In this document: in pieces, positions 1-64,000 of the stretch | Layout: each line of letters begins with the position of its first letter | How positions within the stretch are numbered: position 1 is the stretch's first letter | Source: Patescibacteria group bacterium | GTDB taxonomy: Bacteria > Patescibacteriota > Minisyncoccia > Phycocordibacterales > CAIZLB01 | DNA: 64,000 bases | Direction: 5' to 3' | Assembly (NCBI GenBank): GCA_040384445.1 | Contig: JAZKJG010000002.1 | Span: forward strand, 90,087-154,086 | Translations under genes and position numbers: made by a program | Notes under the pieces: generated by a model | Databases searched by the model: none | The model's input: the letters and a program-made list of their open reading frames with translations, nothing else | What the model was told of the DNA's origin: nothing

Positions 1-1
1 G

Positions 2-1213
2 GATGATTTACCAGTTGTTCGAATCGTAGAAACTCTTTTGAAACACGCTGCTATTCAAGGGGCATCTGATATTCATATTGAACATACAGAAAAAGAAACT
101 CTGGTACGTTATCGAATTGACGGAATGCTTCATGATGCCATGGTGCTTCCTAAAGATGCAGGACCAAGTGTGACTGCTCGTATTAAGGTATTGTCTAGTT
201 TGAAGCTTGATGAAAAAAGACTTCCACAAGATGGGCGATTTAAAGTAGAGTTGAACGGAGAAAAGGTTTCTTTCCGTGTATCTATTCTTCCAACATATTA
301 TGGAGAGAAAGTTGTAATGCGACTTTTGCGAGAGTCTGCATCCGGATTTACATTGGAAGGACTTGGATTTCATGGGCAAGCACTTGAGGATATTCATAAT
401 GCAATGAATTATTCAGAAGGAATGATTTTAACAACAGGTCCTACTGGATCAGGAAAAACTACAACACTGTATACAACGCTCGATATTTTAAATACACCAG
501 ACGTAAACATTTCTACAGTTGAAGATCCTGTTGAATACCAAATGAAAAGAATTAATCAAACTCAGATTCGATCTGATATTGGATTTACATTTGCTTCAGG
601 ACTACGATCACTTCTTCGACAAGATCCGGATATTATCATGGTAGGAGAGATTCGAGATAATGAAACTGCTGCGCTTGCGATCAATGCAGCGCTTACAGGT
701 CACTTAGTGCTTTCAACACTCCACACCAACTCTGCAGCCGGAGCAATTCCTCGACTTATGGATATGAAGTGTGAACCGTTTCTGCTTGTTTCAACTTTGA
801 AAATTGTTGTTGCTCAAAGATTGATTCGAAAGTTGTCTGATACAAAAGAAAAGTATTTTTTAAATGAAGCAGAAATTGCACAGCTTGCAAAGAAGATAGA
901 TCTTGATCGAGTGCTAGGGTTTTTGGTGAATGAGAAAATTGTTGAAGAAAAAACAAAGTGGGAAAAAATTCCGTTTTATAAACCAAAGCCAGTCGATGAT
1001 AAAGATGACGGATATAAAGGGCGAGTGGGAATTCATGAAGCAATGAAGATGTCACCTACAATTAAAGAACTTGTGATTAAGGGAGCAAGTTCTGATGCGA
1101 TTGAAGCTCAGGCTAAAACTGAAGGAATGATGACAATGTTGGAGGACGGGATTTTCCTTGCGGTCCAGGGACTGACGAGTATTGAGGAGGTGCTCCGAGT
1201 GGTGAATGAGTAA
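2..1213 (+). CDS. pilB: Type IV pilus assembly ATPase PilB/GspE family; 5'-partial, the N-terminus lies upstream of the window
   Basis: The ORF runs in from the window edge. Walker A TGPTGSGKTTT, GspE/PilB Asp box and His box (STLHTN) are present. Next gene pilC is downstream. Confidence 0.85.
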   Translation, partial: DDLPVVRIVETLLKHAAIQGASDIHIEHTEKETLVRYRIDGMLHDAMVLPKDAGPSVTARIKVLSSLKLDEKRLPQDGRFKVELNGEKVSFRVSILPTYYGEKVVMRLLRESASGFTLEGLGFHGQALEDIHNAMNYSEGMILTTGPTGSGKTTTLYTTLDILNTPDVNISTVEDPVEYQMKRINQTQIRSDIGFTFASGLRSLLRQDPDIIMVGEIRDNETAALAINAALTGHLVLSTLHTNSAAGAIPRLMDMKCEPFLLVSTLKIVVAQRLIRKLSDTKEKYFLNEAEIAQLAKKIDLDRVLGFLVNEKIVEEKTKWEKIPFYKPKPVDDKDDGYKGRVGIHEAMKMSPTIKELVIKGASSDAIEAQAKTEGMMTMLEDGIFLAVQGLTSIEEVLRVVNE

Positions 1214-1337
1214 AAGGTGTGATATTGTGATTGAGGTTCGTAACTTTTTATTTATGAAAATTATTCGTCAAAGAGAACGTCAGGAAGACTACTGGCGGAA
1301 AGTCGCTTTAATAAAACTCCGGTGGGAATTATCTCGG

Positions 1338-1368
1338 AAACCACATCAGCAATGATGTGGTTTTTTCT
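1338..1368 (+). terminator. Rho-independent terminator after pilB
   Basis: Hairpin CCACATC-agcaat-GATGTGG followed by TTTTTT. Confidence 0.6.
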
Positions 1369-1551
1369 TGTGTTTACAAAAAAGAAAATGGCAGAACGAC
1401 ACTAAATATATGCGAAGCAGCCGGAAAGATGCTCGATACTAAAGTAAGTCATTCTGCCATAATGCTAGGAGTGATTTGCCCCGTTCGTTGGAGTTAGTGT
1501 ATTCAGAAAAAGGTTAATGTCAATTAAATACTTTTATGCTATAAATCCCAT

Positions 1552-2511
1552 ATGAAAATCGCACAGGACAAACCTCTCGATCCGTCATATACGGTTATTC
1601 TTTTCTACAAATACGCTCCAATCACAAACTTGGAAGAATGTATGGCTTGGCAAAGAGAACTTGGAAATACGTTCAGGCTTACTGGGCGTGTTCGTCTTGC
1701 CTCAGAGGGTATTAATGCAACTCTTGAAGGAAAGAACGAAAATATTGCTCTATATATAGAGGAGCTCCGGAAGTTTCCTGGATTTGAAAATATCGAAATC
1801 AAGACAAGTGTTGGAACGGGTTTTGCCTTTATGAAATTGTCAGTAAAAATTGTTCCAGAGATTGTAAAACTTGGACTGGGAAAAGAATATGATATTGACC
1901 CCAATCAAATCACAGGTACACATCTAAAACCTGAAGAACTAAAACATTGGTATGACAACAATGAAGATTTCGTTGTAGTTGATATGAGAAATGATTATGA
2001 GTTTAGAGTAGGACATTTCAAAAATTCAATAAATCCACCAATCACAAACTTTCGGGAAATTGCAGATGTGCTTCCAGATATCATAAAAGAAAATCCTGGA
2101 ATACAAAATAAAAAAGTTATTACAGTATGTACTGGAGGAGTTCGATGTGAAAAAGCTTCAGGGTACCTTAAAACAAAAGGATTTACAGACGTATATCAAC
2201 TTGATGGTGGAATGCATATGTATATGGAAAAATTTCCAGGACAGGATTTTAAAGGTGGGTTGTTTACGTTTGATAACAGAGTGGTGATGGATTTTACAAA
2301 AGATAGAGAGGTGATTGGGAAATGTGATTTATGTTCTAAGGCGACTGAGAGATTTGATAACTGTATAAATGATGAATGTCATATTCATATGGTGGTTTGT
2401 CAGGAGTGTCGAGACGAGAGAGAGTTTGTATGGTGTTCTGATGAATGTAGAGAGACAGGAAGATTGGGGAAGGTTCGGTTTCGAGATATGGATTTAAAAG
2501 TTGTGAACTAA
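1552..2511 (+). CDS. trhO: tRNA uridine(34) hydroxylase TrhO / UPF0176 rhodanese-domain protein
   Basis: N-terminal UPF0176 fold region. Rhodanese domain with the active-site Cys loop (VCTGGVRCE). C-terminal Cys-rich tail. Length ~319 aa typical of YceA/TrhO. Confidence 0.7.
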   Translation: MKIAQDKPLDPSYTVILFYKYAPITNLEECMAWQRELGNTFRLTGRVRLASEGINATLEGKNENIALYIEELRKFPGFENIEIKTSVGTGFAFMKLSVKIVPEIVKLGLGKEYDIDPNQITGTHLKPEELKHWYDNNEDFVVVDMRNDYEFRVGHFKNSINPPITNFREIADVLPDIIKENPGIQNKKVITVCTGGVRCEKASGYLKTKGFTDVYQLDGGMHMYMEKFPGQDFKGGLFTFDNRVVMDFTKDREVIGKCDLCSKATERFDNCINDECHIHMVVCQECRDEREFVWCSDECRETGRLGKVRFRDMDLKVVN

Positions 2512-2582
2512 ATGTTCGCATGGTAAAAGGAATGTAGAAATTCACAGCTCTTTGTGGATATGGGTTTTAACTTAATACCATT

Positions 2583-3032
2583 ATGAAAGAATTCATCTTG
2601 CGATACTTGTGGTTAATGGTTGCCGTACTAAGTGTTTTGGTTACTATTTGGCTTGACCCAACTATGATCCGGTATCACAGAAACACAATAAAACTTTTAC
2701 GTACTCGCGCGCCTAATTTCCTAAGAAAAGTTTGGGGTCTTAAAGAGATTTTGGACTATACAGGAGAAATCACAGAAGGAAGGGTTCAAGAAATGAAACT
2801 GAAGATCAAGCAGCACGTAGAAGAACTTGCTGTAGTTCAAGGAAAGGTGGAGGGGAGGGTTTGTGGGGAAGCTATTACTGCAAAACTGCTTTACCCAAAC
2901 AGATTGTCTATTCAGGTTCGGAACCCAAAAACAAAAAAAGCCGTTGAGGATGCATATCGAGCGATGATGAAGAGGCAGGCTCGAGCTAGAGTAAAACTCT
3001 ATCCGCTTGTACTTGATATCCAGGTTGTGTAA
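2583..3032 (+). CDS. Hypothetical protein with an N-terminal transmembrane segment
   Basis: Long ORF with a strong hydrophobic N-terminus, followed by an intrinsic terminator. No recognisable motif. Confidence 0.5.
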   Translation: MKEFILRYLWLMVAVLSVLVTIWLDPTMIRYHRNTIKLLRTRAPNFLRKVWGLKEILDYTGEITEGRVQEMKLKIKQHVEELAVVQGKVEGRVCGEAITAKLLYPNRLSIQVRNPKTKKAVEDAYRAMMKRQARARVKLYPLVLDIQVV

Positions 3033-3044
3033 TCATTTCAAAAA

Positions 3045-3076
3045 CCCACCCCTCAGCCGAGGCGGTGGGTTTTTTC
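3045..3076 (+). terminator. Rho-independent terminator
   Basis: CCCACCCCTC-agcc-GAGGCGGTGGG hairpin followed by TTTTTT. Confidence 0.7.
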
Positions 3077-3277
3077 ATTCCTAAACCAATTAGCACAATC
3101 CCTCAATCCATGCTATAATACATCCACAAGGGTAATCCCACAGATTTTGAGATTATGTTGTATCACAAAGCGCGTATGACTCTGTACGCTTTAAATACAT
3201 CATATATAGATCCCAAAGTAGTGTTCGAGTCGGGCGACAAGCTCTATATAAAATAAAACAAAGAAAAAATAAGTAAC

Positions 3278-3667
3278 ATGGAAGCAGTAAACAACAAAAA
3301 ATTATACGTAGGAAACCTATCATGGGGAGTAAACGATGAGTCACTTCGAGCAGCATTCTCAGAATGCGGAGAAGTAACATCAGCACAAGTTTCAATCGAC
3401 AGAATGACTGGTCGATCACGAGGGTTTGCTTTCGTAGAATTTGCAAATGAAGCCGATGCAGCAGCAGCTGTACAGCGATGGAATGAGCAAGAGCTTGACG
3501 GACGAGCACTACGAGTTAACATCGCAATGCCTAGAGAAGAAGGTGCACCAAGACGATCATTCGGTGGAAACGCTGGAGGATCACGAGGTGGATTCGGAGC
3601 TCCTAGACGAGATGATAACCGAGGAGGATACGGACGAGACAATGGAGGAAGTAACCGATCTTGGTAA
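3278..3667 (+). CDS. RRM-domain RNA-binding protein with a Gly/Arg-rich C-terminal tail
   Basis: RNP2 (LYVGNL) and RNP1 (RGFAFVEF) motifs. C-terminal RGG/GGY repeats. Confidence 0.85.
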   Translation: MEAVNNKKLYVGNLSWGVNDESLRAAFSECGEVTSAQVSIDRMTGRSRGFAFVEFANEADAAAAVQRWNEQELDGRALRVNIAMPREEGAPRRSFGGNAGGSRGGFGAPRRDDNRGGYGRDNGGSNRSW

Positions 3668-3707
3668 TCTACTCCTAAAGTTTTAGTAAAATAAAATTTT
3701 CAAAAAA

Positions 3708-3734
3708 ATCACAACGCATAGTTGTGGTTTTTTT
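3708..3734 (+). terminator. Rho-independent terminator after the RRM gene
   Basis: CACAAC-gcata-GTTGTG hairpin plus a T7 tract. Confidence 0.6.
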
Positions 3735-3748
3735 GTTATGATATATGT

Positions 3749-4966
3749 ATGCGTTTTTCGTACACTGCAAAAAAACCTGATGGTTCTACATACAAAGATA
3801 CATTTGAAGCAGTAAACAAATCAGAATTGTTTACTGCAATTCATGCGAAGGGGGATATTCTCATTGATCACAAAGAAGCTCCGAAAAGTACGGTGAATGA
3901 ACGCGTTGATAAATTTATGTCAGTGTTCAATCAAATTAAAATGATTGATAAGATTACGTTTGCTCGAAGTCTTGGAAATATGTTGGAAGCAGGACTTTCA
4001 CTGACTCGTGCAATCGCGGTGATGGAAAAACAGACAAAAAAAGTAAAGCTCAAATCTGTATTTGAAACCTTAAACACTGATATTTCATCAGGAAAAACAT
4101 TTCATGAAGCACTTGAGCGTTTCAATACAGTCTTTCCGGCGATCTTTATCTCTATGGTTAGAGCGGGTGAAGAGAGTGGAAACTTGGCAGAAGCTCTAAA
4201 GACGATTGCAATGCAAATGGAAAAAACATATCAGTTGCAGAAGAAAATTAAGGGAGCAATGGTGTATCCTGCGGTTATTTTGAGCGTGATGATTTTGATC
4301 GCAATCATTTTGATGACAACAGTTGTTCCAAAACTAACTCAAACATTTAAAGATGTAGGAACAGAACTACCAACGTCAACCAAGCTTATTATTTGGGTGA
4401 GTGACACAATGAAAAATAATTTCCTCTTATTTGCTCTAGGAATTGGATTGTGTATTTTTGGAATGATTGCATTTCTAAAAACTAAGATAGGAAAGAGGCT
4501 TATAGATCAAGTTTCAACTCGTATTCCAGTAATTGGTTTAATTGTAATGGAATCTAATTCAGCAAAAACAACACGAACTCTTTCGTCGCTTGTTGGATCT
4601 GGAGTAGACCTTTTGCAATCTGTTCATATTACGCAAGAGGTCTTGCAGAACGGTAGATATAAAGCAGTACTACAGGAAACAGAAGAAGCGGTGGAAAAAG
4701 GAAAACCACTTGCACTTGTATTTGCTGCACATGAAGATATTTATCCTCCATTTGTTGGAGAGATGATCAGTGTAGGAGAAGAAACAGGAAAACTCTCAAG
4801 CATGCTTCTTGGAGTTGCTGCGTTTTATGAAAATGAAGTAGAGCAGAAAACAAAAGATCTTTCAACAATTATTGAACCTGTACTTATGGTTGTAATTGGT
4901 GCGGCCGTTGCATTTTTTGCAGTAGCTATGATCACACCTATGTACAGTGTGATGAATAACATATAA
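3749..4966 (+). CDS. pilC: Type IV pilus inner-membrane platform protein PilC/GspF
   Basis: Two GspF-type repeats, three TM segments and conserved GspF-family motifs. Start moved to ATG 3749 because the longer ORF begins with TTG inside the upstream terminator. Confidence 0.85.
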   Translation: MRFSYTAKKPDGSTYKDTFEAVNKSELFTAIHAKGDILIDHKEAPKSTVNERVDKFMSVFNQIKMIDKITFARSLGNMLEAGLSLTRAIAVMEKQTKKVKLKSVFETLNTDISSGKTFHEALERFNTVFPAIFISMVRAGEESGNLAEALKTIAMQMEKTYQLQKKIKGAMVYPAVILSVMILIAIILMTTVVPKLTQTFKDVGTELPTSTKLIIWVSDTMKNNFLLFALGIGLCIFGMIAFLKTKIGKRLIDQVSTRIPVIGLIVMESNSAKTTRTLSSLVGSGVDLLQSVHITQEVLQNGRYKAVLQETEEAVEKGKPLALVFAAHEDIYPPFVGEMISVGEETGKLSSMLLGVAAFYENEVEQKTKDLSTIIEPVLMVVIGAAVAFFAVAMITPMYSVMNNI

Positions 4967-4974
4967 TAATACGT

Positions 4975-5421
4975 ATGAGTACATCTAAAAAAGGATTTAC
5001 ATTATTGGAATTAGTAATTTGTATTGCATTGCTTGTTCTTGTGAGTGGTCTGGTGTACGGCTCATTTGCATCTTTAAATAATAGACAGATTCTAGATACG
5101 GAAATTGGACAAGTAAAATCATATATCCAAAAAGCACGCATGGATTCTTTGAACTCAAAAAACGGAGATTCTCATGGGGTAATTTTTGCTACATCAACAC
5201 TGACTGTGATTGAGGTGCTGGCAACATCGACCTCATACGTTTTTACACTAAACAACAGAGTTCGTTTAGTTAGCTCAACTCTTGGAACTTCAACACTTAC
5301 ATTTGCACGAATATCAGGATTACCAAATGCAACAGGTACACTTACATATACATATTCTGCAGGAAACACTGTTGTGGGAACATCTACAATTACCATTAAT
5401 GGTGCAGGGATAGTACAATAA
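4975..5421 (+). CDS. Type IV prepilin / pseudopilin
   Basis: N-terminal class-III signal KKG|FTLLELVI followed by a hydrophobic helix. Thr/Ser-rich C-terminal domain. Confidence 0.8.
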   Translation: MSTSKKGFTLLELVICIALLVLVSGLVYGSFASLNNRQILDTEIGQVKSYIQKARMDSLNSKNGDSHGVIFATSTLTVIEVLATSTSYVFTLNNRVRLVSSTLGTSTLTFARISGLPNATGTLTYTYSAGNTVVGTSTITINGAGIVQ

Positions 5422-5425
5422 ACAT

Positions 5426-5902
5426 ATGAATAGAAAACGAGGAGTATCAGTGGTTGAAATTTTAATAGCAGCAACAATCATCTCTCTTTCTGTTATTTCT
5501 ATTGCAGTTGCGTATGGAAACTTTGTTTCTCTCTCAACACAAAATACTGCAAAAGTTCAAGCAGCATTTTTACTTGATGAAGGTGTGGAAGCCATAAAAA
5601 CAATGAGAGGGGAAAGTTGGTCAAATCTTGCGAGCACTACCGCGAGTACAACATATTATTTTATCTGGAACACAGACAGATGGCGAGCAACCACAACTCC
5701 TGTAGTTGTAGATACTAAATTCCATCGAACGTTCGTTGTTTCTCCTGTGTACAGAGATGTTGCTACATTTAACATCTTACCTGATACATCAGGAACACTT
5801 GATGCTGGAACAAAATTAGTTGACATAACAGTTGCCTGGGACGAAAAAGGGTCTACTACGACGCGTTCAACATCAATGTATATATTTAATCTATTTGAAT
5901 AA
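5426..5902 (+). CDS. Type IV prepilin-like protein (minor pilin)
   Basis: N-terminal RG|VSVVEILIA prepilin-type motif plus a hydrophobic helix. Confidence 0.65.
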   Translation: MNRKRGVSVVEILIAATIISLSVISIAVAYGNFVSLSTQNTAKVQAAFLLDEGVEAIKTMRGESWSNLASTTASTTYYFIWNTDRWRATTTPVVVDTKFHRTFVVSPVYRDVATFNILPDTSGTLDAGTKLVDITVAWDEKGSTTTRSTSMYIFNLFE

Positions 5903-5903
5903 T

Positions 5904-6422
5904 ATGCCACGCACTCAACATACATTTAAAAAAGGACTGACAATTCTAGAAATAGTTATATATTTGAGCATGCTCTCTGTGCTCTGTGTTGTGGTTATCT
6001 CAAGCCTCATGTCGTTGTTTAAATCCTATAGTGTGATTAAGTTGCATCAAAACATAGAGACATCTGCAATTCAGGTACTAGATAAAATGACTCGTGATAT
6101 TCGAGATTCTGGAGAAGTAGTACTAGGACAAAGTTCATTCGGTGTACCTCAGGGTTCGGTTGCTGTAAATGTTGTGACAAACTCTGTAACAGATACATAT
6201 AGATACTATAGTGAAAACAATATTATTAAACTTTCTAAAAACGATGTGTACTTGGGGAACCTGACTCAAAATGGGGTGTATGTAAATAGTTTTCTTGCAT
6301 ATTATATAAATGGAACATCAACACAAGCTATTAAAATAGAACTGAATTTGCAAGCAACACCTCGATACGGCACATCAACGATCAATAAATATTTCTATAC
6401 TACAGTGCAACTGCGTAACTAA
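5904..6422 (+). CDS. Type IV prepilin-like protein (minor pilin)
   Basis: KKG|LTILEIVIYL N-terminal methylation motif. Start placed at the internal Met immediately after the previous stop. Confidence 0.65.
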   Translation: MPRTQHTFKKGLTILEIVIYLSMLSVLCVVVISSLMSLFKSYSVIKLHQNIETSAIQVLDKMTRDIRDSGEVVLGQSSFGVPQGSVAVNVVTNSVTDTYRYYSENNIIKLSKNDVYLGNLTQNGVYVNSFLAYYINGTSTQAIKIELNLQATPRYGTSTINKYFYTTVQLRN

Positions 6423-6440
6423 TGTCATATAATTAAGAGT

Positions 6441-8213
6441 ATGAAAAACTCTTCTCAAAACAAAGGAGCAGCTGTAATGATTGTTGTTCTGTTCTTTGTT
6501 ATTTTATCTACAACACTCCTAGTTGGAGTGAGTACACCTATCGTTCAACAAATAGAAAACTCAACAGATTTTCTTGCTTCAAAAAAGGGATACAATGTTG
6601 CTGATATACAGGCAGAAAATGCTCTATATAGATTTAACAAAGGAAAAAACGATGCTCCTGCAGATCTTTCTATTCTCGGATCGGAAGCAATAGGGATACT
6701 TACTGATGTAAATGGAGAAAAACAAATTTCAGTTCAGGGAGTATTGGGTGAATTTCAAAGATTCGTAACTGCTCGATTTAGACAAGATACAGGTGTGGCA
6801 TTTAACTATGGTTTGCAAGTGGGAACAGGAGGTCTTCAAATGTCAGGTTCATCATATATCGTCGGGAACGTATACAGTAACGGAGACATTATTGGAAATG
6901 GAGGATCAGGTTGGTATACAACGTACGTTACAGGAAGTGCTGTTGCAGCGACTATATCAAATCCTGTTGCTCATGTTCAAAATGTTGGTTCTGTACCGCC
7001 TTCTGACTCATTTACCTTTGGATTATCAAATTCGAATCAAGATTTTGCACAATCTTTTGTTATGAGTACAACAACACCTATTACAGAAATTGAGTTATTC
7101 CTTAAAAAAACAGGATCACCAGCAAATGCAACAGTAAAAATTGTAAACAACTCAGGTGGGGTACCTGGAAGCACTGTGCTAACGTCAGGAACACTCAGTT
7201 CGGGGCTGGTTACAACTTTATACTCTCAAGTTCCAGCAACAATGACTACAAGTGTTGCACTTGTATCAGGGACTACGTACTGGCTAGTGGTGGATGTTGC
7301 TTCAAATAACTCATCTAACTACTATACAGTTGGTATGAATAATAATGTGTTCTCTGGAAATACAAAAATGGGTCGTCAAGGGAATTCATGGGCAAACTTA
7401 GCAACAACAACACTAGACGCTGACTTTAAAATCCTTGTAGGGGGAGATGCTGGAACGATCACTGATATGGGGGTTGGAACAAGTGGCTCAGGGGATGCAT
7501 GGGCAAATACAGTGAACAATGTAACTGTTACAGGGGCATTATTCTGTCAGTCAGGAACAGGTAATAATAAAGTATGTGACACATCAAAAACAGATCCTGC
7601 CCCAGTACCTCTACCTATTACACAGGGAAATATTGATGAATGGAAAGATGAGGCTTTAGCGGGAGGTTCTACAAGTACGGTGTCTATTAATGGTACAGAC
7701 GTTATAACCATAGGTCCTAAAAAAATTAATGGAGATTTGACAATAAGTGCCTCAGGCAAGTTATATGTTACTGGTACATTGCATGTGACTGGAGATATTA
7801 ATGTAAATGGATCAGGTAAAATATACGTTGATAGTAGTATGGGTGCAGATAGTGTTGTGATTGTAACTGATGGAAAGATTGACCTAGGTGGATCTGGAGG
7901 TGTGTACGGTTCAGGTGTTGCAGGGAGTTATGTTGTGATGTCTACTTCAAGTGCTTGTCCAGATGCTGTTGGATGTGGAGGGACTCCTGCTATATCTGTA
8001 AATGGAGCTGCAGGATCAGTTATATTAAGTGCACCAAATGGAACAGTTTCTTTTACAGGTTCAGCTGGAGTTAAGTCTGTTGTGGCAAAAAAGATGATTA
8101 TGACTGGAACAACATATATTACATATGACACAGGATTAACTGGACTCGATTTTACTTCAGGACCATCTGGAGCGTGGGCAGTCAGTTCATGGAAAGAAGT
8201 GCTTGGTTTGTAG
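6441..8213 (+). CDS. Large pilus-associated protein, possibly a PilX/PilY-like tip or minor pilin
   Basis: N-terminal hydrophobic pilin-like segment (GAAVMIVVLFFVILSTTLLVG). Thr/Ser/Gly-rich beta-rich body of 590 aa. Located directly after three prepilins. Confidence 0.55.
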   Translation: MKNSSQNKGAAVMIVVLFFVILSTTLLVGVSTPIVQQIENSTDFLASKKGYNVADIQAENALYRFNKGKNDAPADLSILGSEAIGILTDVNGEKQISVQGVLGEFQRFVTARFRQDTGVAFNYGLQVGTGGLQMSGSSYIVGNVYSNGDIIGNGGSGWYTTYVTGSAVAATISNPVAHVQNVGSVPPSDSFTFGLSNSNQDFAQSFVMSTTTPITEIELFLKKTGSPANATVKIVNNSGGVPGSTVLTSGTLSSGLVTTLYSQVPATMTTSVALVSGTTYWLVVDVASNNSSNYYTVGMNNNVFSGNTKMGRQGNSWANLATTTLDADFKILVGGDAGTITDMGVGTSGSGDAWANTVNNVTVTGALFCQSGTGNNKVCDTSKTDPAPVPLPITQGNIDEWKDEALAGGSTSTVSINGTDVITIGPKKINGDLTISASGKLYVTGTLHVTGDINVNGSGKIYVDSSMGADSVVIVTDGKIDLGGSGGVYGSGVAGSYVVMSTSSACPDAVGCGGTPAISVNGAAGSVILSAPNGTVSFTGSAGVKSVVAKKMIMTGTTYITYDTGLTGLDFTSGPSGAWAVSSWKEVLGL

Positions 8214-8226
8214 TATACTAGTACGC

Positions 8227-9120
8227 ATGTCGAGTAAACCATCAAAACCAATACTTATTGCCAACTGGAAAGCAAGTACACTGTCATACAAAGAGGCACA
8301 AGATAAGATAAAAAATATTTATGCTGAGCTACAAAAAGATGTAACTAAAGTTGAGTTGCATATTGCACCTACAATATCTCAAACAGGAATGTTGTCACAG
8401 TATTTTGGTGGTAAAATCGAATTTGTAAAGAAAACTAAAAAGAAAAAAACTAAAACAAAAAACAAAAAAGAGGTTTTACCAAAGGTGACATTTGCGGCAC
8501 AAGATATATCTATCTTTGAAGGTGGATCAAAAACAGGGGAGGTGCCTGTCACAGCGGTAAAAGATGCCGGAGTAGTAGAAGTAATTATTGGACATTCAGA
8601 ATGTCGAGAACGAGGTGATACATCTGAGATGATTGTGACAAAAGTTAAACTTGCTCTTGCTGCAAAGTTGAATGTGGTGTTATGTATTGGAGAAAAACAA
8701 AGAGATTCTGGTGTGGCATATTTGAAAATAATTGATGAGCAGATTACGTCTGTATTTAATGCTGTAGATAAAAAAGATCACGGGTACATCACACTTGCGT
8801 ACGAACCTGTGTGGGCAATCAATAACAAAGATAATATTTCTCTTGATGCGCACGGATTGCACAGTATGGTTGTATATATTCAAAAAATGCTTCTTGAAAA
8901 ATATGGTGAAGCGACCGCTAAACAAACTAAAATTTTATACGGAGGATCGGTAACTGCTCAAAATGCACAAGACATCTATTGGAATGGAGAGGTACAAGGG
9001 TTACTTATTGGACGAGCAAGTTTCGAGGCAAAAACTCTTGTAGCTATAGCAAAAGAAATACTTATTAATCCTAAAAAAAATATTCTAAAAACCTATGGAA
9101 CAAAAAAAGAGCTTAACTAG
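8227..9120 (+). CDS. tpiA: Triosephosphate isomerase
   Basis: TIM motifs ANWK, IGHSECR, CIGE, YEPVWAI and YGGSV. Contains a Lys-rich insertion (KKTKKKKTKTKNKKE). Confidence 0.85.
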   Translation: MSSKPSKPILIANWKASTLSYKEAQDKIKNIYAELQKDVTKVELHIAPTISQTGMLSQYFGGKIEFVKKTKKKKTKTKNKKEVLPKVTFAAQDISIFEGGSKTGEVPVTAVKDAGVVEVIIGHSECRERGDTSEMIVTKVKLALAAKLNVVLCIGEKQRDSGVAYLKIIDEQITSVFNAVDKKDHGYITLAYEPVWAINNKDNISLDAHGLHSMVVYIQKMLLEKYGEATAKQTKILYGGSVTAQNAQDIYWNGEVQGLLIGRASFEAKTLVAIAKEILINPKKNILKTYGTKKELN

Positions 9121-10315
9121 TATACATGGATTGGAATTCTTGAAAGGAAAATTAGAAGGCAAAAAGGTTTTTTTAAGGGCGGACTTTAATGTCCCTATTC
9201 AAAATGGAAAGGTAATGGATGCATATCGAATAGATACAACAATGAAAACGTTTGCGTTTCTAAAACGAGAAGGTGCTATTACCGTTGTTGCATCTCACAT
9301 AGAAACTAAAGATGTAGAATCTCCTACTCTACAACCAGTTTTTGAATATATTACAGAAAAATATCCAGAATATGTAGTTACGTTTTGCTCAGATTTTTTG
9401 GATTCAACAAAGGTTACTGAGACTGTAGAAAACGCACAGTCTGGAGATTTTATATTATTTGAAAATATTCGAAACGCAAAAGAAAAAGAAAACGATGTAG
9501 ATTTTGCAGAATATCTAAAAAGTTTTGTTGAGTATTATGTAAATGATGCGTTTGCTGTTTCGCATAGGGCTCATACAACAGTTTCAAAATTACCAAGTCT
9601 ATTTGATGCTGATCATAAAGTTGCAGGATTACAGCTTCATACAGAAATTACATCTCTTGGAAACGCTCTGCATCCAGCAAAACCTTTTGTTGCAATATTA
9701 AGTGGTGCAAAGTTTGGAACAAAATTGCCGCTTATAGAAAAATATATTGAAACAGCAGATCTTGTACTGGTAGGAGGAGCGCTTTATAACAATGTTCTAA
9801 AATCTTTAGGATACGAAGTTGGTGTGTCACTTGTAGACAAAGAGGCAAACACTGTAGACACTCTTGTTACATCTGATTCATTTATAAAAAAAGTATGCAC
9901 TCCTCAGTATGTTGTTGTAAAAAATATAGAGACAGGAGTGATTAGAGAAAGTGAAATTAAAGATGTACAAATAACTGACACGATACAAGATATTGCAGGA
10001 AGAGGGGTGGAGGAATTTGTTGGAAAAATTAAGGAAATACAAGCAAAGACTATTCTATGGAATGGACCTGTTGGGAATTTTGAAGTAGCAGATTTTTCTA
10101 AGGGAACTATTAAATTGGGTCAAGAGTTAGTGGCATACAGTCAGTCTTCATCTGATGTATATATGATTCTGGGTGGAGGAGATACTGTTTCAGCTATACG
10201 AGATGTAGAAGGAATAAAGGATGCATCAAATATCTTTGTTTCAACTGGAGGAGGAGCGATGCTTGAGTTCTTGGAAAAAGATGGAAATATTCCAGGTGTA
10301 GTTAGTTTGTTGTAA
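9095..10315 (+). CDS. pgk: Phosphoglycerate kinase
   Basis: FLRADFNVP N-terminal motif. PGK-length (406 aa) with conserved C-terminal nucleotide-binding region. Adjacent to tpiA. Confidence 0.85.
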   Translation: MEQKKSLTSIHGLEFLKGKLEGKKVFLRADFNVPIQNGKVMDAYRIDTTMKTFAFLKREGAITVVASHIETKDVESPTLQPVFEYITEKYPEYVVTFCSDFLDSTKVTETVENAQSGDFILFENIRNAKEKENDVDFAEYLKSFVEYYVNDAFAVSHRAHTTVSKLPSLFDADHKVAGLQLHTEITSLGNALHPAKPFVAILSGAKFGTKLPLIEKYIETADLVLVGGALYNNVLKSLGYEVGVSLVDKEANTVDTLVTSDSFIKKVCTPQYVVVKNIETGVIRESEIKDVQITDTIQDIAGRGVEEFVGKIKEIQAKTILWNGPVGNFEVADFSKGTIKLGQELVAYSQSSSDVYMILGGGDTVSAIRDVEGIKDASNIFVSTGGGAMLEFLEKDGNIPGVVSLL

Positions 10316-10326
10316 GAAATTAAAAA

Positions 10327-10352
10327 ACCTCACGAGCTGTGAGGTTTTTTGT
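10327..10352. terminator. Bidirectional intrinsic terminator between convergent pgk and the DoxX gene
   Basis: A-tract, then CCTCACGAGC-t-GTGAGG hairpin, then T-tract. Confidence 0.65.
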
Positions 10353-10364
10353 TACTGTTAATAA

Positions 10365-10844
10365 TTATAGTGTAGGATTGTTTGTTGGTGCTGTAGGTTG
10401 CACAGGTGGAGGAGTCACACTTGGTGCAGCTTGTGCTACTGGAGCAGGTGTTGATGAGGTAAGATCTTTGACTGAGCATTCACAAGGCTTAATAGCGTAT
10501 TTTCCACTTCCTGTATACACAAGGATAAGTGAACCAGCAAGAAGTACTGAAGTTGAAATAACTTCAGTTGATCCTGCATATTTTGAAGTATAGTATACCG
10601 CTCCGGCCATGATGATAGCTGCGCCTGCAGCTGCGATCTGAGTGTATACTCCGAAAAGTATTCCTAGTCCTGCAAGAAGTTCACCTACAGATACTGCCCA
10701 TACTACTGCTGCAGAAGTGATTCCCATAGCGGTAAAGTACTCAGTAACCATTGGCATGTCCATAAGCTTCATTACACCAGAAAAGGCAAGCATACCCCCA
10801 ACGATGATTCGAAGTGCTAATAATATTATATGTTTTATTTTCAT
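10365..10844 (-). CDS. DoxX-family membrane protein with a Pro/Thr-rich C-terminal tail
   Basis: Four TM helices and DoxX-like RIIVGGMLAFSG. C-terminal PT-rich low-complexity tail. Confidence 0.6.
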   Translation of the reverse strand: MKIKHIILLALRIIVGGMLAFSGVMKLMDMPMVTEYFTAMGITSAAVVWAVSVGELLAGLGILFGVYTQIAAAGAAIIMAGAVYYTSKYAGSTEVISTSVLLAGSLILVYTGSGKYAIKPCECSVKDLTSSTPAPVAQAAPSVTPPPVQPTAPTNNPTL

Positions 10845-10851
10845 GGCTTTA

Positions 10852-11307
10852 TTATAGCTCTGCTTTCACTTTTTCCGCAATCTCCTGCATTTCATTTCCA
10901 ATATAAACTTCCTTCTTTTTATCAATATATCCTCCATCGTCGTTATATCGAGGAATAATATGGATATGACCATGCCAAATTATCTGTCCGGCTGCTGATT
11001 CATTGTTCATCACTATATTTACACCATCTGCATCCATGCTGTTCTTTACTGCTACGGCTAGTTTTTGAACAGTAATCATAACTCGAGCAGCTGTCTCTGC
11101 AGGAAAACTATAAATATTTTCATAATGCTCTTTAGGAACTACAAGAACGTGACCTTTGGCAGTTGGAAAACTATCCAAGAAGGCAAATGTATCATCATCC
11201 TCATAGACTTTTCCAGATGGAATATCTCCTCGAACTAGCTTACAAAAGATACAATCTTTCTTAATTGCGTCATAATCATGTACTTCTTTGTTGTCATTTT
11301 GTGTCAT
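10852..11307 (-). CDS. HIT-family (histidine triad) nucleotide hydrolase
   Basis: HGHIHIIPR histidine-triad motif. N-terminal CIFCKL zinc motif. Confidence 0.85.
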   Translation of the reverse strand: MTQNDNKEVHDYDAIKKDCIFCKLVRGDIPSGKVYEDDDTFAFLDSFPTAKGHVLVVPKEHYENIYSFPAETAARVMITVQKLAVAVKNSMDADGVNIVMNNESAAGQIIWHGHIHIIPRYNDDGGYIDKKKEVYIGNEMQEIAEKVKAEL

Positions 11308-11342
11308 ATTGCGAGTATACCATATGTGCTATCATTACCCAC

Positions 11343-13103
11343 ATGCATGATATCCATCTCAAGATTCTGAAAGATCGTGGTTTGACTCAAGGGGAAATTG
11401 AGGAGTTTTTACATCCAGAATATAGAGAAGATAAAGGAGGAATGTACGACGTGTCTAAGATGAAGGATATTGATAAAGCTACTGGTAGGATTTGGAAAGC
11501 GATTGAAAATGGTGAGAAAATCTGTGTGTATGCGGATTATGACGCAGACGGAGTTCCTGGGGCTACTGTGTTATATGAGTTTTTTAGGAAACTGAAGTAT
11601 GAGGAAAATGTAGTGGTTAAAATCCCTCATCGACATAGGGATGGGTTTGGATTGCATTCACATATTATAGATGAGGCAAAAGAGGAGGGGGTTACTTTAC
11701 TCATCACTATAGACTTAGGTATTTCAAATGTTAAAGAAGTAGTGCATGCAAACAAGCTGGGTATTGATGTGATTATCACTGACCACCATTTACCACATGA
11801 AGAAATTCCTGCAGCATACGCGATCTTAAATCCAAAACAAGCAGACTGTAAATATGTAGAAAAAATGCTTTGTGGTAGTGGTGTGATTTTTAAGCTCGTT
11901 CATAGACTGGCGGAGCAGGCTCGAACTCGCGGATACAAGATTCATGTTGGTTGGGAAAAGTGGTTACTTGATCTTGTTGGTCTTGCGACGATTTCTGACA
12001 TGGTTCCACTAACCGGTGAAAATAGAGTCTTTGCACATTTTGGTTTAAAGGTGCTTCAGAAAAATACCAGACTCGGTTTCGCAACTCTTTTATCGGAACT
12101 CAAGATCGATCCTAAAAATCTTCAAGAAGATGATATTGGATTTTCTATCAGTCCGTGTATTAATGCAGCTTCACGAATGTCACATGCATATGATGCGTTC
12201 ATGTTACTGACAAGTATTAACGGATCTGATGCTGGAACTCGTGGTAAACAACTTGTTTCATTGAATGTTGCTAGAAAGAGTAAAGCAAAGACATTAGTGA
12301 AAGATGCAGAGAAAAAAATCTCGAAGGAAGATGTAGAGAGTGGTATTTTGATTTTTGGTGACGAAACATGGTCCCCTACTTTACTGGGTCCTGTGTGTAG
12401 TAACATGGTCCGACAGTTTCAGCTTCCAGCATTTGCATATGCGTGTGAGGACGGAGATGTGTTTCGCGGATCATGTCGATCACTTCCTGGAGTGAGTGTT
12501 GTTGAAATCCTCACACTCATGCCAGAAGGTTTTTTTATAGAGTTTGGAGGTCATGCTGCATCAGGAGGTTTTGCGTTTGTGAAGGAGAATGAAACTATTT
12601 TCAAGGAGGAATTGCAAAAAGCATACATAGCATGGAAGGTGTCTGATGATTTAAAAAATGCTGATGTTGTAAAGCAACATGAAATACCGGCCTACACTAT
12701 TACTCACGATACGGTTGATGAAACACTTGTGCATAGTCTTTCTCAACTTAAACCGTTTGGTATGGGAAATGAAAAACCATACTTCTGTGTAACTGGAGTA
12801 AAACTAAAAAATGTAAAACTGTTTGGTAAAGAAAAAGAACATGCTGAGTTTATTGTTGAGAGTTATGTGAATACTTTGGGTGAAGCAAAAGATGCTACCC
12901 CTGACTTTTTACATGATGTATATAAGTACTCAACTTCACATAGAAAAGTTTCACCACTTAGATACATCTCATTTTTTACAGATAAACGGCTTATGGAGAT
13001 TGATACAAGTAAGACAGTGAGTTTATTTGGGTATGTTGAAGAGAGTTACTTCCTAGGTAAGCGAGAGATACGATTTCGAGTTGAAGATATTACTGTGAAT
13101 TAA
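11343..13103 (+). CDS. recJ: Single-stranded-DNA-specific exonuclease RecJ (DHH/DHHA1)
   Basis: DHH motifs (ADYDADGV, ITDHH) and a DHHA1-like GGH motif. Start set at the Met after the overlap with the upstream gene. Confidence 0.8.
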   Translation: MHDIHLKILKDRGLTQGEIEEFLHPEYREDKGGMYDVSKMKDIDKATGRIWKAIENGEKICVYADYDADGVPGATVLYEFFRKLKYEENVVVKIPHRHRDGFGLHSHIIDEAKEEGVTLLITIDLGISNVKEVVHANKLGIDVIITDHHLPHEEIPAAYAILNPKQADCKYVEKMLCGSGVIFKLVHRLAEQARTRGYKIHVGWEKWLLDLVGLATISDMVPLTGENRVFAHFGLKVLQKNTRLGFATLLSELKIDPKNLQEDDIGFSISPCINAASRMSHAYDAFMLLTSINGSDAGTRGKQLVSLNVARKSKAKTLVKDAEKKISKEDVESGILIFGDETWSPTLLGPVCSNMVRQFQLPAFAYACEDGDVFRGSCRSLPGVSVVEILTLMPEGFFIEFGGHAASGGFAFVKENETIFKEELQKAYIAWKVSDDLKNADVVKQHEIPAYTITHDTVDETLVHSLSQLKPFGMGNEKPYFCVTGVKLKNVKLFGKEKEHAEFIVESYVNTLGEAKDATPDFLHDVYKYSTSHRKVSPLRYISFFTDKRLMEIDTSKTVSLFGYVEESYFLGKREIRFRVEDITVN

Positions 13104-13118
13104 TGTATAATAGCTTTC

Positions 13119-13646
13119 ATGTTTCATACAGATACCATAACTATATATACAGACGGATCATCACGAGGTAATCCTGGACGAGGTGGCTGGGCATCAATAA
13201 TTGTCTTTGGTGATTTACATCAGATTGAACTTGGAGGAAAAGAGTCACATACAACAAATAACAAAATGGAGCTCGAAGGTGTTACACAGGGTTTGAAGGC
13301 TGTACTCACGCATAAGATTGGAGCGTTTAAAAAAGTACATGTTAACTCAGATTCAAAATATGTCCTACAGGGTATCCAAACTTGGATTCACGGATGGAAG
13401 AAAAATAATTGGAAGACTGCATCGAAGTCTCCTGTGTTGAATCAAGAGTTGTGGCAAGAGTTGGATTCCGTTCGAGAACAAGTTTCACAATCTGGCTACG
13501 AGATTGAGTGGTCATATGTTAAAGGACATAGTGATAATGTATGGAATGAACATGCTGATGTGATTGCGACGACGTGTGCGGATAGTGAGGAGATGTTGGA
13601 TAAGGCGGTGAAAGTTTTTTATGAGGGAGTTGTTACACGGAAATAG
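13119..13646 (+). CDS. rnhA: Ribonuclease HI
   Basis: IYTDGSSRGNPGRGGWA, MELEGV, SDSKYV and HADVIAT motifs (DEDD catalytic residues). Confidence 0.85.
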   Translation: MFHTDTITIYTDGSSRGNPGRGGWASIIVFGDLHQIELGGKESHTTNNKMELEGVTQGLKAVLTHKIGAFKKVHVNSDSKYVLQGIQTWIHGWKKNNWKTASKSPVLNQELWQELDSVREQVSQSGYEIEWSYVKGHSDNVWNEHADVIATTCADSEEMLDKAVKVFYEGVVTRK

Positions 13647-13719
13647 TTTATACTTTCTTTATGAAAGTACGAGTGCTTTCTTTAACAGAAATTGAACATC
13701 GTCTTGCTACCCTAATCCG

Positions 13720-15075
13720 ATGTACAGACGATTTTTATTTTGCATATGTTTCATCGGTGCCGTGTACTTTGTAATTGTGGCTCAAGCGGAATATGTGAAA
13801 AAAATAGAAGGGTTGATAGAGGTTAAAAATGCTACTGCCACTTTGACAATTGATAGTGATGTTACACGAAGTGAGATTAAGTTTGTGTTCATGGCACATG
13901 ATGTTAAAAACGATGAACGGTATAAAGTTACTTCTCCTTCAAACCTTGATCTGAAGTTTGGTGATTGTATACAGGTTGTTGGAAATGTTTCAATTCCAAA
14001 AAAGAAAGTTTCTGGAGATGATGGACCTCTGTATAATTTTCCGTATCGAGAATACTTGGCTAAAGATAATGTGTATCTTTTGATGACCGTAAAAAAGATG
14101 GAGCATGTTTCATTGTGTAACCCTTTATCTTGGTATGATGAATTGAAATTATATTTTATTTTACAAAAAGATAAACTGACACAAATATTTTTGAATGAGT
14201 ATGAACAACCATATGCTGGGCTTGTTGCAGGAGTGTTGGTTGCAGGAAAAGGATTGCTTGATAAAGAATCTTTGGAGTTATTTAAAATGACGAGCTTGAG
14301 TCATGTGGTGGTTTTGTCTGGATCAAACGTTTCACTTATTTTAGTCTGCATAAAGATGCTTGTTGATAAATTATTTTTCTGGAGAAAAGAAAAAGGTGTT
14401 GTGATTAAGGTAGTGCAAAAAATAATTGTTCTAATTGTAGTGTGGGCATTTGTATTACTGACTGGTGGGGGTGCTCCAATTTATCGAGCTGTAGTAAGTG
14501 CATATTGTGGACTTATATTGTTTCAAGAAAAAACTTCTCAAGTGTATGCGTTGTTTGTTGTGATTTTTATCATGACGATAATAAGTCCATTTCAAACGTT
14601 GCATGATCCTTCTTTTCATCTGACATGTGCGGCAACGTTTGGACTTATACTTTGTACAAAACCAATTGATGAGTGGATGAGATTATCTCGGTTACGATTT
14701 ATACCTAGTTGGTTGCGTGAGATTGCTTCTGCAACCTTGGCGACACAGGTTTTTGTATTTCCATATATTGTGTACATGACCGCATCTTTTTCGTCAGTGT
14801 TTCTTTTGAGTAATGTGTTGGTGTTGCCTGTAATCCCTATAATTATGCTTTTGGGATTTTTAACTCTTTGCAGTGATTTGTTTGGTGTGGAGTGGTTGTT
14901 GAAGTTGGTGGTGTTTGTAAATAATCTTTTACTTCACTTTGTGTTTTGGATTGTTGGGGTGTTGGCAGATGTTCCTCATGCCTATGTAGAACTTTCGAAA
15001 AGTGAAAGTATATGGATTTTGGTAGGGTATTGTATTGTTGCTTTTTTAATATACATGTGGCATCTTAGGGATTAA
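13720..15075 (+). CDS. comEC: ComEC/Rec2-like DNA-uptake channel, N-terminal parts only (DUF4131 + competence TM domain); no beta-lactamase domain in this ORF
   Basis: Polytopic membrane protein with the ComEC signature region LSHVVVLSGSNVSL. ORF ends before the MBL domain. Confidence 0.7.
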   Translation: MYRRFLFCICFIGAVYFVIVAQAEYVKKIEGLIEVKNATATLTIDSDVTRSEIKFVFMAHDVKNDERYKVTSPSNLDLKFGDCIQVVGNVSIPKKKVSGDDGPLYNFPYREYLAKDNVYLLMTVKKMEHVSLCNPLSWYDELKLYFILQKDKLTQIFLNEYEQPYAGLVAGVLVAGKGLLDKESLELFKMTSLSHVVVLSGSNVSLILVCIKMLVDKLFFWRKEKGVVIKVVQKIIVLIVVWAFVLLTGGGAPIYRAVVSAYCGLILFQEKTSQVYALFVVIFIMTIISPFQTLHDPSFHLTCAATFGLILCTKPIDEWMRLSRLRFIPSWLREIASATLATQVFVFPYIVYMTASFSSVFLLSNVLVLPVIPIIMLLGFLTLCSDLFGVEWLLKLVVFVNNLLLHFVFWIVGVLADVPHAYVELSKSESIWILVGYCIVAFLIYMWHLRD

Positions 15076-15082
15076 GTGTTCT

Positions 15083-15862
15083 TTGAAATCACTTCCTCAC
15101 AAACAAACAACAGGCCCGCTTTTGGTATCGATGAGTGTCGACGCCTTAGGTGAGCTGCAACTAAAAAAAATTATGAGCAATATGCCCGTAACAGAAAAAC
15201 TCGCAACTGACAGTCAAGGAAGGTGCTTTATCAAAATAGTAAGGGAAAAAAAGATCTCTCGTGCAGTTCTACAGAAAGCATTGAATAATGGATCTATAGC
15301 ACGTTATCTAGATTCGCTTATTGCTGATGAAAAGAGTAGTTATAATCCGTTGAGTGATAAGCATATCCGAAGACTTACAACCTTGGCAAAACAAGAAGGT
15401 GCGCGCATACTTGTTCTTCGTCGAGTTCCTGTTACACAAGATCTTGATTGGCAGGATGCAATTAATCTTGTAGGATCAGATACTCCGCACGACAGTCCAA
15501 TCCGAATGGTTAAGGTTAGTGCACTATTTCCCCCTGCTTCTCATTGTGAAGATTTAATTGACATTGTCCTTTTGAACTATCCGAATGGTGATGGTGATTG
15601 GGATAAAGCATTGGCATGGGCAGACAAAGCCTCGATGAATATTACTAACCCTCGGGAAGTTTTTGCTATCGGGACACACCGTCCAAGTCTACATGTATTC
15701 CTTGGTCAGGATCAGATTCATGTGGTTGCTTCGACGGAAGCAACTTGCTTTGATCAACGGTTCATTCCAAGTATTTGGAGTGATGACTTAAGGAGCGGAG
15801 CTTCTGTGATCTACCCCTGCGATTGCAAATCACCTAGCATTTGGCATGCCTTCCGTCAGTAA
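15083..15862 (+). CDS. Hypothetical protein, locally higher GC than neighbours
   Basis: 259-aa ORF with no recognisable motif. Followed by a terminator hairpin. Confidence 0.45.
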   Translation: MKSLPHKQTTGPLLVSMSVDALGELQLKKIMSNMPVTEKLATDSQGRCFIKIVREKKISRAVLQKALNNGSIARYLDSLIADEKSSYNPLSDKHIRRLTTLAKQEGARILVLRRVPVTQDLDWQDAINLVGSDTPHDSPIRMVKVSALFPPASHCEDLIDIVLLNYPNGDGDWDKALAWADKASMNITNPREVFAIGTHRPSLHVFLGQDQIHVVASTEATCFDQRFIPSIWSDDLRSGASVIYPCDCKSPSIWHAFRQ

Positions 15863-15865
15863 CTC

Positions 15866-15900
15866 ATCAGCCCGGTCCCATGAAAGTGGAGACTGGGCTT
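15866..15900 (+). terminator. Rho-independent terminator
   Basis: AGCCCGGTC...GACTGGGCT hairpin followed by TTTTTTC. Confidence 0.55.
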
Positions 15901-15905
15901 TTTTC

Positions 15906-16481
15906 TTATTGAAATCTCTCCTCAACAACCTCAAAATTAACATTCCCAAAAAATGCCTCAACGTAACTCTTCTTCTCAGAAGGTGGAACGTCGAGCATGT
16001 ATGAGTGTTCCCACATATCTAGTGCAAGAATAGGGTTAAGTCCTGTCAGGTGTCCATCATGCTGCTCTCCAACCCATGCATTCAGTAGATTGCCTGTAAC
16101 TGTATCTTGGTACAAAAACGCCCATCCAATTCCACGTGTCATGGCAAGAGTTTTAAACTCTGCTTCCCATGCTTCATGAGATCCCCACTGATCTTGGATT
16201 TTTTTACATAGACCAGAATCCGGGTTCATCTCTTTCGCTCCACCTTCAAACTGTTCAAAGTAATACTCATGGTTTCGAATTCCTCCAAACTCAAATCCAA
16301 ATCGTCGTCGGAGTTCTCCGATAACATATATATCTGTTGTAGCAGCAATAGTATCTAAGATAAGGTTTGCATGCTTCACATACCCAGCATATAGTTTTAA
16401 ATGCTCAGAAACTGTTTGTTCTGATATTCCTGTAAGAGCAGGTAATGTAAATGTTTTTTCTGTAAATTTGTTATAATTCAT
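15906..16481 (-). CDS. sod: Fe/Mn superoxide dismutase
   Basis: C-terminal DMWEHSYMLD metal-binding motif and N-terminal helical hairpin His residues. Length 191 aa. Confidence 0.8.
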   Translation of the reverse strand: MNYNKFTEKTFTLPALTGISEQTVSEHLKLYAGYVKHANLILDTIAATTDIYVIGELRRRFGFEFGGIRNHEYYFEQFEGGAKEMNPDSGLCKKIQDQWGSHEAWEAEFKTLAMTRGIGWAFLYQDTVTGNLLNAWVGEQHDGHLTGLNPILALDMWEHSYMLDVPPSEKKSYVEAFFGNVNFEVVEERFQ

Positions 16482-16535
16482 TTCTTTATATTTTGTTAGG
16501 TTTTATTTTATCCGATATATGCTTATATTATATAT

Positions 16536-17423
16536 GTGATCTCACGTATATTCTATAGATATAATTTTTTATATATTGCCCTGTGTTTTGTATTTCTCAT
16601 ACAGCTCCAGATCATATATATGCTTCAGCAGTCTAAGGGTTGTAGAAACCCAGAAGCGCTTGTTGCCTTTTTAAATGTAGGACAAGGTGATGCTACGTAT
16701 ATTCAAGATACCACAGGTAAGAGCATTCTTATTGATACTGGACCAAAGGATAGCCAAGTTGTGACAAGAATACAAGAGGTGACGGGGTGTAACAAAGTGA
16801 GTATTGATTCACTTGTCCTAACTCATCCTGATTCAGATCATATTGGTGAAGCTGAAAAGATGATTACAAAAGGGCTCGTTAAACAGGTTGTTCATAATGG
16901 GTTTATGGATATGGATCAGCCAGATGAATCGCCTACAGAAAATAGACTAGAAACTACAACAATCCCACGAAGAACAGTTTTGGCAGGAGACATATTATCT
17001 TTAGAAAACATTCAGTTACAAGTTATATATCCCATGGAAGAACCATATCTAACTAAGCCAAAGAAAGGGGAAGTGGATGATAATATATATTCATTATCTA
17101 TGAAAATTACCAGTGGAGAGCATTCATTTATTGTAACTGGTGATGCATATGTGCTTGAGGAAAAGAAAATGATTGCTCGATATAAAGAAATGTTAGATGT
17201 AGATGTGTTAAAGCTCGGACATCACGGTTCAAAGACTTCCACATCACAAGAATTTTTGACTGTGACATCTCCTGATGAGGTTGTGATCTCTGCAGGGAAG
17301 GATAATTCGTATAAACATCCGAGTGAAGTTGTGTTGAGCAGAGTATATACCCAGCAACGTAAAAAGCCTCTCCAGATAAGAGAGACTTTTACAGAGGGGA
17401 ATGTGGTTTATTTGTTAGAGTAA
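16536..17423 (+). CDS. Metallo-beta-lactamase-fold protein of the ComEC C-terminal type
   Basis: FLNVGQGDATYI, LVLTHPDSDHIG and KLGHHGSKTS motifs typical of the ComEC MBL domain. The true start may be the internal Met at ~16620. Confidence 0.7.
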   Translation: MISRIFYRYNFLYIALCFVFLIQLQIIYMLQQSKGCRNPEALVAFLNVGQGDATYIQDTTGKSILIDTGPKDSQVVTRIQEVTGCNKVSIDSLVLTHPDSDHIGEAEKMITKGLVKQVVHNGFMDMDQPDESPTENRLETTTIPRRTVLAGDILSLENIQLQVIYPMEEPYLTKPKKGEVDDNIYSLSMKITSGEHSFIVTGDAYVLEEKKMIARYKEMLDVDVLKLGHHGSKTSTSQEFLTVTSPDEVVISAGKDNSYKHPSEVVLSRVYTQQRKKPLQIRETFTEGNVVYLLE

Positions 17424-18007
17424 AAAATTTTCCTAATCCAAACTCCAGCAAGTACTGTTAACGCTCCGAGAGTGTCTGAAAGTATATCTTTCTGAGCATC
17501 CCAAATATCTCCTTGACTTCCAAGTACTGAGTTACCTGCAGCAGGGTCTGACATAACTGCGAATTGCCATTCAAATAGTTCATAAATTCCTGCAATAGAA
17601 ATAATTACGCAGAGTGCAAATATTCCTGCAGCTAGTGCAGATGATGTAATATTTCTACTTCTTAGATACTGATATATTGGTAGTGCATAAAATCCGACAG
17701 AAAAGTGTGCGACCCTGTCATACATATTTCTTTCAAATCCAAACAAGTCATTAAACCAAGCAAATGGAACTCGTTCAAATGTATAATGTGCACCTATTGT
17801 ATGCATAAAAATGAACACACTCATGAGTATATATGCAGTGTTAGAAAACCGAATCCCTTTAACATACATAATAATTATAGGAATTAAAACAACCCATACG
17901 GTTGCGCTTTCGACAAACCATACTGCTCTGTCATATGGATTAAACGAACCTATAACAAATAGTACTGTCCAGAGTGAGAGTAATATGTGGGGGATATATT
18001 TTTTCAT
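17408..18007 (-). CDS. Membrane protein of the DUF2238 (YjdF-like) family
   Basis: Multi-TM protein with the motif HYTFERVPFAW...YDRVAHF. Confidence 0.45.
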   Translation of the reverse strand: MKKYIPHILLSLWTVLFVIGSFNPYDRAVWFVESATVWVVLIPIIIMYVKGIRFSNTAYILMSVFIFMHTIGAHYTFERVPFAWFNDLFGFERNMYDRVAHFSVGFYALPIYQYLRSRNITSSALAAGIFALCVIISIAGIYELFEWQFAVMSDPAAGNSVLGSQGDIWDAQKDILSDTLGALTVLAGVWIRKIFYSNK

Positions 18008-18075
18008 ATAGTAAGTATACGATAGATATAAAATAAAAACTCCCTTAATTCTAATTGTGATATGATTAACCTATC

Positions 18076-19368
18076 ATGAAAAATACACAAAATGGTTCTG
18101 CTGTAGTTATTGCATTACTAATTGTACTTTTACTTTCAGCAGCAGGAGGAGGTTATGTATATATGGAAAATAAAAAGCTTCAACCATCTTATGAGGCTCA
18201 GCAAAGTGTTAATCAATCTGCTGAAAAGAAAACTGTTGTTGCTAATGATTTTAATTCTTGTATGTCTCAAGCAAAAGATGCTTCATTTAGTTTTACAATT
18301 TCATTTATGCATGGTTCAGACTTTAGTCAAGTACAGGAGTTTGCAAAAGATTTTAAAACTAAGTTTTCTAGAGCTGAACTTGAAATTGAGTCAGAACAAC
18401 AGTATGTAGCCTCTGCATTAGCAAGATATCAAGGTGAATTGCAGACAGTTCAGGATATGGGAGAATATAAGAAGAATCTTACAGAAAATGCTCGAGCAAA
18501 AATAGATATTAATGTTCCAGCGAAAGATCTTGGAACTCTCACTGCTTACAATAACTTTGTAGAAGCAACACTTGCAAAATATCCAAATGCAAAGTTTGAG
18601 CAATACTCTGGGTCTGTGCCAAATAACTTCTTAGAAAAAGGGTATATTGATAAATATATTTCAATGATGGAACAAAGTTGTGATTATAGATTTAATAAAA
18701 TGACAGCTAAAGAAAAAGATGAAGAAGAAATGGTTAAGCTAGAGATTGCACTTAGAAGTTCTGAAATTTCAGTACGAGAATATTATCAAAATAATGGGTT
18801 TTACGGTAAGGGAGGCTTGTCTAGAAACAATGGGTTTTGTTCAGATACAGGTACACACGGTTTAAAAACATTTCTTGAAGATATGAAAAAGTTTACAGGA
18901 GATTTGTATTGTTATGCATCAGAAACTGAGTATGCAATTTCAGTTCCCATCAAGCTTGGCTCTCAAATCGGTTACTGCGTTGATAGTACAGGGTTTAATG
19001 GAACAACATCTTCACCGCAAGCAGCAAGTAAAGGTTATTGCGTAGCTAAGCAAGTGGCAAATCAAAACATTAGCAAATGTCAAAACGCAGATGGAAATAC
19101 TCCAAGAGATAGATGGATTTGTGTAGGTAATTTGATTGATCCATTTCCTTCAAAAATATATACAATTGTCTCTCCTTTTGCGACACCTGTAAGTCAAAAG
19201 GTATCTTTCTGTAAAAAATTCTCTGGAGTTGAAAAAGATTATTGTTTATCCTCTATTACATTCTCACAAAATACTGGTGATGGAGGGCCAACAGAAAAAG
19301 AAATATGTGCCATGGTGTCTAATACAAACAAATGGTTTAAAGATGATTGCGGAAAAGATCCTTACTAA
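18076..19368 (+). CDS. Secreted or membrane-anchored Cys-rich hypothetical protein
   Basis: N-terminal signal/TM segment. Many Cys residues in the C-terminal half. Confidence 0.5.
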   Translation: MKNTQNGSAVVIALLIVLLLSAAGGGYVYMENKKLQPSYEAQQSVNQSAEKKTVVANDFNSCMSQAKDASFSFTISFMHGSDFSQVQEFAKDFKTKFSRAELEIESEQQYVASALARYQGELQTVQDMGEYKKNLTENARAKIDINVPAKDLGTLTAYNNFVEATLAKYPNAKFEQYSGSVPNNFLEKGYIDKYISMMEQSCDYRFNKMTAKEKDEEEMVKLEIALRSSEISVREYYQNNGFYGKGGLSRNNGFCSDTGTHGLKTFLEDMKKFTGDLYCYASETEYAISVPIKLGSQIGYCVDSTGFNGTTSSPQAASKGYCVAKQVANQNISKCQNADGNTPRDRWICVGNLIDPFPSKIYTIVSPFATPVSQKVSFCKKFSGVEKDYCLSSITFSQNTGDGGPTEKEICAMVSNTNKWFKDDCGKDPY

Positions 19369-19378
19369 AAATATAAAA

Positions 19379-19407
19379 AACCTCTCAGGAAATTGAGAGG
19401 TTTTTTA
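19379..19407. terminator. Bidirectional intrinsic terminator
   Basis: A-tract, then CCTCTCA-ggaaat-TGAGAGG hairpin, then T-tract, between convergent genes. Confidence 0.65.
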
Positions 19408-19421
19408 TATGTATTTAAACT

Positions 19422-19667
19422 TTATCCGATAATACCAGCTTTCTTCAAAGTTGCGAATGCACCATTCTTTTGAATAGTCTTAATAGCCTTAGCTGAGATG
19501 TTCAATGTAATTGATTGACCTAGCTCTGGAACGAAGATTTTTTTCTTCTGGATATTTACATATCGACGTCGTTTTCCTCCAGGGTTAAATTGAGTGGCAC
19601 GAGTTCTGTTAGAATATGTACCCCCGTTTATTGAACTTTTTTGTGTGATTGCGCAAACTTTTGACAT
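19422..19667 (-). CDS. rpmB: 50S ribosomal protein L28
   Basis: MSKVCAITQKS...RRY..N...K...V.L.ISAKAIKTI pattern of bL28. Start set at the internal Met; the long upstream extension is spurious. Confidence 0.8.
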   Translation of the reverse strand: MSKVCAITQKSSINGGTYSNRTRATQFNPGGKRRRYVNIQKKKIFVPELGQSITLNISAKAIKTIQKNGAFATLKKAGIIG

Positions 19668-19702
19668 AGCATGGATATTAGCATGAAGGGAGGAATTAGG
19701 CA

Positions 19703-19744
19703 AATAAAAAAAGACCCCCCAAGCACACTGTGTGCAATGGGGGT
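19703..19744 (-). terminator. Strong rho-independent terminator on the minus strand, ending the ncRNA candidate
   Basis: Minus-strand CCCCCATTGCACACAGTGTGCTTGGGGGG hairpin followed by a T9 tract. Confidence 0.75.
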
Positions 19745-20072
19745 ATGAAGTTGTTGTTGTGAGAATACTGTACTTCATCGATAGTAGTCTCTAAAGCAAG
19801 GGTATCTAATATTTCGCGCTACATGGTTTGCTTTGTTTTCCATGGGCTAATCAGAGCTTACTTGTGTCGTTGCGCTTGGCTCTAAAGCGCTTGAATACTG
19901 GTCATAATGGCAAGGACGATCCTTGAATCTGGCAGTTTTCGTTTTAAAAGGGCTTCAGGTGTCTTGGACCGGCAATCGCACCGCAGCGCGAACTGGCCGG
20001 ATAGATATTAGTAAGAACTGCCTGAAGCATTCGGTGGGCTAGGTGTTACCCGAGGGTTTCACTTTTACCGAA
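19705..20072 (-). ncRNA. Candidate structured non-coding RNA (~370 nt), class unassigned; tmRNA, RNase P RNA or another large ncRNA are possible
   Basis: No ORF of >=60 aa within 19779-20164 on either strand, and GC clearly above neighbours. Consensus promoter TTGACA-17-TATATT on the minus strand (fwd 20080-20108) and a strong terminator (19703-19744). Many internal complementary segments, e.g. GCTTCAGG/CCTGAAGC, CAAGGA/TCCTTG, GCGCTT/AAGCGC with a possible pseudoknot AGAGC/GCTCT. Confidence 0.5.
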
Positions 20073-20079
20073 CATAAAT

Positions 20080-20108
20080 AATATACCCATAGTGCTATTA
20101 CTTGTCAA
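20080..20108 (-). promoter_or_regulatory. Near-consensus sigma70-type promoter for the ncRNA candidate
   Basis: Minus strand TTGACA, 17-nt spacer, TATATT. Confidence 0.6.
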
Positions 20109-20127
20109 GCACCACCCAACAAAATAA

Positions 20128-20160
20128 AAAGCCGCCCCACCCGTAGGTGGTTTGGCAATG
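20128..20160 (-). terminator. Intrinsic terminator after the lysozyme-like gene
   Basis: Minus strand GCC-aaa-CCACC-tacg-GGTGG-ggc-GGC hairpin followed by TTTTTATTTT. Confidence 0.5.
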
Positions 20161-20164
20161 TGAT

Positions 20165-20770
20165 TCACACTTTTCGCACAAAGGACTCTCCTTTATATAC
20201 GGCAAGCATAAATCTGAGTCTTCGTTGTAATCCAGCTTTCTCTGGACGATCTTCCTCATAATAGAGAGGCATGACATTCACGACACTTGAGTAGTTTCCG
20301 GAATTCAATCTTCCGGGACCATTCACAAGCTTTTTCAAGTTGTTCTTACCGGTATTTTGAGCGAAGAACACAAGCGCAGCCTCTTGTTCAGGACTAAGAG
20401 GAACCTTGACCGTTTTTCTAACAATCGAACGGTAGGTAAGCAGAGTAACGTTTTCATACCAGTTATCTGCCTGTTCTTTGGTCATCCTCCGAGGGAATTT
20501 AGAGCCAGGTGGCAATATTCCTTCAGCAACGGCATCTTCGATTTCGTCCGGAGTTACTCCGTACCCGATATCGTTGCTGGACGTAACAGTGACGATGTAC
20601 TTTTTGCCGGTGGCAAGAGGATAGTTCTCGTGTTTAGCGAGTTCTTGAACTGCCGCAGTAGGCAGTGGTGGCAGGCTCCGAATGAATTCAGGAGTCACGG
20701 CAGAGTGGACGCTCTCCACAAGGGAGAAGAGGTAGATTAGGATGGCTATAGGGATCAGAATTCTCATCAA
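20165..20770 (-). CDS. Secreted lysozyme-like muramidase (GH24 / phage-type lysozyme family)
   Basis: N-terminal signal peptide. Motifs E...IGYGVT and VPLSPEQEAALVFFAQNTG...LKKLVNG resemble the GH24 lysozyme core. Confidence 0.55.
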   Translation of the reverse strand: MMRILIPIAILIYLFSLVESVHSAVTPEFIRSLPPLPTAAVQELAKHENYPLATGKKYIVTVTSSNDIGYGVTPDEIEDAVAEGILPPGSKFPRRMTKEQADNWYENVTLLTYRSIVRKTVKVPLSPEQEAALVFFAQNTGKNNLKKLVNGPGRLNSGNYSSVVNVMPLYYEEDRPEKAGLQRRLRFMLAVYKGESFVRKV

Positions 20771-20902
20771 TAACTAATGTTCGGGTTGAATCTAAATTGC
20801 CTTTTTGTGCAAAATTTGTACAAAGGGGTAATCTTCTTGGGGTCCCAAGACAGTCTTCCAGAATGGAAGGTGAGATATATTTACCATAATCTATATTACA
20901 TC

Positions 20903-20930
20903 ACTTGTCAAGGCCCTTGCGTGGTATAAT
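20903..20930 (+). promoter_or_regulatory. Promoter with extended -10 (TGgTATAAT) placing the start site at the M50 gene ATG (leaderless)
   Basis: CACTTG, 13-nt spacer, TGgTATAAT. ATG at 20938, 7 nt after the -10. Confidence 0.5.
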
Positions 20931-20937
20931 ATTTTCC

Positions 20938-21531
20938 ATGTCTATAATCACATTAGCTATCCTTATTGTTTCAATTATTGCTCATGAAGTAGCGCACGGT
21001 ATTGCTGCACTTTGGCAAGGTGATCCCACTGCAAAACATGCAGGCAGATTAACATTGAACCCTGTTCCTCATATTGATCCTGTTGGTTCAATAATGGTCC
21101 CACTTGTGTGTGCTGTGTTGTCTCCAGGGTTTATGTTTGGATGGGCAAAACCTGTTCCTATAAATCCATATAACTTTAGAAATCAGAGATGGGGAGAGGC
21201 TCTTGTTGCATTTGCTGGTCCACTTATAAATATTATTATCGCTCTTGTGTTTACGGCATTCATTCGCTCTGGAGAATTTGGATATGCGTTTACGCAGTTT
21301 GCAATTTCTGCAATTGTAATCAACGTAGTACTTGCATTCTTTAACTTGATTCCAATTCCACCACTAGATGGATCAAAGATTTTATTTTCAGTGTTACCTG
21401 ATCGATATTATCGATTTAAAACCTGGGTTGAGCAAAAGGGGTTTTTGATTAGTATTGTGATTGTGTTACTGGCGTGGCAGTTTTTGGCACCGGCTGCATT
21501 GTATTTGGTTGGAGTGTTGATTGGGTCATAA
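20938..21531 (+). CDS. Site-2 protease family (peptidase M50) membrane metalloprotease
   Basis: HEVAHG zinc motif in a TM helix. NLIPIPPLDGSKI (LDG) motif. Multi-TM. Confidence 0.75.
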   Translation: MSIITLAILIVSIIAHEVAHGIAALWQGDPTAKHAGRLTLNPVPHIDPVGSIMVPLVCAVLSPGFMFGWAKPVPINPYNFRNQRWGEALVAFAGPLINIIIALVFTAFIRSGEFGYAFTQFAISAIVINVVLAFFNLIPIPPLDGSKILFSVLPDRYYRFKTWVEQKGFLISIVIVLLAWQFLAPAALYLVGVLIGS

Positions 21532-21575
21532 AAAACACCCGGCTCGGTTGAGCCGGGGTTGGGGTGGATTTTTTA
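21531..21575. terminator. Bidirectional terminator
   Basis: ACCCGGCTC-ggtt-GAGCCGGGG hairpin flanked by A-tract and T-tract, between convergent genes. Confidence 0.6.
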
Positions 21576-22271
21576 AAAATTTCTGTCATATGAATCTGGG
21601 TGACCGAGTCCTGGTGGTTTTAGTTTTCGTTCGCAATCATGAACATATTCTTCCATTGGAGGAATGATAAGTCCTGTCTTTGAAACAAGCATTGTTGCGA
21701 GCTCGTCATATCCATGAATTCGCCAGCTCCTAATATTTTCATTGAAATCTGTTGGAAGCTCGAACATTGTTGCTAATCTTTGCAAGATGCGAGGAGATAT
21801 AGTAGGGCTCATGCACTCGGGGTGTAAAATATCCGTTGCAAGATCAAAGGTGATTCCTAACCTGGTTAAAACTTTTTCTAGGCTTTTATCAGCCAAGAAT
21901 CCAAGAGGAAAAAATTTTCCTTTGGTTGCAACAGAAATCAGGGCCCAGGCACCAATTTGTTTCATCTGGAGAGGAAAGTTGCACATTACACTATCAAAGA
22001 AATATCTGGCCCACATATCGTTGAAAACAGAATTGAATGTAACGACTGGAACCGGTTGCCTTTGAATGTAGTCTCTAGCGAAAATGGTGAGTGGTTCATT
22101 ACATGCTTCTAGATTATCCCAACATTTTTTTACTTGCTGGGCGACAAGCTTCTCAATTGCTCCTTGGGATGCTTTTTTATGTTGAGTATCGAGGTCCTGA
22201 AGTTCACCGGGGCGTAAAGGTCTCATTTCAACAACTGGTGTTTCTTGTCCGGGTGTGGTTGTTACTGTCAT
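21573..22271 (-). CDS. Hypothetical protein
   Basis: 232-aa ORF with no recognisable motif. Confidence 0.45.
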   Translation of the reverse strand: MTVTTTPGQETPVVEMRPLRPGELQDLDTQHKKASQGAIEKLVAQQVKKCWDNLEACNEPLTIFARDYIQRQPVPVVTFNSVFNDMWARYFFDSVMCNFPLQMKQIGAWALISVATKGKFFPLGFLADKSLEKVLTRLGITFDLATDILHPECMSPTISPRILQRLATMFELPTDFNENIRSWRIHGYDELATMLVSKTGLIIPPMEEYVHDCERKLKPPGLGHPDSYDRNF

Positions 22272-22387
22272 AATGGAAGTGGTTAAAGTTACATGTGATC
22301 CATCTCATAAACTACACCCAGACCTCTACCACGTCAAATACCACATATCTCTTGCAAAAGCCTTAAAAATATAGTACATTAACCCGC

Positions 22388-22810
22388 ATGCCGACATTAA
22401 ATCAATTAGTTAAGAGAAATCGTTCAAAGGTAGGACGGAAGAGTAAAGCTATTGCCCTTACACGAGGATTCAATACTCTACAAAACCGACCAATTTTCTA
22501 CAACTCACCTTTTAAAAGAGGTGTGTGTACAAAGGTAACTACAAAAACTCCAAAGAAGCCTAACTCAGCCGTTCGAAAGATCTGCAGAGTTCGACTTACA
22601 AACGGATTTGAAGTTACTGCCTACATCGGAGGAGAAGGACATAACCTACAAGAGCACTCAGTAGTTCTACTACGAGGTGGTCGAGTAAAGGACGTTGGAA
22701 TTCGATACACTGTTGTTCGAGGAAAGCTCGACTGTGCAGGAGTAGAGAAACGACGAAAAGTTCGATCTATGTACGGTACAAAAAAGCCAAAAGCTGCAGT
22801 TAAGAAATAA
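22388..22810 (+). CDS. rpsL: 30S ribosomal protein S12
   Basis: PTLNQL..., [19 protein letters not shown] motifs. Confidence 0.9.
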
Positions 22811-22926
22811 AAGATCTTTGAACGAGATTTTGAAACAAAAAATCCACAATCCGGAGTACTGTTGAAAAACAGGAACAAAATTCTACAACGGGTGGTACTT
22901 ATACAAATTAAATAAATTATAAATAT

Positions 22927-23397
22927 ATGCGAAGAAAAGTAAAAAATCGAAATGTTGCTGGAGTTGATCCAAAGTTCAATTCAGAAACTCTAGGTAAATT
23001 CATAAACTACACTATGTGGGACGGTAAAAAAGTTACTGCACGAGGAGTTGTATATGACATGCTAGAAGTTCTTAAAGCAAAAGCTAATACAGAGAATCCT
23101 CTTGAAGTTTTTGATACAGCTATTAAAAATGTATCACCTCAAGTTGAGGTTCGATCAAGACGAGTTGGAGGAGCGAACTATCAGGTTCCTTACGAGATCC
23201 GTCCTGAGAGAAAAACATTCCTAGCTATGAATTGGATCATTGGAGCTGCTCGAAGTAAAAAAGGAAAGCCAATGCACCTAAAACTTGCTGATGAAATAAT
23301 GGCAGCAACAAAAGGAGAAGGAGAAGCTATGAAGAAGAAAGAGAACACTCACAAAATGGCGGAAGCGAACAAAGCGTTTGCTCACATGGCGTGGTAG
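22927..23397 (+). CDS. rpsG: 30S ribosomal protein S7
   Basis: uS7 family pattern (GKK..A..IVY.A...I; QVEVRSRRVGGANYQVP). Confidence 0.9.
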   Translation: MRRKVKNRNVAGVDPKFNSETLGKFINYTMWDGKKVTARGVVYDMLEVLKAKANTENPLEVFDTAIKNVSPQVEVRSRRVGGANYQVPYEIRPERKTFLAMNWIIGAARSKKGKPMHLKLADEIMAATKGEGEAMKKKENTHKMAEANKAFAHMAW

Positions 23398-23467
23398 TTT
23401 ACTTATAAACAAAAACACCTTGGGTAATACTGGGGTGTTTTTGTTTTGTTGGTGTTATACTCACATC

Positions 23468-24205
23468 ATGACATTTCCACTCCCAATCGAATTTCATTTC
23501 CTCACAGACGTACTCTCAATTTTTATTGCATACAGATATTATCTGTATTTAAAAAGTAAAACAGGAGATTTTCTACCTGAAGACACTCGCTTTGTAACAA
23601 TAGTTGGAGCTGCAACCGGAGCACTTATAGGTTCAAGATTACTTGCATTTATAGAACACTTTGAAACCGCATCTCAATTATCTTGGATGTATATATTTTC
23701 AAGTAAAACAATAGTGGGAGGGGTAATAGGTGGAATTATTGGAGTTGAGATTGCAAAAAAGTTTTTAAAAATTAAAACTGCAACTGGAGACCTATTAACA
23801 TTTCCATTAATTCTTGGAATTATTATTGGACGAATTGGATGTTTCTTTACAGGAGTATTTGATGGGACTGTTGGAAATGTAACCACAATGCCATGGGGAA
23901 TGAATCTTGGAGATGGATTGATTCGCCATCCGACATCGTTATATGAAATTATTTTCTTAGTGATTATGTTTTATGTATTAAAGAAAATTTCGAAAGGTGT
24001 GCCAATGAAGCCAGGGTTACTATTTAGATTATTTGTTGCATCATATTTAGTGTTCAGATTCTGTATTGAATATATTAAACCAATTACTCCTTTGTTTATA
24101 GGTTTATCTGCAATACAGCTAGCTAGTCTCGTATTTGCTTTGTACTATATATATTCAATTGTATTCGTATATGGTTATAGACCGTTTAATGTAAAAGAGG
24201 TATAG
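23468..24205 (+). CDS. lgt: Prolipoprotein diacylglyceryl transferase
   Basis: Lgt signature GRIGCFFTG and HPTSLYE. Multi-TM. Start set at the internal Met. Confidence 0.7.
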   Translation: MTFPLPIEFHFLTDVLSIFIAYRYYLYLKSKTGDFLPEDTRFVTIVGAATGALIGSRLLAFIEHFETASQLSWMYIFSSKTIVGGVIGGIIGVEIAKKFLKIKTATGDLLTFPLILGIIIGRIGCFFTGVFDGTVGNVTTMPWGMNLGDGLIRHPTSLYEIIFLVIMFYVLKKISKGVPMKPGLLFRLFVASYLVFRFCIEYIKPITPLFIGLSAIQLASLVFALYYIYSIVFVYGYRPFNVKEV

Positions 24206-24212
24206 TTACCGT

Positions 24213-24692
24213 ATGATTAATCCTCAAATAATAGAGTATATTAGAGCTGAAACAGCTAAAGGTACTCCAAGAGATACGATAATTAAGAATTTAACCACAA
24301 GTGGAGGATGGGCTTTCTCAGATGTTGAAAGTCATTTAATAGCTTTTGATAAGGGAGAGTTTCCAGTAAGTCCTATTTCAAATCCTGCATCAAGTATTAA
24401 TACAGAGATTTCTAAACCGAATGTTCGTAAAAACTCAATCATCAAGATTAACATTTTAATTTTTTTGGCGATGGCTGTAGTTATTATTGTACTGCAAGAG
24501 GAAGGTGCTGTTTTGATGTCACTTATGTTCTTTCATGCGGCAATAATGTTTCTAGGAGCAATTCTTGATGGGATCAGAGGTTTAGTTACTAAAAAAAAGA
24601 CAAATGCATTTGAATTCTTAGCAACGTTCGCTCTTATGGGAATAACAGGACTTGGTACCTGTTTTCTATGTCTTGCAGTGCAAGGGATGTAG
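24213..24692 (+). CDS. Hypothetical membrane protein
   Basis: Three predicted TM helices in the C-terminal half. Confidence 0.45.
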   Translation: MINPQIIEYIRAETAKGTPRDTIIKNLTTSGGWAFSDVESHLIAFDKGEFPVSPISNPASSINTEISKPNVRKNSIIKINILIFLAMAVVIIVLQEEGAVLMSLMFFHAAIMFLGAILDGIRGLVTKKKTNAFEFLATFALMGITGLGTCFLCLAVQGM

Positions 24693-24742
24693 CAATGTGT
24701 TAGTATCACTGTGGATCTAAAACATTTACAGAAAGGTTACAC

Positions 24743-26131
24743 ATGAGCGCTATACAAGAACTTTTAATCGAAGGCTTTGTTAAAAAAACTATAAGCAAGT
24801 GCTTAGTCTGCGAGACACGATGTCCTGCAGAAGTCATAAGTCAAAAATCACAAGACGGAAAGGAATTGATCGTGATGAGACGTACTTGCCCACAACATGG
24901 AACAACAGATGTTGTGATCGGTGATGCTAAATTCTATTGGCATGCCGAAGGGCCTGTTAATAAAGAAGGTTGCGGATGTGGACCAGGAAAAGCTTGTTGC
25001 GTGTCACCAGAAGGAAAAGATGGGACACTGGGGAAAAATGCTACAGCTCCTGACGAAATACTTTCTTTGCCTGAACAGCTTTCGACTTGCCTTGCGCTTA
25101 TCGAAATTGTTGATTCTTGCAATCTTAAGTGTCCAACTTGCTTTGCTGCATCTCCCCATGGAATTGGTGTGAATACTAAGTTCCACTCGTTTGATTTTCT
25201 TACTGGAAATATTGATAGTGTGATCGGTCGAAAACATAAGATCGAAATACTTCAGTTTTCGGGTGGGGAACCTACGATTCACCCTGAATTCTTCCGTTTA
25301 GTACAGTGGGTTATTGCTCATCCGCACATTGAAGTGTTGCTGATTAACACCAATGGTGTTCGCCTTGCTTCTGATCCTGAATTTATGAAAGAGTTCGGTA
25401 AAATCATGATGCTTGAAAATGCGGCACAAAAAATTCAACTTTATCTCCAATACGATGGTCCGCAACTTGCGGGACAAAAAGAATTGAGAGGGGCTGATTT
25501 GCGTGCGATGCGCACAAAGGCAATTCGAGGTTGCGAAGAGATTGGTTTACCTATCACGCTCGCGATGACCGTCACGCGACTAAATCTTGATCATCTCTGG
25601 GAGGCAACTGAATTCGCGATTCCGTTTGAAAATATTCGCGGAATCAGTTTCCAACCAGAATTCCTTGCTGGGAGAAATCCTGGGAAGGAAGATGCATCAC
25701 ATGTGCCAATCAACGTTGCTGATGTCATTAACGGGCTTGTCACCCAATCACATGGAAAAATAATGACAGATGATTTCACTACTTTACCTTGTGGTGACCC
25801 TAACTGTGCAATTATTGGTTGGGGATTCAGGATGATGGGTCGTATTTTCTCACCGAAGAAATTCGGAGTGGAAATCTCAAAAATCCAAGCTAGTCTTCGA
25901 GATAGAATTCATTATAATCTGGAAGACTTGAAGCAGTGTGGTTGTGAGAATTCCAGACTTGGTGACATTATGAAGAGATTGGAAAACCCGATCGCTCGAG
26001 CGTTCCGTTTCTTCATAAAACCATTTATGGATAAATACTCATGGGATGACCACCGGCTCGCAAGATGCTGTACTCATGTTATTACTCCAGACAGGAGACT
26101 TGTGTCCTTCTGTGAGTACTACTCAAGCTAA
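24743..26131 (+). CDS. Radical SAM enzyme with an N-terminal Cys-rich (zinc-ribbon-like) extension
   Basis: CNLKCPTC (CxxxCxxC) radical-SAM cluster motif and SGGEP glycine-rich SAM motif. N-terminal CLVCETRC...CPQHG and GCGCGPGKACC clusters. GC higher than neighbours. Confidence 0.7.
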   Translation: MSAIQELLIEGFVKKTISKCLVCETRCPAEVISQKSQDGKELIVMRRTCPQHGTTDVVIGDAKFYWHAEGPVNKEGCGCGPGKACCVSPEGKDGTLGKNATAPDEILSLPEQLSTCLALIEIVDSCNLKCPTCFAASPHGIGVNTKFHSFDFLTGNIDSVIGRKHKIEILQFSGGEPTIHPEFFRLVQWVIAHPHIEVLLINTNGVRLASDPEFMKEFGKIMMLENAAQKIQLYLQYDGPQLAGQKELRGADLRAMRTKAIRGCEEIGLPITLAMTVTRLNLDHLWEATEFAIPFENIRGISFQPEFLAGRNPGKEDASHVPINVADVINGLVTQSHGKIMTDDFTTLPCGDPNCAIIGWGFRMMGRIFSPKKFGVEISKIQASLRDRIHYNLEDLKQCGCENSRLGDIMKRLENPIARAFRFFIKPFMDKYSWDDHRLARCCTHVITPDRRLVSFCEYYSS

Positions 26132-26140
26132 ATATTGTTT

Positions 26141-26182
26141 CAATCGGCCTACCCGGGTTTTCTCGGGTAGGTTTTTATTTTG
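26141..26182 (+). terminator. Rho-independent terminator
   Basis: CCTACCCGGGTTTTCTCGGGTAGG hairpin followed by TTTTTATTTT. Confidence 0.7.
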
Positions 26183-26199
26183 GATGGTATACTTTACGC

Positions 26200-27042
26200 A
26201 TGTACATCCTCCTACAAATACTCAAACTCTTCGCCAAACTACTTGTATATATTGTGCTCATTCTCATCATTGTATTTACAACTTCAAACATCATCACCAC
26301 CCCCTCAAACACTCGAGACTGGAACACTGATCAAACAACTCTCCCATATGCAGATATAAAAGGAAATGAAATAACAATCTACAACGTCCGAAATTTTACA
26401 TACGCATCAACAACAAGCTTTACAGAAAACTATTACGACAAAACATTTGATGTACAAAAACTAAAAAGAGTTTGGTACATCGTAGAACCATTTTCAGGAA
26501 TTCCAGGTTCTGCACATACTTTCTTAAGTTTTGAATTTGAAGATAATCAATTTGTGGCAGTATCAGTAGAGATACGAAAAGAGAAAGGGGAATCATTTCA
26601 CCCTGTAAAAGGTTTATTTAATCAGTACGAACTTATGTACGTATGGGGAGATGAAAAAGATTTAGTTAAGCTTCGATCAAACTATAGAAAAGATGAGGTG
26701 TATGTGTATCCAATTAAAACAACTGAAGAAAAAGCCCGAGCTTTGTTTACAGATATGATCGCTCGAACAAATGAGTTGTATATTCATCCAGAGTTTTACA
26801 ACACAGTTACAAACACATGTACGACAAACATAGTGAAGCATGTAAATGAAGTGACACCAAAGAAAATAAAGATGATCAACAAGAGCGTGATGTTTCCTGA
26901 AAGTTCAGATGAGTTGGCATATAACTTAGGTATGATTGACACAGCGCTTACATTCCCTGAAGCTCGTACACGATTTCATATAAATGAAAAAGCCTTGAAG
27001 TACGCTGACGACAAGGATTTCTCAACTAAGATTAGAGAGTAA
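26200..27042 (+). CDS. DUF4105 (Lnb N-terminal periplasmic domain) family protein
   Basis: N-terminal TM. YNTVTNTCTTN motif typical of DUF4105. Confidence 0.5.
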   Translation: MYILLQILKLFAKLLVYIVLILIIVFTTSNIITTPSNTRDWNTDQTTLPYADIKGNEITIYNVRNFTYASTTSFTENYYDKTFDVQKLKRVWYIVEPFSGIPGSAHTFLSFEFEDNQFVAVSVEIRKEKGESFHPVKGLFNQYELMYVWGDEKDLVKLRSNYRKDEVYVYPIKTTEEKARALFTDMIARTNELYIHPEFYNTVTNTCTTNIVKHVNEVTPKKIKMINKSVMFPESSDELAYNLGMIDTALTFPEARTRFHINEKALKYADDKDFSTKIRE

Positions 27043-29646
27043 TTACTTCACCTTCATAAACATCCACTTCGTAAACTCAATCACTCCAAGGTTGAAGATA
27101 TTCCACACAATAATAACCCACACAAACCCAAGTGGAATGTACGTCATATCAAACACTCGATGTGCAAATGGAACAGTTACTGTAAGTGTGATGAGCGAGA
27201 GAGCAATACTATTCGCAATATTTAATCGTACATTTGAAAATGGATTATAATGAATGATCAGTTTATCTAGATTTCTAAATGAGTACGAAATAGTAAGAAT
27301 GTATGTAGAGAAACACACAAAGAATATAGATCGTGCCACAGTTACATCGGCAATACTTTTTGTGAGAGCATAGTATAAGAAGAATAGAAGCAGAGAAGAG
27401 AATACTCCAAGACCTATTGCCATAAACTTCACTTTGAATCCAAAAATATGTTTACCTTTTCTATTCTTGTGCACCGTATGGTTACTGTCATACGCAAAGG
27501 CAATTGCAGGAAGGGTTCCAGTAATAATATTTACCCAAATAATCTGCAGTGCATTAAGGGGCAATGCAAGACCAGTGATAAGTGCACCCGTAATCACAAA
27601 TACCTCATCTAGAGAACTCGACATTAAGTATACGAACACCTTTTGAATATTCGCCCGAATTTTATGACCCTCAGTAATCGTATCTGTAATTGTCTTAAAG
27701 TTGTTATCTAGCAGAATCATATCTGCTGCGCTTTTAGCCACATCACTTCCAGAAGCAAGGGAAATACCAATATCCATTGCTTTAAGTGCTGGTGAGTCAT
27801 TTACACCGTCCCCAGTCATTGCGACAACTTCACCGAGAGATCGATATAGATTTCCAATTCGAAGTTTATCTTCAGGAGTCACTCGCACGAAGATTTTAAT
27901 TTTAGGTAGTACAACAGTGAGCTCATCATCAGTAAATTTTCGAATCTGCTCACCACTTAGAATCTCTTCATCTGTCGCTTCAATTCCTACTTTATGTGCG
28001 ATATATTTTGCGGTCCCTGGAAGGTCACCTGTGATAATTTTTACATCAACTCCTTTAGCTTGAATCTCTTTGATACTATGCCCAATGTTTTCCCGAAGAG
28101 GATCAGAGAAGGTAAATAGACCTAGAAATTCTAATCCTTCAATTGAGTTATCTTCTACATGTATCTTTTTCTTTTTACCAATAGCAATAAGACGTTTTCC
28201 TTGTTCACTGAGTTTAATAAAGTTCTGTTCAATAACACTTTTCTTTTCATTAGATAAAGTTGAATTCTTCAAAAGAATTTCTGGCGCACCAAGAATAGTT
28301 AATTCATGCTCATCAGATGAGATAGAGAATTTGTTCGTCGAGTTAAATGGGGAAGTGAGCGTGTGCTTTTTTGAACTTGTACTTTCTATATTATGTTCAT
28401 GAATACTTTTTAAAATAATAATATCAAACGGACTTCCACTATACATCCAATTTTTTCTATCGTCAGTAACTTTCTCAACTGTTGCTTCAGAGTTATAAAA
28501 TGCAATTGAAAGCAACTCTTTATGAGTAGAAGATATTGAATTATTTTCTTGAAGATCTCCTGTGATGTCGCTTGTTGTAAAAATATTTCCCAGAGTTAAC
28601 TCTGCTTTAGTAAGTGTTCCAGTCTTGTCAGTTAAAATTAACGTTGTTGATCCAAGTGTTTCTGCTGCAGAAAGTTTTCTGATAAGTCCTCCTTTTTTTG
28701 AAATGTTTAGTACCCCAATTGCGAGAATTACAGTGAGAGTAATAGGTAACGCTTCAGGTACAGCACCAACAGCTACCGCAGAAGAAAGCACAAGCATAGA
28801 GGCGATATCATTTCCTCTATGTATTCCTAGGAAAAATATAAATATAACAATCGCGGATGCAATTAAAAAGATATACCAAGAGATTTGCTTCACTGCATTT
28901 TGAACTGGAGTAAGAGCTTTCTGTGTTTCAGAAACTGAAGATGCGATTTTTCCAATCTCAGTATTATTTCCTGTATTTACAACAACTGCTGTTGCATTTC
29001 CATTTACTACATACGTTCCACAAAAGAGAGAGTTCTTTCGTTCTGTAATCATGTCATTTTCTATAACTCCTTCAGCTTTCTCAACTGGCATAGATTCACC
29101 TGTGAGAATCGCTTCATCAACAGTGAGGTTAATTGATTCTAAAATTCGTACATCTGCTGGAACTCTGCTTCCGTATGAAATATGAATAATATCTCCTGGT
29201 ACTAAATCAATAGCCTCGATCTCAATAATATTTCCATCCCTAAGAACCTTGGCTTTGTTCTTAATATAGTTCTTAAGTTTATCAATAGTATTTTCTGCTT
29301 TAAACTCTTGATATGAGGCGAAGCCGATATTTATAAGTACAGCTCCGAAGATTACAATTGTTTCAACTACTTCTTGTAGATACCATGTTAAGACTCCTGC
29401 AAAGATAAGAATACAGATCAGAGGATTAAAGATCTGAGACATGATGATTCGGAAAGGGGTGTGGGTGTTCTTTGCTTCGAAGGTGTTTGGTCCGTAGATT
29501 GAGAGACGTTTTTTTGCTTCGTCTCCAGTTAGGCCATCGGGAGTAGTTTCCAAAACTTCAGTGAGGGTATTTTCTGGAACTGACCAGTAGATAGTGTTTC
29601 GGTGTTCTTTTGATGAGGTACGCATGTGTTTGATTATACCTGTCAT
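27043..29646 (-). CDS. P-type cation-transporting ATPase (Ca2+/Mg2+ P2-type)
   Basis: TGES actuator motif, DKTGTLT phosphorylation site, TGDGVNDSPALK hinge. ~10 TM segments over 867 aa. Confidence 0.85.
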   Translation of the reverse strand: MTGIIKHMRTSSKEHRNTIYWSVPENTLTEVLETTPDGLTGDEAKKRLSIYGPNTFEAKNTHTPFRIIMSQIFNPLICILIFAGVLTWYLQEVVETIVIFGAVLINIGFASYQEFKAENTIDKLKNYIKNKAKVLRDGNIIEIEAIDLVPGDIIHISYGSRVPADVRILESINLTVDEAILTGESMPVEKAEGVIENDMITERKNSLFCGTYVVNGNATAVVVNTGNNTEIGKIASSVSETQKALTPVQNAVKQISWYIFLIASAIVIFIFFLGIHRGNDIASMLVLSSAVAVGAVPEALPITLTVILAIGVLNISKKGGLIRKLSAAETLGSTTLILTDKTGTLTKAELTLGNIFTTSDITGDLQENNSISSTHKELLSIAFYNSEATVEKVTDDRKNWMYSGSPFDIIILKSIHEHNIESTSSKKHTLTSPFNSTNKFSISSDEHELTILGAPEILLKNSTLSNEKKSVIEQNFIKLSEQGKRLIAIGKKKKIHVEDNSIEGLEFLGLFTFSDPLRENIGHSIKEIQAKGVDVKIITGDLPGTAKYIAHKVGIEATDEEILSGEQIRKFTDDELTVVLPKIKIFVRVTPEDKLRIGNLYRSLGEVVAMTGDGVNDSPALKAMDIGISLASGSDVAKSAADMILLDNNFKTITDTITEGHKIRANIQKVFVYLMSSSLDEVFVITGALITGLALPLNALQIIWVNIITGTLPAIAFAYDSNHTVHKNRKGKHIFGFKVKFMAIGLGVFSSLLLFFLYYALTKSIADVTVARSIFFVCFSTYILTISYSFRNLDKLIIHYNPFSNVRLNIANSIALSLITLTVTVPFAHRVFDMTYIPLGFVWVIIVWNIFNLGVIEFTKWMFMKVK

Positions 29647-29715
29647 GGTGGGTGGGGTAAATGAAAAACCCCTGGACTACACTTTATGGTGCGGTCCAGG
29701 GAAATTGAATGTGGG

Positions 29716-30213
29716 TCAGGCTAGTTTCCAAAATGGATTGTTAATCATTTTGGGATACGCACTTTGAATGAGTAATATACATATAAGTAACATTACAATA
29801 AATACAGAAGTATCTATCCAATCACCTATAACATAGTCAATCTTAGTCTTTTGAGGATTGGTAAGCATTGCTGTAAACTCAAACCCAAGGGCGAAAATAG
29901 CTGAGATGAATGCTCCTTTGAGTGCTAAGCTTTTAAAGCAAGTAACCCGATACTTCTTACCTCCTTTTTTGCTAAAAAGACCAATACCCGAAAGAAGGGT
30001 CCAAAAGGGTATAAACCCTATGTCAGCTAGATGCCATCGAAGCCAACTTGGGAAAAAGAAGTGAAATTGGATAAATTTGCCAAATGGATAGAGTACTCCG
30101 AGGAAAAGAAGAGTCAAAATTTCTTTCTCAATAGGTTTAGTGAGTGCTTTGCAGAAGATCATAAAGTAGAACGCTGAAGCAATGAACATGAGGAATGAAT
30201 GTATTTGGTCCAT
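29716..30213 (-). CDS. Hypothetical membrane protein
   Basis: Four or five TM helices. Confidence 0.45.
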   Translation of the reverse strand: MDQIHSFLMFIASAFYFMIFCKALTKPIEKEILTLLFLGVLYPFGKFIQFHFFFPSWLRWHLADIGFIPFWTLLSGIGLFSKKGGKKYRVTCFKSLALKGAFISAIFALGFEFTAMLTNPQKTKIDYVIGDWIDTSVFIVMLLICILLIQSAYPKMINNPFWKLA

Positions 30214-30467
30214 ATAAAAGTGTTAGAAGGGTGAAAGTTACATGAAAATTAGCCTTTCTTTAAAATACATCATATAAATGATAATGTCAATGAATAATTA
30301 AAGACAAGTTCAACTAATTCCCCCTAGAAATCCTCCTAAATCTATGCTACACTCCACAGATAACGTTTGATTTTGGCATTCAACTGTCGCGGTCCTACAT
30401 TTACCCAGGCGTTATGCCTGGACAAGTAAAATTAATAAAAAATAAAAAACACAATAAAAAGAATTTT

Positions 30468-32612
30468 ATGCAACGAGACTATCCATTAGACAGAACACGT
30501 AACTTCGGAATCATCGCCCACATCGACGCGGGAAAGACAACTACATCAGAACGTATCTTGTATTACACAGGTATGTCACACAAAATTGGTGAGGTACACG
30601 ACGGAGAAGCTGTAACTGACTGGATGGAACAGGAAAAAGAGCGAGGTATTACTATTACTGCCGCAGCGATTACTTGTTTCTGGAACCCAACATACATGGG
30701 AACTGATAAATCAATGATGCACCGATTTAACATCATCGATACACCAGGTCACGTGGACTTTACAGTGGAAGTGGAACGATCTCTAAAAGTTCTTGATGGT
30801 GCTGTTACTGTGTTTGATGGAGTAGCCGGAGTAGAGCCACAGTCAGAAACTGTATGGCGACAAGCTGACAAGTACCAGGTTCCAAGAATCTGTTTTATTA
30901 ACAAGCTTGACCGAACAGGAGGATCATTTGAACGATCATATGCTTCTATTCTTAACCGACTTACAAAACAAGCGGTTCGAATGCAAATCCCTATGGGAGA
31001 AGAAGAGAAGATGGCAGGAGTTATCGACCTTTTGAAAATGAAGGCGTATACATTTGAAGGAGAGATGGGAAATAAAATCATCGAGTCAGAAATTCCTGCT
31101 GAATTTCTAGCAGATGCAACTAAATACCGAGCAGAGCTTGTTGAAAAAGCATGTGAGCAAGATGACGATATGATGAATGCGTATCTTGATGGAAAAGTTG
31201 ATTTTACACTTCCAGAACTTAAGGCTGCTATTCGAAAGGGAACATTGGCTAACAAGCTTTTCCCGGTGTTCACAGGAACAGCTTTGAAAAACAAAGGTGT
31301 ACAACTTATTCTTGATGCAGTGGTTGAATATCTTCCATCGCCTCTTGATGTACCACCTATTAAAGGAGTTAATCCAGATACAGGAGAAGAAATGGTACGA
31401 ATTGCATCTGATACAGAGCCGTTTGCTGCGCTTGCATTTAAACTACAGCAAGACCCATTCGTAGGACAGCTTACATTCTTCCGAGTGTATTCAGGAACTA
31501 TTGAATCAGGTTCATATATTTACAACGCAACAACTGGAAATAAAGAGAGACTAGGACGAATTGTGCGTCTACAGGCAAACAAGCGAGAAGAAGTTAAGAA
31601 AGTATACGCTGGAGAAATTGCTGCAGCTGTAGGACTTAAGGAGGCTCTTACATCGCATACATTCTGTGATGAAGCTAATCCAATTATCCTTGAAGTTATT
31701 AAATTTGCTGAGCCTGTGGTTTCACTTTCAATTGAACCAAAGACAAAAGCGGATCAAGAGAAAATGGGTATCGCTCTTAAAAAACTTGGAGATGAAGATC
31801 CAACATTCCGAATTACTTCAAACCCAGAAACTGGACAGACTCTTATTGCAGGTATGGGAGAACTACACCTTGAGATTATGATTGACCGAATGAAGCGAGA
31901 GTTTAACGTTGAAGCAAACGTTGGACAGCCTCAAGTAGCATACCGAGAAACTATCACAGCAGAAGCTGAAGCAGAGCATAAGTATGCTAAGCAGTCTGGA
32001 GGTAAAGGACAATACGGACACGTTCGAATTACACTTAAACCTCTTACTGATCCAGTAGAAGGAGCTAAAGTTCCTAAGAACGTTCACCGAGAACCTGGAT
32101 ACGAATTTATCGATTCTATTAAAGGAGGTGTTATTCCAGGAGAATTTATTCCAGCTGTACAGAAAGGAGTTAAAGAAGCTATGGATAGAGGTATTGTTGC
32201 AGGATTCCCGCTTACTGGAGTATCTTGTGAACTTACATTCGGTTCATACCACGATGTTGACTCATCAGAAATCGCCTACAAGATTGCTGCATCACAAGCA
32301 TTCCAAGAGGGAGCTAAACGAGCTCGACCAGTTATCATGGAACCTATTATGCGAGTAGAGGTTGTTGTTCCAGAGAAATTTATGGGAGACGTTACAGGAT
32401 CACTATCAGCTAAACGAGGACAGATCGAAGGAATGGAAGATCGAGGACTTAACAAGGCTATTAAAGCTCTTGTTCCACTATCAGAAATGTTTGGATACAC
32501 AACACAACTCCGATCTATGACAGAAGGACGAGGATCTAACACTATGGAGTTTGCTCGATACGAAGCAGTACCACCAAACGTAGAGAAAACTATAGTTGAC
32601 TCACGGAAATAA
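30468..32612 (+). CDS. fusA: Elongation factor G
   Basis: G1 [10 protein letters not shown]3 DTPGHVDF, G4 NKLD; domains II-V. Start set at the Met preceding the [15 protein letters not shown]-domain motif. Confidence 0.9.
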
Positions 32613-32634
32613 TTAATATATAGTACACACACAT

Positions 32635-32904
32635 ATGCCAATCACAAAATCAGCTAAAAAGGCTTTACGAGCCGGAGAAAAGAAAAAAGTTTTCAACCTA
32701 CGACGAAAGAAGAGTGTTGAGGATACAGTTAAAGCCGTAAAGAAACTTGTTAAAGAAGGGAAGACAAAAGAAGCAAATGCTCTTCTTCCAAAAGCTTTCC
32801 AAGCTCTTGATAAAGCAGCTAAGGGAAACACTATCAAAGATGGTGCCGCAGCTCGAAAGAAAAGTAGATTGAATAAGCTTGTTAAAAAGGCTGTTTCAAA
32901 ATAA
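32635..32904 (+). CDS. rpsT: 30S ribosomal protein S20
   Basis: MPITKSAKK..., ...DKAAKGN...AARKKSRL.KLV pattern of bS20. Confidence 0.8.
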   Translation: MPITKSAKKALRAGEKKKVFNLRRKKSVEDTVKAVKKLVKEGKTKEANALLPKAFQALDKAAKGNTIKDGAAARKKSRLNKLVKKAVSK

Positions 32905-32914
32905 AGAAATACAA

Positions 32915-32955
32915 AATAAAAAAACTGTTACCGTAAACTGAGTAACAGTTTTTTT
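32915..32955 (+). terminator. Rho-independent terminator
   Basis: CTGTTAC...GTAACAG hairpin followed by T7. Confidence 0.7.
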
Positions 32956-33066
32956 ATTTTGTATCTCATCAAGTATCTTGCTCTAGAGTTTGGTGATAAG
33001 TGCGGGGGTGTAATAAAAAATGAACCCCTTTATTTATAACTCGTGGGGTTCGAACGAGTGTGTTAG

Positions 33067-33603
33067 TTAGCTTATCCGACCAACTGTTCCATCAGGATGA
33101 AGTGGGTTGCCGCAATCATTGAGATCGATCACGGTTCCAACTGCCGATTCAAGACCGGCAAGCCATGTGACTGCCTGGTCATGTGCGGCGTCTTCCTGAT
33201 TCCTTCTTTTGACTTCTGTGAAGCGTTGGAAATTTCTGACAATAGGGAGGATGAGGCGACGTGCCTTTTCATAATCCGCCAACTTATTGTAGTTTCCAAT
33301 CGTGGACTCGATGTATGAGACATCACAGTCGGGGAACTTAATCCCCCAGACGGCATTCAACGCATGGTAGGCTCCCTCATATTCAGCGGTTGTATCTGCT
33401 GGAATAATGTAGTGGTCCCCTGCATCCCTCCACGAATGGAAGAATGTACTTCCTTTGTTTGAGGACAAGCACAGCATTTTGACTCCGTGCTTTTCGCAAA
33501 TGCCTACGGAATCACCAAGGATGTCGTGACATGTATCACCTTCAGCGTGTGGAAGATTGGTTGGAATTGTGAAAGAATCTAGATAATTAAGTTTAGCTTT
33601 CAT
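33067..33603 (-). CDS. Hypothetical protein (higher GC than surroundings)
   Basis: 178-aa ORF with several His/Cys/Asp residues. No confident family. Confidence 0.45.
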   Translation of the reverse strand: MKAKLNYLDSFTIPTNLPHAEGDTCHDILGDSVGICEKHGVKMLCLSSNKGSTFFHSWRDAGDHYIIPADTTAEYEGAYHALNAVWGIKFPDCDVSYIESTIGNYNKLADYEKARRLILPIVRNFQRFTEVKRRNQEDAAHDQAVTWLAGLESAVGTVIDLNDCGNPLHPDGTVGRIS

Positions 33604-33662
33604 GTTAATTTAAGTTTAAAGGTTTGAAACAAATCTGCCTTTCGGCTGTGAAATGTCCGTTT

Positions 33663-33710
33663 CGAACATAGCTCGATGTATACCTTTTGATATATATGGA
33701 GCTATGTTCG
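33663..33710. promoter_or_regulatory. Perfect 12-bp inverted repeat CGAACATAGCTC-N24-GAGCTATGTTCG upstream of the 33067-33603 gene
   Basis: Seen directly. AT-rich 24-nt spacer containing TATATAT. Located in a promoter region. Confidence 0.4.
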
Positions 33711-33777
33711 AGATAATCTGTAAACTAATCAACTGTTTATATTATACCACAAATAGAGTCCGTGTCAAGACTACCAA

Positions 33778-34305
33778 TTAAAACCCTTGCTTAGTATCAT
33801 GTTCCTTACTTTTTGCAGCATCCATAATAGCATCTTTAATATCAAGAGGATTTGGAACTTTATCAAACATAAATCGTTGTGCAGTGGCCCCAGTTTGAAT
33901 TTCAATATTTCCAAAGTTAAGATATGACTCGATAAGACCTTTTGTATTTACTGAAATATCCTGAATAGATTCAAGGTGTAGCTCTGAAATTTTTCTATTA
34001 AACAATCCAATCTGTACGATATCAAGGATTCGTTCATTAGTTACAATCCATGTATCAAGTGAGTGAAGAGTGAGTCGATATGCAAGAATAAACCAAAGTA
34101 TCATTATGTAAATAAGCCAACAAAACATAAACAAGATTTCATGTCCGATGATAATAGGAGCAAGTAGTACGATGAGAATAATAGGAAGAAACGAAGCAAA
34201 CAGTGTACCCATTACGATTCCAAAAAGTACAAACCAGTGTCTTCTTGTGAACACTAACAGAGTTTCGTTATCATTTTTTCCTTCAAATGTGATGTCTTCG
34301 AGCAT
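33778..34305 (-). CDS. Bacterial PH-domain (bPH_2/YdbS-like) membrane protein
   Basis: Two TM helices followed by a PH-like domain with ...IEIQTGATAQ... pattern. Confidence 0.55.
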   Translation of the reverse strand: MLEDITFEGKNDNETLLVFTRRHWFVLFGIVMGTLFASFLPIILIVLLAPIIIGHEILFMFCWLIYIMILWFILAYRLTLHSLDTWIVTNERILDIVQIGLFNRKISELHLESIQDISVNTKGLIESYLNFGNIEIQTGATAQRFMFDKVPNPLDIKDAIMDAAKSKEHDTKQGF

Positions 34306-34306
34306 A

Positions 34307-34501
34307 TTATAGTTTTAAATAAACTAGAGAAGTAATAATAGTAAGCATAATCGAGCCTGCTAAAACGATATACAAGATACGTTTCGTATGTCTCCCTAAT
34401 CCAAATCTGTGTAGGTGATATAGAAGTATTGCTATAGCAGTCCAGTATCCGAGTAAGAATAAGCCATAGGCCAAACCGATATAGGGTATAATTGTGTCCA
34501 T
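34307..34501 (-). CDS. Small two-TM membrane protein
   Basis: 64-aa ORF, two hydrophobic helices, tightly coupled to the upstream gene. Confidence 0.4.
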   Translation of the reverse strand: MDTIIPYIGLAYGLFLLGYWTAIAILLYHLHRFGLGRHTKRILYIVLAGSIMLTIITSLVYLKL

Positions 34502-34525
34502 CTAGTAAGTATATCCTGCCGTGCT

Positions 34526-35020
34526 ATGATAATCCATATGCCAATGCTGTATATTTTGTCAGGACTACCATTTGCCGGAAAGTCTTCATTTGCAAAGAAA
34601 GCTGAAGAATGTACAACACTAAAGAGAGTGAGTTTTGATGAATTATGGACTTCGCTTGTAACTGTGGATCCAGGGATTACATATGAGCTTGCAAATGCAG
34701 AGATAGAAAAACTGTTACAACACAACCTAGAACAGGGTATTTCTACTATATACGACAGTACAAATTTGAAAGAGAATCATCGAGATGCACTTATTTCCAT
34801 TGCCCATAACACAGGAAGTGAGTATAAGATTGTCTATTTCTATATATCAGTTGAGGAAATGAAACGCCGACAAGCTGAGAGTTTGATTCATAAAACTCAT
34901 CCAATAGTATGTGAAGAAAATATTAGAGCGGCGTTAGAACACAACTGTGTCCCTGACGGATGTATTGTAATTGAAACTGAGGCAGATAAAGGAAGGTTGT
35001 TACGAGAAATGCAAAACTAA
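34526..35020 (+). CDS. P-loop kinase (AAA_33 / zeta-toxin-like nucleotide kinase fold)
   Basis: Walker A GLPFAGKSS. DxT/N Walker-B-like region. ~160 aa. Confidence 0.55.
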   Translation: MIIHMPMLYILSGLPFAGKSSFAKKAEECTTLKRVSFDELWTSLVTVDPGITYELANAEIEKLLQHNLEQGISTIYDSTNLKENHRDALISIAHNTGSEYKIVYFYISVEEMKRRQAESLIHKTHPIVCEENIRAALEHNCVPDGCIVIETEADKGRLLREMQN

Positions 35021-35499
35021 AATCCAAAATACTCTAGAATCTTTTGAAAGAATGATTCAGTAAGGTGTCTCTCGGGTAGAATCTGTACTAGCTCTGAGTG
35101 TAAATCATGTAAATCTTGCTGGTTAGTCTCGATAGGGAGAGGTAGACTGATAACTGGTGAAGTAATCATTTCAGTCTCAAAGAGTATTCTTGAAGGTATA
35201 TGATATTCTTTATTGTCTTCAATCCAGAATGCTTTTAGATTTGAAAATGACCAACTTTCCTGATCAATTCGAATACCTGTTGTGTTAATCTCAAATCGTA
35301 ATCGTTTTGGTCTTTCTAGGGCATGCATAAGTAACGCTCCAGTTCCGACAAGAACAAGGACACCAAATGTAATGTTTGCAAACATAAAAGAAATAAGTGC
35401 CACAGTTACTGAAACGATTCCTACAGACCATTTCCAATCAGAATTTTTTTCGTAGTGCATATAATGATACTCTTCCCATATGATTGGCAATTTACTCAT
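35017..35499 (-). CDS. Hypothetical membrane protein
   Basis: Two TM helices followed by a soluble domain. Confidence 0.45.
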   Translation of the reverse strand: MSKLPIIWEEYHYMHYEKNSDWKWSVGIVSVTVALISFMFANITFGVLVLVGTGALLMHALERPKRLRFEINTTGIRIDQESWSFSNLKAFWIEDNKEYHIPSRILFETEMITSPVISLPLPIETNQQDLHDLHSELVQILPERHLTESFFQKILEYFGF

Positions 35500-36704
35500 G
35501 GTATGATTATACTACAATAATGTTTGCTCGTATATTTTTTTTACTCATTTGTATCTCTGTAACTCATTCTGCTCATGCAGAATGGTATGTAAGTCCACTA
35601 CCTGCACCGGTAATTGGGGAGAGTGTATACATTGCAAATAGTGAAAACGAGGAAATTCCGCATATTATTTTAAAACAAAAGTTAGCTACAACATCTCAAG
35701 CAGTGAACTATCCTGCGCTGCGAGTGGTTGAATCAGTTGGAACAATCAACAAAACACTCGTACTCGACACATCAAAAGAAGGTCAGACCTACACTGGGAT
35801 ATATCTTACAGTGCAACCAGATTTTAAAAACTTTAGAAAAATTGCACGAGTATTTATTTCTGATTCATTACTAGGTGCAAGTAGTCCTACGTGGAGAGAA
35901 ATGGAAAAAAGAACCATAATATATCGATATACAGATGTGGACGGATTTCAATTGCAAAATTTAAAAATTACATTTCCAGATATATCTTCTCGATACATTA
36001 AGATTCAACTTGACGAAGATACTCCTATAGAAACCCCTATAAGTATTAAAGAGGTAAACATAGAATATGATGTGGAGGAAGATACATTGGAAAAAACAAT
36101 AAAACAATATCTTGCTGGTAATTTTGATACACCAGGTTTAGCGGCAACAAGAGAGATTCCAATTGAGCAGGGGGTGTTTACGAACTCAGGAGATATTACG
36201 CATATTACAGTACATGTAGATGATAAACTTTTGGCATTTAGAGAATCAGTGCAGATCGAAACATCTGAAGATGGAACAATCTGGAACCAGTTGCATAAAG
36301 GAGAAGTGTATCGAGTAAAGTCTTCTGTATTTGAAGGGCAACAGCTAACGCTTACAATTCCTCCGACATCGTCTCCATTTATACGTGTTGTGACAAATCT
36401 TCCTATTGAAGATACTGTGACTGTTCGATTACAGAAACAGGCTCTACTCTTTAAACTAGACGGTTCATCGCCAGAAGGGATTCAGGTTCATGTAGATAGA
36501 GCAGGAACTGCTACATCGTCATACATTTTACAGAAAGAACTGACTAATCTTGGGTTAGTGGTACCAAAAATGGTTACATTAGAATTAAGTGAAGATGCGG
36601 TCGCAAAAAGGCAGCTAAGTAACAGATATGTCATATATAGTGCTATTTTCCTAATTGCTGGTATACTGGGCTATCTACGGTACAGAAGAACCCGAAAGAT
36701 ATAA
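35484..36704 (+). CDS. Secreted hypothetical protein with a C-terminal membrane anchor
   Basis: N-terminal signal peptide. C-terminal TM followed by RYRRTRK. Confidence 0.5.
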   Translation: MAIYSWYDYTTIMFARIFFLLICISVTHSAHAEWYVSPLPAPVIGESVYIANSENEEIPHIILKQKLATTSQAVNYPALRVVESVGTINKTLVLDTSKEGQTYTGIYLTVQPDFKNFRKIARVFISDSLLGASSPTWREMEKRTIIYRYTDVDGFQLQNLKITFPDISSRYIKIQLDEDTPIETPISIKEVNIEYDVEEDTLEKTIKQYLAGNFDTPGLAATREIPIEQGVFTNSGDITHITVHVDDKLLAFRESVQIETSEDGTIWNQLHKGEVYRVKSSVFEGQQLTLTIPPTSSPFIRVVTNLPIEDTVTVRLQKQALLFKLDGSSPEGIQVHVDRAGTATSSYILQKELTNLGLVVPKMVTLELSEDAVAKRQLSNRYVIYSAIFLIAGILGYLRYRRTRKI

Positions 36705-36707
36705 ATT

Positions 36708-37958
36708 ATGGCTACACAAGACTTTATTATAATAGGAGGAGGTCCAGCAGGAATGATGGCTGCTATTTCTGCTGCAGAGGATGGGAAGAAAGTGCTTCTC
36801 TTGGAAAAGAATTCACATCTCGGAAAAAAGCTTTTGATCACAGGGGGAGGGAGATGTAATGTGACAAACTCAGAATTTGATATTCGGAAATTTTTGGCCC
36901 ACTATAAAGAAAGTGATAAGTTTTTGTTTTCTGCGTTTTCTCAATATAACGTTTCCCATACGTTAGATTTTTTTCATAAAAATGGAATGGACACGAAAGT
37001 TGAAAATGAAGGAAGAACATTTCCAATATCTGACAGTGCACGGACTGTATATAATGTTCTTGTAAAAGAAATGGAAAGATTAGGGGTTGAGATTTTAATG
37101 GAAGTTGAAGTGTTGGGATTTGATATTTCTGGTGAAGATACAAAACATATTGATGGAGTGAATGTTAAAGTGAAAGGGAAAGAACAAAAATTAACAGCTA
37201 AAAATTACATTCTTGCGACAGGTGGAACATCGCATCCTGAGACAGGTTCGACTGGAGATGCATATCCATGGCTTACACAAATGGGCCATACAGTTGTTAT
37301 ACCGAAACCTGTGCTTGTGCCTGTAACTATTAAGGAGAAATGGGTAAAGGAATTGCAAGGTGTTTCATTTTCAAATATTAAACTCACACTCTATGCAGAT
37401 GAGGAAAAAGTATTAACTAAAAAGGGCAGGGTGCTATGTACACACTTTGGTATAACTGGTCCGACTGTTTTGAATATGAGTAAAAAAATTTCTGATCTCA
37501 TAGAAATGAAAAAGAAAGTTATCGTGCTCCTAGATCTTCTCCCTGAATTTGATCATGGAACTTTGAATGAAAAGTTGCAGGATACATTTAGCAAAAATAA
37601 ATCTAAGAAAATTAAAAATACACTTGGGGAATTAATTCCAAATGCAATTGTTGAAACCGTTTTAACTTTGGGAGAGTTGAATATTGATACTGTGTGTTCT
37701 CAGATTACTCGAGATGGGAGAATGAAATTGATTCAAATACTGAAAGGTTTGCAGATGACGGTAACAGGTCTACTTGGGGAAGATAAGGCGATTATTGCAA
37801 GTGGAGGCGTGCCACTTAAGGAAATTGATTTTAAAAATTGTAGTTCTCGGGTTTGTGATAACGTGCGGGTGATTGGGGACTTGCTTGATATAGATAGACC
37901 GTCTGGTGGGTATAGTCTTCAGCTATGTTGGACGACAGGATATGTAGCAGGGAAATAG
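36708..37958 (+). CDS. HI0933-family FAD-dependent oxidoreductase (BaiN/YhiN-like)
   Basis: IIGGGPAGMMAA dinucleotide-binding motif. ITGGGRCNVTN signature of the HI0933 family. Confidence 0.8.
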   Translation: MATQDFIIIGGGPAGMMAAISAAEDGKKVLLLEKNSHLGKKLLITGGGRCNVTNSEFDIRKFLAHYKESDKFLFSAFSQYNVSHTLDFFHKNGMDTKVENEGRTFPISDSARTVYNVLVKEMERLGVEILMEVEVLGFDISGEDTKHIDGVNVKVKGKEQKLTAKNYILATGGTSHPETGSTGDAYPWLTQMGHTVVIPKPVLVPVTIKEKWVKELQGVSFSNIKLTLYADEEKVLTKKGRVLCTHFGITGPTVLNMSKKISDLIEMKKKVIVLLDLLPEFDHGTLNEKLQDTFSKNKSKKIKNTLGELIPNAIVETVLTLGELNIDTVCSQITRDGRMKLIQILKGLQMTVTGLLGEDKAIIASGGVPLKEIDFKNCSSRVCDNVRVIGDLLDIDRPSGGYSLQLCWTTGYVAGK

Positions 37959-37961
37959 ATG

Positions 37962-37990
37962 AAAGCCCCAGTGTGTACTGGGGCTTTTGA
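37962..37990 (+). terminator. Rho-independent terminator
   Basis: AGCCCCAGTGTGTACTGGGGCT hairpin followed by TTTT. Confidence 0.65.
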
Positions 37991-37998
37991 GTGGGGGG

Positions 37999-38217
37999 TT
38001 AGACAGTAAGAGCTACGGGTATGGCAATTTTTCGTCTCCGGAGTTGTTTGTGTATTACTGTAAAATTGATCGGACCCTTCCTGCTCCATTTGTTGATTTG
38101 CACCCAAGGTCCTTTCTGAACCCAAGGTTCGTCAGGGATTTTAATGAGTGAATAGCCGAAACCGGAAGTAGGTAAGGTGTAATTTTTGTCTCTAAACTTA
38201 AATCTGATTTTGTACAT
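37999..38217 (-). CDS. Possible small basic protein (72 aa); uncertain
   Basis: Only ORF in a 270-nt gene-free stretch. No motif. Confidence 0.25.
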   Translation of the reverse strand: MYKIRFKFRDKNYTLPTSGFGYSLIKIPDEPWVQKGPWVQINKWSRKGPINFTVIHKQLRRRKIAIPVALTV

Positions 38218-38264
38218 GATGGGACTGGGTTAGAATTTTGCCTACTGTGGCAGTACAGGAAAGT

Positions 38265-38765
38265 CTACACGATTCTAGATTGTTTGTAAAACTCCCACAA
38301 AAGCTTCATGTCTTTCCGTGTTAGTTTTGCAAATACCTCTTGCTCCGGAACCCATACAAACTCAGCAATAGCTTTTTCTTCTTCATCTATTTCATCTTGT
38401 TCAAGATCCGCTAGTTGTGCAAATACTAAACGATAGTGAGCGAGTCTATTTACATGCTTAATGACATGAAAAAATAATCCATGTGATACAAAGTCCATTG
38501 GTGTAATTACAGAAATATTTTTATATCCTGTCTCTTCTAAAATCTCTTTTTGAGCAGTTTGCTCGAGTGTTTCTCCTTCTTCAATTCCTCCGGTTAAAAA
38601 TCCACTCCAGTTTGATTTTTTCCATTCTGCTAATAAATATAAATTATCTGTAGGGTGTTTGATAATAACGCCAATGTTATTTCGTTCAACGATCTGTACG
38701 CCTTCTTGAAATGAATCTGTGCCGCCATCTAGGTTGATGTCTATATCTGGGTAGAGGTCTTTCAT
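38265..38765 (-). CDS. NUDIX hydrolase
   Basis: Nudix box GGIEEGETLEQTAQKEILEETGY. Confidence 0.8.
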   Translation of the reverse strand: MKDLYPDIDINLDGGTDSFQEGVQIVERNNIGVIIKHPTDNLYLLAEWKKSNWSGFLTGGIEEGETLEQTAQKEILEETGYKNISVITPMDFVSHGLFFHVIKHVNRLAHYRLVFAQLADLEQDEIDEEEKAIAEFVWVPEQEVFAKLTRKDMKLLWEFYKQSRIV

Positions 38766-38777
38766 GTGAACAGTGTA

Positions 38778-39920
38778 TCACATTACTTTGTCTGACAACT
38801 TTGCTCTGTATTTCTTTAAAAATGGATACTCTATGTATTTATATGTAAATCCTGATAGAACTACAATGAGTAATGCTGACACAAACATAATTGACCAAAA
38901 GGAGAATGTTGAAAGGTTGGCGATCGGATGGAATACGTTTACAGCCTTAAGTACTAGGTACAGAACGATTCCGTGCAACAAGTAAATACTGTAACTAATA
39001 GTTCCTAAGAATTTTGCAGCTCTTGTTTTAAGCAATCCCCAGATTGTATTTCCATATAAGAAGAAAAGGAATATAAAAAATGTAATACAGTACTGCAGAA
39101 TTCCATACGGTTTATAATCAATCATATAAACTAAGATCAATCCAAGAATGGGAAGTAGACTTACCCAAGGTTTCTTAACCCAATCTTGTTTAGGGTATTT
39201 TGCAAGAATATGAGCCGAAGCTATTCCAAATAAGAAAATCATCCAATATCCTTTGTCAGGTGAAAGAGCAAGAATTGCCAAGATAGGAATTGCTAAGAGA
39301 TTCATTTTTCTATCTCGAAGAACTATTGCAACAAATGGAAGAACGATATATAGCACCCATTCAAAGTGTAGGGTCCAGTGAATTCCTGCATTTATAGGAA
39401 TAATACTTAAACCGTTTACAGAAGTCGTGGTGATAATACCAAGTGATAACCATGAGAACATATCTCGTATCAGTTGGATCGGATCTCCAATTCTGAATCC
39501 TGTTTCGAACAAAGCAAATATAACAATGAGGGCAGCAGAGAAGAGGTACATTGGAGCAAGTCGATAAATTCTGTTCTTATACAATGAATACGCGTCAAGA
39601 TCTCCTTTCTTTGCGATTGCCTTATACCAGTAGAGGAAACTTGTAATCATGAAAAACAAAATAACTGCCTCTCCTCCTAGGAATCGGTAGAGTTTAAACT
39701 CTGTGATTTGCCATGTTCCTGTTGTGTAGTAGGTAAGATTAGTGACTGCGTGTTGAAAGAATACTCCGAATGCTAGTATTCCTCGGAGTCCATCGAGTGA
39801 TTCGAATCGTCCATCTTCGTCTTTTGATGGTGTGTTATAAAATGCCCAGTACTTTGAGAGTAGGGTTGCGAATGCCAGTATACCGGCCATGATGAGGAAA
39901 AATGGGAGAAGGGTGAACAT
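38778..39920 (-). CDS. Acyltransferase family 3 (OafA/YrhL-like) membrane protein
   Basis: ~10 TM helices. Conserved FFQHAV region near the N-terminus. 380 aa. Confidence 0.7.
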   Translation of the reverse strand: MFTLLPFFLIMAGILAFATLLSKYWAFYNTPSKDEDGRFESLDGLRGILAFGVFFQHAVTNLTYYTTGTWQITEFKLYRFLGGEAVILFFMITSFLYWYKAIAKKGDLDAYSLYKNRIYRLAPMYLFSAALIVIFALFETGFRIGDPIQLIRDMFSWLSLGIITTTSVNGLSIIPINAGIHWTLHFEWVLYIVLPFVAIVLRDRKMNLLAIPILAILALSPDKGYWMIFLFGIASAHILAKYPKQDWVKKPWVSLLPILGLILVYMIDYKPYGILQYCITFFIFLFFLYGNTIWGLLKTRAAKFLGTISYSIYLLHGIVLYLVLKAVNVFHPIANLSTFSFWSIMFVSALLIVVLSGFTYKYIEYPFLKKYRAKLSDKVM

Positions 39921-40018
39921 GCGTGGGGTATGGGTTAAGTATACCGTACTGGACTTTATTAGGTAAATGATTATAGTGAAAGTAGGATCAATATTTAAAC
40001 CTAAATGAAGGAGATATT

Positions 40019-40786
40019 ATGAACATTCCGTATATCGGTATTACCGATTTTATGAATTATGAGCAGGTTGAGCGTATGCTTGCTGTTTTTGAAGCCAATA
40101 AAAAACCAGGTCAAAATCGTCGGCTACATGTTGGAGTCATGATGAGTTACAAAACTCTAAACAAGACTGAAACCAAGTGGTCGAAAGCTTTTCCTGCAAA
40201 TGATGATATCAGGCACATATTTCAGTCATCAGAGACAATGAATTGTCTCCACTATGCAGATTATGAAGGAGTTGATGTCTGGAGAAACCTTGCGAAAGCA
40301 ATTGAATTTGGAGGGTATCTCATTGATGCACTTCAGCTTGATATGGTTTGGCCAGATCCTGTTGCAATATCAACAGCTGTACATACTTCTCGCAAGTTCC
40401 CTGAGGTAATTCTCCAGATTGGGAAGAATGCGATGGAGGAAGCGGGAAATGATCCTGCTCAAGTTGTTGAAAGACTTCAGGATTATAACGGCATCATTCA
40501 TCATGTGCTTCTTGATAAAAGCATGGGTAGAGGTCTAGGGATGGATGCTGTAGGACTTCTACCGTACGCTCGTGCAATTCGTGATGCATACCCTGATCTT
40601 GGATTGGCGGTTGCTGGTGGATTGGGGCCGAACACGATGGGTCTCGTTAAGCCATTGCTTGAAGAGTTTCCTCATATCTCTATCGATGCACAAGGTCAGC
40701 TGCGTCCAAGTGGTAATGCGCTTGATCCGATTGATTGGGATATGGCGGAGAAGTACATTGTGAATGCTCTTGCTCTGTTGGAGTGA
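40019..40786 (+). CDS. Hypothetical protein, possibly a (beta/alpha)8-barrel enzyme with a TrpF-like GGLxPxN segment; higher GC
   Basis: 255-aa ORF. AGGLGPNTMGLV segment resembles the phosphate-binding loop of ribulose-phosphate-binding barrels. Otherwise unassigned. Confidence 0.4.
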   Translation: MNIPYIGITDFMNYEQVERMLAVFEANKKPGQNRRLHVGVMMSYKTLNKTETKWSKAFPANDDIRHIFQSSETMNCLHYADYEGVDVWRNLAKAIEFGGYLIDALQLDMVWPDPVAISTAVHTSRKFPEVILQIGKNAMEEAGNDPAQVVERLQDYNGIIHHVLLDKSMGRGLGMDAVGLLPYARAIRDAYPDLGLAVAGGLGPNTMGLVKPLLEEFPHISIDAQGQLRPSGNALDPIDWDMAEKYIVNALALLE

Positions 40787-40792
40787 AATCAA

Positions 40793-40838
40793 AAACCCTG
40801 TCTCACGATTTGTTTCGTGTGGCAGGGTGTTTTTTATC
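40793..40838 (+). terminator. Rho-independent terminator
   Basis: ACCCTGTC...GGCAGGGT hairpin followed by TTTTTT. Confidence 0.6.
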
Positions 40839-41292
40839 CTCGCACGTACAGATTTTTTTGGGTATCAACTCTATAAATATTCTTTATATGACTTGAGTCA
40901 ACAGTGTCTAGATTTTCTCCGGTTTCTGGATCGATCATTCTATATGCCCAATGTCTTCCTTTTATAGGTTGATTTGTTACAGGATTAATATCTCCTCGAG
41001 CAAACAACTGTACATCAGTTTCAAAGATATAATTTTCCTCACCCTCTTTTATGTATGTTAAATTAGGTGTTCCTTTGTCAAATGATGGGAAAGAAGTGGG
41101 TCTATTTCCTAAATTAATTTGTCCGACCATATTTGACTCTGTTCCAGTAGGTGAACTTCGAAGTGTTCCTGCTTCGATATAGTCTTTGTATCCCTGTTCA
41201 TTTACTATACGGTAAAAGTTATTCTTATTGAATTCATGATTTTCTAGGAGTTTCCATTCAGGGTTTGTTTCGTATTGGGGTGCGTGTTCCAT
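40834..41292 (-). CDS. Hypothetical protein
   Basis: 152-aa ORF, no motif. Confidence 0.4.
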   Translation of the reverse strand: MEHAPQYETNPEWKLLENHEFNKNNFYRIVNEQGYKDYIEAGTLRSSPTGTESNMVGQINLGNRPTSFPSFDKGTPNLTYIKEGEENYIFETDVQLFARGDINPVTNQPIKGRHWAYRMIDPETGENLDTVDSSHIKNIYRVDTQKNLYVRG

Positions 41293-41307
41293 GGGGTAGA
41301 TTATATC

Positions 41308-41919
41308 CTATTTTCGCGCCACAGCTACTCCTTGATACATAAACGCCAAAGGTTTTGACTTTTGTGCAAACTTCTCAATTTGTTGTATCTCAAAACCAGC
41401 ATCTAGAATAAGTTTTTCTATATCTCTATTCATATGACATCCTCCAGCAACCCTTTTAGAAATCGGAGTAAGAAAATTTTGAATTTTAGTAATGAAAGAT
41501 CTAGGTGATTTACCGTGCTCTATGAATAAAAATTTACCACTAGGCTTTAGTACTCGGAATATTTCTTTGAGTGCAATTTCAGGATAGGGAATACTACAGA
41601 GGGTCCAAGTAGAAATAACTGAATCTATCGAATTAGTATCAAGAGGGATATTTTCAGCTGATGCTTGAAGTTGTTCAATGGTAAATGAAACTTTATAAAT
41701 CCTTTCTTGTGCTAGGGTATATAGTTCGTCTGAAGGGTCGAGTGCGTATAGTTTACTTACATTTGTAAAATAGGGAAGATTAAGTCCTGAGCCGAATCCT
41801 ATTTCGAGCACTATACCATTTGCTTTGCTTGCTGTATCTTTTCGATATGTATCGAAATCTTTACTGCCCATGGCAAGGTTGAGGTATTTTGGGAGGATGT
41901 ATTTTGTGTAGAGGTTCAT
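41308..41919 (-). CDS. Class I SAM-dependent methyltransferase
   Basis: Motif I LEIGFGSGLN. Acidic residue ending motif II. ~200 aa. Confidence 0.75.
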   Translation of the reverse strand: MNLYTKYILPKYLNLAMGSKDFDTYRKDTASKANGIVLEIGFGSGLNLPYFTNVSKLYALDPSDELYTLAQERIYKVSFTIEQLQASAENIPLDTNSIDSVISTWTLCSIPYPEIALKEIFRVLKPSGKFLFIEHGKSPRSFITKIQNFLTPISKRVAGGCHMNRDIEKLILDAGFEIQQIEKFAQKSKPLAFMYQGVAVARK

Positions 41920-41931
41920 TAATTTTAGTAT

Positions 41932-42294
41932 TTACTTACAACTTGTGGCGCCTTTGTGTAAGAAATATGTTTCGGATGAACTATCAACGTCAACACATAA
42001 CGTTCTTTTGTGAGAGAGTTTTACTTGCAAGGTAAAATTATCTTTTTCTGCAAAACAGAATGGTTGTAAATTACTTGTCAGAGTACCAAAATATGCTTTT
42101 GTAGTAGTAGAAGTACATACATTAGAAAAATCCATCACTTCTTTATTTTGTTTCAGGAGTTTATCACGAACTTCTCTTAAATGCATTTTTACAGTATCAC
42201 TCGGTTTAAAACATGCGCAAGATTCACTTGGAACAAGATAGATACCTACAAAGACAATAAAACACCCACAAGCAGCAGCTATTATTTTTTTCAT
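41932..42294 (-). CDS. Small secreted / lipoprotein-like hypothetical
   Basis: Signal-like MKKIIAAACGCFIVFVG with Cys near the cleavage region. Start set at the internal Met. Confidence 0.4.
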   Translation of the reverse strand: MKKIIAAACGCFIVFVGIYLVPSESCACFKPSDTVKMHLREVRDKLLKQNKEVMDFSNVCTSTTTKAYFGTLTSNLQPFCFAEKDNFTLQVKLSHKRTLCVDVDSSSETYFLHKGATSCK

Positions 42295-42362
42295 ATAGTA
42301 ATCATAGCGTGGAAAGGGTAAAAGCAAAAACCCCAAGAAGCTATCTTGAGGTTTCGATTTTA

Positions 42363-42791
42363 TCAACCCACTGTTTCGTCTCTGATTTGGATCATTGGAA
42401 CTGTTATTTGGTGGTTAACTGTAAAATCAACAGTAAAGGTATATCCACCATACGTCTTTCGCATGAGTTTGTGTAAGCCAATCATGATATTCCCAAGAGC
42501 AGTGAGCCACTCGTCGATCCCTAGCAGGACATTGTTTCGAATGGATATGAAGTAGGTATAAAATCTGTATAGATCTTTACCATATAAAATTGTGATACAG
42601 AAATATGGGTCGGGATCGTTTGTTAACCAACTGTGAGTAAGTTTCAGCCCACTCCAGTCAGGTTCGTATTTTATAGCGACATGGATTATCTCCTTGGGGA
42701 TGTGTATTCCAAGAGGAACCGCGTTTACTGTTAAGTATTCGTGTATGGTCGTGATGACTGCTAAACACAGAGTTTTATTGTCTGTTTCCAT
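42363..42791 (-). CDS. Hypothetical protein
   Basis: 142-aa ORF, no motif. Confidence 0.4.
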   Translation of the reverse strand: METDNKTLCLAVITTIHEYLTVNAVPLGIHIPKEIIHVAIKYEPDWSGLKLTHSWLTNDPDPYFCITILYGKDLYRFYTYFISIRNNVLLGIDEWLTALGNIMIGLHKLMRKTYGGYTFTVDFTVNHQITVPMIQIRDETVG

Positions 42792-43004
42792 TGTAAGAAC
42801 ATGTTGAAGGTTAAAGTGCAGATGTGACTAGGAGGTACTTTGGCATATTGTTTGCTATAAGGCAAGTTGAGATTTTTAATCTTCTCTCCTCAATACAGAA
42901 AAACACCCTCTCGGGTGTTTTCGTATTTTGCAGAGATGATATATAGTCGCTTACGCTCCTTATATCACATGCGCAAAAGCATATTCGCTACGCTCATTGT
43001 TTTG

Positions 43005-43090
43005 CGGAGGAGGTGAGATTCGAACTCACGGGACCATTACAGCCCTCCTGTTTTCAAGACAGGTGCAATCGACCTCTCTGCCACTCCTCC
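43005..43090 (-). tRNA. tRNA-Ser (anticodon UGA), long variable arm
   Basis: Acceptor GGAGGAG/CTCCTCC. Anticodon stem-loop CCTGT-CTTGAAA-ACAGG. Long variable arm. T-arm GTGAG-TTCGAAT-CTCAC. CCA not encoded. Confidence 0.8.
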
Positions 43091-43129
43091 TTTGTGTCGA
43101 CTAACGTATATGATACTATCATAGTATAT

Positions 43130-43579
43130 ATGAAATATCTAGGGATCGATTACGGCAAAAAAAAGATAGGCATTGCAAAGAGTAATGATGAAGGAACCAT
43201 TGCCTTTCCTGACCAGATCATTGCTCCAAACGCAGATAACTCCCATGTACAAGTCATCCTGGATCTCTGTGAAAAGGAGAATATTGGACATGTTGTTATT
43301 GGGTACTCTTCAGACCTCGATGGTAAGAAAAATGCTATTGAAAAGGATATCGAGGAATTCATCCTGCACCTAGGGGGTAATCTTACTATTCATCGAGTTG
43401 ATGAGCGAATGTCTACTTCAGGAGTTCAAGCACATCTTCGTCATACATTTCAAAAGAAAACACAAGATAAACATAAAGCAAAAAATGCAAAGCAGGTCCG
43501 AGAACATACAAAAGACGATGATGCCAAAGTTGCTGCGTATATTCTACAAAGTTTTCTCGATATGCAAGAAAGAGTATAG
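43130..43579 (+). CDS. ruvX: Putative pre-16S rRNA nuclease / Holliday junction resolvase-like YqgF
   Basis: N-terminal LGIDYGKKKIGIAKSND (YqgF LG.D.G.K.IG.A.SD motif). The upstream extension overlapping the tRNA is spurious. Confidence 0.7.
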   Translation: MKYLGIDYGKKKIGIAKSNDEGTIAFPDQIIAPNADNSHVQVILDLCEKENIGHVVIGYSSDLDGKKNAIEKDIEEFILHLGGNLTIHRVDERMSTSGVQAHLRHTFQKKTQDKHKAKNAKQVREHTKDDDAKVAAYILQSFLDMQERV

Positions 43580-43591
43580 TATACTAGATGC

Positions 43592-43912
43592 ATGATAACC
43601 TTCGATGATTTTAAAAAAGTAGAACTTCGTGTTGGAGAAATTATTTCAGCTACTCCTGTAGAAGGATCAGAAAAATTATTATTACTTACAGTGGATTTTG
43701 GAGAAGAGGTGCCTCGAACTGTTGTCTCAGGTATTGCAGCATTTGTTGACGATGCATTTGTGGGTTCAAAAAAAATATTTGTGACAAATCTAGAACCAAG
43801 AGCGATTATGGGTATAGAAAGTCAGGCCATGATTTTGGCAGGGAAGGATGACGAAACACTCGGTCTCGCAACACTTGATCGGTCTATTAAAAATGGAACT
43901 GTATTATCATAA
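43592..43912 (+). CDS. tRNA-binding protein (CsaA/EMAP-like OB-fold domain)
   Basis: MITFDDFKKVELRVGEII...EPRAIMGIESQAMIL, typical of the MetRS C-terminal/CsaA domain. Confidence 0.75.
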   Translation: MITFDDFKKVELRVGEIISATPVEGSEKLLLLTVDFGEEVPRTVVSGIAAFVDDAFVGSKKIFVTNLEPRAIMGIESQAMILAGKDDETLGLATLDRSIKNGTVLS

Positions 43913-43914
43913 CT

Positions 43915-44910
43915 ATGTCTTTTCTATCTAACATCACAAAACATGTCCCTGTACCTAAGAGAATGTCTTTTGAGCACGCTGGGGTTGATATTGGAATAAA
44001 CCATATTCGACATATTTTCTTTCAGAAAAAAGGAGAATATCTTCATGTGAAGAATTTTGGAGTATACGATATTCCGACTGTTGCTCGTGATCAGATGCTT
44101 TCAGATCAGGCAGAGGTTTTGATGGCACTTAAAAAAATGCAAAAAGAATTCGGGTACAAATACATAGAAGTATCCTTACCTGAAGACCTTGTATACATTT
44201 ATACTGCAGAAGTTGATGGGGCAGATTCAGAATCTATACGTTCACAGGTAGAGTTTCGAATTGAGGAAAATGTTCCATTAAAAGTTGATGAAGCTGTGTT
44301 TGATATTACGCCTGTGATTTTTATAAAGGAGTTAAACAAAAGCCTTGTATCTGTTGCTGTGGTTTCAAAAAGAATTATTCAGGATTATGTTGAGGTGTTT
44401 AGAAATGCAAACATGGAAGTTGTGTCTTTCATGGTACAAAATCAAGCATTATCAAAAGCACTTATCTTAAAAGACGACAGAGATCCGTATTGTATTGTTG
44501 CTGTAGAAAAAAGAAATATCGTTGTGTCTATTGTAAGTTCAAGTATTGTATTATATACGTCAACCATAGGCCAATCTGTATTTAAGGAGGATTTAAAACT
44601 TGAAAAAAGTGAAGTACTACAGGATCTGGTAAAAGAAATTTATAAAATCATTGTGTTCTGGCTTTCATATATTGAAAAGAATCCTCTGTATGGATTTAAA
44701 CCCCTTAAGGCTATATTACTTACCTCAACACATAAAGATATTCTTGAGTCTGATTTTGCAAATATGCTTACTAGAGAGCTTTCTTTGCAAGTAACACTCT
44801 CTGATGTATGGACAAATATAGCGATTCCAAAAAATAGTGTACCGGAAATTCATAAAAAAGATTCATATCAATATGCTACAGCTATCGGATTAGCAATGCC
44901 TAAGATATAA
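43915..44910 (+). CDS. pilM: Type IV pilus assembly protein PilM-like (actin-fold)
   Basis: N-terminal GVDIGINHIRHIFF resembles the PilM phosphate-1 loop. 331 aa. Followed by PilN/O-like genes. Confidence 0.55.
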   Translation: MSFLSNITKHVPVPKRMSFEHAGVDIGINHIRHIFFQKKGEYLHVKNFGVYDIPTVARDQMLSDQAEVLMALKKMQKEFGYKYIEVSLPEDLVYIYTAEVDGADSESIRSQVEFRIEENVPLKVDEAVFDITPVIFIKELNKSLVSVAVVSKRIIQDYVEVFRNANMEVVSFMVQNQALSKALILKDDRDPYCIVAVEKRNIVVSIVSSSIVLYTSTIGQSVFKEDLKLEKSEVLQDLVKEIYKIIVFWLSYIEKNPLYGFKPLKAILLTSTHKDILESDFANMLTRELSLQVTLSDVWTNIAIPKNSVPEIHKKDSYQYATAIGLAMPKI

Positions 44911-44920
44911 TACAATCGTA

Positions 44921-45448
44921 ATGCTCTATCTTATCAACGAAGAACAACGGAAAAAAATAATTGCTGATTACTACATACGAGTAGGGCAGGTTGTTTCTTG
45001 GTTTTTGGTTGGCATATTTTTAACTATTGGAGTGTTGGCTGTACCTACGATACTTCTGCTTCAAACAGAAGTTCGTACATCTGAACAAAAAATACTAAAT
45101 CTAGAAAGAGAAATCGAAACGGCAAAAGATATGAGTACGGAGAAAGAGGCGACTGTAATCACAAACAAGCTAGAGATTTTCAAAACAGCAACAGTGAGTG
45201 ATATTCAAAAGAGATATTTAGAAGTGGAGAACACTGTTGAAAGTGTGCCTGGGGTATTAATTACAGGACTCAATGTAAATGTCTTAAATAAGACAGTGCA
45301 AATTGTGACCGAAGTTAAAGACAAAGAAGTCGCGAAAGACCTTGTGGATGTTTTAAATAAGACAACATATAAAGGTGCTGTCCTTCCGTACTCTGTACTA
45401 AGCGAAAAAGGCTCATTTATATTTGCACAAAATTTAACGTATGAATAA
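44921..45448 (+). CDS. pilN: PilN-like bitopic membrane protein
   Basis: Short cytoplasmic N-terminus, one TM, coiled coil. Position after pilM. Confidence 0.5.
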   Translation: MLYLINEEQRKKIIADYYIRVGQVVSWFLVGIFLTIGVLAVPTILLLQTEVRTSEQKILNLEREIETAKDMSTEKEATVITNKLEIFKTATVSDIQKRYLEVENTVESVPGVLITGLNVNVLNKTVQIVTEVKDKEVAKDLVDVLNKTTYKGAVLPYSVLSEKGSFIFAQNLTYE

Positions 45449-45983
45449 TTTAAAATCTTACATTCCAATAGTTTTCTTTATCTTGATTATAGGAGCAGGA
45501 TCTTTTGGAGTATATAAAATTCATACATATGCATCTACGTTTTCTGTACGGGTTGTTGAGATCAACAGTAAACTACAGTCACTTGAAGCCACACGGAGTA
45601 ATTTAGAATTATTTAAAAAGATTCTTCTTAAAGGATCTGCAGAGCAAGAACAGATGGACGCGTATGTGTTAAGTGGAGATACAGTATTTAAAGCTATTAC
45701 TGATCTTGAGAAAGATGGAAAGAAAACAGGAGTTTTTACGGGAGATAATCTAGGAATCTCTTCAGTTTCAAAAAGAGAAAATTCAGAGTTAAAGAAGTTG
45801 AATGCAGGAGAGGTAGTTGTGACAATCTCTGCTGAAGGTAAAAGAGATAGAATAGATTCATACGTTGAAGCTCTAACAAACCTGCCGTTCGTTTCTCATA
45901 TTGAACAAATCCAACAGACTTTTTCAAAAGAAACAGGAAAGACAAGAGCAACAATTACATTAGTTATTACTGAAATACTATGA
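45441..45983 (+). CDS. pilO: PilO-like bitopic membrane protein
   Basis: One TM plus coiled coil. Translationally coupled within the pilMNO block. Confidence 0.45.
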   Translation: MNNLKSYIPIVFFILIIGAGSFGVYKIHTYASTFSVRVVEINSKLQSLEATRSNLELFKKILLKGSAEQEQMDAYVLSGDTVFKAITDLEKDGKKTGVFTGDNLGISSVSKRENSELKKLNAGEVVVTISAEGKRDRIDSYVEALTNLPFVSHIEQIQQTFSKETGKTRATITLVITEIL

Positions 45984-46336
45984 AATTAAACTTCGCCTCA
46001 AAAAAGAATATTGGAGGATTTCAACCGGCATTGCACTGGGAAATGATTCTCGTTTCTTCATTTGTAATGTTGCTCTTGAGTGTGGCGTACGGAGTGTATT
46101 TATACACATTTGCAAAAAAACAGGTAGAAACAATTGCCTCGACTGATACATCCGTTGCGTCAGCAAAGTTAACTGCGTATGCGTCGCCTGAGAAAATTCA
46201 GGAATATTTTCAAATATATAAAGATCGACAGGGGAGATATACAGAAGTTATAAACGGGCTTATTGTAGGGAATGTTGTTGAGGTTAAGACTTCAACTTCA
46301 AGTGTCTCTGTCGTTGCAACAACGACGAATCAATGA
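45980..46336 (+). CDS. Small membrane protein (PilP-like position)
   Basis: One TM. Last gene of the block. Confidence 0.35.
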   Translation: MKLNFASKKNIGGFQPALHWEMILVSSFVMLLLSVAYGVYLYTFAKKQVETIASTDTSVASAKLTAYASPEKIQEYFQIYKDRQGRYTEVINGLIVGNVVEVKTSTSSVSVVATTTNQ

Positions 46337-46340
46337 TATA

Positions 46341-46415
46341 AAAGCTCTATCGCTCTTGTAGTTCAATGGATAGAACTGCGGACTTCTAAGCCGTTAATCT
46401 AGGTTCGATTCCTAG
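46341..46415 (+). tRNA. tRNA-Arg (anticodon UCU), CCA encoded
   Basis: Acceptor GCTCTTG/CGAGAGC. D-arm GTTC-AATGGATA-GAAC. Anticodon loop CTTCTAA. T-arm CTAGG-TTCGATT-CCTAG. Ends in ACCA. Confidence 0.75.
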
Positions 46416-46448
46416 CGAGAGCACCAACATGAAAAACACATCTTTGAT

Positions 46449-46931
46449 GTGTTTTTTCTATTACCTGATATACTTGTTTATATGAATACAGCAACTTGTA
46501 CGGTCAATGGACAATTAGTGCAATGTCCAGAATTCCTTTCTAATCCGCTAATATGGATTGGTTTACTTATAATCCCCTTAATAATAGTAATATTGACTTT
46601 TGTATCATTATGGAAAATTTTTGAAAAAGCCAATAAACCAGGTTGGGCATCACTAATTCCAATTTACAATATCGTCGTGTTGTGTGAAATTGTTAAAAAG
46701 CCTACATGGTACGTTGTGTTATTTTTTATTCCTTTTGTAAATGTAATTTTAGCTTTTATTCTTTTGCTGGAATTAAGTAAGGCATTTGGAAAGGGTGTTG
46801 GATTTACCTTAGGATTAATATTTCTTCCCATGATTTTTTATCCAGTACTAGCTTTTGATAGTTCGACATATAAATATGGGAACAGTACAGCTGAACCTGA
46901 AGTCCCTACAATTTCCCCAGCAACAGTTTAG
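46449..46931 (+). CDS. Hypothetical multi-TM membrane protein
   Basis: Four TM helices. 160 aa. Confidence 0.45.
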   Translation: MFFLLPDILVYMNTATCTVNGQLVQCPEFLSNPLIWIGLLIIPLIIVILTFVSLWKIFEKANKPGWASLIPIYNIVVLCEIVKKPTWYVVLFFIPFVNVILAFILLLELSKAFGKGVGFTLGLIFLPMIFYPVLAFDSSTYKYGNSTAEPEVPTISPATV

Positions 46932-46937
46932 TTACAT

Positions 46938-46969
46938 TAAAAACCGTAGATCACCTCTACGGTTTTTCT
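46938..46969 (+). terminator. Rho-independent terminator (copy 1 of a duplicated hairpin)
   Basis: AAAACCGTAGATCACCTCTACGGTTTTT. Confidence 0.7.
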
Positions 46970-46985
46970 ATGGTAAAATTTAACC

Positions 46986-47279
46986 ATGCAAAACAAATCA
47001 TTGAAAATAGGATTATCAGTAGTCTGGTTAATCCCTTTTATATATTCATTGTATGGTTTTATTTATACGATAAATGATAAAAGCAGATATGCATGTGATT
47101 CTGGAAACTCGTGTCTTTACTTTATAATCACGCCTTTTATTTTACCCTCTGTTTTGTACTTAATATGGAAACCTGAAGGGAAGAGTTGGGGGAAGCAAAT
47201 TTTTCACGCAATATTGTTGTTTCCAATACTGCTAATTGTTGCATGGGGCATATTGGCTTTACTTAGCTTAATTAAATAA
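46986..47279 (+). CDS. Small membrane protein
   Basis: 97 aa, three TM helices. Flanked by duplicated terminators. Confidence 0.4.
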   Translation: MQNKSLKIGLSVVWLIPFIYSLYGFIYTINDKSRYACDSGNSCLYFIITPFILPSVLYLIWKPEGKSWGKQIFHAILLFPILLIVAWGILALLSLIK

Positions 47280-47281
47280 AC

Positions 47282-47313
47282 AGAAAACCGTAGATCATCT
47301 CTACGGTTTTTCT
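47282..47313 (+). terminator. Rho-independent terminator (copy 2, one mismatch versus copy 1)
   Basis: AAAACCGTAGATCATCTCTACGGTTTTT. Confidence 0.7.
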
Positions 47314-47321
47314 ATAGTTTG

Positions 47322-47394
47322 TGCGCGATGAGGGACTTGAACCCCCGACCTTCTCAGTGTAAATGAGTTGCTCTACCAACTGAGCTAATCGCGC
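47322..47394 (-). tRNA. tRNA-Val (anticodon UAC)
   Basis: Acceptor GCGCGAT/ATCGCGC. D-arm GCTC-AGTTGGTA-GAGC. Anticodon loop TTTACAC. T-arm GGGGG-TTCAAGT-CCCTC. Confidence 0.75.
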
Positions 47395-47463
47395 TCTTTA
47401 CGAATTCCACTATATCATATGTATAATTGATATACAAATAGAAATATAGTACAGTACCTCTAT

Positions 47464-47546
47464 GCGCAGGTGGCGAAACGGTAGACGCACTACCTTGAGG
47501 TGGTAGCGCCCGCAAGGGTGTGGAGGTTCAAATCCTCTCTTGCGCA
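47464..47546 (+). tRNA. tRNA-Leu (anticodon GAG), long variable arm
   Basis: Acceptor GCGCAGG/CTTGCGC. Anticodon stem-loop CTACC-TTGAGGT-GGTAG. Long variable arm. T-arm GGAGG-TTCAAAT-CCTCT. Confidence 0.75.
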
Positions 47547-47569
47547 CAAATTAATGTATAATCTTATAC

Positions 47570-48133
47570 ATGCTCGAACTGAATAAAAAGTACACCCTCG
47601 GGAAAAGAACCTTCTGGTTTCTCTTTTTTAAGAACGGAAAAATCGCAACCTCTATAGTCTTTCTATTATTTATTGCAATCATTGCAATGTACATTGGTCC
47701 AACAGGCGAATGGACAACAAACTTTTTAAGTACTAACTTTGACGGTGTAATCACAAAAGGTCTTTTAACACTTTGGTTTACCCTTGGAATTATTTCAATG
47801 GCTATTATTATTTTCATAAGTCTCTTTGAACACTTTGCACAGCATAAGTTTATGCTGGATGATCATTCTTTCCATATACGACGAGGAATTTTCATGATTA
47901 AAGAAAAAGTAATACCATATCGACATATTCAGAACGTAGATTTAGAGCAGCCATATCATTATAGAATTTTTGGAGTAGCTCGTTTAAATATCACCACTGC
48001 TCGTATTGATATATTCGAAGATGGACAAAAGGAGGAGTCTCGTGGTAAGAATAATCTCATACCAATTATTGATAAAAAACTCGCTAAAGAACTGGCTCAC
48101 TATCTTGTAAGCCAAGGCGATCGAAGAATTTAG
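47570..48133 (+). CDS. Bacterial PH-domain (bPH_2/YdbT-like) membrane protein
   Basis: Two TM helices then a PH-like domain ending ...IPYRHIQNVDLEQ...RLNITTA. Confidence 0.5.
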   Translation: MLELNKKYTLGKRTFWFLFFKNGKIATSIVFLLFIAIIAMYIGPTGEWTTNFLSTNFDGVITKGLLTLWFTLGIISMAIIIFISLFEHFAQHKFMLDDHSFHIRRGIFMIKEKVIPYRHIQNVDLEQPYHYRIFGVARLNITTARIDIFEDGQKEESRGKNNLIPIIDKKLAKELAHYLVSQGDRRI

Positions 48134-48134
48134 A

Positions 48135-48584
48135 ATGAAGCACAACAAACCTAAGACAAAAAAGAAAGAAGAAGTACGACAACTTAAAAGAGAAAAATCA
48201 TGGGATGAAAAATTAACAGGCTCTATTGGGTCTGTTCCTTCACTTATTATTCATACTCTTTTGTTTGCTGGGGTATTTGCTGCGATTGCAGTAGGTGTTC
48301 CTCAAGAGCAGGCATTACTCATGCTTACTACTATTGTATCTCTTGAAGCTATTTATCTTTCTATTCTTATTCAGATGTCTGTAAATAGAAACAGTATTTC
48401 ACTTGAGGAGGTTGAGGAGGATTTGGAGGAAATCCAAGAGGATATAGAGGATATTGAAGAAGGGATTGAGGATATTCAAGAAGATATTGAAGATATCCAA
48501 GAAGGGGTTGAAGATATCGAAGAGGAAATTGAGGAAATCCAGGAGGATATTGAAGATATTGAAGTAGCGACGAAGAAGCTATAG
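48135..48584 (+). CDS. DUF1003-family membrane protein with an acidic (E/D-I-E/Q) repeat tail
   Basis: TM region with SLEAIYLSILIQMSVNRN (DUF1003-like ...S.eAi.....lm.qNRq). C-terminal ~55 aa of EDIE-type repeats. Confidence 0.5.
   Translation: MKHNKPKTKKKEEVRQLKREKSWDEKLTGSIGSVPSLIIHTLLFAGVFAAIAVGVPQEQALLMLTTIVSLEAIYLSILIQMSVNRNSISLEEVEEDLEEIQEDIEDIEEGIEDIQEDIEDIQEGVEDIEEEIEEIQEDIEDIEVATKKL
48400..48570 (+). repeat. Imperfect tandem nucleotide repeats (9/18-nt units) encoding an acidic EDIE/EEIQ repeat
   Basis: gaggatatt / gaagatatt / gaggaaatc units repeated about 10 times. Confidence 0.6.
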
Positions 48585-48600
48585 TGATATTATGTAGGGT

Positions 48601-49488
48601 ATGAACGAAACACAATCAAACACATTTATTGCTTGGGTACAGGCAACACCTTTGAGAAAAGGTATTTTGAGTACAATTTTTATTTTTATTGCACTCGCAT
48701 TAGTTGCAACAACGGTACTGTTGTTTAAACAAGCTTCACGAGTTGGAGTGTCTGAGAACTATCCTCAGACATTGAACGTAACAGGTAAGGCAGAAGAATA
48801 TGTTAAACCTGACACTCTACAGTTCAACATTTCTATAAACGAAGAAGGAAAAGATGTTGGTGAGGCAACTAAGAAGGCAGGTGATAAAGTTGCACAAGCA
48901 ATAACAATCCTAAAAGCAAACGGAGTTGAGGAGAAAAACATTAAGACATCAAACTACTCAGTACAAGATAAATATGATTCAGTATCTGAGCCATGTGCGT
49001 ATTCTTCTTCAGCAGTCTCATCTGATATGCGAGTAATGGCAGTTGCACCGTGTACAAATACAACTTCAAAAATCGTAGGTTCAACAGTATATCAATCCCT
49101 TGAAGTAAAGATTCAGGATATTGAGAAAAATGCGACAGCAGAACAGAGAAGTAAAATTGTAGGAGAGCTGGCTGCTGCAAACATTAAGACAGACGGGTTT
49201 ACATTTACCGTGTTTGACCTAGACGCAGTTAAGGCACGAGTACGAGAAGAGGCAATCAAAGAAGCAAGAGCTGACGCGAAAGTACTTGCTCGAAATCTTG
49301 GAGTAAAACTACGAGGGCTTTCAAGCTTTAGTGAGGGTGGAGATTATATGCCATATGCATATGGATCAGCTCGAGCTGAAATGATGTCAGCAAAAGATGT
49401 GGCTGCACCTATGGTTCCAACAGTACAGCTTCCAACAGGTGAACAGAAGGTTACAAGTACAGTTACATTGACATACTTGATTAAATAG
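48601..49488 (+). CDS. SIMPL-domain (DUF541) periplasmic protein
   Basis: N-terminal TM/signal. SIMPL-like ...LNVTGKAEEYVKPD...; 295 aa. Confidence 0.6.
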   Translation: MNETQSNTFIAWVQATPLRKGILSTIFIFIALALVATTVLLFKQASRVGVSENYPQTLNVTGKAEEYVKPDTLQFNISINEEGKDVGEATKKAGDKVAQAITILKANGVEEKNIKTSNYSVQDKYDSVSEPCAYSSSAVSSDMRVMAVAPCTNTTSKIVGSTVYQSLEVKIQDIEKNATAEQRSKIVGELAAANIKTDGFTFTVFDLDAVKARVREEAIKEARADAKVLARNLGVKLRGLSSFSEGGDYMPYAYGSARAEMMSAKDVAAPMVPTVQLPTGEQKVTSTVTLTYLIK

Positions 49489-49572
49489 AAAGTTTCCTGT
49501 ATAATAGCTATTAACGTTAAAACACTCGAAAAACCGGGTGTTTTAAAATTTAAAAATTAATTTACATACACT

Positions 49573-49755
49573 ATGTCTATATTTTCCCACATACAAGAAT
49601 CACGAGCAGAGATGAAGCATGTGAAATGGCCCTCAAAGAAGCAGGTTATAAGTTACACATCAATTGTGATCATACTTTCTATCCTTATTGCCGGATATAT
49701 TGGAGCTCTTGATGTTATCTTTACAAAAATTCTTGCTTTTATTATTTCTAAATAA
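49573..49755 (+). CDS. secE: Preprotein translocase subunit SecE
   Basis: 60 aa. AEMKHVKWPSKKQV followed by a single TM. Immediately upstream of nusG. Confidence 0.75.
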   Translation: MSIFSHIQESRAEMKHVKWPSKKQVISYTSIVIILSILIAGYIGALDVIFTKILAFIISK

Positions 49756-49776
49756 GCGTAACGCATACTAAAACCT

Positions 49777-50319
49777 ATGGCTAAACAAATTGAAAAAGAT
49801 CGAAACTGGTATACGATTCAAACATATTCTGGATATGAGAACGCAGTGGTTCGAAATTTGAAACAGCGAATCGAATCTCTTGGTCTTGAGGAAAAAATTT
49901 TTAATGTGCTTGTTCCAACAGAGCGAATCATTAAAATCAAGAACGGAAAGCGAGTAGAGGAAGATGTTCGAATCTACCCTGGATACGTACTTGTAGATAT
50001 GATTGTAACTGAAGACACATGGTTTGCAGTTCGAAACACTCCTCGAGTAACAGGGTTCGTAGGTTCAGGAACTATTCCAGTACCTGTAACAGAATCTGAG
50101 CTTGCTGAGATTTTCTCACGAATGAAAGGGGGACATATTGTACATAATCTTGATGTCGCAATTGATGACTACGTAAACATTGTTGATGGTCCATTTAAGG
50201 ATCTGGATGGTAAAGTTTCAGAGATTGATCAGGAAAGAGGTAAGCTACGAGTGCTTGTTTCTATGTTCGGCCGGGAAACTCCTGTAGAGCTCGACTTCTT
50301 GCAAGTTAAGAAGAAATAG
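49777..50319 (+). CDS. nusG: Transcription termination/antitermination factor NusG
   Basis: NGN domain ([11 protein letters not shown]) and KOW motif (G.V..I....[18 protein letters not shown]). Confidence 0.9.
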
Positions 50320-50348
50320 GCTATTATACACAAACACAAATACATCAT

Positions 50349-50774
50349 ATGGCTAAAAAAGTAACTAAAATAATCAAGCTGCAAATCGCAGCTGCAAAAG
50401 CAACTCCGGCACCCCCAATCGGTACAGCCCTAGGGCCTGCAGGTGTAAACATTGGAGATTTCGTTAAGAAATTCAACGATGCTACACAAGCTATGGCAGG
50501 AAGTACAATCCCTGTTGTAATTAACGTATACGATGACCGATCTTTTGATTTCATCATGAAAACTCCGCCAGCTGCAGAGTTTGTTAAGAAGGCTATTGGT
50601 CTTGAAACAGGATCAGGTACACCTAACTCTAAAAAAGTAGGAAAGATCACTCGAGCACAGATAGAAGAGATTGCATCAAAGAAGATGGTTGATATGAATG
50701 CGATTGATCTAGCTGGAGCAGTAAAAATGATTGAAGGTACATGTCGATCTCTTGGAGTAGAAGTAGTTGGATAA
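50349..50774 (+). CDS. rplK: 50S ribosomal protein L11
   Basis: [26 protein letters not shown] and uL11 C-terminal domain. Confidence 0.9.
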
Positions 50775-50794
50775 ATTTTAAAACACATTATCTG

Positions 50795-50845
50795 AGAAAA
50801 CGCTGTCGAATATTTATTGACAGCGTTTTCTCTTGTTATATAATG
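50795..50845 (+). promoter_or_regulatory. 14-bp perfect-stem hairpin after rplK that embeds a TTGACA-16-TATAAT promoter; the -10 ends 7 nt before the next ATG (leaderless)
   Basis: GAGAAAACGCTGTC-N10-GACAGCGTTTTCTC. TTGACA lies in the loop/3' arm, TATAAT at 50839-50844, ATG at 50851. Confidence 0.55.
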
Positions 50846-50850
50846 GATGC

Positions 50851-51306
50851 ATGAACGACAATCAAACTAAACCAAACAGAAAATTTTTAAAATTTATACT
50901 CCTACTTATTTCATACGCACTTGTTGCGTTGTTGGTATGGAAAGTTACAACAAAACGACTTGTTGATCCTGTAGTTCTTCAAGAACAAGCAGCAAAAGAA
51001 CTTACGACGCTCGTAGAAAAAGTAGGGAAGATTATGGTCCTACCAGCAGAAGCTCCACAAGCTGCAATTATTCAAGACGTTGATTCACTTAAGAAAACAC
51101 AATCATTCTTTATTGATGCACAAAATGGAGATAAGATTCTTGTATTCGTACAAGCTCGAAAAGCTGTTATCTACCGAGAAGAAACAAATCAAATCGTAAA
51201 CGTCGCACTTAATATTGGACCAGTTACTGATCAGTCAAATTCAAGACCTCTAGAGCAACCAACGAATAGTACAACAACAGCAACAACTACTACTCCAGCT
51301 AGATAA
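50851..51306 (+). CDS. Membrane-anchored hypothetical protein
   Basis: N-terminal TM. C-terminal Thr-rich tail. Confidence 0.45.
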   Translation: MNDNQTKPNRKFLKFILLLISYALVALLVWKVTTKRLVDPVVLQEQAAKELTTLVEKVGKIMVLPAEAPQAAIIQDVDSLKKTQSFFIDAQNGDKILVFVQARKAVIYREETNQIVNVALNIGPVTDQSNSRPLEQPTNSTTTATTTTPAR

Positions 51307-51335
51307 ACGATAGGTGTTGGTATATACGAAATAGT

Positions 51336-52013
51336 ATGAAAAAATTATATATTCTCATTTTCATAGTTTTGATTTCGTTACAGAGTAGTGCTGAAACTAT
51401 GACAGGTGGTGGATATACGTTGAATGGTGGTGTCGATACAACTATCGGCCAAGGGCAAGGTGGAACATATACATTGAGTTCGAACGGAGATCCTCTTTCA
51501 ACACAAAACTCAAGTGGCGGAACATACACACTGTATCCTACTCCATATTCAACGGCGATTGTTCCTGTGACTCCTGGTTCAGGCACTGCTGTGCAGGAAG
51601 TGATTCGTGCTGTTGTGTTTGGAACTCGTGTGCCTAACTATCAGGAGTATTATCCAGGTGCAATACTAGGTACAGCAAGACCTACAAATCCTTCAAGACC
51701 TGGGATTGCTCCATCTAAACCTGGAATTGGTTCAGGTAGTGGAAACCAAGGAGGATCTGCTACTACGACGTATAGTGGTTCTACTACAACTACAAATTAC
51801 GGAGGAACTGAAGGAAGTACGGTAAATGAATTCGGAGAACTTGTGACTTCAGATTTAAATTATGAGTATCCTAATACTGCAGATTTTGAAAAAGGTACAT
51901 CTACGTTTGAAGGGAAGATTGAGACAGTTCGAAAAAATATGGATTGGTGGTGGTTACTGTGGATCCTTTTTGTACTCATAGTATTGAGGTGGTTAAATCG
52001 ACGTTCTAGCTAA
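51336..52013 (+). CDS. Secreted Gly/Thr/Ser-rich protein with a C-terminal Trp-rich TM anchor
   Basis: Signal peptide. Low-complexity GGT/STT repeats. C-terminal WWWLLWILFVLIVLRWLNRRSS. Confidence 0.5.
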   Translation: MKKLYILIFIVLISLQSSAETMTGGGYTLNGGVDTTIGQGQGGTYTLSSNGDPLSTQNSSGGTYTLYPTPYSTAIVPVTPGSGTAVQEVIRAVVFGTRVPNYQEYYPGAILGTARPTNPSRPGIAPSKPGIGSGSGNQGGSATTTYSGSTTTTNYGGTEGSTVNEFGELVTSDLNYEYPNTADFEKGTSTFEGKIETVRKNMDWWWLLWILFVLIVLRWLNRRSS

Positions 52014-52041
52014 ATCCTTAAAAATACTATATATTTCATAT

Positions 52042-53739
52042 ATGATTCCTGTAGCTACACACATAAAAGAAGCATGTCTTTCGTTTTCTCAAGAGGTAAC
52101 GAGAGATATGTTTGTTGTGGATATTGCTAAGGATATTACGAAAGGAGATTTGTATACGAACTTTGCTTTAGTAGTAGCGGGGAAAATGGGTAAAAATCCT
52201 GTGGCAGTTGCGGTTGATCTTGGGGTCTATCTTGACGCTCATCTTGACAAAAACCTTGTTGAAAAAGTTGAAGTAGTAGGAGGGTATGTGAACTTCTGGG
52301 TAAAGGTAGGTACTGATGTTAGTATTCCAGAACATATTCAGCATTCATCATTTACAGGAAAAAAAGTAGCATACGAATACACAGACCCAAATCCGATGAA
52401 AGAATTTCATATTGGACACTTGATGGCAAACACGATTGGAGAATCAATGTCGCGTCTTGGAGAACTTGCAGGGGCTGAAGTAAAGCGATACTCATATCAA
52501 GGAGATGTTGGACGACACATTGCCACAACTCTTTGGGGTGTGCGATTTTTGGACGCGCTTTGGCCAGAGGAAGAGGTGAGTGTAACTGAGAAAGTAAAAT
52601 TTCTTGGAAGTGCGTATGTTGCTGGAAATACAAAGTTAGCTGAACTTAAAGAAGCTGGAGAGGAAAGCGAGGAATATCTGAAAGCTGTAAAAGAGATTGA
52701 GGTGATGAATCAGAAAGTGTATGACAGAACAGATGAAGAAGTGAATGTTATGTATGATCAAGGGAAAGAATGGAGCTTATTGAAATTTGAAGAATTGTAC
52801 GACATTCTTGGGACAAAATTTGATTACTACTTTTTCGAAAGTGTAACCGGTCCGATCGGAATAGACTTAGTGAAGACACATATGAATCATTTTGCGAATG
52901 GTGAAAACGGTGCAATTATTTTCGAAGGTGATCATACTCGAGTTTTCATAAATGGAAAAGGACTTCCGACATATGAAGGAAAAGAGCTTGGGCTGGCAAA
53001 GTTTAAATATGACACATGGCCATATGATAAAAGTTTTGTAATTACTGCAAATGAACAAAAACAAGCACTCGATGTAACTCTTGCTGCTATTAAACTTGTT
53101 CTTCCTGAGATAGGAGATAAGAATGAATATATTTTTAATGGAATGATGAAGTTTGCTAACATGAAAATGAGTTCACGAACTGGAAAGATTATTGCAGGAG
53201 ATGAGCTTGTGTATTCAATGATGGAAGCATCACTTGAAAAAATGAAAGATAGAGAGATGACAGATGATGAAAAGAAAAAGATTGCACAAGATGTTGCGGT
53301 AGCTGCAATTAAATTTACGATTTTGAAACAGAACTTTAGAAAAGATATTATTTTTGATCAGGAAAAATCTCTTGCTCTAGAAGGGGATAGTGGTCCGTAT
53401 ATTCAGTATACTGCAGTTCGAATTCAGTCTGTGCTTAAGAAGGTTAAAGACATTGCTTCCACTGTTGGTTCTGAACCTCTATCTAAAGAAGCTGAATTAT
53501 TACTTCGAACAATATATCGATTTGAACATACATGTTTTAATGCTATTGAAGAATCTGCCCCTCAGCATGTTGCGCAATACTTAATAGATCTTGCATCTAA
53601 GTTTAATGGGTTCTATGCAAATAATAAAATCATGGGGGAGACCGTGGATAGTAGACTAGTGGAGTTGTGTGAAAAGACGTTGAAAGTGCTTGAAAAAGGA
53701 CTTTGGATTCTCGGGATCAGAACGGTGGAGAAGATGTAG
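52042..53739 (+). CDS. argS: Arginyl-tRNA synthetase
   Basis: HIGH motif (FHIGHLMAN). Class I Rossmann fold. C-terminal DALR-like anticodon-binding region. 565 aa. Confidence 0.8.
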   Translation: MIPVATHIKEACLSFSQEVTRDMFVVDIAKDITKGDLYTNFALVVAGKMGKNPVAVAVDLGVYLDAHLDKNLVEKVEVVGGYVNFWVKVGTDVSIPEHIQHSSFTGKKVAYEYTDPNPMKEFHIGHLMANTIGESMSRLGELAGAEVKRYSYQGDVGRHIATTLWGVRFLDALWPEEEVSVTEKVKFLGSAYVAGNTKLAELKEAGEESEEYLKAVKEIEVMNQKVYDRTDEEVNVMYDQGKEWSLLKFEELYDILGTKFDYYFFESVTGPIGIDLVKTHMNHFANGENGAIIFEGDHTRVFINGKGLPTYEGKELGLAKFKYDTWPYDKSFVITANEQKQALDVTLAAIKLVLPEIGDKNEYIFNGMMKFANMKMSSRTGKIIAGDELVYSMMEASLEKMKDREMTDDEKKKIAQDVAVAAIKFTILKQNFRKDIIFDQEKSLALEGDSGPYIQYTAVRIQSVLKKVKDIASTVGSEPLSKEAELLLRTIYRFEHTCFNAIEESAPQHVAQYLIDLASKFNGFYANNKIMGETVDSRLVELCEKTLKVLEKGLWILGIRTVEKM

Positions 53740-53761
53740 GGAATCATGTATACTACCCCTT

Positions 53762-56700
53762 ATGAAGACTCCAAATGAGCGAGAATTAGCAATACTGAAA
53801 TTTTGGGATGAGAACAACATTTTTCAAAAAAGTTTAGATAAGAATCCTATAGAAGGGAAGACTTTTCGATATTATGACGGACCGCCATATGCGACTGGGT
53901 TGCCTCATATTGGTAATATGCTTCCAACAGCAGTAAAAGATGCATTTCCACGATACAAGACTATGCAAGGATTTCACGTACCTCGAACATGGGGATGGGA
54001 TTGTCATGGGCTACCGATCGAAAGTTTAGTTGAAAAGAAGCTTGGATTTAAAGGAAAAAAAGATATTGAAGAATTTGGAATTGATAAATTTAACGAAACA
54101 GCCAGAGCGAGTGTGTTTGAGTTTCGGGAAAACTGGAAGAGTATTATTCCTCGACTTGGACGATGGGTCGATATGGATCATGACTACCGAACACTTGATG
54201 CCACTTTTATGGAGTCAGGTCTGTGGGCGTTTAAGCAGTTGTGGGATAAAGGATTAGTATACGAAGGATATAAAGTAATGCCATGGTGTCCTCACTGTGG
54301 AACAGTGCTTTCAAACTTTGAAGTAACAGAAGGATATAAAGAGATTACAGATCTTTCTGCATACGTACGGTTTACGACTGAAGGTGCTTCATTTATTGCA
54401 TGGACAACAACTCCTTGGACTTTACCTGGTAATGTTGCGCTTGCAGTTGGTAATGAAATCGCATACGTGTATGTAGAAATAAAATCAGCAGATAAAACTG
54501 AGACTGTTATCATTTCAAAAAATTCTCTTGAAAAAGTGAAAACACTTATAACAGCAGAGGGAACTACGTTTACGATTTTAAAAGAGGTAACAGGAAAAGA
54601 TCTTGTTGGACTTACATATACACCGCCATTTACATATTTTACAAATGACGCAACTCTAGAGAAAAAAGAAAATGCATGGAAAGTATTTGCGGGAGATTTT
54701 GTGACAGACACAGATGGAACAGGAATTGTACATATTGCACCCGCGTTTGGAGCAGACGATATGAAGCTTGCACAGGAGCATAATCTTCCTGTTATTAAAC
54801 ACGTACTCCCGAACGGTACTTTCGCGCCTGAAGTAACAGATGTAAATGGACAGGCAAAACCAATCGAAGATCATCAGAAGGCTGATATTGATGTAATCAA
54901 ATATCTTGCTCCTGCTGGAAAACTATTTGCAAAAGAAAAATTCATCCATACATATCCTCACTGTTGGCGATGTAAAACACCTCTACTTAACTATGCTACG
55001 ACAAGTTGGTTTATTAAAACGACAGCACTCAAAGATCGAATGATTGAAGAGAACAATAATATAACGTGGCATCCAGAAGAAATTGGAACGAAGCGTCTTG
55101 GTGCATGGCTTGAAAATGTGCGAGACTGGGCAGTGTCACGAAGTCGATTTTGGGGAACACCACTTCCGATCTGGAAAGGTGAGAAGACAGGAAAAACTAT
55201 ATGTCTTGGAAGTCTAGATGAGATAAAAGAAAAGACACGACGAAATACGTACATGTCGATGAGACATGGTGAAGCTACTCACCTTGTAGAAAAGGTGATG
55301 AGTTCTCATCTTGAGTTTGCGGAAAAGCACGGACTAACTGATCTGGGTAAGTCTCAGGTTATTGCGAGTGCAGAAAAGATGGTTGCTGAAAATACGCTTC
55401 CTTCTGTTATCTATCATTCACCACTTCGAAGAACTCGAGAGACGGCAGAACTTGTGCGTGACACAATTGAGCAAAAAACTGGAAAGAGAATTGAACTCAT
55501 CTCTGAGCCAATGCTTCACGAAGAAGATTTCGGAGATCTTGATGGGCATTCTCATACAGAGCATGACGAGTATAGAAAAACTCCAGAGGAATATATTAAT
55601 AAGAAATTTCCAAATGGTGAATCATATGCAGACATGCGACTTCGAATGGGGGAAGCACTATACAGGATTGACGTTGCTCACCAAGGGGAGAATATACTCT
55701 TAATCATGCATGAAGGATGTGTATATAGTGCAGAGGATGTTGCTCTTGGAATGTCGCTTGAAAATATTATTGCAACTCACGCAGGAATTACTCAGATCAA
55801 GCCAGGACAGTATCGAACACTCAATTTTGCACATATTCCACACAACACTTCATACGAAGCAGATTTTCATCGACCATATGTAGATGAAGTCGTGTTTGAA
55901 TTAGATGGAGAAAAGTTTACACGATTACCTGAAGTTCTCGATGTATGGTATGACGCAGGATCAATGCCATTTGCATCTGTTCATTATCCATTTAATCAAA
56001 CTGCAGATATTGCAAATACAATCACTGCTGACTTTGTTGCGGAAGGATTGGATCAAACTCGTGGATGGTTCTACCATATGCTTATCATGTCGGTTGCCTT
56101 GTTTGATAAAAAGCCATTTCATAATGTTATGGTAAATGGACTTCTTCTGGCAGAAGATGGACGAAAGATGAGTAAGAGTTTAAAGAACTATCCTGACCTT
56201 ATGCCTATTGTGGAACAATATGGTGCAGATACGCTCAGGTATTTTCTTCTTGCTTCGCCGATTGTACATGCAGATGAGGTAGCATTTTCAGAAAAAGCCC
56301 TAACAGAAATTCAAAACAAACTTTTCAATAAGCTGACAAACGTGATGTCTTTTCTCGATATGTACGGTGTGAAAGATGTAGAGATAGAACACACAAAACA
56401 AAGTGATCATATTCTTGATATGTGGATTCAAGTTGAGCTTGATACATTGGTTCAGGATATGACAGAGGCTATGGATACATATCAAATCGACAGATCATTA
56501 CGACCACTTCTGCAATTCGTAGATGAACTTTCAACTTGGTATTTGAGACGTTCTCGAGATCGGTTTAAAGATGCAGACGACGCTCTTATTGTTACAAGTA
56601 AGCTTGTCCAAATTCTGACAACTGTTTCAAAACTGATGGCACCTGCAACACCGTTCATGGCTGAAGAAATATACCAATTTGTAAAAAACTTTGACACAAC

Positions 56701-57244
56701 ATTTACACTTAGATTGTACAAAGAAAGTGTACATCTTGAATCTTGGCCAACTGTGACATCAAAAATTACAAAAACTGAGATCGACGAGATTACGTTGAAG
56801 ATGCAGAAAACAAGAGAAGTGGTTGAATCTGTATTAGCGCTTCGAAATAAGGCAAACATCAAAGTGCGACAACCTCTTGCGTCACTTACACTTCCACTAG
56901 ATACATTTGGAAGTGTGCATGTACATATTCTACAAGACGAGCTTAATATTAAGCACATCATAGCAGGTGAGGACGATCAGATGGTTCTTGATATTGTTGT
57001 GACAGAAGAATTACGAGTAGAAGGTTTTGCTCGAGATATGGTACGAGAAATACAGTCTAAGCGAAAAGATCTTGATTTAATTCCACAAGATAAGATTTCG
57101 GTTGTATTCAATACTCCTGACAATGTTGATGCACTTAATGCATATGGTGCGCATACAAACTTATTTACAGAAGTGGCAAATGTAGTAACTCTTACTGTTG
57201 CATCTGCTGACACACAAAGTATTGAGGTTGCAAAAGTAGTATAG
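53762..57244 (+). CDS. ileS: Isoleucyl-tRNA synthetase, type 2 (eukaryote-like), with an inserted histidine-phosphatase (PGAM-like) domain
   Basis: PPYATGLPHIGN (HIGH variant). WCPHCGTVLSNFEV (CP1/editing entry). EVLDVWYDAGS. KMSKSLKNYPD. An in-frame segment of ~200 aa (RHGEAT...SPLRRTRETAE...GESY...LIMHEG) matches the phosphoglycerate-mutase-like histidine phosphatase superfamily. Confidence 0.85.
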   Translation: MKTPNERELAILKFWDENNIFQKSLDKNPIEGKTFRYYDGPPYATGLPHIGNMLPTAVKDAFPRYKTMQGFHVPRTWGWDCHGLPIESLVEKKLGFKGKKDIEEFGIDKFNETARASVFEFRENWKSIIPRLGRWVDMDHDYRTLDATFMESGLWAFKQLWDKGLVYEGYKVMPWCPHCGTVLSNFEVTEGYKEITDLSAYVRFTTEGASFIAWTTTPWTLPGNVALAVGNEIAYVYVEIKSADKTETVIISKNSLEKVKTLITAEGTTFTILKEVTGKDLVGLTYTPPFTYFTNDATLEKKENAWKVFAGDFVTDTDGTGIVHIAPAFGADDMKLAQEHNLPVIKHVLPNGTFAPEVTDVNGQAKPIEDHQKADIDVIKYLAPAGKLFAKEKFIHTYPHCWRCKTPLLNYATTSWFIKTTALKDRMIEENNNITWHPEEIGTKRLGAWLENVRDWAVSRSRFWGTPLPIWKGEKTGKTICLGSLDEIKEKTRRNTYMSMRHGEATHLVEKVMSSHLEFAEKHGLTDLGKSQVIASAEKMVAENTLPSVIYHSPLRRTRETAELVRDTIEQKTGKRIELISEPMLHEEDFGDLDGHSHTEHDEYRKTPEEYINKKFPNGESYADMRLRMGEALYRIDVAHQGENILLIMHEGCVYSAEDVALGMSLENIIATHAGITQIKPGQYRTLNFAHIPHNTSYEADFHRPYVDEVVFELDGEKFTRLPEVLDVWYDAGSMPFASVHYPFNQTADIANTITADFVAEGLDQTRGWFYHMLIMSVALFDKKPFHNVMVNGLLLAEDGRKMSKSLKNYPDLMPIVEQYGADTLRYFLLASPIVHADEVAFSEKALTEIQNKLFNKLTNVMSFLDMYGVKDVEIEHTKQSDHILDMWIQVELDTLVQDMTEAMDTYQIDRSLRPLLQFVDELSTWYLRRSRDRFKDADDALIVTSKLVQILTTVSKLMAPATPFMAEEIYQFVKNFDTTFTLRLYKESVHLESWPTVTSKITKTEIDEITLKMQKTREVVESVLALRNKANIKVRQPLASLTLPLDTFGSVHVHILQDELNIKHIIAGEDDQMVLDIVVTEELRVEGFARDMVREIQSKRKDLDLIPQDKISVVFNTPDNVDALNAYGAHTNLFTEVANVVTLTVASADTQSIEVAKVV

Positions 57245-57251
57245 TATCTCT

Positions 57252-57821
57252 ATGGCGTATTCGATATATCAAACAGATTGTGTTGTCCTTGGTATACGAG
57301 ATGTGCAAGAGCATGATTTAATACTGCGAGTGTTTTCTCCCATATTTGGATACATCAGAATTATTTCTAAGGGTGCACGAAAGGGAACATCAAAACTCAG
57401 GCTCAACATACAAGAATATTCTCTGGTGCAAATAGCTGCAGTAAAAGGTAAAGAGTTTTTCATTCTTACTGATGCGCATAGGGTGTTTTCATTTATACAA
57501 TCAAAGCGAGTGGTGAACTTTCTACGTGCTGCTGAGGGATTATTTTTTGATGATGAAAATGATCATGGTACAAAAATAAACACTGATATATATACTATGT
57601 TGGTTAGAATGTGTAAGTTAATTGTATGGACTGCATCCGAAAAGAAAAATGTTTCTAGTATACAAGATTTTTTTACCGTATACGTAAAAGGACTTCAAGG
57701 ATTTACAGGAAAAATTGATGTTGAAAATATGTTGAATCTGAATGATGTTGATATGTATACATGGATTGAAGAACATACGTTGTTGGTAGAAGATTTGCAA
57801 AATAGAATGCAGAAAGAGTAA
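57252..57821 (+). CDS. Hypothetical protein
   Basis: 189-aa ORF, no motif. Confidence 0.4.
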   Translation: MAYSIYQTDCVVLGIRDVQEHDLILRVFSPIFGYIRIISKGARKGTSKLRLNIQEYSLVQIAAVKGKEFFILTDAHRVFSFIQSKRVVNFLRAAEGLFFDDENDHGTKINTDIYTMLVRMCKLIVWTASEKKNVSSIQDFFTVYVKGLQGFTGKIDVENMLNLNDVDMYTWIEEHTLLVEDLQNRMQKE

Positions 57822-57837
57822 GGTTCATGTACAATAT

Positions 57838-60330
57838 GTGTATATGTTTCCTTCAGATTATAAAAAAAATGTGAATAGCCAAGAAGAGGCTGCACGGATA
57901 GAGGAGTTGAAAAAGAAATTGTATTCAGCATCTTCAAAAGATTCTGCAGTACGAGAAAGAGGTTTGCGACAACACAATGTAGACGTCGGAAAAAATTGGG
58001 GAGAAACTGATGCAAAGCAGGCTCGGATTGAAGAAATAAGAGAAAAAACAAGAGAAGAGGCAAAACTTGGATTAGCGTCTGAGAACTCTTTTCACCACGG
58101 ATCAACACTGTACGGACATTTCAGTCCTGCTGAAGATGTAACAAAAAAACAGCAACAGATTAATACTTCTTTTAAACCTACTCAGCACGAAGCACCTACT
58201 CCTGATGGAGAAGAGACGATTGGAAGTTTTTTGTCTGATAAATTTGCAGTAAAGCGAGCTCACAATACTGAAAAGAAACTTGCAGCAACAGATGTAACAT
58301 TACGATATGCATCAGCTCAAATTGAAAGAGAAATGTATCCTGGAATTGCCAAGAAAAAACCCGGTGAGCCAGCTGTGGTTGTTACAGGTACAGCGCCAGA
58401 AAAGCCTATTGTAGAAGAGAATCGGTATCATCCAGATTATAATGTGCTCACAGTTGGAAATACCCACCTCGATAAAATGACTCGAGAAGTGAGACATACA
58501 GGAGAAAAAACTGTAGAGCTTAGCAAGAGAGATAAGAAAGAAAAAACTCTCACAGAGGAAATCACGGTTGAGCAAAAGAAACGATGGGGTTTTGGAATTA
58601 TGTTTTTTGTGACTGTAATTATATTTTTCTTAAGTGCCTTAGGGTATGCATATTATTCACTTGTAACAGGTAAAAATACAATCTCTCCAGATAAGGTTGA
58701 GATTGTTGTGACAGGACCGTTGTCAGTTCGCTCAGGTGAGGTGAATGATTTCTCAATAGATATTACAAATAACAATCCAACAGATCTTACGCTTTCTGAT
58801 CTCGTGATTCAGTATCCACAAGGAACAATGTCTTCTATTGATCCATCGCTCTCTCGTATGTATGAGCGTATAGAAGTGGGAACAATCAAACCAGGAGAGA
58901 CGGTGCGTCGTAAAGCAAGTGCTATATTCTTTGGTGAAGAAAATGTAAAGAAAAATATAACATATGCACTCGAGTTTAGTATTCCAGACTCGGCAAGTAT
59001 TTTTAATGTAACTAAAGATGTAGGTATTGTGATTGCAGGATCTCCAGTAACTGCAAAGATTACAAATATTAAAGAGGTAACAAACAACCAAGAGCTTTCA
59101 TTTGATATTGAAATTCAATCAAACACTCAGGAAGTTGTAAAAAATATTCAGCTGCAAGTAGAGTATCCATTCGGATACAAACTTGAGCAATCAAACATCA
59201 AGCCTGTATTTGATAACAATACATGGAATATTGGAGACCTTGCCGCCCTCGACTCAAAGACAATTTCACTGAAAGGAAAGTTGATCGGAACAAGTAATCT
59301 TGAAAAGAATTTTAGATTTATACTTGGTGTGTATGATAGCAAGACTGGAGAAATGTCTACAGTTCTCTCAACTCAAGATCAAAAGGTAACAATTGAAAAA
59401 CCGTTTGTATCAACGAAGCTATCTCTTGATGGTTTGGTTCAGGAGTTTAAACCTGTGCAATACGAAGATTCAATCCAGGGAGATATTGTATTTACAAACA
59501 ATCTAAACGTCCCAATCACAGACGCAGTGGTTGAAATGTCTATTGGTGGAGTGCTTATAGATAGAATGAGTGTTAAGGCTAATAATGGATTCTATAGATC
59601 AAGTGACGATTTGGTCTTTTGGGATAAGGCTCAAGAGGCAAAATTAGCAAGTATAGATCCAGGTGAATCAAGAGAGCTTAACTTTAACATGATGGTTATC
59701 AAATCAAGACAGAGTCTTATTGATACACTTCGACGAGCAGGGTCTACTCTTACTGTAACCATAAAAGCTAAGCGATTGAACGAAAACAGGGTGCCAGAGG
59801 AGGTTACGTCAGTTATTAAACAAGAACTAAGACTTGAGACTGATCCGACTTTTGAGGCAGGTATTGCGCATAAGTATGGTCCATTTACAAACACAGGAGC
59901 ATTCCCTCCAAAGGTAAATGCAGAAACTACATATACATTTCTGGCGAGAATTACAAATACTGCAAATACACTCAGACAAACAACATTTTCAGCAAAACTT
60001 CCTCCAAACGCAGTATGGAAAAATGTATACTCAAAAGATATTCCAGCATCTACTGTAAGTTATAGTCAAAGCAAAAGAGAAATTACAATACAACTAGGTG
60101 ATATTAACGCAGGTACAGGCATTGATTCAGCTCCACGAGATTTTTTCTTTCAACTAGGATTCACGCCAACGTTGCCTGAGCTCGGTAAAGCGCCTACTAT
60201 CATATTATCTCCACGAATTAGTGGTGTAGATGTATTTACAAACAGAAGAATCGATAGGGGAATTGATGGATTAAATATTATCCCTACGGCAGATATTGGA
60301 AATGTAGGTAAAGGAAGTGTTGTAGAATAA
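57838..60330 (+). CDS. Large single-pass membrane protein with an extensive beta-rich extracellular region
   Basis: Charged N-terminal segment of ~250 aa, then one TM (WGFGIMFFVTVIIFFLSALGYAYY), then ~560 aa predicted extracellular. Confidence 0.55.
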   Translation: MYMFPSDYKKNVNSQEEAARIEELKKKLYSASSKDSAVRERGLRQHNVDVGKNWGETDAKQARIEEIREKTREEAKLGLASENSFHHGSTLYGHFSPAEDVTKKQQQINTSFKPTQHEAPTPDGEETIGSFLSDKFAVKRAHNTEKKLAATDVTLRYASAQIEREMYPGIAKKKPGEPAVVVTGTAPEKPIVEENRYHPDYNVLTVGNTHLDKMTREVRHTGEKTVELSKRDKKEKTLTEEITVEQKKRWGFGIMFFVTVIIFFLSALGYAYYSLVTGKNTISPDKVEIVVTGPLSVRSGEVNDFSIDITNNNPTDLTLSDLVIQYPQGTMSSIDPSLSRMYERIEVGTIKPGETVRRKASAIFFGEENVKKNITYALEFSIPDSASIFNVTKDVGIVIAGSPVTAKITNIKEVTNNQELSFDIEIQSNTQEVVKNIQLQVEYPFGYKLEQSNIKPVFDNNTWNIGDLAALDSKTISLKGKLIGTSNLEKNFRFILGVYDSKTGEMSTVLSTQDQKVTIEKPFVSTKLSLDGLVQEFKPVQYEDSIQGDIVFTNNLNVPITDAVVEMSIGGVLIDRMSVKANNGFYRSSDDLVFWDKAQEAKLASIDPGESRELNFNMMVIKSRQSLIDTLRRAGSTLTVTIKAKRLNENRVPEEVTSVIKQELRLETDPTFEAGIAHKYGPFTNTGAFPPKVNAETTYTFLARITNTANTLRQTTFSAKLPPNAVWKNVYSKDIPASTVSYSQSKREITIQLGDINAGTGIDSAPRDFFFQLGFTPTLPELGKAPTIILSPRISGVDVFTNRRIDRGIDGLNIIPTADIGNVGKGSVVE

Positions 60331-60352
60331 ATCTAAATGGTATACTTGTTGC

Positions 60353-61000
60353 ATGAAAACCAAAACAACATATAGTATTTTATTTATTAGTTTATTAATT
60401 CCAGTAATTTCAGTTCATGCAGTAGAGGTTCAGGCTTCAACAACTGTGAATGTAAAAGGTCCAAGAATGGAGATGAAGCAAGAATTGAAAGCAGAAAGAG
60501 CAGAGACAAGAGCTGATATTAAAGAGTTGCGAACAGAAGCAAAAGCTGAGATTAAGGAAAAAATGGTGGAAATGAAGGCTACATTAAAAGAAGCAAAAGC
60601 AAAAAAGTTAGATGAGCGAGCGAAGGTGAGAGTTGAGGCAAGACTAAATCGAATTTATACTCATTTAGCAAAAAGAATAACTCACTTAGTGAAGGTTGAT
60701 GCAGAAATTACAAAACGATTATCGACTCGAGTAGCATCATCTTCTGTAACTACGTTACATATGGCTGCTAAGACTGCGCTTGTACAGGCAAAACTAGATG
60801 TAGAAGCTACAAAAGCATCATCAACAGTTGCGTTAAATGCTACAACAAGTAATGCAATATTTCGAAGTCTAGTAGAGACTGCAGAAGCAAGTATTAAGAC
60901 TACAGCAGAAGCATACCGAAAAATTGTTCCAGCACTTGCGAAATTACCAAAAATCCAAGTAACTGCCACTACAACAGCAAGTACTACTATTACTAACTAA
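60353..61000 (+). CDS. Secreted Ala/Lys/Glu-rich coiled-coil protein
   Basis: Signal peptide. KAE/EAK heptad-like repeats. Confidence 0.5.
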   Translation: MKTKTTYSILFISLLIPVISVHAVEVQASTTVNVKGPRMEMKQELKAERAETRADIKELRTEAKAEIKEKMVEMKATLKEAKAKKLDERAKVRVEARLNRIYTHLAKRITHLVKVDAEITKRLSTRVASSSVTTLHMAAKTALVQAKLDVEATKASSTVALNATTSNAIFRSLVETAEASIKTTAEAYRKIVPALAKLPKIQVTATTTASTTITN

Positions 61001-61017
61001 TACTCATATATAATTTT

Positions 61018-61308
61018 ATGGAAAATACACCAATACCAAACCAAGCTCCATTTGCACAAGCGCCTGTAGTAAAGGATAACTCAACAAAGAAGATGGTTAT
61101 CTACACAATTCTACTTGCACTTGCCACAATATTCTGGATTTGGTCACTTAAGTATAACGATACTACACCAATGATGGAAAATGATCAGGCAATTGCTACT
61201 ACGACTATATCAGGAACATCTGAGGAATCTGATCTAGAAGATGAGATTGATGCGAGTCTTGATTCACAAGCAGAGCTTGAATTGAAGGGGATTGATGAGG
61301 AGTTTTAA
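61018..61308 (+). CDS. Small single-TM protein with an acidic C-terminus
   Basis: 96 aa, one TM. Confidence 0.4.
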   Translation: MENTPIPNQAPFAQAPVVKDNSTKKMVIYTILLALATIFWIWSLKYNDTTPMMENDQAIATTTISGTSEESDLEDEIDASLDSQAELELKGIDEEF

Positions 61309-61312
61309 TGCC

Positions 61313-61350
61313 TAAAAAGTCTAGCCCTGTGCATTCGCACGGGGCTTTTC
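61313..61350 (+). terminator. Rho-independent terminator
   Basis: AGCCCTGTGCATTCGCACGGGGCT hairpin followed by TTTTCTT. Confidence 0.65.
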
Positions 61351-61371
61351 TTATGCTATAGTAACCACATC

Positions 61372-62754
61372 ATGAATACAGACAAAAAGGTAAGTATGGA
61401 AGATATTATCTCTCTATGTAAGCGACGAGGGTTCATTTATCAAGGTTCTGAGATCTATGGAGGGTTGGCTGGTACTTGGGATTACGGCCCTCTTGGAGTA
61501 ATGCTTAAAGATTCTATCAAGAGACTCTGGTGGAAGCGTTTTGTTGATGACAGACTTGATATGTATGGGGTTGATGCGGCACTACTTATGAATCCTAAGG
61601 TGTGGGTGTCTTCAGGACACGTTGGAGGGTTTGCTGATCCACTTATTGAGGATTTGAAAACTAAAAAACGATATCGAGCAGATCATTTGCTTGAAGAAGC
61701 TGGTCTTGTGTGTGCAGGTAAAACTCCAACAGAGATGACAGAGATGTTTGTTGCAAATGCTATTAAAAGTCCAGAAGGAAATCCTCTTGGAGAAGTTCGA
61801 CAATTTAACATGATGTTCAAAACAAACATTGGTGCTATTGAGTCAGATGAAAATATTTCATACTTGAGACCTGAAACTGCACAGGGAATGTTTGTGAACT
61901 TTAAAAATATTCAAGATACTTTTCACCCAAAACTTCCTTTTGGTATGGCACAGATTGGGAAAGCTTTTAGAAATGAGATTGCTCCAAGAGATTTTGTGTT
62001 TCGAGTTCGAGAGTTTGAGCAGATGGAGATTGAGTATTTTGTAAAACCAGAAAACTGGACTACTTCATTTGAAGAACTACGAAAAGAAGTTTGGAATTTT
62101 ACACAGGATGTTGGTCTTGATCAATCTAAGGTTCATGAGTTAGAAATAGGGGATGGAGATAGAGCTCACTATAGCGCGCGAACAATAGACTTTGAATATG
62201 ATTTTCCATTTGGAAAAAAAGAGTTGTATGGATTAGCATACCGAACTGATTTTGATTTGAAAGCACATACTGAAGGATCAAAGGTTGATTTGTCATATTT
62301 TGATGAAGAAGCTAAAGAGAGATATATCCCACATTGTATTGAGCCATCATTTGGGCTTGATAGAACCATTCTTGCTGTTCTTGCAACAGCATACGAGACA
62401 GATAACCTAGGAGGAGAGGAAAGAGTATATTTGAAATTATCTCCAGCAGTAGCACCATACCGAGTTGCTGTATTTCCATTACTAAAAAATAAAGAAGAGT
62501 TAACAGATAAGGCAAAGGAGGTTTGGAAAAAACTAAGAGAAGTAGCGACTTCAAAAGGTTTGTCAGCCGCAAAGATTTTGTATGACGAAGCGGGAAGTAT
62601 TGGAAAGCGATACCGACGACAGGATGAGATAGGAACACCTCTATGTGTGACAGTTGATTTTGATACGCTGGAGAAAGGGACGGTGACTGTGAGAGATCGA
62701 GATAGTGGGGAGCAGAAAACTGTATTAATAGATGACTTGGGTGATATAATTTAA
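61372..62754 (+). CDS. glyQS: Glycyl-tRNA synthetase (dimeric alpha2 type)
   Basis: RRGFIYQGSEIYGGLAGTWDYGPLG N-terminal signature. Class II motifs. C-terminal anticodon-binding domain. Confidence 0.85.
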   Translation: MNTDKKVSMEDIISLCKRRGFIYQGSEIYGGLAGTWDYGPLGVMLKDSIKRLWWKRFVDDRLDMYGVDAALLMNPKVWVSSGHVGGFADPLIEDLKTKKRYRADHLLEEAGLVCAGKTPTEMTEMFVANAIKSPEGNPLGEVRQFNMMFKTNIGAIESDENISYLRPETAQGMFVNFKNIQDTFHPKLPFGMAQIGKAFRNEIAPRDFVFRVREFEQMEIEYFVKPENWTTSFEELRKEVWNFTQDVGLDQSKVHELEIGDGDRAHYSARTIDFEYDFPFGKKELYGLAYRTDFDLKAHTEGSKVDLSYFDEEAKERYIPHCIEPSFGLDRTILAVLATAYETDNLGGEERVYLKLSPAVAPYRVAVFPLLKNKEELTDKAKEVWKKLREVATSKGLSAAKILYDEAGSIGKRYRRQDEIGTPLCVTVDFDTLEKGTVTVRDRDSGEQKTVLIDDLGDII

Positions 62755-62758
62755 TTAT

Positions 62759-63040
62759 ATGAAACCTTCAAATACTGCGTATAGATTAAGTGTAATTTTT
62801 GTTACAGGAGTTATATCTACAATAGTGTTATTCCTAGTAAACTTTTTGCATCAGTCTTTATCTCCTATGGAAAATTTGCTTGCAAATTCAGCTTATGTAT
62901 TTATTGCCCTAGGGGTTATTCGAGTAGTAATAGGGAATAATGATATGGAATCTCAAGTATATAAGACTAATAACATGCTTTATTGGGTATGCTTAAGTGT
63001 TATTGTTATTAGCTTTATACTAGCTAGTTTTGGATTGTAA
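62759..63040 (+). CDS. Small three-TM membrane protein
   Basis: 93 aa, hydrophobic. Confidence 0.4.
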   Translation: MKPSNTAYRLSVIFVTGVISTIVLFLVNFLHQSLSPMENLLANSAYVFIALGVIRVVIGNNDMESQVYKTNNMLYWVCLSVIVISFILASFGL

Positions 63041-63060
63041 TCCATAGTACACTCACTCCA

Positions 63061-64000
63061 TGAATGTACCCAAACCAAAGAAGCTCACGAACGGTCTACG
63101 ATATTTAATCGTACCCACTGACAGTCAAACTGTGTCTGTCTCGGTCCTTGTAAAAACAGGATCAGCTTACGAAACAAAGAAGGAAAATGGTATCGCTCAC
63201 TTCCTTGAGCATATGATGTTCAAGGGGACTAAGAAGAGACTCAGCTCAAAAGACATTGCAATCGACTTTGAAAAGATCGGTGCATTTAACAACGCCTTTA
63301 CATCACATACGATGACAGGGTATTGGGCAAAATCTCAAAAGGATCATGCACATACTATTCTTGAGATTCTTTCTGACATTTACAATAATGCGCAGTTTAG
63401 AAATGTAGAGATTGAAAAAGAGAAAGGTGTAGTGCTTCAGGAGATGGCGATGTATGAAGATATGCCACAAGATAAGGTTTCTACAATGTTTGATGCGTTG
63501 ATATATCCAGATCAACCCCATGGTCGAAGTGTGTTAGGTACAAAAGAGACCGTAAGTTCTCTTACTGAACAACAACTCAGAAAATTTTACGATACTCATT
63601 ATGGAAGAGAGCGAACCTGGATTATTATTTCAGGAGGAGTTGATGGGGCTGCAATAGAAAAAGATATTAAAAAATATTTCCAAAGTAAAAATGATGTTGC
63701 GATGCAATCTGCAACAGATGTTCCTGAACCAAAGATTTCAAAAAAGGGAAGTAAATATTCCTTGTTCGAAAAGAAAACAGATCAAGTCCACTTAATTATC
63801 GGAATGGAAGCAGAAGGATTGGAACATACTGATAAATTTACATATAATCTTCTTGCAACAATTTTAGGTAGAGGTATGAGTTCTAGACTATTTATGAAAA
63901 TGCGTGAAGAACTTGGTATTTGTTATTATGCAAATGCAGGGTACTCTGCCTCTACTCTCAAGGCAGGGCAATTTGCACTTAATGCTGGAGTGGATGTCAA
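63061..64000 (+). CDS. M16-family zinc peptidase (insulinase-like); 3'-partial, runs off the window
   Basis: HFLEHMMFKGT inverted zinc-binding motif (HxxEH). M16 N-terminal domain pattern. No stop before the window end. Confidence 0.8.

Follow-up and report, generated by a model that had tools for sequence, protein, structure and literature searches.

In RNase P RNA, tmRNA and 6S RNA the 5' and 3' ends pair with each other, and stand-alone protein-binding small RNAs measure about 369 nt in the case of CsrB, about 400 nt in the case of CrcZ and about 185 nt in the case of 6S RNA. Patescibacteria have tiny, densely coding genomes, and to our knowledge their regulatory and structural RNAs are almost unexplored. 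In AT-rich bacteria, the GC-IGR approach takes orphan structured ncRNA candidates from long GC-rich intergenic regions (PMC8632094, PMC11109978, PMC8723152). The locus described here, named element A, lies between a lysozyme-like gene and rpmB in the window, which is the whole 64-kb stretch of DNA analysed, and shares with the GC-IGR candidates a long intergenic region above background GC, no conserved ORF and a conserved secondary structure. Unlike them, element A has its own consensus promoter and terminator and is large (368 nt), and it has only two distinct representatives, which is below the covariation standards of those studies. Element A is probably a stand-alone gene for a structured ncRNA, with a predicted transcript of about 368 nt, and on its sequence it is a real candidate for a structured ncRNA gene that is new and lineage-restricted.

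Element A resembles CsrB, CrcZ and 6S RNA as an apparently independent gene with a sigma-70 promoter, an intrinsic terminator and multiple hairpins that encodes no protein, and the A/C-rich loops of these RNAs have a counterpart at its helix P7. Arrays of repeated GGA or CA motifs are missing from element A, and UCARGGAUCG is found a single time in the window copy and two times in the homologue L005, which is described below. Unlike 6S RNA, it has neither an end-to-end helix nor a central bubble, and it has no Rfam match. tmRNA and RNase P RNA are similar to element A in length, in the presence of a pseudoknot and in high GC, and a short reading frame that ends in a hairpin loop of element A superficially recalls the tmRNA tag. 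Element A lacks a terminal 5'/3' helix, a tRNA-like domain, a CCA end and the P4 consensus, and it is not universal in relatives.

The predicted RNA occupies positions 19706..20073 of the minus strand, which also carries all features given below. The promoter noted in the preliminary description, TTGACA-17-TATATT, is present: the -35 hexamer TTGACA (20103..20108) and the -10 hexamer TATATT (20080..20085) are separated by 17 nt and match the sigma-70 consensus in 11/12 positions, which makes this the top promoter-like site in a 2-kb scan. Transcription is predicted to start at the G at 20073, the 7th nucleotide downstream of the -10 hexamer. The intrinsic terminator (19706..19743) reads CCCCC..GCACA-CAG-UGUGC..GGGGG(G) and then U7; its two-part hairpin (19715-19743) has a dG of -18.7 kcal/mol and is followed by U7 and AUUU, so the GC-clamped hairpin described earlier stands, while the T9 tract described with it is actually T7. 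A pattern scanner missed this terminator because the hairpin has an internal loop. The upstream neighbour is the lysozyme-like gene (20165-20770, Pfam Phage_lysozyme), whose own terminator (20118..20164, dG -15.0 and a U tract) marks the 5' boundary of the transcription unit; this terminator region is partly conserved, at 77-81% identity over 38-47 nt, in L002-L008. Downstream, the terminator of element A ends 38 nt before the ATG of rpmB (19665-19667, Pfam Ribosomal_L28), and the promoter TTGCCT (19698-19703)-17-TAATAT (19675-19680) that had been assigned to rpmB is found in the region 19668..19703, 7 nt before the ATG. The rpmB promoter is outside element A but marks the 3' boundary of the RNA, and the transcription unit would thus be bounded by the lysozyme-gene terminator on one side and by rpmB's own promoter on the other.

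The GC content of element A is 46.5%, against 37.7% in the whole window and 37.8% in coding sequence, in agreement with the elevated GC reported earlier. The adjoining lysozyme gene is similarly GC-rich (44-51%), and for this reason GC alone is weak evidence. Among the other long intergenic gaps of the 64-kb window, none unites a high GC content with both a consensus promoter and a terminator. Element A is single-copy everywhere examined: neither the window nor any of the fetched loci has a second one. When folded alone as a single sequence, element A has a z-score of -2.74, and the copy in L005 is not unusually stable by the same measure (z=-1.3).

One independent homologue of element A was found, on the metagenome contig L005, and is about 56% identical. 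The sequence in L001, a Logan assembly of run SRR26324625, is 100% identical to that of the window, so that the distinct sequences number two, the window copy (equal to L001) and the L005 copy. An nhmmer profile made from the two sequences matches window positions 20073-19706 and L005:4666-5044 end to end. L005 keeps TTGACA, and its -10 hexamer, TATACT, lies 6 nt from the same GUUCGG as in the window; in both copies the G at this distance opens helix P1, which means that the predicted start, behind a near-consensus sigma-70 promoter, would be the first base of the 5'-terminal helix. In the place of the strong intrinsic terminator, L005 has an equivalent hairpin with other stem bases and a U tract. 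The predicted promoter and terminator of element A are thus conserved in the homologue. Three blocks of 16-23 nt, GUUCGGUAAAAGUGAA, GCCCACCGAAUGCUUC and AUGACCAGUAUUCAAGCGCUUUA, are invariant between the two copies. Around these blocks the identity is about 50%.

The predicted fold, which L005 keeps through compensatory changes, starts with a hairpin domain at the 5' end and a long arm, continues with the invariant block of 23 nt that runs into a pseudoknot, and includes two further hairpins. The 5' domain (20029..20073) is closed by P1, in which GUUCGGU (20067-20073) pairs with ACCGAAU (20029-20035); its 7 bp are invariant. Inside it, the P2 hairpin (20043-20062) consists of GUG/CAC and ACC/GGU with symmetric AA/AA loops, and its inner part covaries, being ACC/GGU in the window and GUC/GAU in L005. 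The long arm (19952..20028) is closed by P3, GCUUC (20024-20028) with GAAGC (19952-19956), which has 8 bp in the window and is conserved in L005. Within the long arm, P4 pairs CCGGC (19996-20000) with GCCGG (19969-19973) and is UGGCC/GGCCG in L005, with two double and one single compensatory change. The longest invariant block (19885..19907, 23 nt) is AUGACCAGUAUUCAAGCGCUUUA, which blastn between window and L005 extends to 26 nt at 96%; it includes 15 apparently unpaired nucleotides (19891-19905, AUGACCAGUAUUCAA) and runs into the 5' strand of P5, in which GCGCUU (19885-19890) pairs with AAGCGC (19872-19877).

The H-type pseudoknot (19852..19890) is formed by the P5 loop UAGAGC (19879-19884) and GCUCUG (19852-19857), and in L005 these strands are AGGGAU/AUCCCU, with 5/6 pairs changed on both sides and an A-rich linker of 14 nt in both copies. 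The P6 hairpin (19823..19843) pairs AUGG (19840-19843) with CCAU (19823-19826); it is kept in L005, where GUCUGC/GCAGAC lengthens it, an extension that the window does not have, and P6 is uninformative for covariation because it is invariant. The P7 hairpin (19745..19778) pairs AUGAAGU (19772-19778) with ACUUCAU (19745-19751) around a 20-nt, A/C-rich loop, CACAACAACA; L005 has GUGAG/CUCAC in the same place, directly before the terminator, with three double compensatory changes and one broken pair. The preliminary description had listed several of these complementary segments. The segments GCTTCAGG and CCTGAAGC are present in the window and keep 5/8 bp in L005, the hairpin GCGCTT-tagagcc-AAGCGC is present and kept, and the pseudoknot that its loop was proposed to form with a downstream GCTCT retains its pairing in L005 through compensatory changes. 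CAAGGA-tcg-TCCTTG is also present in the window and has only 3 bp left in L005.

Outside the terminator, the structure-guided alignment of window and L005 has a total of 11 double compensatory changes, three single ones and one broken pair, and the pairing is lost when the 3' partners are slid by 1-3 columns. G-U pairs in P1, P2, P4 and P5 are compatible with the minus strand only. This alignment was fitted by hand to the structure, and an alignment-tolerant test was therefore run, in which the longest stack within +/-4 nt in L005 was taken for each of the four variable helices and compared with local shuffles. The four helices together reach 22 bp, against 15.9 +/- 1.8 bp in the shuffles (P=0.004). 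The largest contributions are those of P4, with P=0.029, and of the pseudoknot, with P=0.055, while the inner part of P2 and P7 (P=0.42 for P7) are not individually significant. RNAalifold gives -37.2 kcal/mol for the body of the alignment, against -15.3 +/- 4.2 kcal/mol for column shuffles that preserve conservation (z=-5.2), with an SCI of 0.48 against 0.23, and it selects the pseudoknot helix UAGAGC/GCUCUG. The base pairs of element A therefore appear to be maintained by compensatory substitutions between two sequences in an alignment curated by hand, and the covariation is that of one comparison because only two distinct sequences are available. In both copies the pseudoknot's 5' strand is found again further downstream, as CUUUAGAG twice in the window and as AGGGAU and AGGGA in L005, and its changes are matched by those of the 3' strand. 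Two mutually exclusive pairings are thereby possible.

Judged by the source names given for homologues, the organism belongs to the Patescibacteria (CPR). The lysozyme-like protein has few homologues (10 in 5.8 billion). A synteny walk that relied on these homologues, 7/10 of which were looked up, on the window's exact L28 and on two members of its L28 cluster gave the corresponding interval for about twelve lineages, and element A is found only in L001, where the whole interval between the upstream gene and rpmB is identical to that of the window, and in L005, whose lysozyme is 74-75% identical and where the homologue of element A is followed by another unit, unit B. The remaining loci have other contents: L002, L010 and L026 have no RNA unit and carry a spacer of 95-139 nt or a different neighbour; L009, L012, L024 and L025 have unit B only; L006 has unit B and a different unit of about 200 nt, unit C; L020, L022 and L023 have a unit of about 390 nt, unit D, together with unit B; and L003 has two protein genes in the interval. 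The lysozyme tree joins the window with L002, a locus free of RNA units, and makes L005, with A and B, sister to L006, with B and C, at 85% identity. Since its presence in syntenic relatives is patchy, element A is accessory and dispensable, and the interval turns over quickly.

This turnover would also be expected if element A were the RNA of a mobile or defence-type system, such as an antitoxin, a guide or a scaffold, whose partner is elsewhere or lost and whose patchiness reflects cassette exchange. The interval between the M50 gene and rpmB is hypervariable, having a lysozyme gene or a 147-aa gene and the units A, B, C and D in various combinations, with an IS that encodes an rve transposase in L020 and the two extra genes in L003; close sisters differ in their units, as L005 and L006 do, and every RNA unit meets the next at a junction of terminator U tract and TTGACA. 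However, no protein gene is consistently found with element A in the loci examined, and the lysozyme gene occurs without it in six loci. Neither inverted repeats nor target-site duplications flank element A, which together with its single copy in the window and in all loci also excludes a MITE or other small mobile element, and type III antitoxin-like tandem repeats are absent. The identity of 56% between the two copies of element A fits vertical descent at 74% lysozyme identity. Matches in phage, plasmid and viral collections do not exceed chance: element A has no match among phages and plasmids in distant-mode blastn, and an exact scan of IMG/VR viral contigs with two patterns gives one chance match each, without further similarity. 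A role in a mobile or defence-type system is accordingly improbable.

A non-functional remnant of a former gene or insertion, with structure due to chance, would agree with the dispensability of element A in relatives, with its presence in two lineages only and with the lack of conservation of some predicted hairpins. Three invariant blocks in an otherwise diverged sequence, a promoter, a start position relative to P1 and a terminator that are all conserved, the compensatory changes (P=0.004, z=-5.2) and a GC content raised by 9 points stand against decay, and a remnant is distinctly improbable. In genomes as small and dense as those of Patescibacteria, an RNA of 368 nt with a strong promoter and a conserved pseudoknot would probably not persist without a function.

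The region had been described as free of ORFs on both strands, which strictly is not the case, as ORFs of 25-40 aa are found on both strands; the part of the claim that holds is that none of them is conserved in L005. Some points favour reading element A as the mRNA of a very short protein or peptide, such as a type I toxin-like unit or a leader peptide. The only AUG-initiated ORF on the transcribed strand (19944-20030, 28 aa) begins at a conserved AUGCUUC, its product shares IY.PA(S/T)S with that of L005, and the two have two 3-nt indels; a mini-ORF of 7-8 codons, AUGACCAGUAUUCAAGCGCUUUAG, encoding MTSIQAL(Y), is conserved inside the longest invariant block and has its stop in the P5 loop; and a Shine-Dalgarno sequence is rare in this genome anyway, such motifs being found in 16/58 genes, near background. 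On the other side, the ORF differs in length between the window (28 aa) and L005 (50 aa), the sequences of its two products part after roughly 14 residues, and the peptides lack the hydrophobic character usual in type I toxins, so a type I toxin or small-protein gene was rejected. In the six-frame comparison between window and L005, stops occur in every frame of both sequences, and the translated similarity is weak, equal in all frames and switches frame between blocks, with no frame preferentially conserved. The mini-ORF has no synonymous change, which argues for constraint at the RNA level, and the strongest signals are paired compensatory changes. A protein-coding function is very unlikely.

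As element A is on the same strand as rpmB and directly upstream of it, it could be a long cis-acting leader or attenuator whose terminator is a regulatory switch, and alternative conformers are hinted at by a second potential partner that the pseudoknot's 3' strand has further downstream, CUUUAGAG being found two times in the window and AGGGA two times in L005. But rpmB has its own promoter 7 nt from its ATG, and this promoter is also present in L002, L010 and L026, where no unit is found upstream. It is 88-96% identical over 24-42 nt in L002, L003, L006, L009, L010 and L011 and also readable in L012, L020-L025 and L002, and every locus, including those without an upstream RNA unit, conserves the 40 nt in front of rpmB. 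Many L28 database entries have a spurious N-terminal extension that translates through the same conserved -10 region, and among the L28 entries none has an extension through the terminator of element A. In L005, a complete unit B stands between element A and the expected position of rpmB. By inspection, the 5' strand of the terminator has no evident complement that could act as an antiterminator, and 368 nt far exceeds the known leaders of ribosomal protein genes. The rpmB promoter is conserved with or without anything upstream, from which it follows that element A is not the leader of rpmB and that a cis role is unlikely; a leader or riboswitch of rpmB was rejected on these grounds and is, as an explanation, highly unlikely. 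An argument for a leaderless rpmB from its Shine-Dalgarno region was set aside as uninformative, because such motifs are near background genome-wide.

The searches for known RNA families are negative. With the Rfam 15 models, cmscan of the whole window at gathering thresholds finds four tRNAs only, the locus 19400-20400 at E<=10 gives nothing credible, and nine related loci including L005 at E<=1 give only tRNAs and chance matches of snoRNA and miRNA type. Element A is not in Rfam 15. ARAGORN, in standard and permuted modes, finds no tmRNA in the window, L005, L006 or L022. RNase P RNA was rejected, as neither RNaseP_bact_a nor RNaseP_bact_b matches the locus at E<=10 or L005 at E<=1 and as this RNA needs a P1 made from its 5' and 3' ends, whereas the 5' end of element A pairs with nucleotides 39-45 in a helix that is invariant in both copies. 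tmRNA was rejected since ARAGORN detects no tRNA-like domain and the Rfam tmRNA models are unmatched, and 6S RNA and SRP RNA, the latter marked by a domain IV motif, since they have no Rfam match and element A folds as a series of local domains. OLE, GOLLD, HEARO/IscB omega-RNA, ROOL and raiA have no match among the 4227 Rfam 15 families, in which their models are taken as included, and no IscB, HNH or OLE-associated gene adjoins element A.

The divergent housekeeping RNA (RNase P RNA, tmRNA, 6S or SRP RNA) that the preliminary description had considered is hardly credible and finds no support: although a length of about 370 nt, high GC in an AT-rich genome, a strong promoter and a pseudoknot all fit, and although Rfam detects no rnpB, ssrA, ffs or ssrS elsewhere in the 64-kb window, the Rfam and ARAGORN searches are negative, the 5' end closes a local hairpin of 45 nt and is unpaired with the 3' end, equally related lineages lack element A at the syntenic site, and the invariant blocks of 19-21 nt have only chance matches in 185,579 species genomes and in JGI metagenomes. 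Element A is thus not a housekeeping RNA, not a leader of rpmB and not a protein gene. The independently transcribed, structured ncRNA of about 370 nt and unassigned class that had been proposed is supported by the negative family searches, the lack of a conserved ORF, the conserved signals and the covariation.

Further members of the family were sought with several patterns. Run under --max, nhmmer with the two-copy profile yields nothing beyond the known copies in the window and the fetched loci, and units C and D are not detected. An exact scan for ATGACCAGTATTCAAGCGC in the 185,579 species genomes gives one chance match, in coding-like sequence of a MAG titled Thermosynechococcus, in a species-representative collection in which the window's own contig is unmatched too, as it apparently does not hold this genome's copy of the 19-mer. 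The pattern GGTAAAAGTGAA-N-CCCACCGAA gives four chance matches without further similarity in JGI metagenomes. Exact matches at the level of chance suggest that the element A family is either rare or too divergent elsewhere for exact 17-21-mers.

As a stand-alone gene, element A would act in trans as a folded RNA, in which the invariant 23-nt block and the pseudoknot may form the functional core. Tentatively, it may work as a protein-binding or scaffold RNA, which is favoured over an antisense regulator, an unlikely mode of action; this preference draws on negative evidence from 64 kb only. Within the 64-kb window, the complementarity of the conserved blocks to translation-initiation regions is no better than that of shuffled blocks, and in the loci examined no protein gene consistently co-occurs with element A. 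It is more doubtful that element A founds a new class of pseudoknotted RNA of about 370 nt and that the slot upstream of rpmB is a locus of RNA gene cassettes, where units are gained, lost and swapped. Were this the case, the slot would be an accessory RNA cassette locus within otherwise streamlined episymbiont genomes and an example of fast RNA-gene turnover at a fixed locus, and element A would be an entry point to the RNA biology of uncultured episymbionts. At present element A is a narrowly distributed orphan, and its importance depends on more members and on its function.

Of the other units found in this slot, unit B is a covariation-supported RNA and units C and D are candidate units. 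Unit D, although of about 390 nt and in the same slot, was rejected as an ortholog of element A as it has no sequence similarity to it. Unit C of L006 was likewise rejected as a short homologue of element A, since blastn and nhmmer are unsupportive and the pseudoknot topology differs; both have CCCACCGA and AUUCAAGC and a hairpin with a pseudoknot, a resemblance that is unproven. Unit B, a previously undescribed RNA, has about 135 nt and is located upstream of rpmB in L005, L006, L009, L012, L020/22/23, L024 and L025. It has no detectable sequence homology with element A, is about 1/3 of its size and is absent from the window, but it occupies the same genomic slot, has the same style of promoter and a terminator, and also has a hairpin loop that pairs downstream in an H-type pseudoknot, with an A-rich linker of 14 nt in L005.

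Unit B is an RNA unit of ~135 nt with its own promoter and terminator, which lies immediately 5' of the rpmB promoter in seven lineages (L005:5097-5229, L006:1798-1935, L009:2566-2708, L012:1003-1133, L022:2814-2950, L024:393-532 and L025:1090-1235, all contigs of relatives with the syntenic region) and is absent from the window. It matches no family in Rfam. In unit B 97% of the cells are paired, versus ~30% in slid controls, and six pairs show changes on both sides. A CAGUC segment further downstream pairs with the GACUG loop of its hairpin, and in L024 one swap of G-C to A-U keeps this pairing. A perfect DnaA-box 9-mer, TGTGGATAA (complement of TTATCCACA), is conserved inside or just 5' of the unit B promoter in L005 (~5074-5084) and likewise in L006, L009, L012, L022, L024 and L025; its position varies by lineage, being either in the promoter spacer or just 5' of the -35.

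Two other noncoding units, C (~200 nt, L006:~1960-2200) and D (~390 nt, L022:~2380-2800, also found in L020 and L023), share the M50-to-rpmB interval with unit B and with element A, the candidate structured RNA of the window. A TTGACA consensus promoter and a strong terminator bound each of them, and neither C nor D is similar in sequence to A or B. The interval between M50 and rpmB behaves as a rapidly evolving site of RNA genes. At L020:1444-2331 the upstream 147-aa gene is separated from unit D by an inserted IS element, whose transposase is of the rve family; L022, otherwise near-identical to L020, has no such insertion. In the window, the conserved M50-lysozyme-rpmB block is flanked by a 430-aa ORF (18076-19368, plus strand) and a 232-aa ORF (21573-22271, minus strand), both without a Pfam match; L002 and further relatives lack both in the syntenic region, which makes these ORFs additional lineage-specific insertions near this locus. 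In L002, which has no RNA unit upstream of rpmB, the start of the rpmB promoter at this "empty" site (1630-1665) is found in a tandem partial copy, ATTTGTCTAATTGA followed by ATTTGCCTAATTT. This copy could be a scar left when a cassette was lost through recombination between the repeated junctions of terminator tail and promoter.

In both homologues of element A, the loop sequence that forms the pseudoknot is found a second time downstream: CUUUAGAG stands twice in the window (19797-19806 and 19879-19888, minus strand), and L005 has AUCAGGGAUCG and AUCAGGAUCGGAGGGA (~4858-4868 and ~4933-4957). This gives the pseudoknot's 3' strand a choice of two partners, and the alternative pairings could serve as a conformational switch.

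The -10 hexamer of rpmB, TAATAT, is only 7 nt 5' of the ATG and no Shine-Dalgarno sequence precedes the gene, both in the window (19665-19705) and in the equivalent region of all loci, which suggests that the rpmB mRNA is leaderless. SD-like motifs are near background in the window genome (16 of 58 genes). The region upstream of rpmB is so well conserved that the L28 proteins of many database entries are spuriously extended at the N-terminus, with the reading "...LYANI..M". An internal conserved segment of element A (CUAAUAUCUAU; CUAAAAUCUAU in L005) and the rpmB promoter around its -10 (GCUAAUAUCCAU) share a direct repeat of 17 nt with 82% identity (window 20001-20017 and 19671-19687), which may be due to chance.

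What the first reader, a model, noticed from the sequence alone, without database searches (positions are those of the whole stretch)
53762..57244. Isoleucyl-tRNA synthetase with an in-frame histidine-phosphatase (PGAM-like) domain inserted into the catalytic core
Between the post-editing region (SRSRFWGTPLPIW) and the second Rossmann half (EVLDVWYDAGS) there is ~240 aa of extra sequence in frame. A typical IleRS has only ~60 aa here. The extra segment carries the full histidine-phosphatase superfamily signature: RHGEAT (catalytic His), SPLRRTRETAE, a Glu-rich middle region, GESY and LLIMHEG. That architecture is a hallmark of the phosphoglycerate mutase / phosphatase family, not of any aaRS module. 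The reading frame is continuous, with no stop and no intein-like junction residues, so this looks like a genuine domain insertion. I am not aware of a described aaRS with this architecture. It could be a regulatory or moonlighting phosphatase, or a tRNA/nucleotide phosphatase coupled to aminoacylation.
Basis: partly seen in the sequence, partly recalled or inferred. Interest (0 to 1): 0.85.

Follow-up and report, generated by a model that had tools for sequence, protein, structure and literature searches.

The report
Phosphatase domain nested inside isoleucyl-tRNA synthetase
An essential translation enzyme (isoleucyl-tRNA synthetase) of an ultra-small Patescibacteria bacterium carries a complete, apparently active phosphatase domain inside its catalytic core; this pairing recurs across hundreds of related species, and I found no paper describing it.

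Summary
Window 53762-57244 (+) encodes a 1160-aa type-2 IleRS. A 208-aa histidine-phosphatase (HP) domain (aa 493-700, nt 55238-55861) replaces a 5-8-residue loop of other IleRSs.

- **Catalytic residues:** R501, H502, R557, E587 and H650 are essentially invariant in 196 IleRS-embedded copies.
- **Not an artefact:** the architecture occurs in at least 174 species-representative genomes (Parcubacteria/Paceibacteria).
- **New, split form:** in relatives whose IleRS lacks the insert, a free 190-aa HP of the same subfamily lies beside IleRS. This held in 7 of 7 informative loci, usually as ArgRS-HP-IleRS-RecO, the window's own gene order.
- **New, other sites:** other lineages carry HP domains at three other IleRS sites, in 1-3 copies.
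- **New, second host:** Gracilibacteria/Peregrinibacteria carry them in the homologous hairpin of ValRS (up to 3-4 copies).
- **No terminal fusions** were seen.

The evidence points to a selected physical partnership between an active phosphatase and the Ile/Val synthetases. The substrate is unknown. Seven literature searches found no description.

The parts
53762..57244 (+). Complete gene for IleRS with a nested histidine-phosphatase domain (1160 aa plus TAG stop)
   Evidence: TIGR00392 scores 839 bits (cut-off 621). The protein is identical to NCBI MAG protein P0001.
53762..55237 (+). IleRS N-terminal part (aa 1-492): first Rossmann half, CP1 editing domain, and CP core up to the hairpin helix GSLDEIKEKT
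   Evidence: It aligns to 1ILE residues 14-480 and human IARS1 residues 15-491. The editing motifs TTTPWT (54404-54421) and GTGIVHIAPAFGADD (54716-54760) are intact.
53906..53917 (+). HIGH signature motif, present here as the variant H-I-G-N
   Evidence: In 118 relatives, 86 have H(F/Y)GH, 24 have HxGN and 6 have HFGS.
55238..55861 (+). Inserted histidine-phosphatase (branch 1) domain, aa 493-700
55262..55270 (+). RHG motif: R501 and the predicted nucleophile H502
   Evidence: R and H are each present in 195 of 196 IleRS-embedded domains. Both are invariant in alignments A1 and A3.
55430..55432 (+). R557, the phosphate-pocket Arg of the SPLxRT motif
   Evidence: Present in 196 of 196 domains.
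55520..55522 (+). E587, the predicted general acid
   Evidence: Present in 195 of 196 domains, with D in the remaining one.
55709..55711 (+). H650, the second pocket His
   Evidence: Present in 196 of 196 domains.
55838..55846 (+). Conserved P-H-N motif in the C-terminal linker that returns the chain to IleRS
   Evidence: P693 and H694 are at least 90% conserved. Linker pLDDT is about 90-92 in the full-length model. The following residue varies and no Hint fold is present, so this is not an intein junction.
55862..57241 (+). IleRS C-terminal part (aa 701-1160): DFHRPYVD, DVWYDAGS, second Rossmann half with KMSKS (56165-56179), anticodon-binding domain, type-2 C-terminal DUF5915
   Evidence: The whole-model Foldseek search gives TMt 0.78-0.89 to type-2 IleRS structures 8C8U, 8WND and 7D5C.
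55976..56014 (+). Surface loop (aa 739-751) that hosts an HP domain in other lineages (site B)
   Evidence: pLDDT is 56-62 here. P0124, P0162 and P0246 carry an HP at this position.
56363..56413 (+). Loop at the junction of the catalytic and anticodon domains (aa 868-884) that hosts an HP domain in other lineages (site C)
   Evidence: pLDDT is about 72. The second HP of P0124 and the third (truncated) HP of P0162 sit here.
52042..53739 (+). Arginyl-tRNA synthetase, the conserved upstream neighbour. In split lineages the free HP gene sits between it and IleRS.
   Evidence: Synteny is shown.
57252..57821 (+). RecO-like gene, the conserved downstream neighbour
   Evidence: The same order is seen in L081, L083, L092 and L093.

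Best explanation
The gene encodes a working type-2 isoleucyl-tRNA synthetase with a complete, catalytically competent histidine phosphatase of the PhoE/PspA/GpgP type. The phosphatase is nested, through short rigid linkers, in the tip region of the hairpin between the WGxPxPxW and DxWxDxG motifs of the catalytic core. This phosphatase subfamily is an evolutionarily conserved partner of the branched-chain class Ia synthetases in Patescibacteria. It occurs as a separate gene beside IleRS (usually immediately upstream), or nested in IleRS at one of at least four surface loops flanking the KMSKS region, or nested in the homologous hairpin of ValRS.

Most likely mechanism (inferred): the domain adds a further hydrolytic active site to the synthetase. 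H502 would attack a terminal phosphate held by R501, R557 and H650. E587 would protonate the leaving group, and the phospho-histidine would then be hydrolysed. The substrate would be a phosphorylated ligand that is bound by, produced by, or blocks the synthetase. Candidates are a nucleotide product (AMP or PPi-like terminal phosphate) or a 2'/3'-phosphorylated tRNA end.

Shown: the architecture, the fold, the catalytic-residue conservation and the recurrent linkage. Inferred: catalytic activity, coupling to aminoacylation, and substrate identity.
For: - **Domain and fold:**
- **Catalytic residues:** the catalytic set is essentially invariant in 196 embedded domains at about 30-100% identity (each residue in at least 194 of 196), and in every copy of the multi-copy variants.
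- **IleRS motifs and score intact:**
- **Spread:** all 120 nearest clusters carry the domain, as do at least 174 GTDB species representatives, all with continuous ORFs.
- **Split form:** the free HP of the same subfamily lies next to an insert-less IleRS in 7 of 7 informative loci. Six are directly upstream with gaps of about 1-10 nt, in the window's own ArgRS-(HP)-IleRS-RecO synteny.
- **Independent insertions:** sites A2, B and C are used while site A is left intact in P0124 and P0162.
- **Second host:** ValRS carries HP in 72 of 121 relatives, at the homologous hairpin, with up to three full-length copies per protein detected (P0164 has a partial fourth).
- **No end-to-end fusions:** none among about 280 embedded domains, even though the split genes are only 1-10 nt apart. 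This argues for a positional requirement.
- **Rigid linkers:** pLDDT is about 90, whole-protein pTM is 0.76, and the PHN linker motif is conserved.
Against: - No biochemical data exist, and no substrate can be read from the sequence.
- The domain is acidic (pI about 5.8; median 5.9 across relatives), so it has no obvious RNA-binding surface.
- All aaRSs make AMP and PPi, so product removal does not explain restriction to IleRS and ValRS.
- Multiple tandem copies are easier to explain by dosage or several specificities than by a single coupled site.
- HP-less ValRS genes have no adjacent HP gene.
- The window clade has replaced the phosphate-pocket Asn (Asn17 equivalent, position 508) with Leu.
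- I could not obtain model coordinates, so the distance and orientation of the HP active site relative to the synthetic site and tRNA are unknown.
Confidence: 0.5

Rival explanations
1. Autonomous housekeeping phosphatase that merely hitch-hikes. The cell needs this broad-specificity phosphatase for some unrelated metabolic step. Because its gene lay inside the conserved ArgRS-IleRS block, local rearrangements repeatedly dropped it into permissive surface loops of IleRS or ValRS. That guarantees co-expression in a streamlined genome, with no biochemical coupling to aminoacylation.
For: - The fold and nearest relatives are small-molecule phosphatases (PhoE, PspA, GpgP, riboflavin-pathway HFP, CobC).
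- Sites B and C are low-pLDDT surface loops.
- Tandem copies with intact catalytic sites fit a dosage or multi-specificity role.
- Free two-domain HP proteins exist.
- Patescibacterial ValRSs also host other foreign domains (PF04480, PF00216), and NCBIfam has an IleRS-with-GNAT model, so these loops are generally permissive.
- The domain is acidic.
Against: - No simple N- or C-terminal fusions were seen, although the stop-to-start gaps are 1-10 nt and such fusions would be the easiest event.
- The hosts seen are only IleRS and its closest paralog ValRS, at homologous positions.
- The linkers are conserved and confidently modelled.
- Adjacency is kept across IleRSs that are only 34-44% identical to the window's.
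Confidence: 0.3
2. Repair or antidote phosphatase. The domain removes an inhibitory phosphate or pyrophosphate from the 3' end (A76) of tRNA delivered by the synthetase, or from the synthetase itself near the KMSKS loop. This would counter toxin-type kinases or pyrophosphokinases. (From my own knowledge, not checked here: toxSAS enzymes pyrophosphorylate the tRNA CCA end, and HipA-type kinases phosphorylate class I aaRSs.)
For: - All insertion sites flank the catalytic cleft and KMSKS region rather than the termini or the anticodon domain.
- The attachment is rigid.
Against: - The closest structural relatives are small-molecule enzymes with a cap, not the open SixA type.
- The domain surface is acidic overall.
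- There is no reason why only tRNA-Ile or tRNA-Val would need repair.
- No toxin genes were examined.
- Multiple copies are unnecessary for this role.
Confidence: 0.12
3. Non-catalytic or slow-turnover sensor. The domain binds a phosphorylated metabolite and allosterically tunes IleRS, coupling translation to energy or carbon status.
For: - The linkers are rigid and the insertion is in the catalytic core.
- The window clade lost the pocket Asn (L508).
- The pocket residues needed for binding are also the catalytic ones, so their conservation alone cannot separate binding from catalysis.
Against: - The general-acid Glu and nucleophile His are essentially invariant over very deep divergence, including all tandem copies.
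- The free-standing orthologs look like ordinary enzymes.
Confidence: 0.06
4. Artefact or selfish element: a chimeric assembly, a frameshifted pseudogene, or an intein or other mobile insertion.
For: - The junction reads ...IPHN|T..., which superficially recalls an intein C-terminal HN+Thr.
- The sequence comes from a MAG.
Against: - The same in-frame architecture occurs in at least 174 species representatives and hundreds of independent assemblies from NCBI, JGI, ENA and Logan.
- Composition is uniform across the junctions.
- The whole insert folds as one HP domain with no Hint or endonuclease fold.
- The residue after HN varies among relatives.
- The catalytic residues are under strong constraint.
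Confidence: 0.01

Closest known systems
Type-2 (eukaryote-like) isoleucyl-tRNA synthetase, e.g. T. thermophilus 1ILE, P. megaterium IleRS2 8C8U, yeast 8WND
   Same: The full set of IleRS modules and motifs is present. TIGR00392 is above its cut-off, and TM-scores are 0.78-0.89 over the synthetase body.
   Different: A 208-aa foreign catalytic domain replaces a 5-8-residue loop between residues 480 and 489 (1ILE numbering). The HIGH motif reads HIGN.
PhoE (B. stearothermophilus 1EBB/1H2E), PspA phosphoserine phosphatase (4IJ5) and GpgP Rv2419c (6S2Q): short-cap phosphatases of histidine-phosphatase branch 1
   Different: Identity is only 22-24%. The domain scores below every NCBIfam equivalog cut-off. 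It is nested in, or genetically tied to, an aaRS. The window clade has Leu instead of the pocket Asn.
CP1 editing domain of IleRS/ValRS/LeuRS (a hydrolytic domain nested in the class Ia catalytic core)
   Same: It is the precedent for a second hydrolytic active site inserted into the Rossmann fold of the same enzymes.
   Different: CP1 is universal and ancient, has an unrelated fold, and hydrolyses aminoacyl esters. The HP domain is lineage-restricted and is a phospho-histidine enzyme.
NCBIfam NF040702, 'isoleucine--tRNA ligase, N-acetyltransferase domain-containing'
   Same: It is a curated example of an IleRS that carries a foreign enzymatic domain.
   Different: The domain is different (GNAT) and, judging by the profile offsets, sits at a different position. 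The window protein scores 312 bits against a cut-off of 1999, so it is not a member.
Bifunctional proteins with a histidine-phosphatase module: Rv2228c RNase H/CobC-type acid phosphatase (NF005567), MutT1 Nudix+HP (3FJY, 9CXX), PFK-2/FBPase-2
   Same: An HP domain is combined with another enzyme in one polypeptide. NF005567 is the best NCBIfam hit for the insert (62 bits).
   Different: Those are end-to-end fusions, not nested insertions, and none involves an aaRS.

Membership tests
Isoleucyl-tRNA synthetase (class Ia, TIGR00392) | Whole-protein score above the curated equivalog cut-off | tested here: met
   839 bits against 621.4, split around the insert.
Isoleucyl-tRNA synthetase (class Ia, TIGR00392) | HIGH and KMSKS signature motifs of the class I Rossmann fold | tested here: inconclusive
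   KMSKS is exact (aa 802-806). HIGH is H-I-G-N, with the 4th His changed to Asn; 30 of 118 relatives have Asn or Ser at this position. The effect on activity was not tested.
Isoleucyl-tRNA synthetase (class Ia, TIGR00392) | CP1 editing domain with the Thr-rich motif and the GTG..H...G..D motif | tested here: met
   WTTTPWTLPGN and GTGIVHIAPAFGADD are present and invariant in relatives. The region matches PDB editing-domain fragment 1WK8 at E=2e-29.
Isoleucyl-tRNA synthetase (class Ia, TIGR00392) | Helical anticodon-binding domain and type-2 C-terminal domain | tested here: met
   Anticodon_1 E=8e-27 and DUF5915. TMt is 0.78-0.81 to full-length type-2 IleRS structures.
Isoleucyl-tRNA synthetase (class Ia, TIGR00392) | Aminoacylation of tRNA-Ile; sole IleRS of the genome | not testable with these tools
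   No second class Ia gene lies in the 64-kb window.
Histidine phosphatase superfamily, branch 1 (PF00300) | Pfam score above the gathering threshold | tested here: met
   90.7 bits against 21.7, E=1.3e-25, aa 500-673.
Histidine phosphatase superfamily, branch 1 (PF00300) | RHG nucleophile motif, second Arg and second His of the phosphate pocket, acidic proton donor | tested here: met
   R501, H502, R557, H650 and E587 are present and conserved in 194-196 of 196 embedded domains.
Histidine phosphatase superfamily, branch 1 (PF00300) | Alpha/beta fold with a central mixed sheet | tested here: met
Histidine phosphatase superfamily, branch 1 (PF00300) | Phosphatase activity through a phospho-histidine intermediate | not testable with these tools
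   Needs an enzyme assay.
Cofactor-dependent phosphoglycerate mutase (dPGM) | Equivalog-level score, the ERHYG and HGNS motifs, and the C-terminal tail (motifs recalled from my own knowledge) | tested here: not met
   NF038349 scores 41.8 bits against 225, and NF002339 scores 27 against 316. The sequence reads HEEDFGD and MHEG instead. The best structural matches are phosphatases.
Alpha-ribazole phosphatase CobC (TIGR03162) | Score above the equivalog cut-off | tested here: not met
   61.6 bits against 162.9.
Intein / mobile protein insertion | Hint fold with a Cys/Ser at the N-junction and conserved HN plus Cys/Ser/Thr at the C-junction | tested here: not met
   The whole insert is one HP domain. 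The N-junction has no nucleophile. The residue after the PHN motif varies among relatives.

The most novel reading that the evidence does not exclude
The nested phosphatase is a previously unrecognised third active site of class Ia synthetases, alongside synthesis and editing. It would be a 'healing' site that removes a blocking phosphate or pyrophosphate from the tRNA 3' end, or from the synthetase itself, before charging. In that reading, IleRS and ValRS of Patescibacteria carry a built-in countermeasure against phosphorylating toxins. The split HP proteins would do the same job as non-covalent subunits.
Probability: 0.12. Interest if true: 0.95.

Novelty: new variant of a known kind. Interest (0 to 1): 0.8.

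Why it matters
Aminoacyl-tRNA synthetases are among the most conserved enzymes known. Added catalytic domains in them, such as editing domains, have each revealed new biology. Here a second, unrelated hydrolase with an intact active site has been recruited to IleRS or ValRS. This happened repeatedly, at several sites, in one to four copies, across a large part of the Candidate Phyla Radiation.

If the two activities are coupled, this defines a new step in tRNA charging or its protection. If they are not, it is a striking natural example of recurrent domain nesting in an essential enzyme of minimal genomes.

There are also practical consequences:
- NCBI's annotation names these proteins only 'class I tRNA ligase family protein'.
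- Metabolic reconstructions may miscount the domain as a phosphoglycerate mutase.
- The split and nested forms provide a ready-made experimental system.

Tried and rejected
- **Assembly chimera or frameshift:** rejected. The architecture recurs in all 120 nearest clusters, and the best 80 species-representative loci all have continuous ORFs. Composition is uniform.
- **Intein:** rejected. The insert is a single HP fold with no Hint blocks, and the +1 residue varies.
- **Phosphoglycerate mutase or CobC identity:** rejected. Scores are far below cut-offs, the mutase motifs are absent, and the best structural matches are phosphatases.
- **Second HP gene or second IleRS in the window:** none found.
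- **End-to-end HP-IleRS fusions:** looked for, none found.
- **HP gene adjacent to HP-less ValRS:** not found in the two loci checked.
- **RNA-binding signature:** the domain pI is acidic, which gives no support.
- **Ancestral state (split or nested):** rough NJ trees intersperse the two states and are not reliable enough to decide.
- **Literature:** seven full-text searches on IleRS/ValRS/aaRS with histidine phosphatase, PGAM, His_Phos_1, Parcubacteria, Gracilibacteria and CPR found nothing relevant. Two papers checked by term search also had nothing.
- **AFDB fold search:** the library was unavailable.
- **Model coordinates:** not returned by the tools, so the geometry of the HP site relative to the IleRS site could not be measured.


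Full report
**1. The observation**

The + strand ORF 53690..57244 is uninterrupted. Starting from the ATG at 53762 it encodes 1160 aa. That sequence is identical to an NCBI MAG protein named only 'class I tRNA ligase family protein [Patescibacteria group bacterium]', on a 275.7-kb contig.

Pfam splits tRNA-synt_1 into two stretches around a His_Phos_1 match at aa 500-673 (E=1.3e-25, 90.7 bits, cut-off 21.7). It also finds Anticodon_1 and the type-2 C-terminal DUF5915. NCBIfam TIGR00392 (ileS) scores 839 bits against a cut-off of 621.

Alignment to solved IleRSs puts query residue 492 opposite T. thermophilus 1ILE residue 480, and residue 701 opposite residue 489. For human IARS1 the corresponding residues are 491 and 497. 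The insert is therefore aa 493-700 (nt 55238-55861, checked), and 208 residues replace a 5-8-residue loop. GC content does not change across the junctions.

**2. What the insert is**

An AlphaFold2 model of aa 483-716, built on 37 homologous segments, has mean pLDDT 95.4 and pTM 0.91. The structural matches are:
- Foldseek: the same set.
- Sequence search of the PDB: PhoE is the closest, at only E=4e-6.

All NCBIfam equivalog models for dPGM, CobC, PspA and GpmB score far below their cut-offs. The mutase-type motifs are also absent. The domain is therefore a short-cap phosphatase-type member of histidine-phosphatase branch 1, not a phosphoglycerate mutase.

The catalytic set is conserved as follows among 196 IleRS-embedded domains that are otherwise only about 30-100% identical:
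- R501 and H502 in 195 of 196.
- R557 in 196 of 196.
- E587 in 195 of 196, with Asp in the other.
- R628 in 194 of 196.
- H650 in 196 of 196.

The same residues are invariant in alignments A1 and A3. One lineage-specific change stands out. The pocket Asn (Asn17 equivalent, position 508) is Leu in the window's clade; among the 196 domains, 46 have Leu and 140 have Asn.

**3. The synthetase part looks functional**

KMSKS, the CP1 editing motifs (TTTPWT, GTGIVHIAPAFGADD), WGTPLPIW and DVWYDAGS are intact. The full-length AF2 model (pLDDT 87.2, pTM 0.76) superposes on type-2 IleRS structures with TMt 0.78-0.89. The HIGH motif reads HIGN. In 30 of 118 relatives the fourth residue is likewise Asn or Ser rather than His. 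I did not follow up the consequence.

**4. Not an artefact and not rare**

All 120 nearest protein clusters (46-100% identity, 931-1277 aa, two of them truncated, from NCBI, JGI, ENA and Logan) carry PF00300.

The best 80 are named Parcubacteria/Paceibacterota (Zambryski-, Taylor-, Nomura- and Adlerbacteria, and Minisyncoccia). Some carry 'uncultured Saccharibacteria' TPA labels that I do not trust. The set includes complete chromosomes CP060229 and OY970126. All 80 have a continuous ORF with RHG.

**5. New finding: the same phosphatase exists as a separate gene beside IleRS**

I searched 1.8 billion representative proteins with the insert alone. Besides IleRS proteins and fragments, the search returned free-standing proteins of about 190 aa from E of about 1e-17.

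I looked up the genomic context of seven of these with enough flanking sequence:

| Free HP protein | Locus |
|---|---|
| P0167 | L081 |
| P0143 | L083 |
| P0198 | L087 |
| P0180 | L086 |
| P0155 | L085 |
| P0419 | L092 |
| P0481 | L093 |

All seven lie next to an IleRS that lacks the insert. Six are directly upstream and co-directional, with stop-to-start gaps of about 1-10 nt. One (L085) is convergent. An eighth protein, P0204, was on a contig too short to judge.

The surrounding order is ArgRS-HP-IleRS-(small ORF)-RecO-DUF11/CLIPPER-class II aaRS. This is the window's own gene order with the HP moved out of IleRS. At site A, the L081 IleRS (44% identical to the window's) has just 'GSIKELEK-LSSVKV-TDLHKHFID'.

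This free form is itself a large family. There are at least 120 clusters, all 172-231 aa, mostly named Candidatus Staskawiczbacteria.

**6. New finding: several independent insertion sites, multiple copies, and a second host**

Of about 280 embedded domains that I could place by their flanks, 273 sit at the window's site A. The exceptions are informative:
- **P0124** (1419 aa) belongs to a cluster with six members, on contigs of up to 1.06 Mb. It leaves site A intact. One HP sits between DCWFESGSMPYAS and ADFIAEGLDQTRGW (site B). Another sits at the junction of the catalytic and anticodon domains (site C).
- **P0162** also leaves site A intact. It has HPs at the Zn-hairpin tip (A2) and at site B, and the start of one at site C.
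- **P0252** has two tandem HPs at site A.

Sites B and C coincide with the low-confidence surface loops of the window protein (pLDDT 56-62 and 72). Every copy keeps the catalytic residues.

Two outliers, P0164 and P0149, turned out to be ValRS. Among 121 ValRS relatives, 72 carry 1-3 full-length HP domains, in proteins of up to 1626 aa, with Gracilibacteria or Peregrinibacteria names. Most of these domains sit in the hairpin 'WGHxIPVWY...[HP]...RQDEDTLDTWFSS', which is homologous to IleRS site A/A2. Nine sit just before the WCISRQ motif.

HP-less ValRS genes in syntenic loci have no adjacent HP gene. One 439.5-kb contig appears to hold both an IleRS with two HPs and an HP-less ValRS, judging by matching contig lengths.

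I found no N- or C-terminal end-to-end fusion.

**7. Interpretation**

The following are shown:
- A real, structurally complete HP domain nested in a canonical type-2 IleRS.
- Deep conservation of its catalytic residues.
- Recurrent genetic and physical linkage of this HP subfamily to IleRS and ValRS, in at least three architectures and at at least five positions.
- Linkers that are conserved (the PHN motif) and confidently modelled.

The following are inferred:
- The domain is an active phosphomonoesterase working through phospho-His502, with E587 as the general acid. This is the established mechanism of the superfamily.
- Its position beside the catalytic cleft and KMSKS region is selected for.

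Two points argue that the position is selected. First, no trivial terminal fusions were seen, although the split genes are only 1-10 nt apart. Second, the hosts are restricted to two closest-paralog synthetases at homologous loops. Both argue against pure hitch-hiking.

Other points favour hitch-hiking. The fold is of the small-molecule type, the surface is acidic (pI about 5.8), copy number varies, and these loops are generally permissive (GNAT-IleRS in NCBIfam; PF04480 and PF00216 in some ValRSs). These keep the hitch-hiking reading alive at roughly 0.3.

I commit to 'IleRS-partnered active phosphatase acting on a phosphorylated ligand at or near the synthetase active site' at about 0.5. I cannot name the substrate. 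Repair of a phosphorylated tRNA 3' end or of a phosphorylated synthetase is the most exciting option (about 0.12). It rests only on geometry-by-topology and analogy.

Rough NJ trees place split and nested lineages among one another. They also put one embedded HP (P0181) inside the clade of IleRS-adjacent free HPs, and the IleRS of P0181 pairs with a split-type IleRS. This hints at several interconversions. These trees are not reliable enough to fix the direction of change.

**8. Comparison with what is known, and novelty**

The host is a member of the IleRS family (TIGR00392 met; HIGH variant noted). The insert is a member of PF00300 but of no curated equivalog family. Three kinds of precedent exist:
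- Nested hydrolytic domains in class Ia synthetases (the CP1 editing domain).
- A curated GNAT-containing IleRS (NF040702).
- End-to-end HP fusions (Rv2228c-type RNase H/acid phosphatase, MutT1, PFK-2/FBPase-2).

Seven full-text searches and two term searches within papers found no description of a histidine phosphatase nested in, or operonic with, IleRS or ValRS. The library lacks most subscription journals, so an existing description cannot be excluded. The sequences themselves are public but only generically named.

I rate this a new variant of a known kind, with high interest (0.8).

**9. Caveats**
- The sample of HP relatives was seeded from an IleRS-nested domain, so host range beyond IleRS and ValRS was not surveyed without bias.
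- Insertion sites were assigned from BLAST and motif flanks.
- The taxon names are those of the depositors.
- No coordinates were available to measure inter-site geometry.
- Whether a genome also has a second, canonical IleRS could not be tested.

Noticed in passing
window 53906-53917: The IleRS HIGH signature reads H-I-G-N, with the fourth His changed to Asn. Of 118 close relatives, 24 have HxGN and 6 have HFGS, against 86 with H(F/Y)GH. PDB hits include a P. megaterium IleRS2 'HIGH motif mutant' described as mupirocin hyper-resistant (8C8W), so the variant may bear on inhibitor sensitivity or catalysis.
   Followed up: partly
window 55283-55285 (aa 508): The phosphate-pocket Asn of the histidine-phosphatase fold (Asn17 equivalent) is Leu in the window's clade. 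Among 196 embedded domains, 46 have Leu and 140 have Asn. This may indicate altered substrate binding in this lineage.
   Followed up: partly
window 52042-62754: The block ArgRS - IleRS - RecO-like - 830-aa DUF11/CLIPPER-like protein - 215-aa ORF - class II aaRS (HGTP anticodon type) is conserved in order in distant Parcubacteria (L081, L083, L092, L093). ArgRS and IleRS are separated by only 22 nt.
   Followed up: partly
L085 2682-5609 (- strand): In this metagenomic contig the insert-less IleRS is called as two consecutive ORFs, corresponding to window residues 6-401 and 412-1152. It lies convergent to the ArgRS-HP pair. This could be a frameshift, a sequencing error or a genuinely split IleRS.
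   Followed up: no
P0302, P0337, P0311, P0305 (ValRS relatives): Some Patescibacteria ValRS proteins carry other foreign Pfam domains: PF04480 (DUF559, endonuclease-like), PF00216 (HU-type DNA-binding) and PF16326. The class Ia synthetases of this radiation seem to be general hot spots for domain insertion.
   Followed up: no
P0241 (2317 aa): This giant protein combines two His_Phos_1 domains with a PHP domain and an inositol-monophosphatase domain. It looks like a multi-phosphatase polyprotein related to the insert subfamily.
   Followed up: no
window 51336-52013: A 225-aa Gly/Thr/Ser-rich ORF has an N-terminal signal-like segment and a C-terminal hydrophobic stretch followed by basic residues (WWWLLWILFVLIVLRWLNRR). 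It has no Pfam match and may be a surface-anchored protein.
   Followed up: no
window 43004-47547: A cluster of four tRNA genes lies on both strands within 4.5 kb: Ser-TGA, Arg-TCT, Val-TAC and Leu-GAG. No tRNA-Ile gene lies in the window.
   Followed up: no
L040 (QYPD01000003.1): One IleRS-HP locus sits on an 8.5-kb contig of a MAG labelled Spirochaetia. Mis-binning of a Patescibacteria contig is more likely than true occurrence outside the radiation.
   Followed up: no
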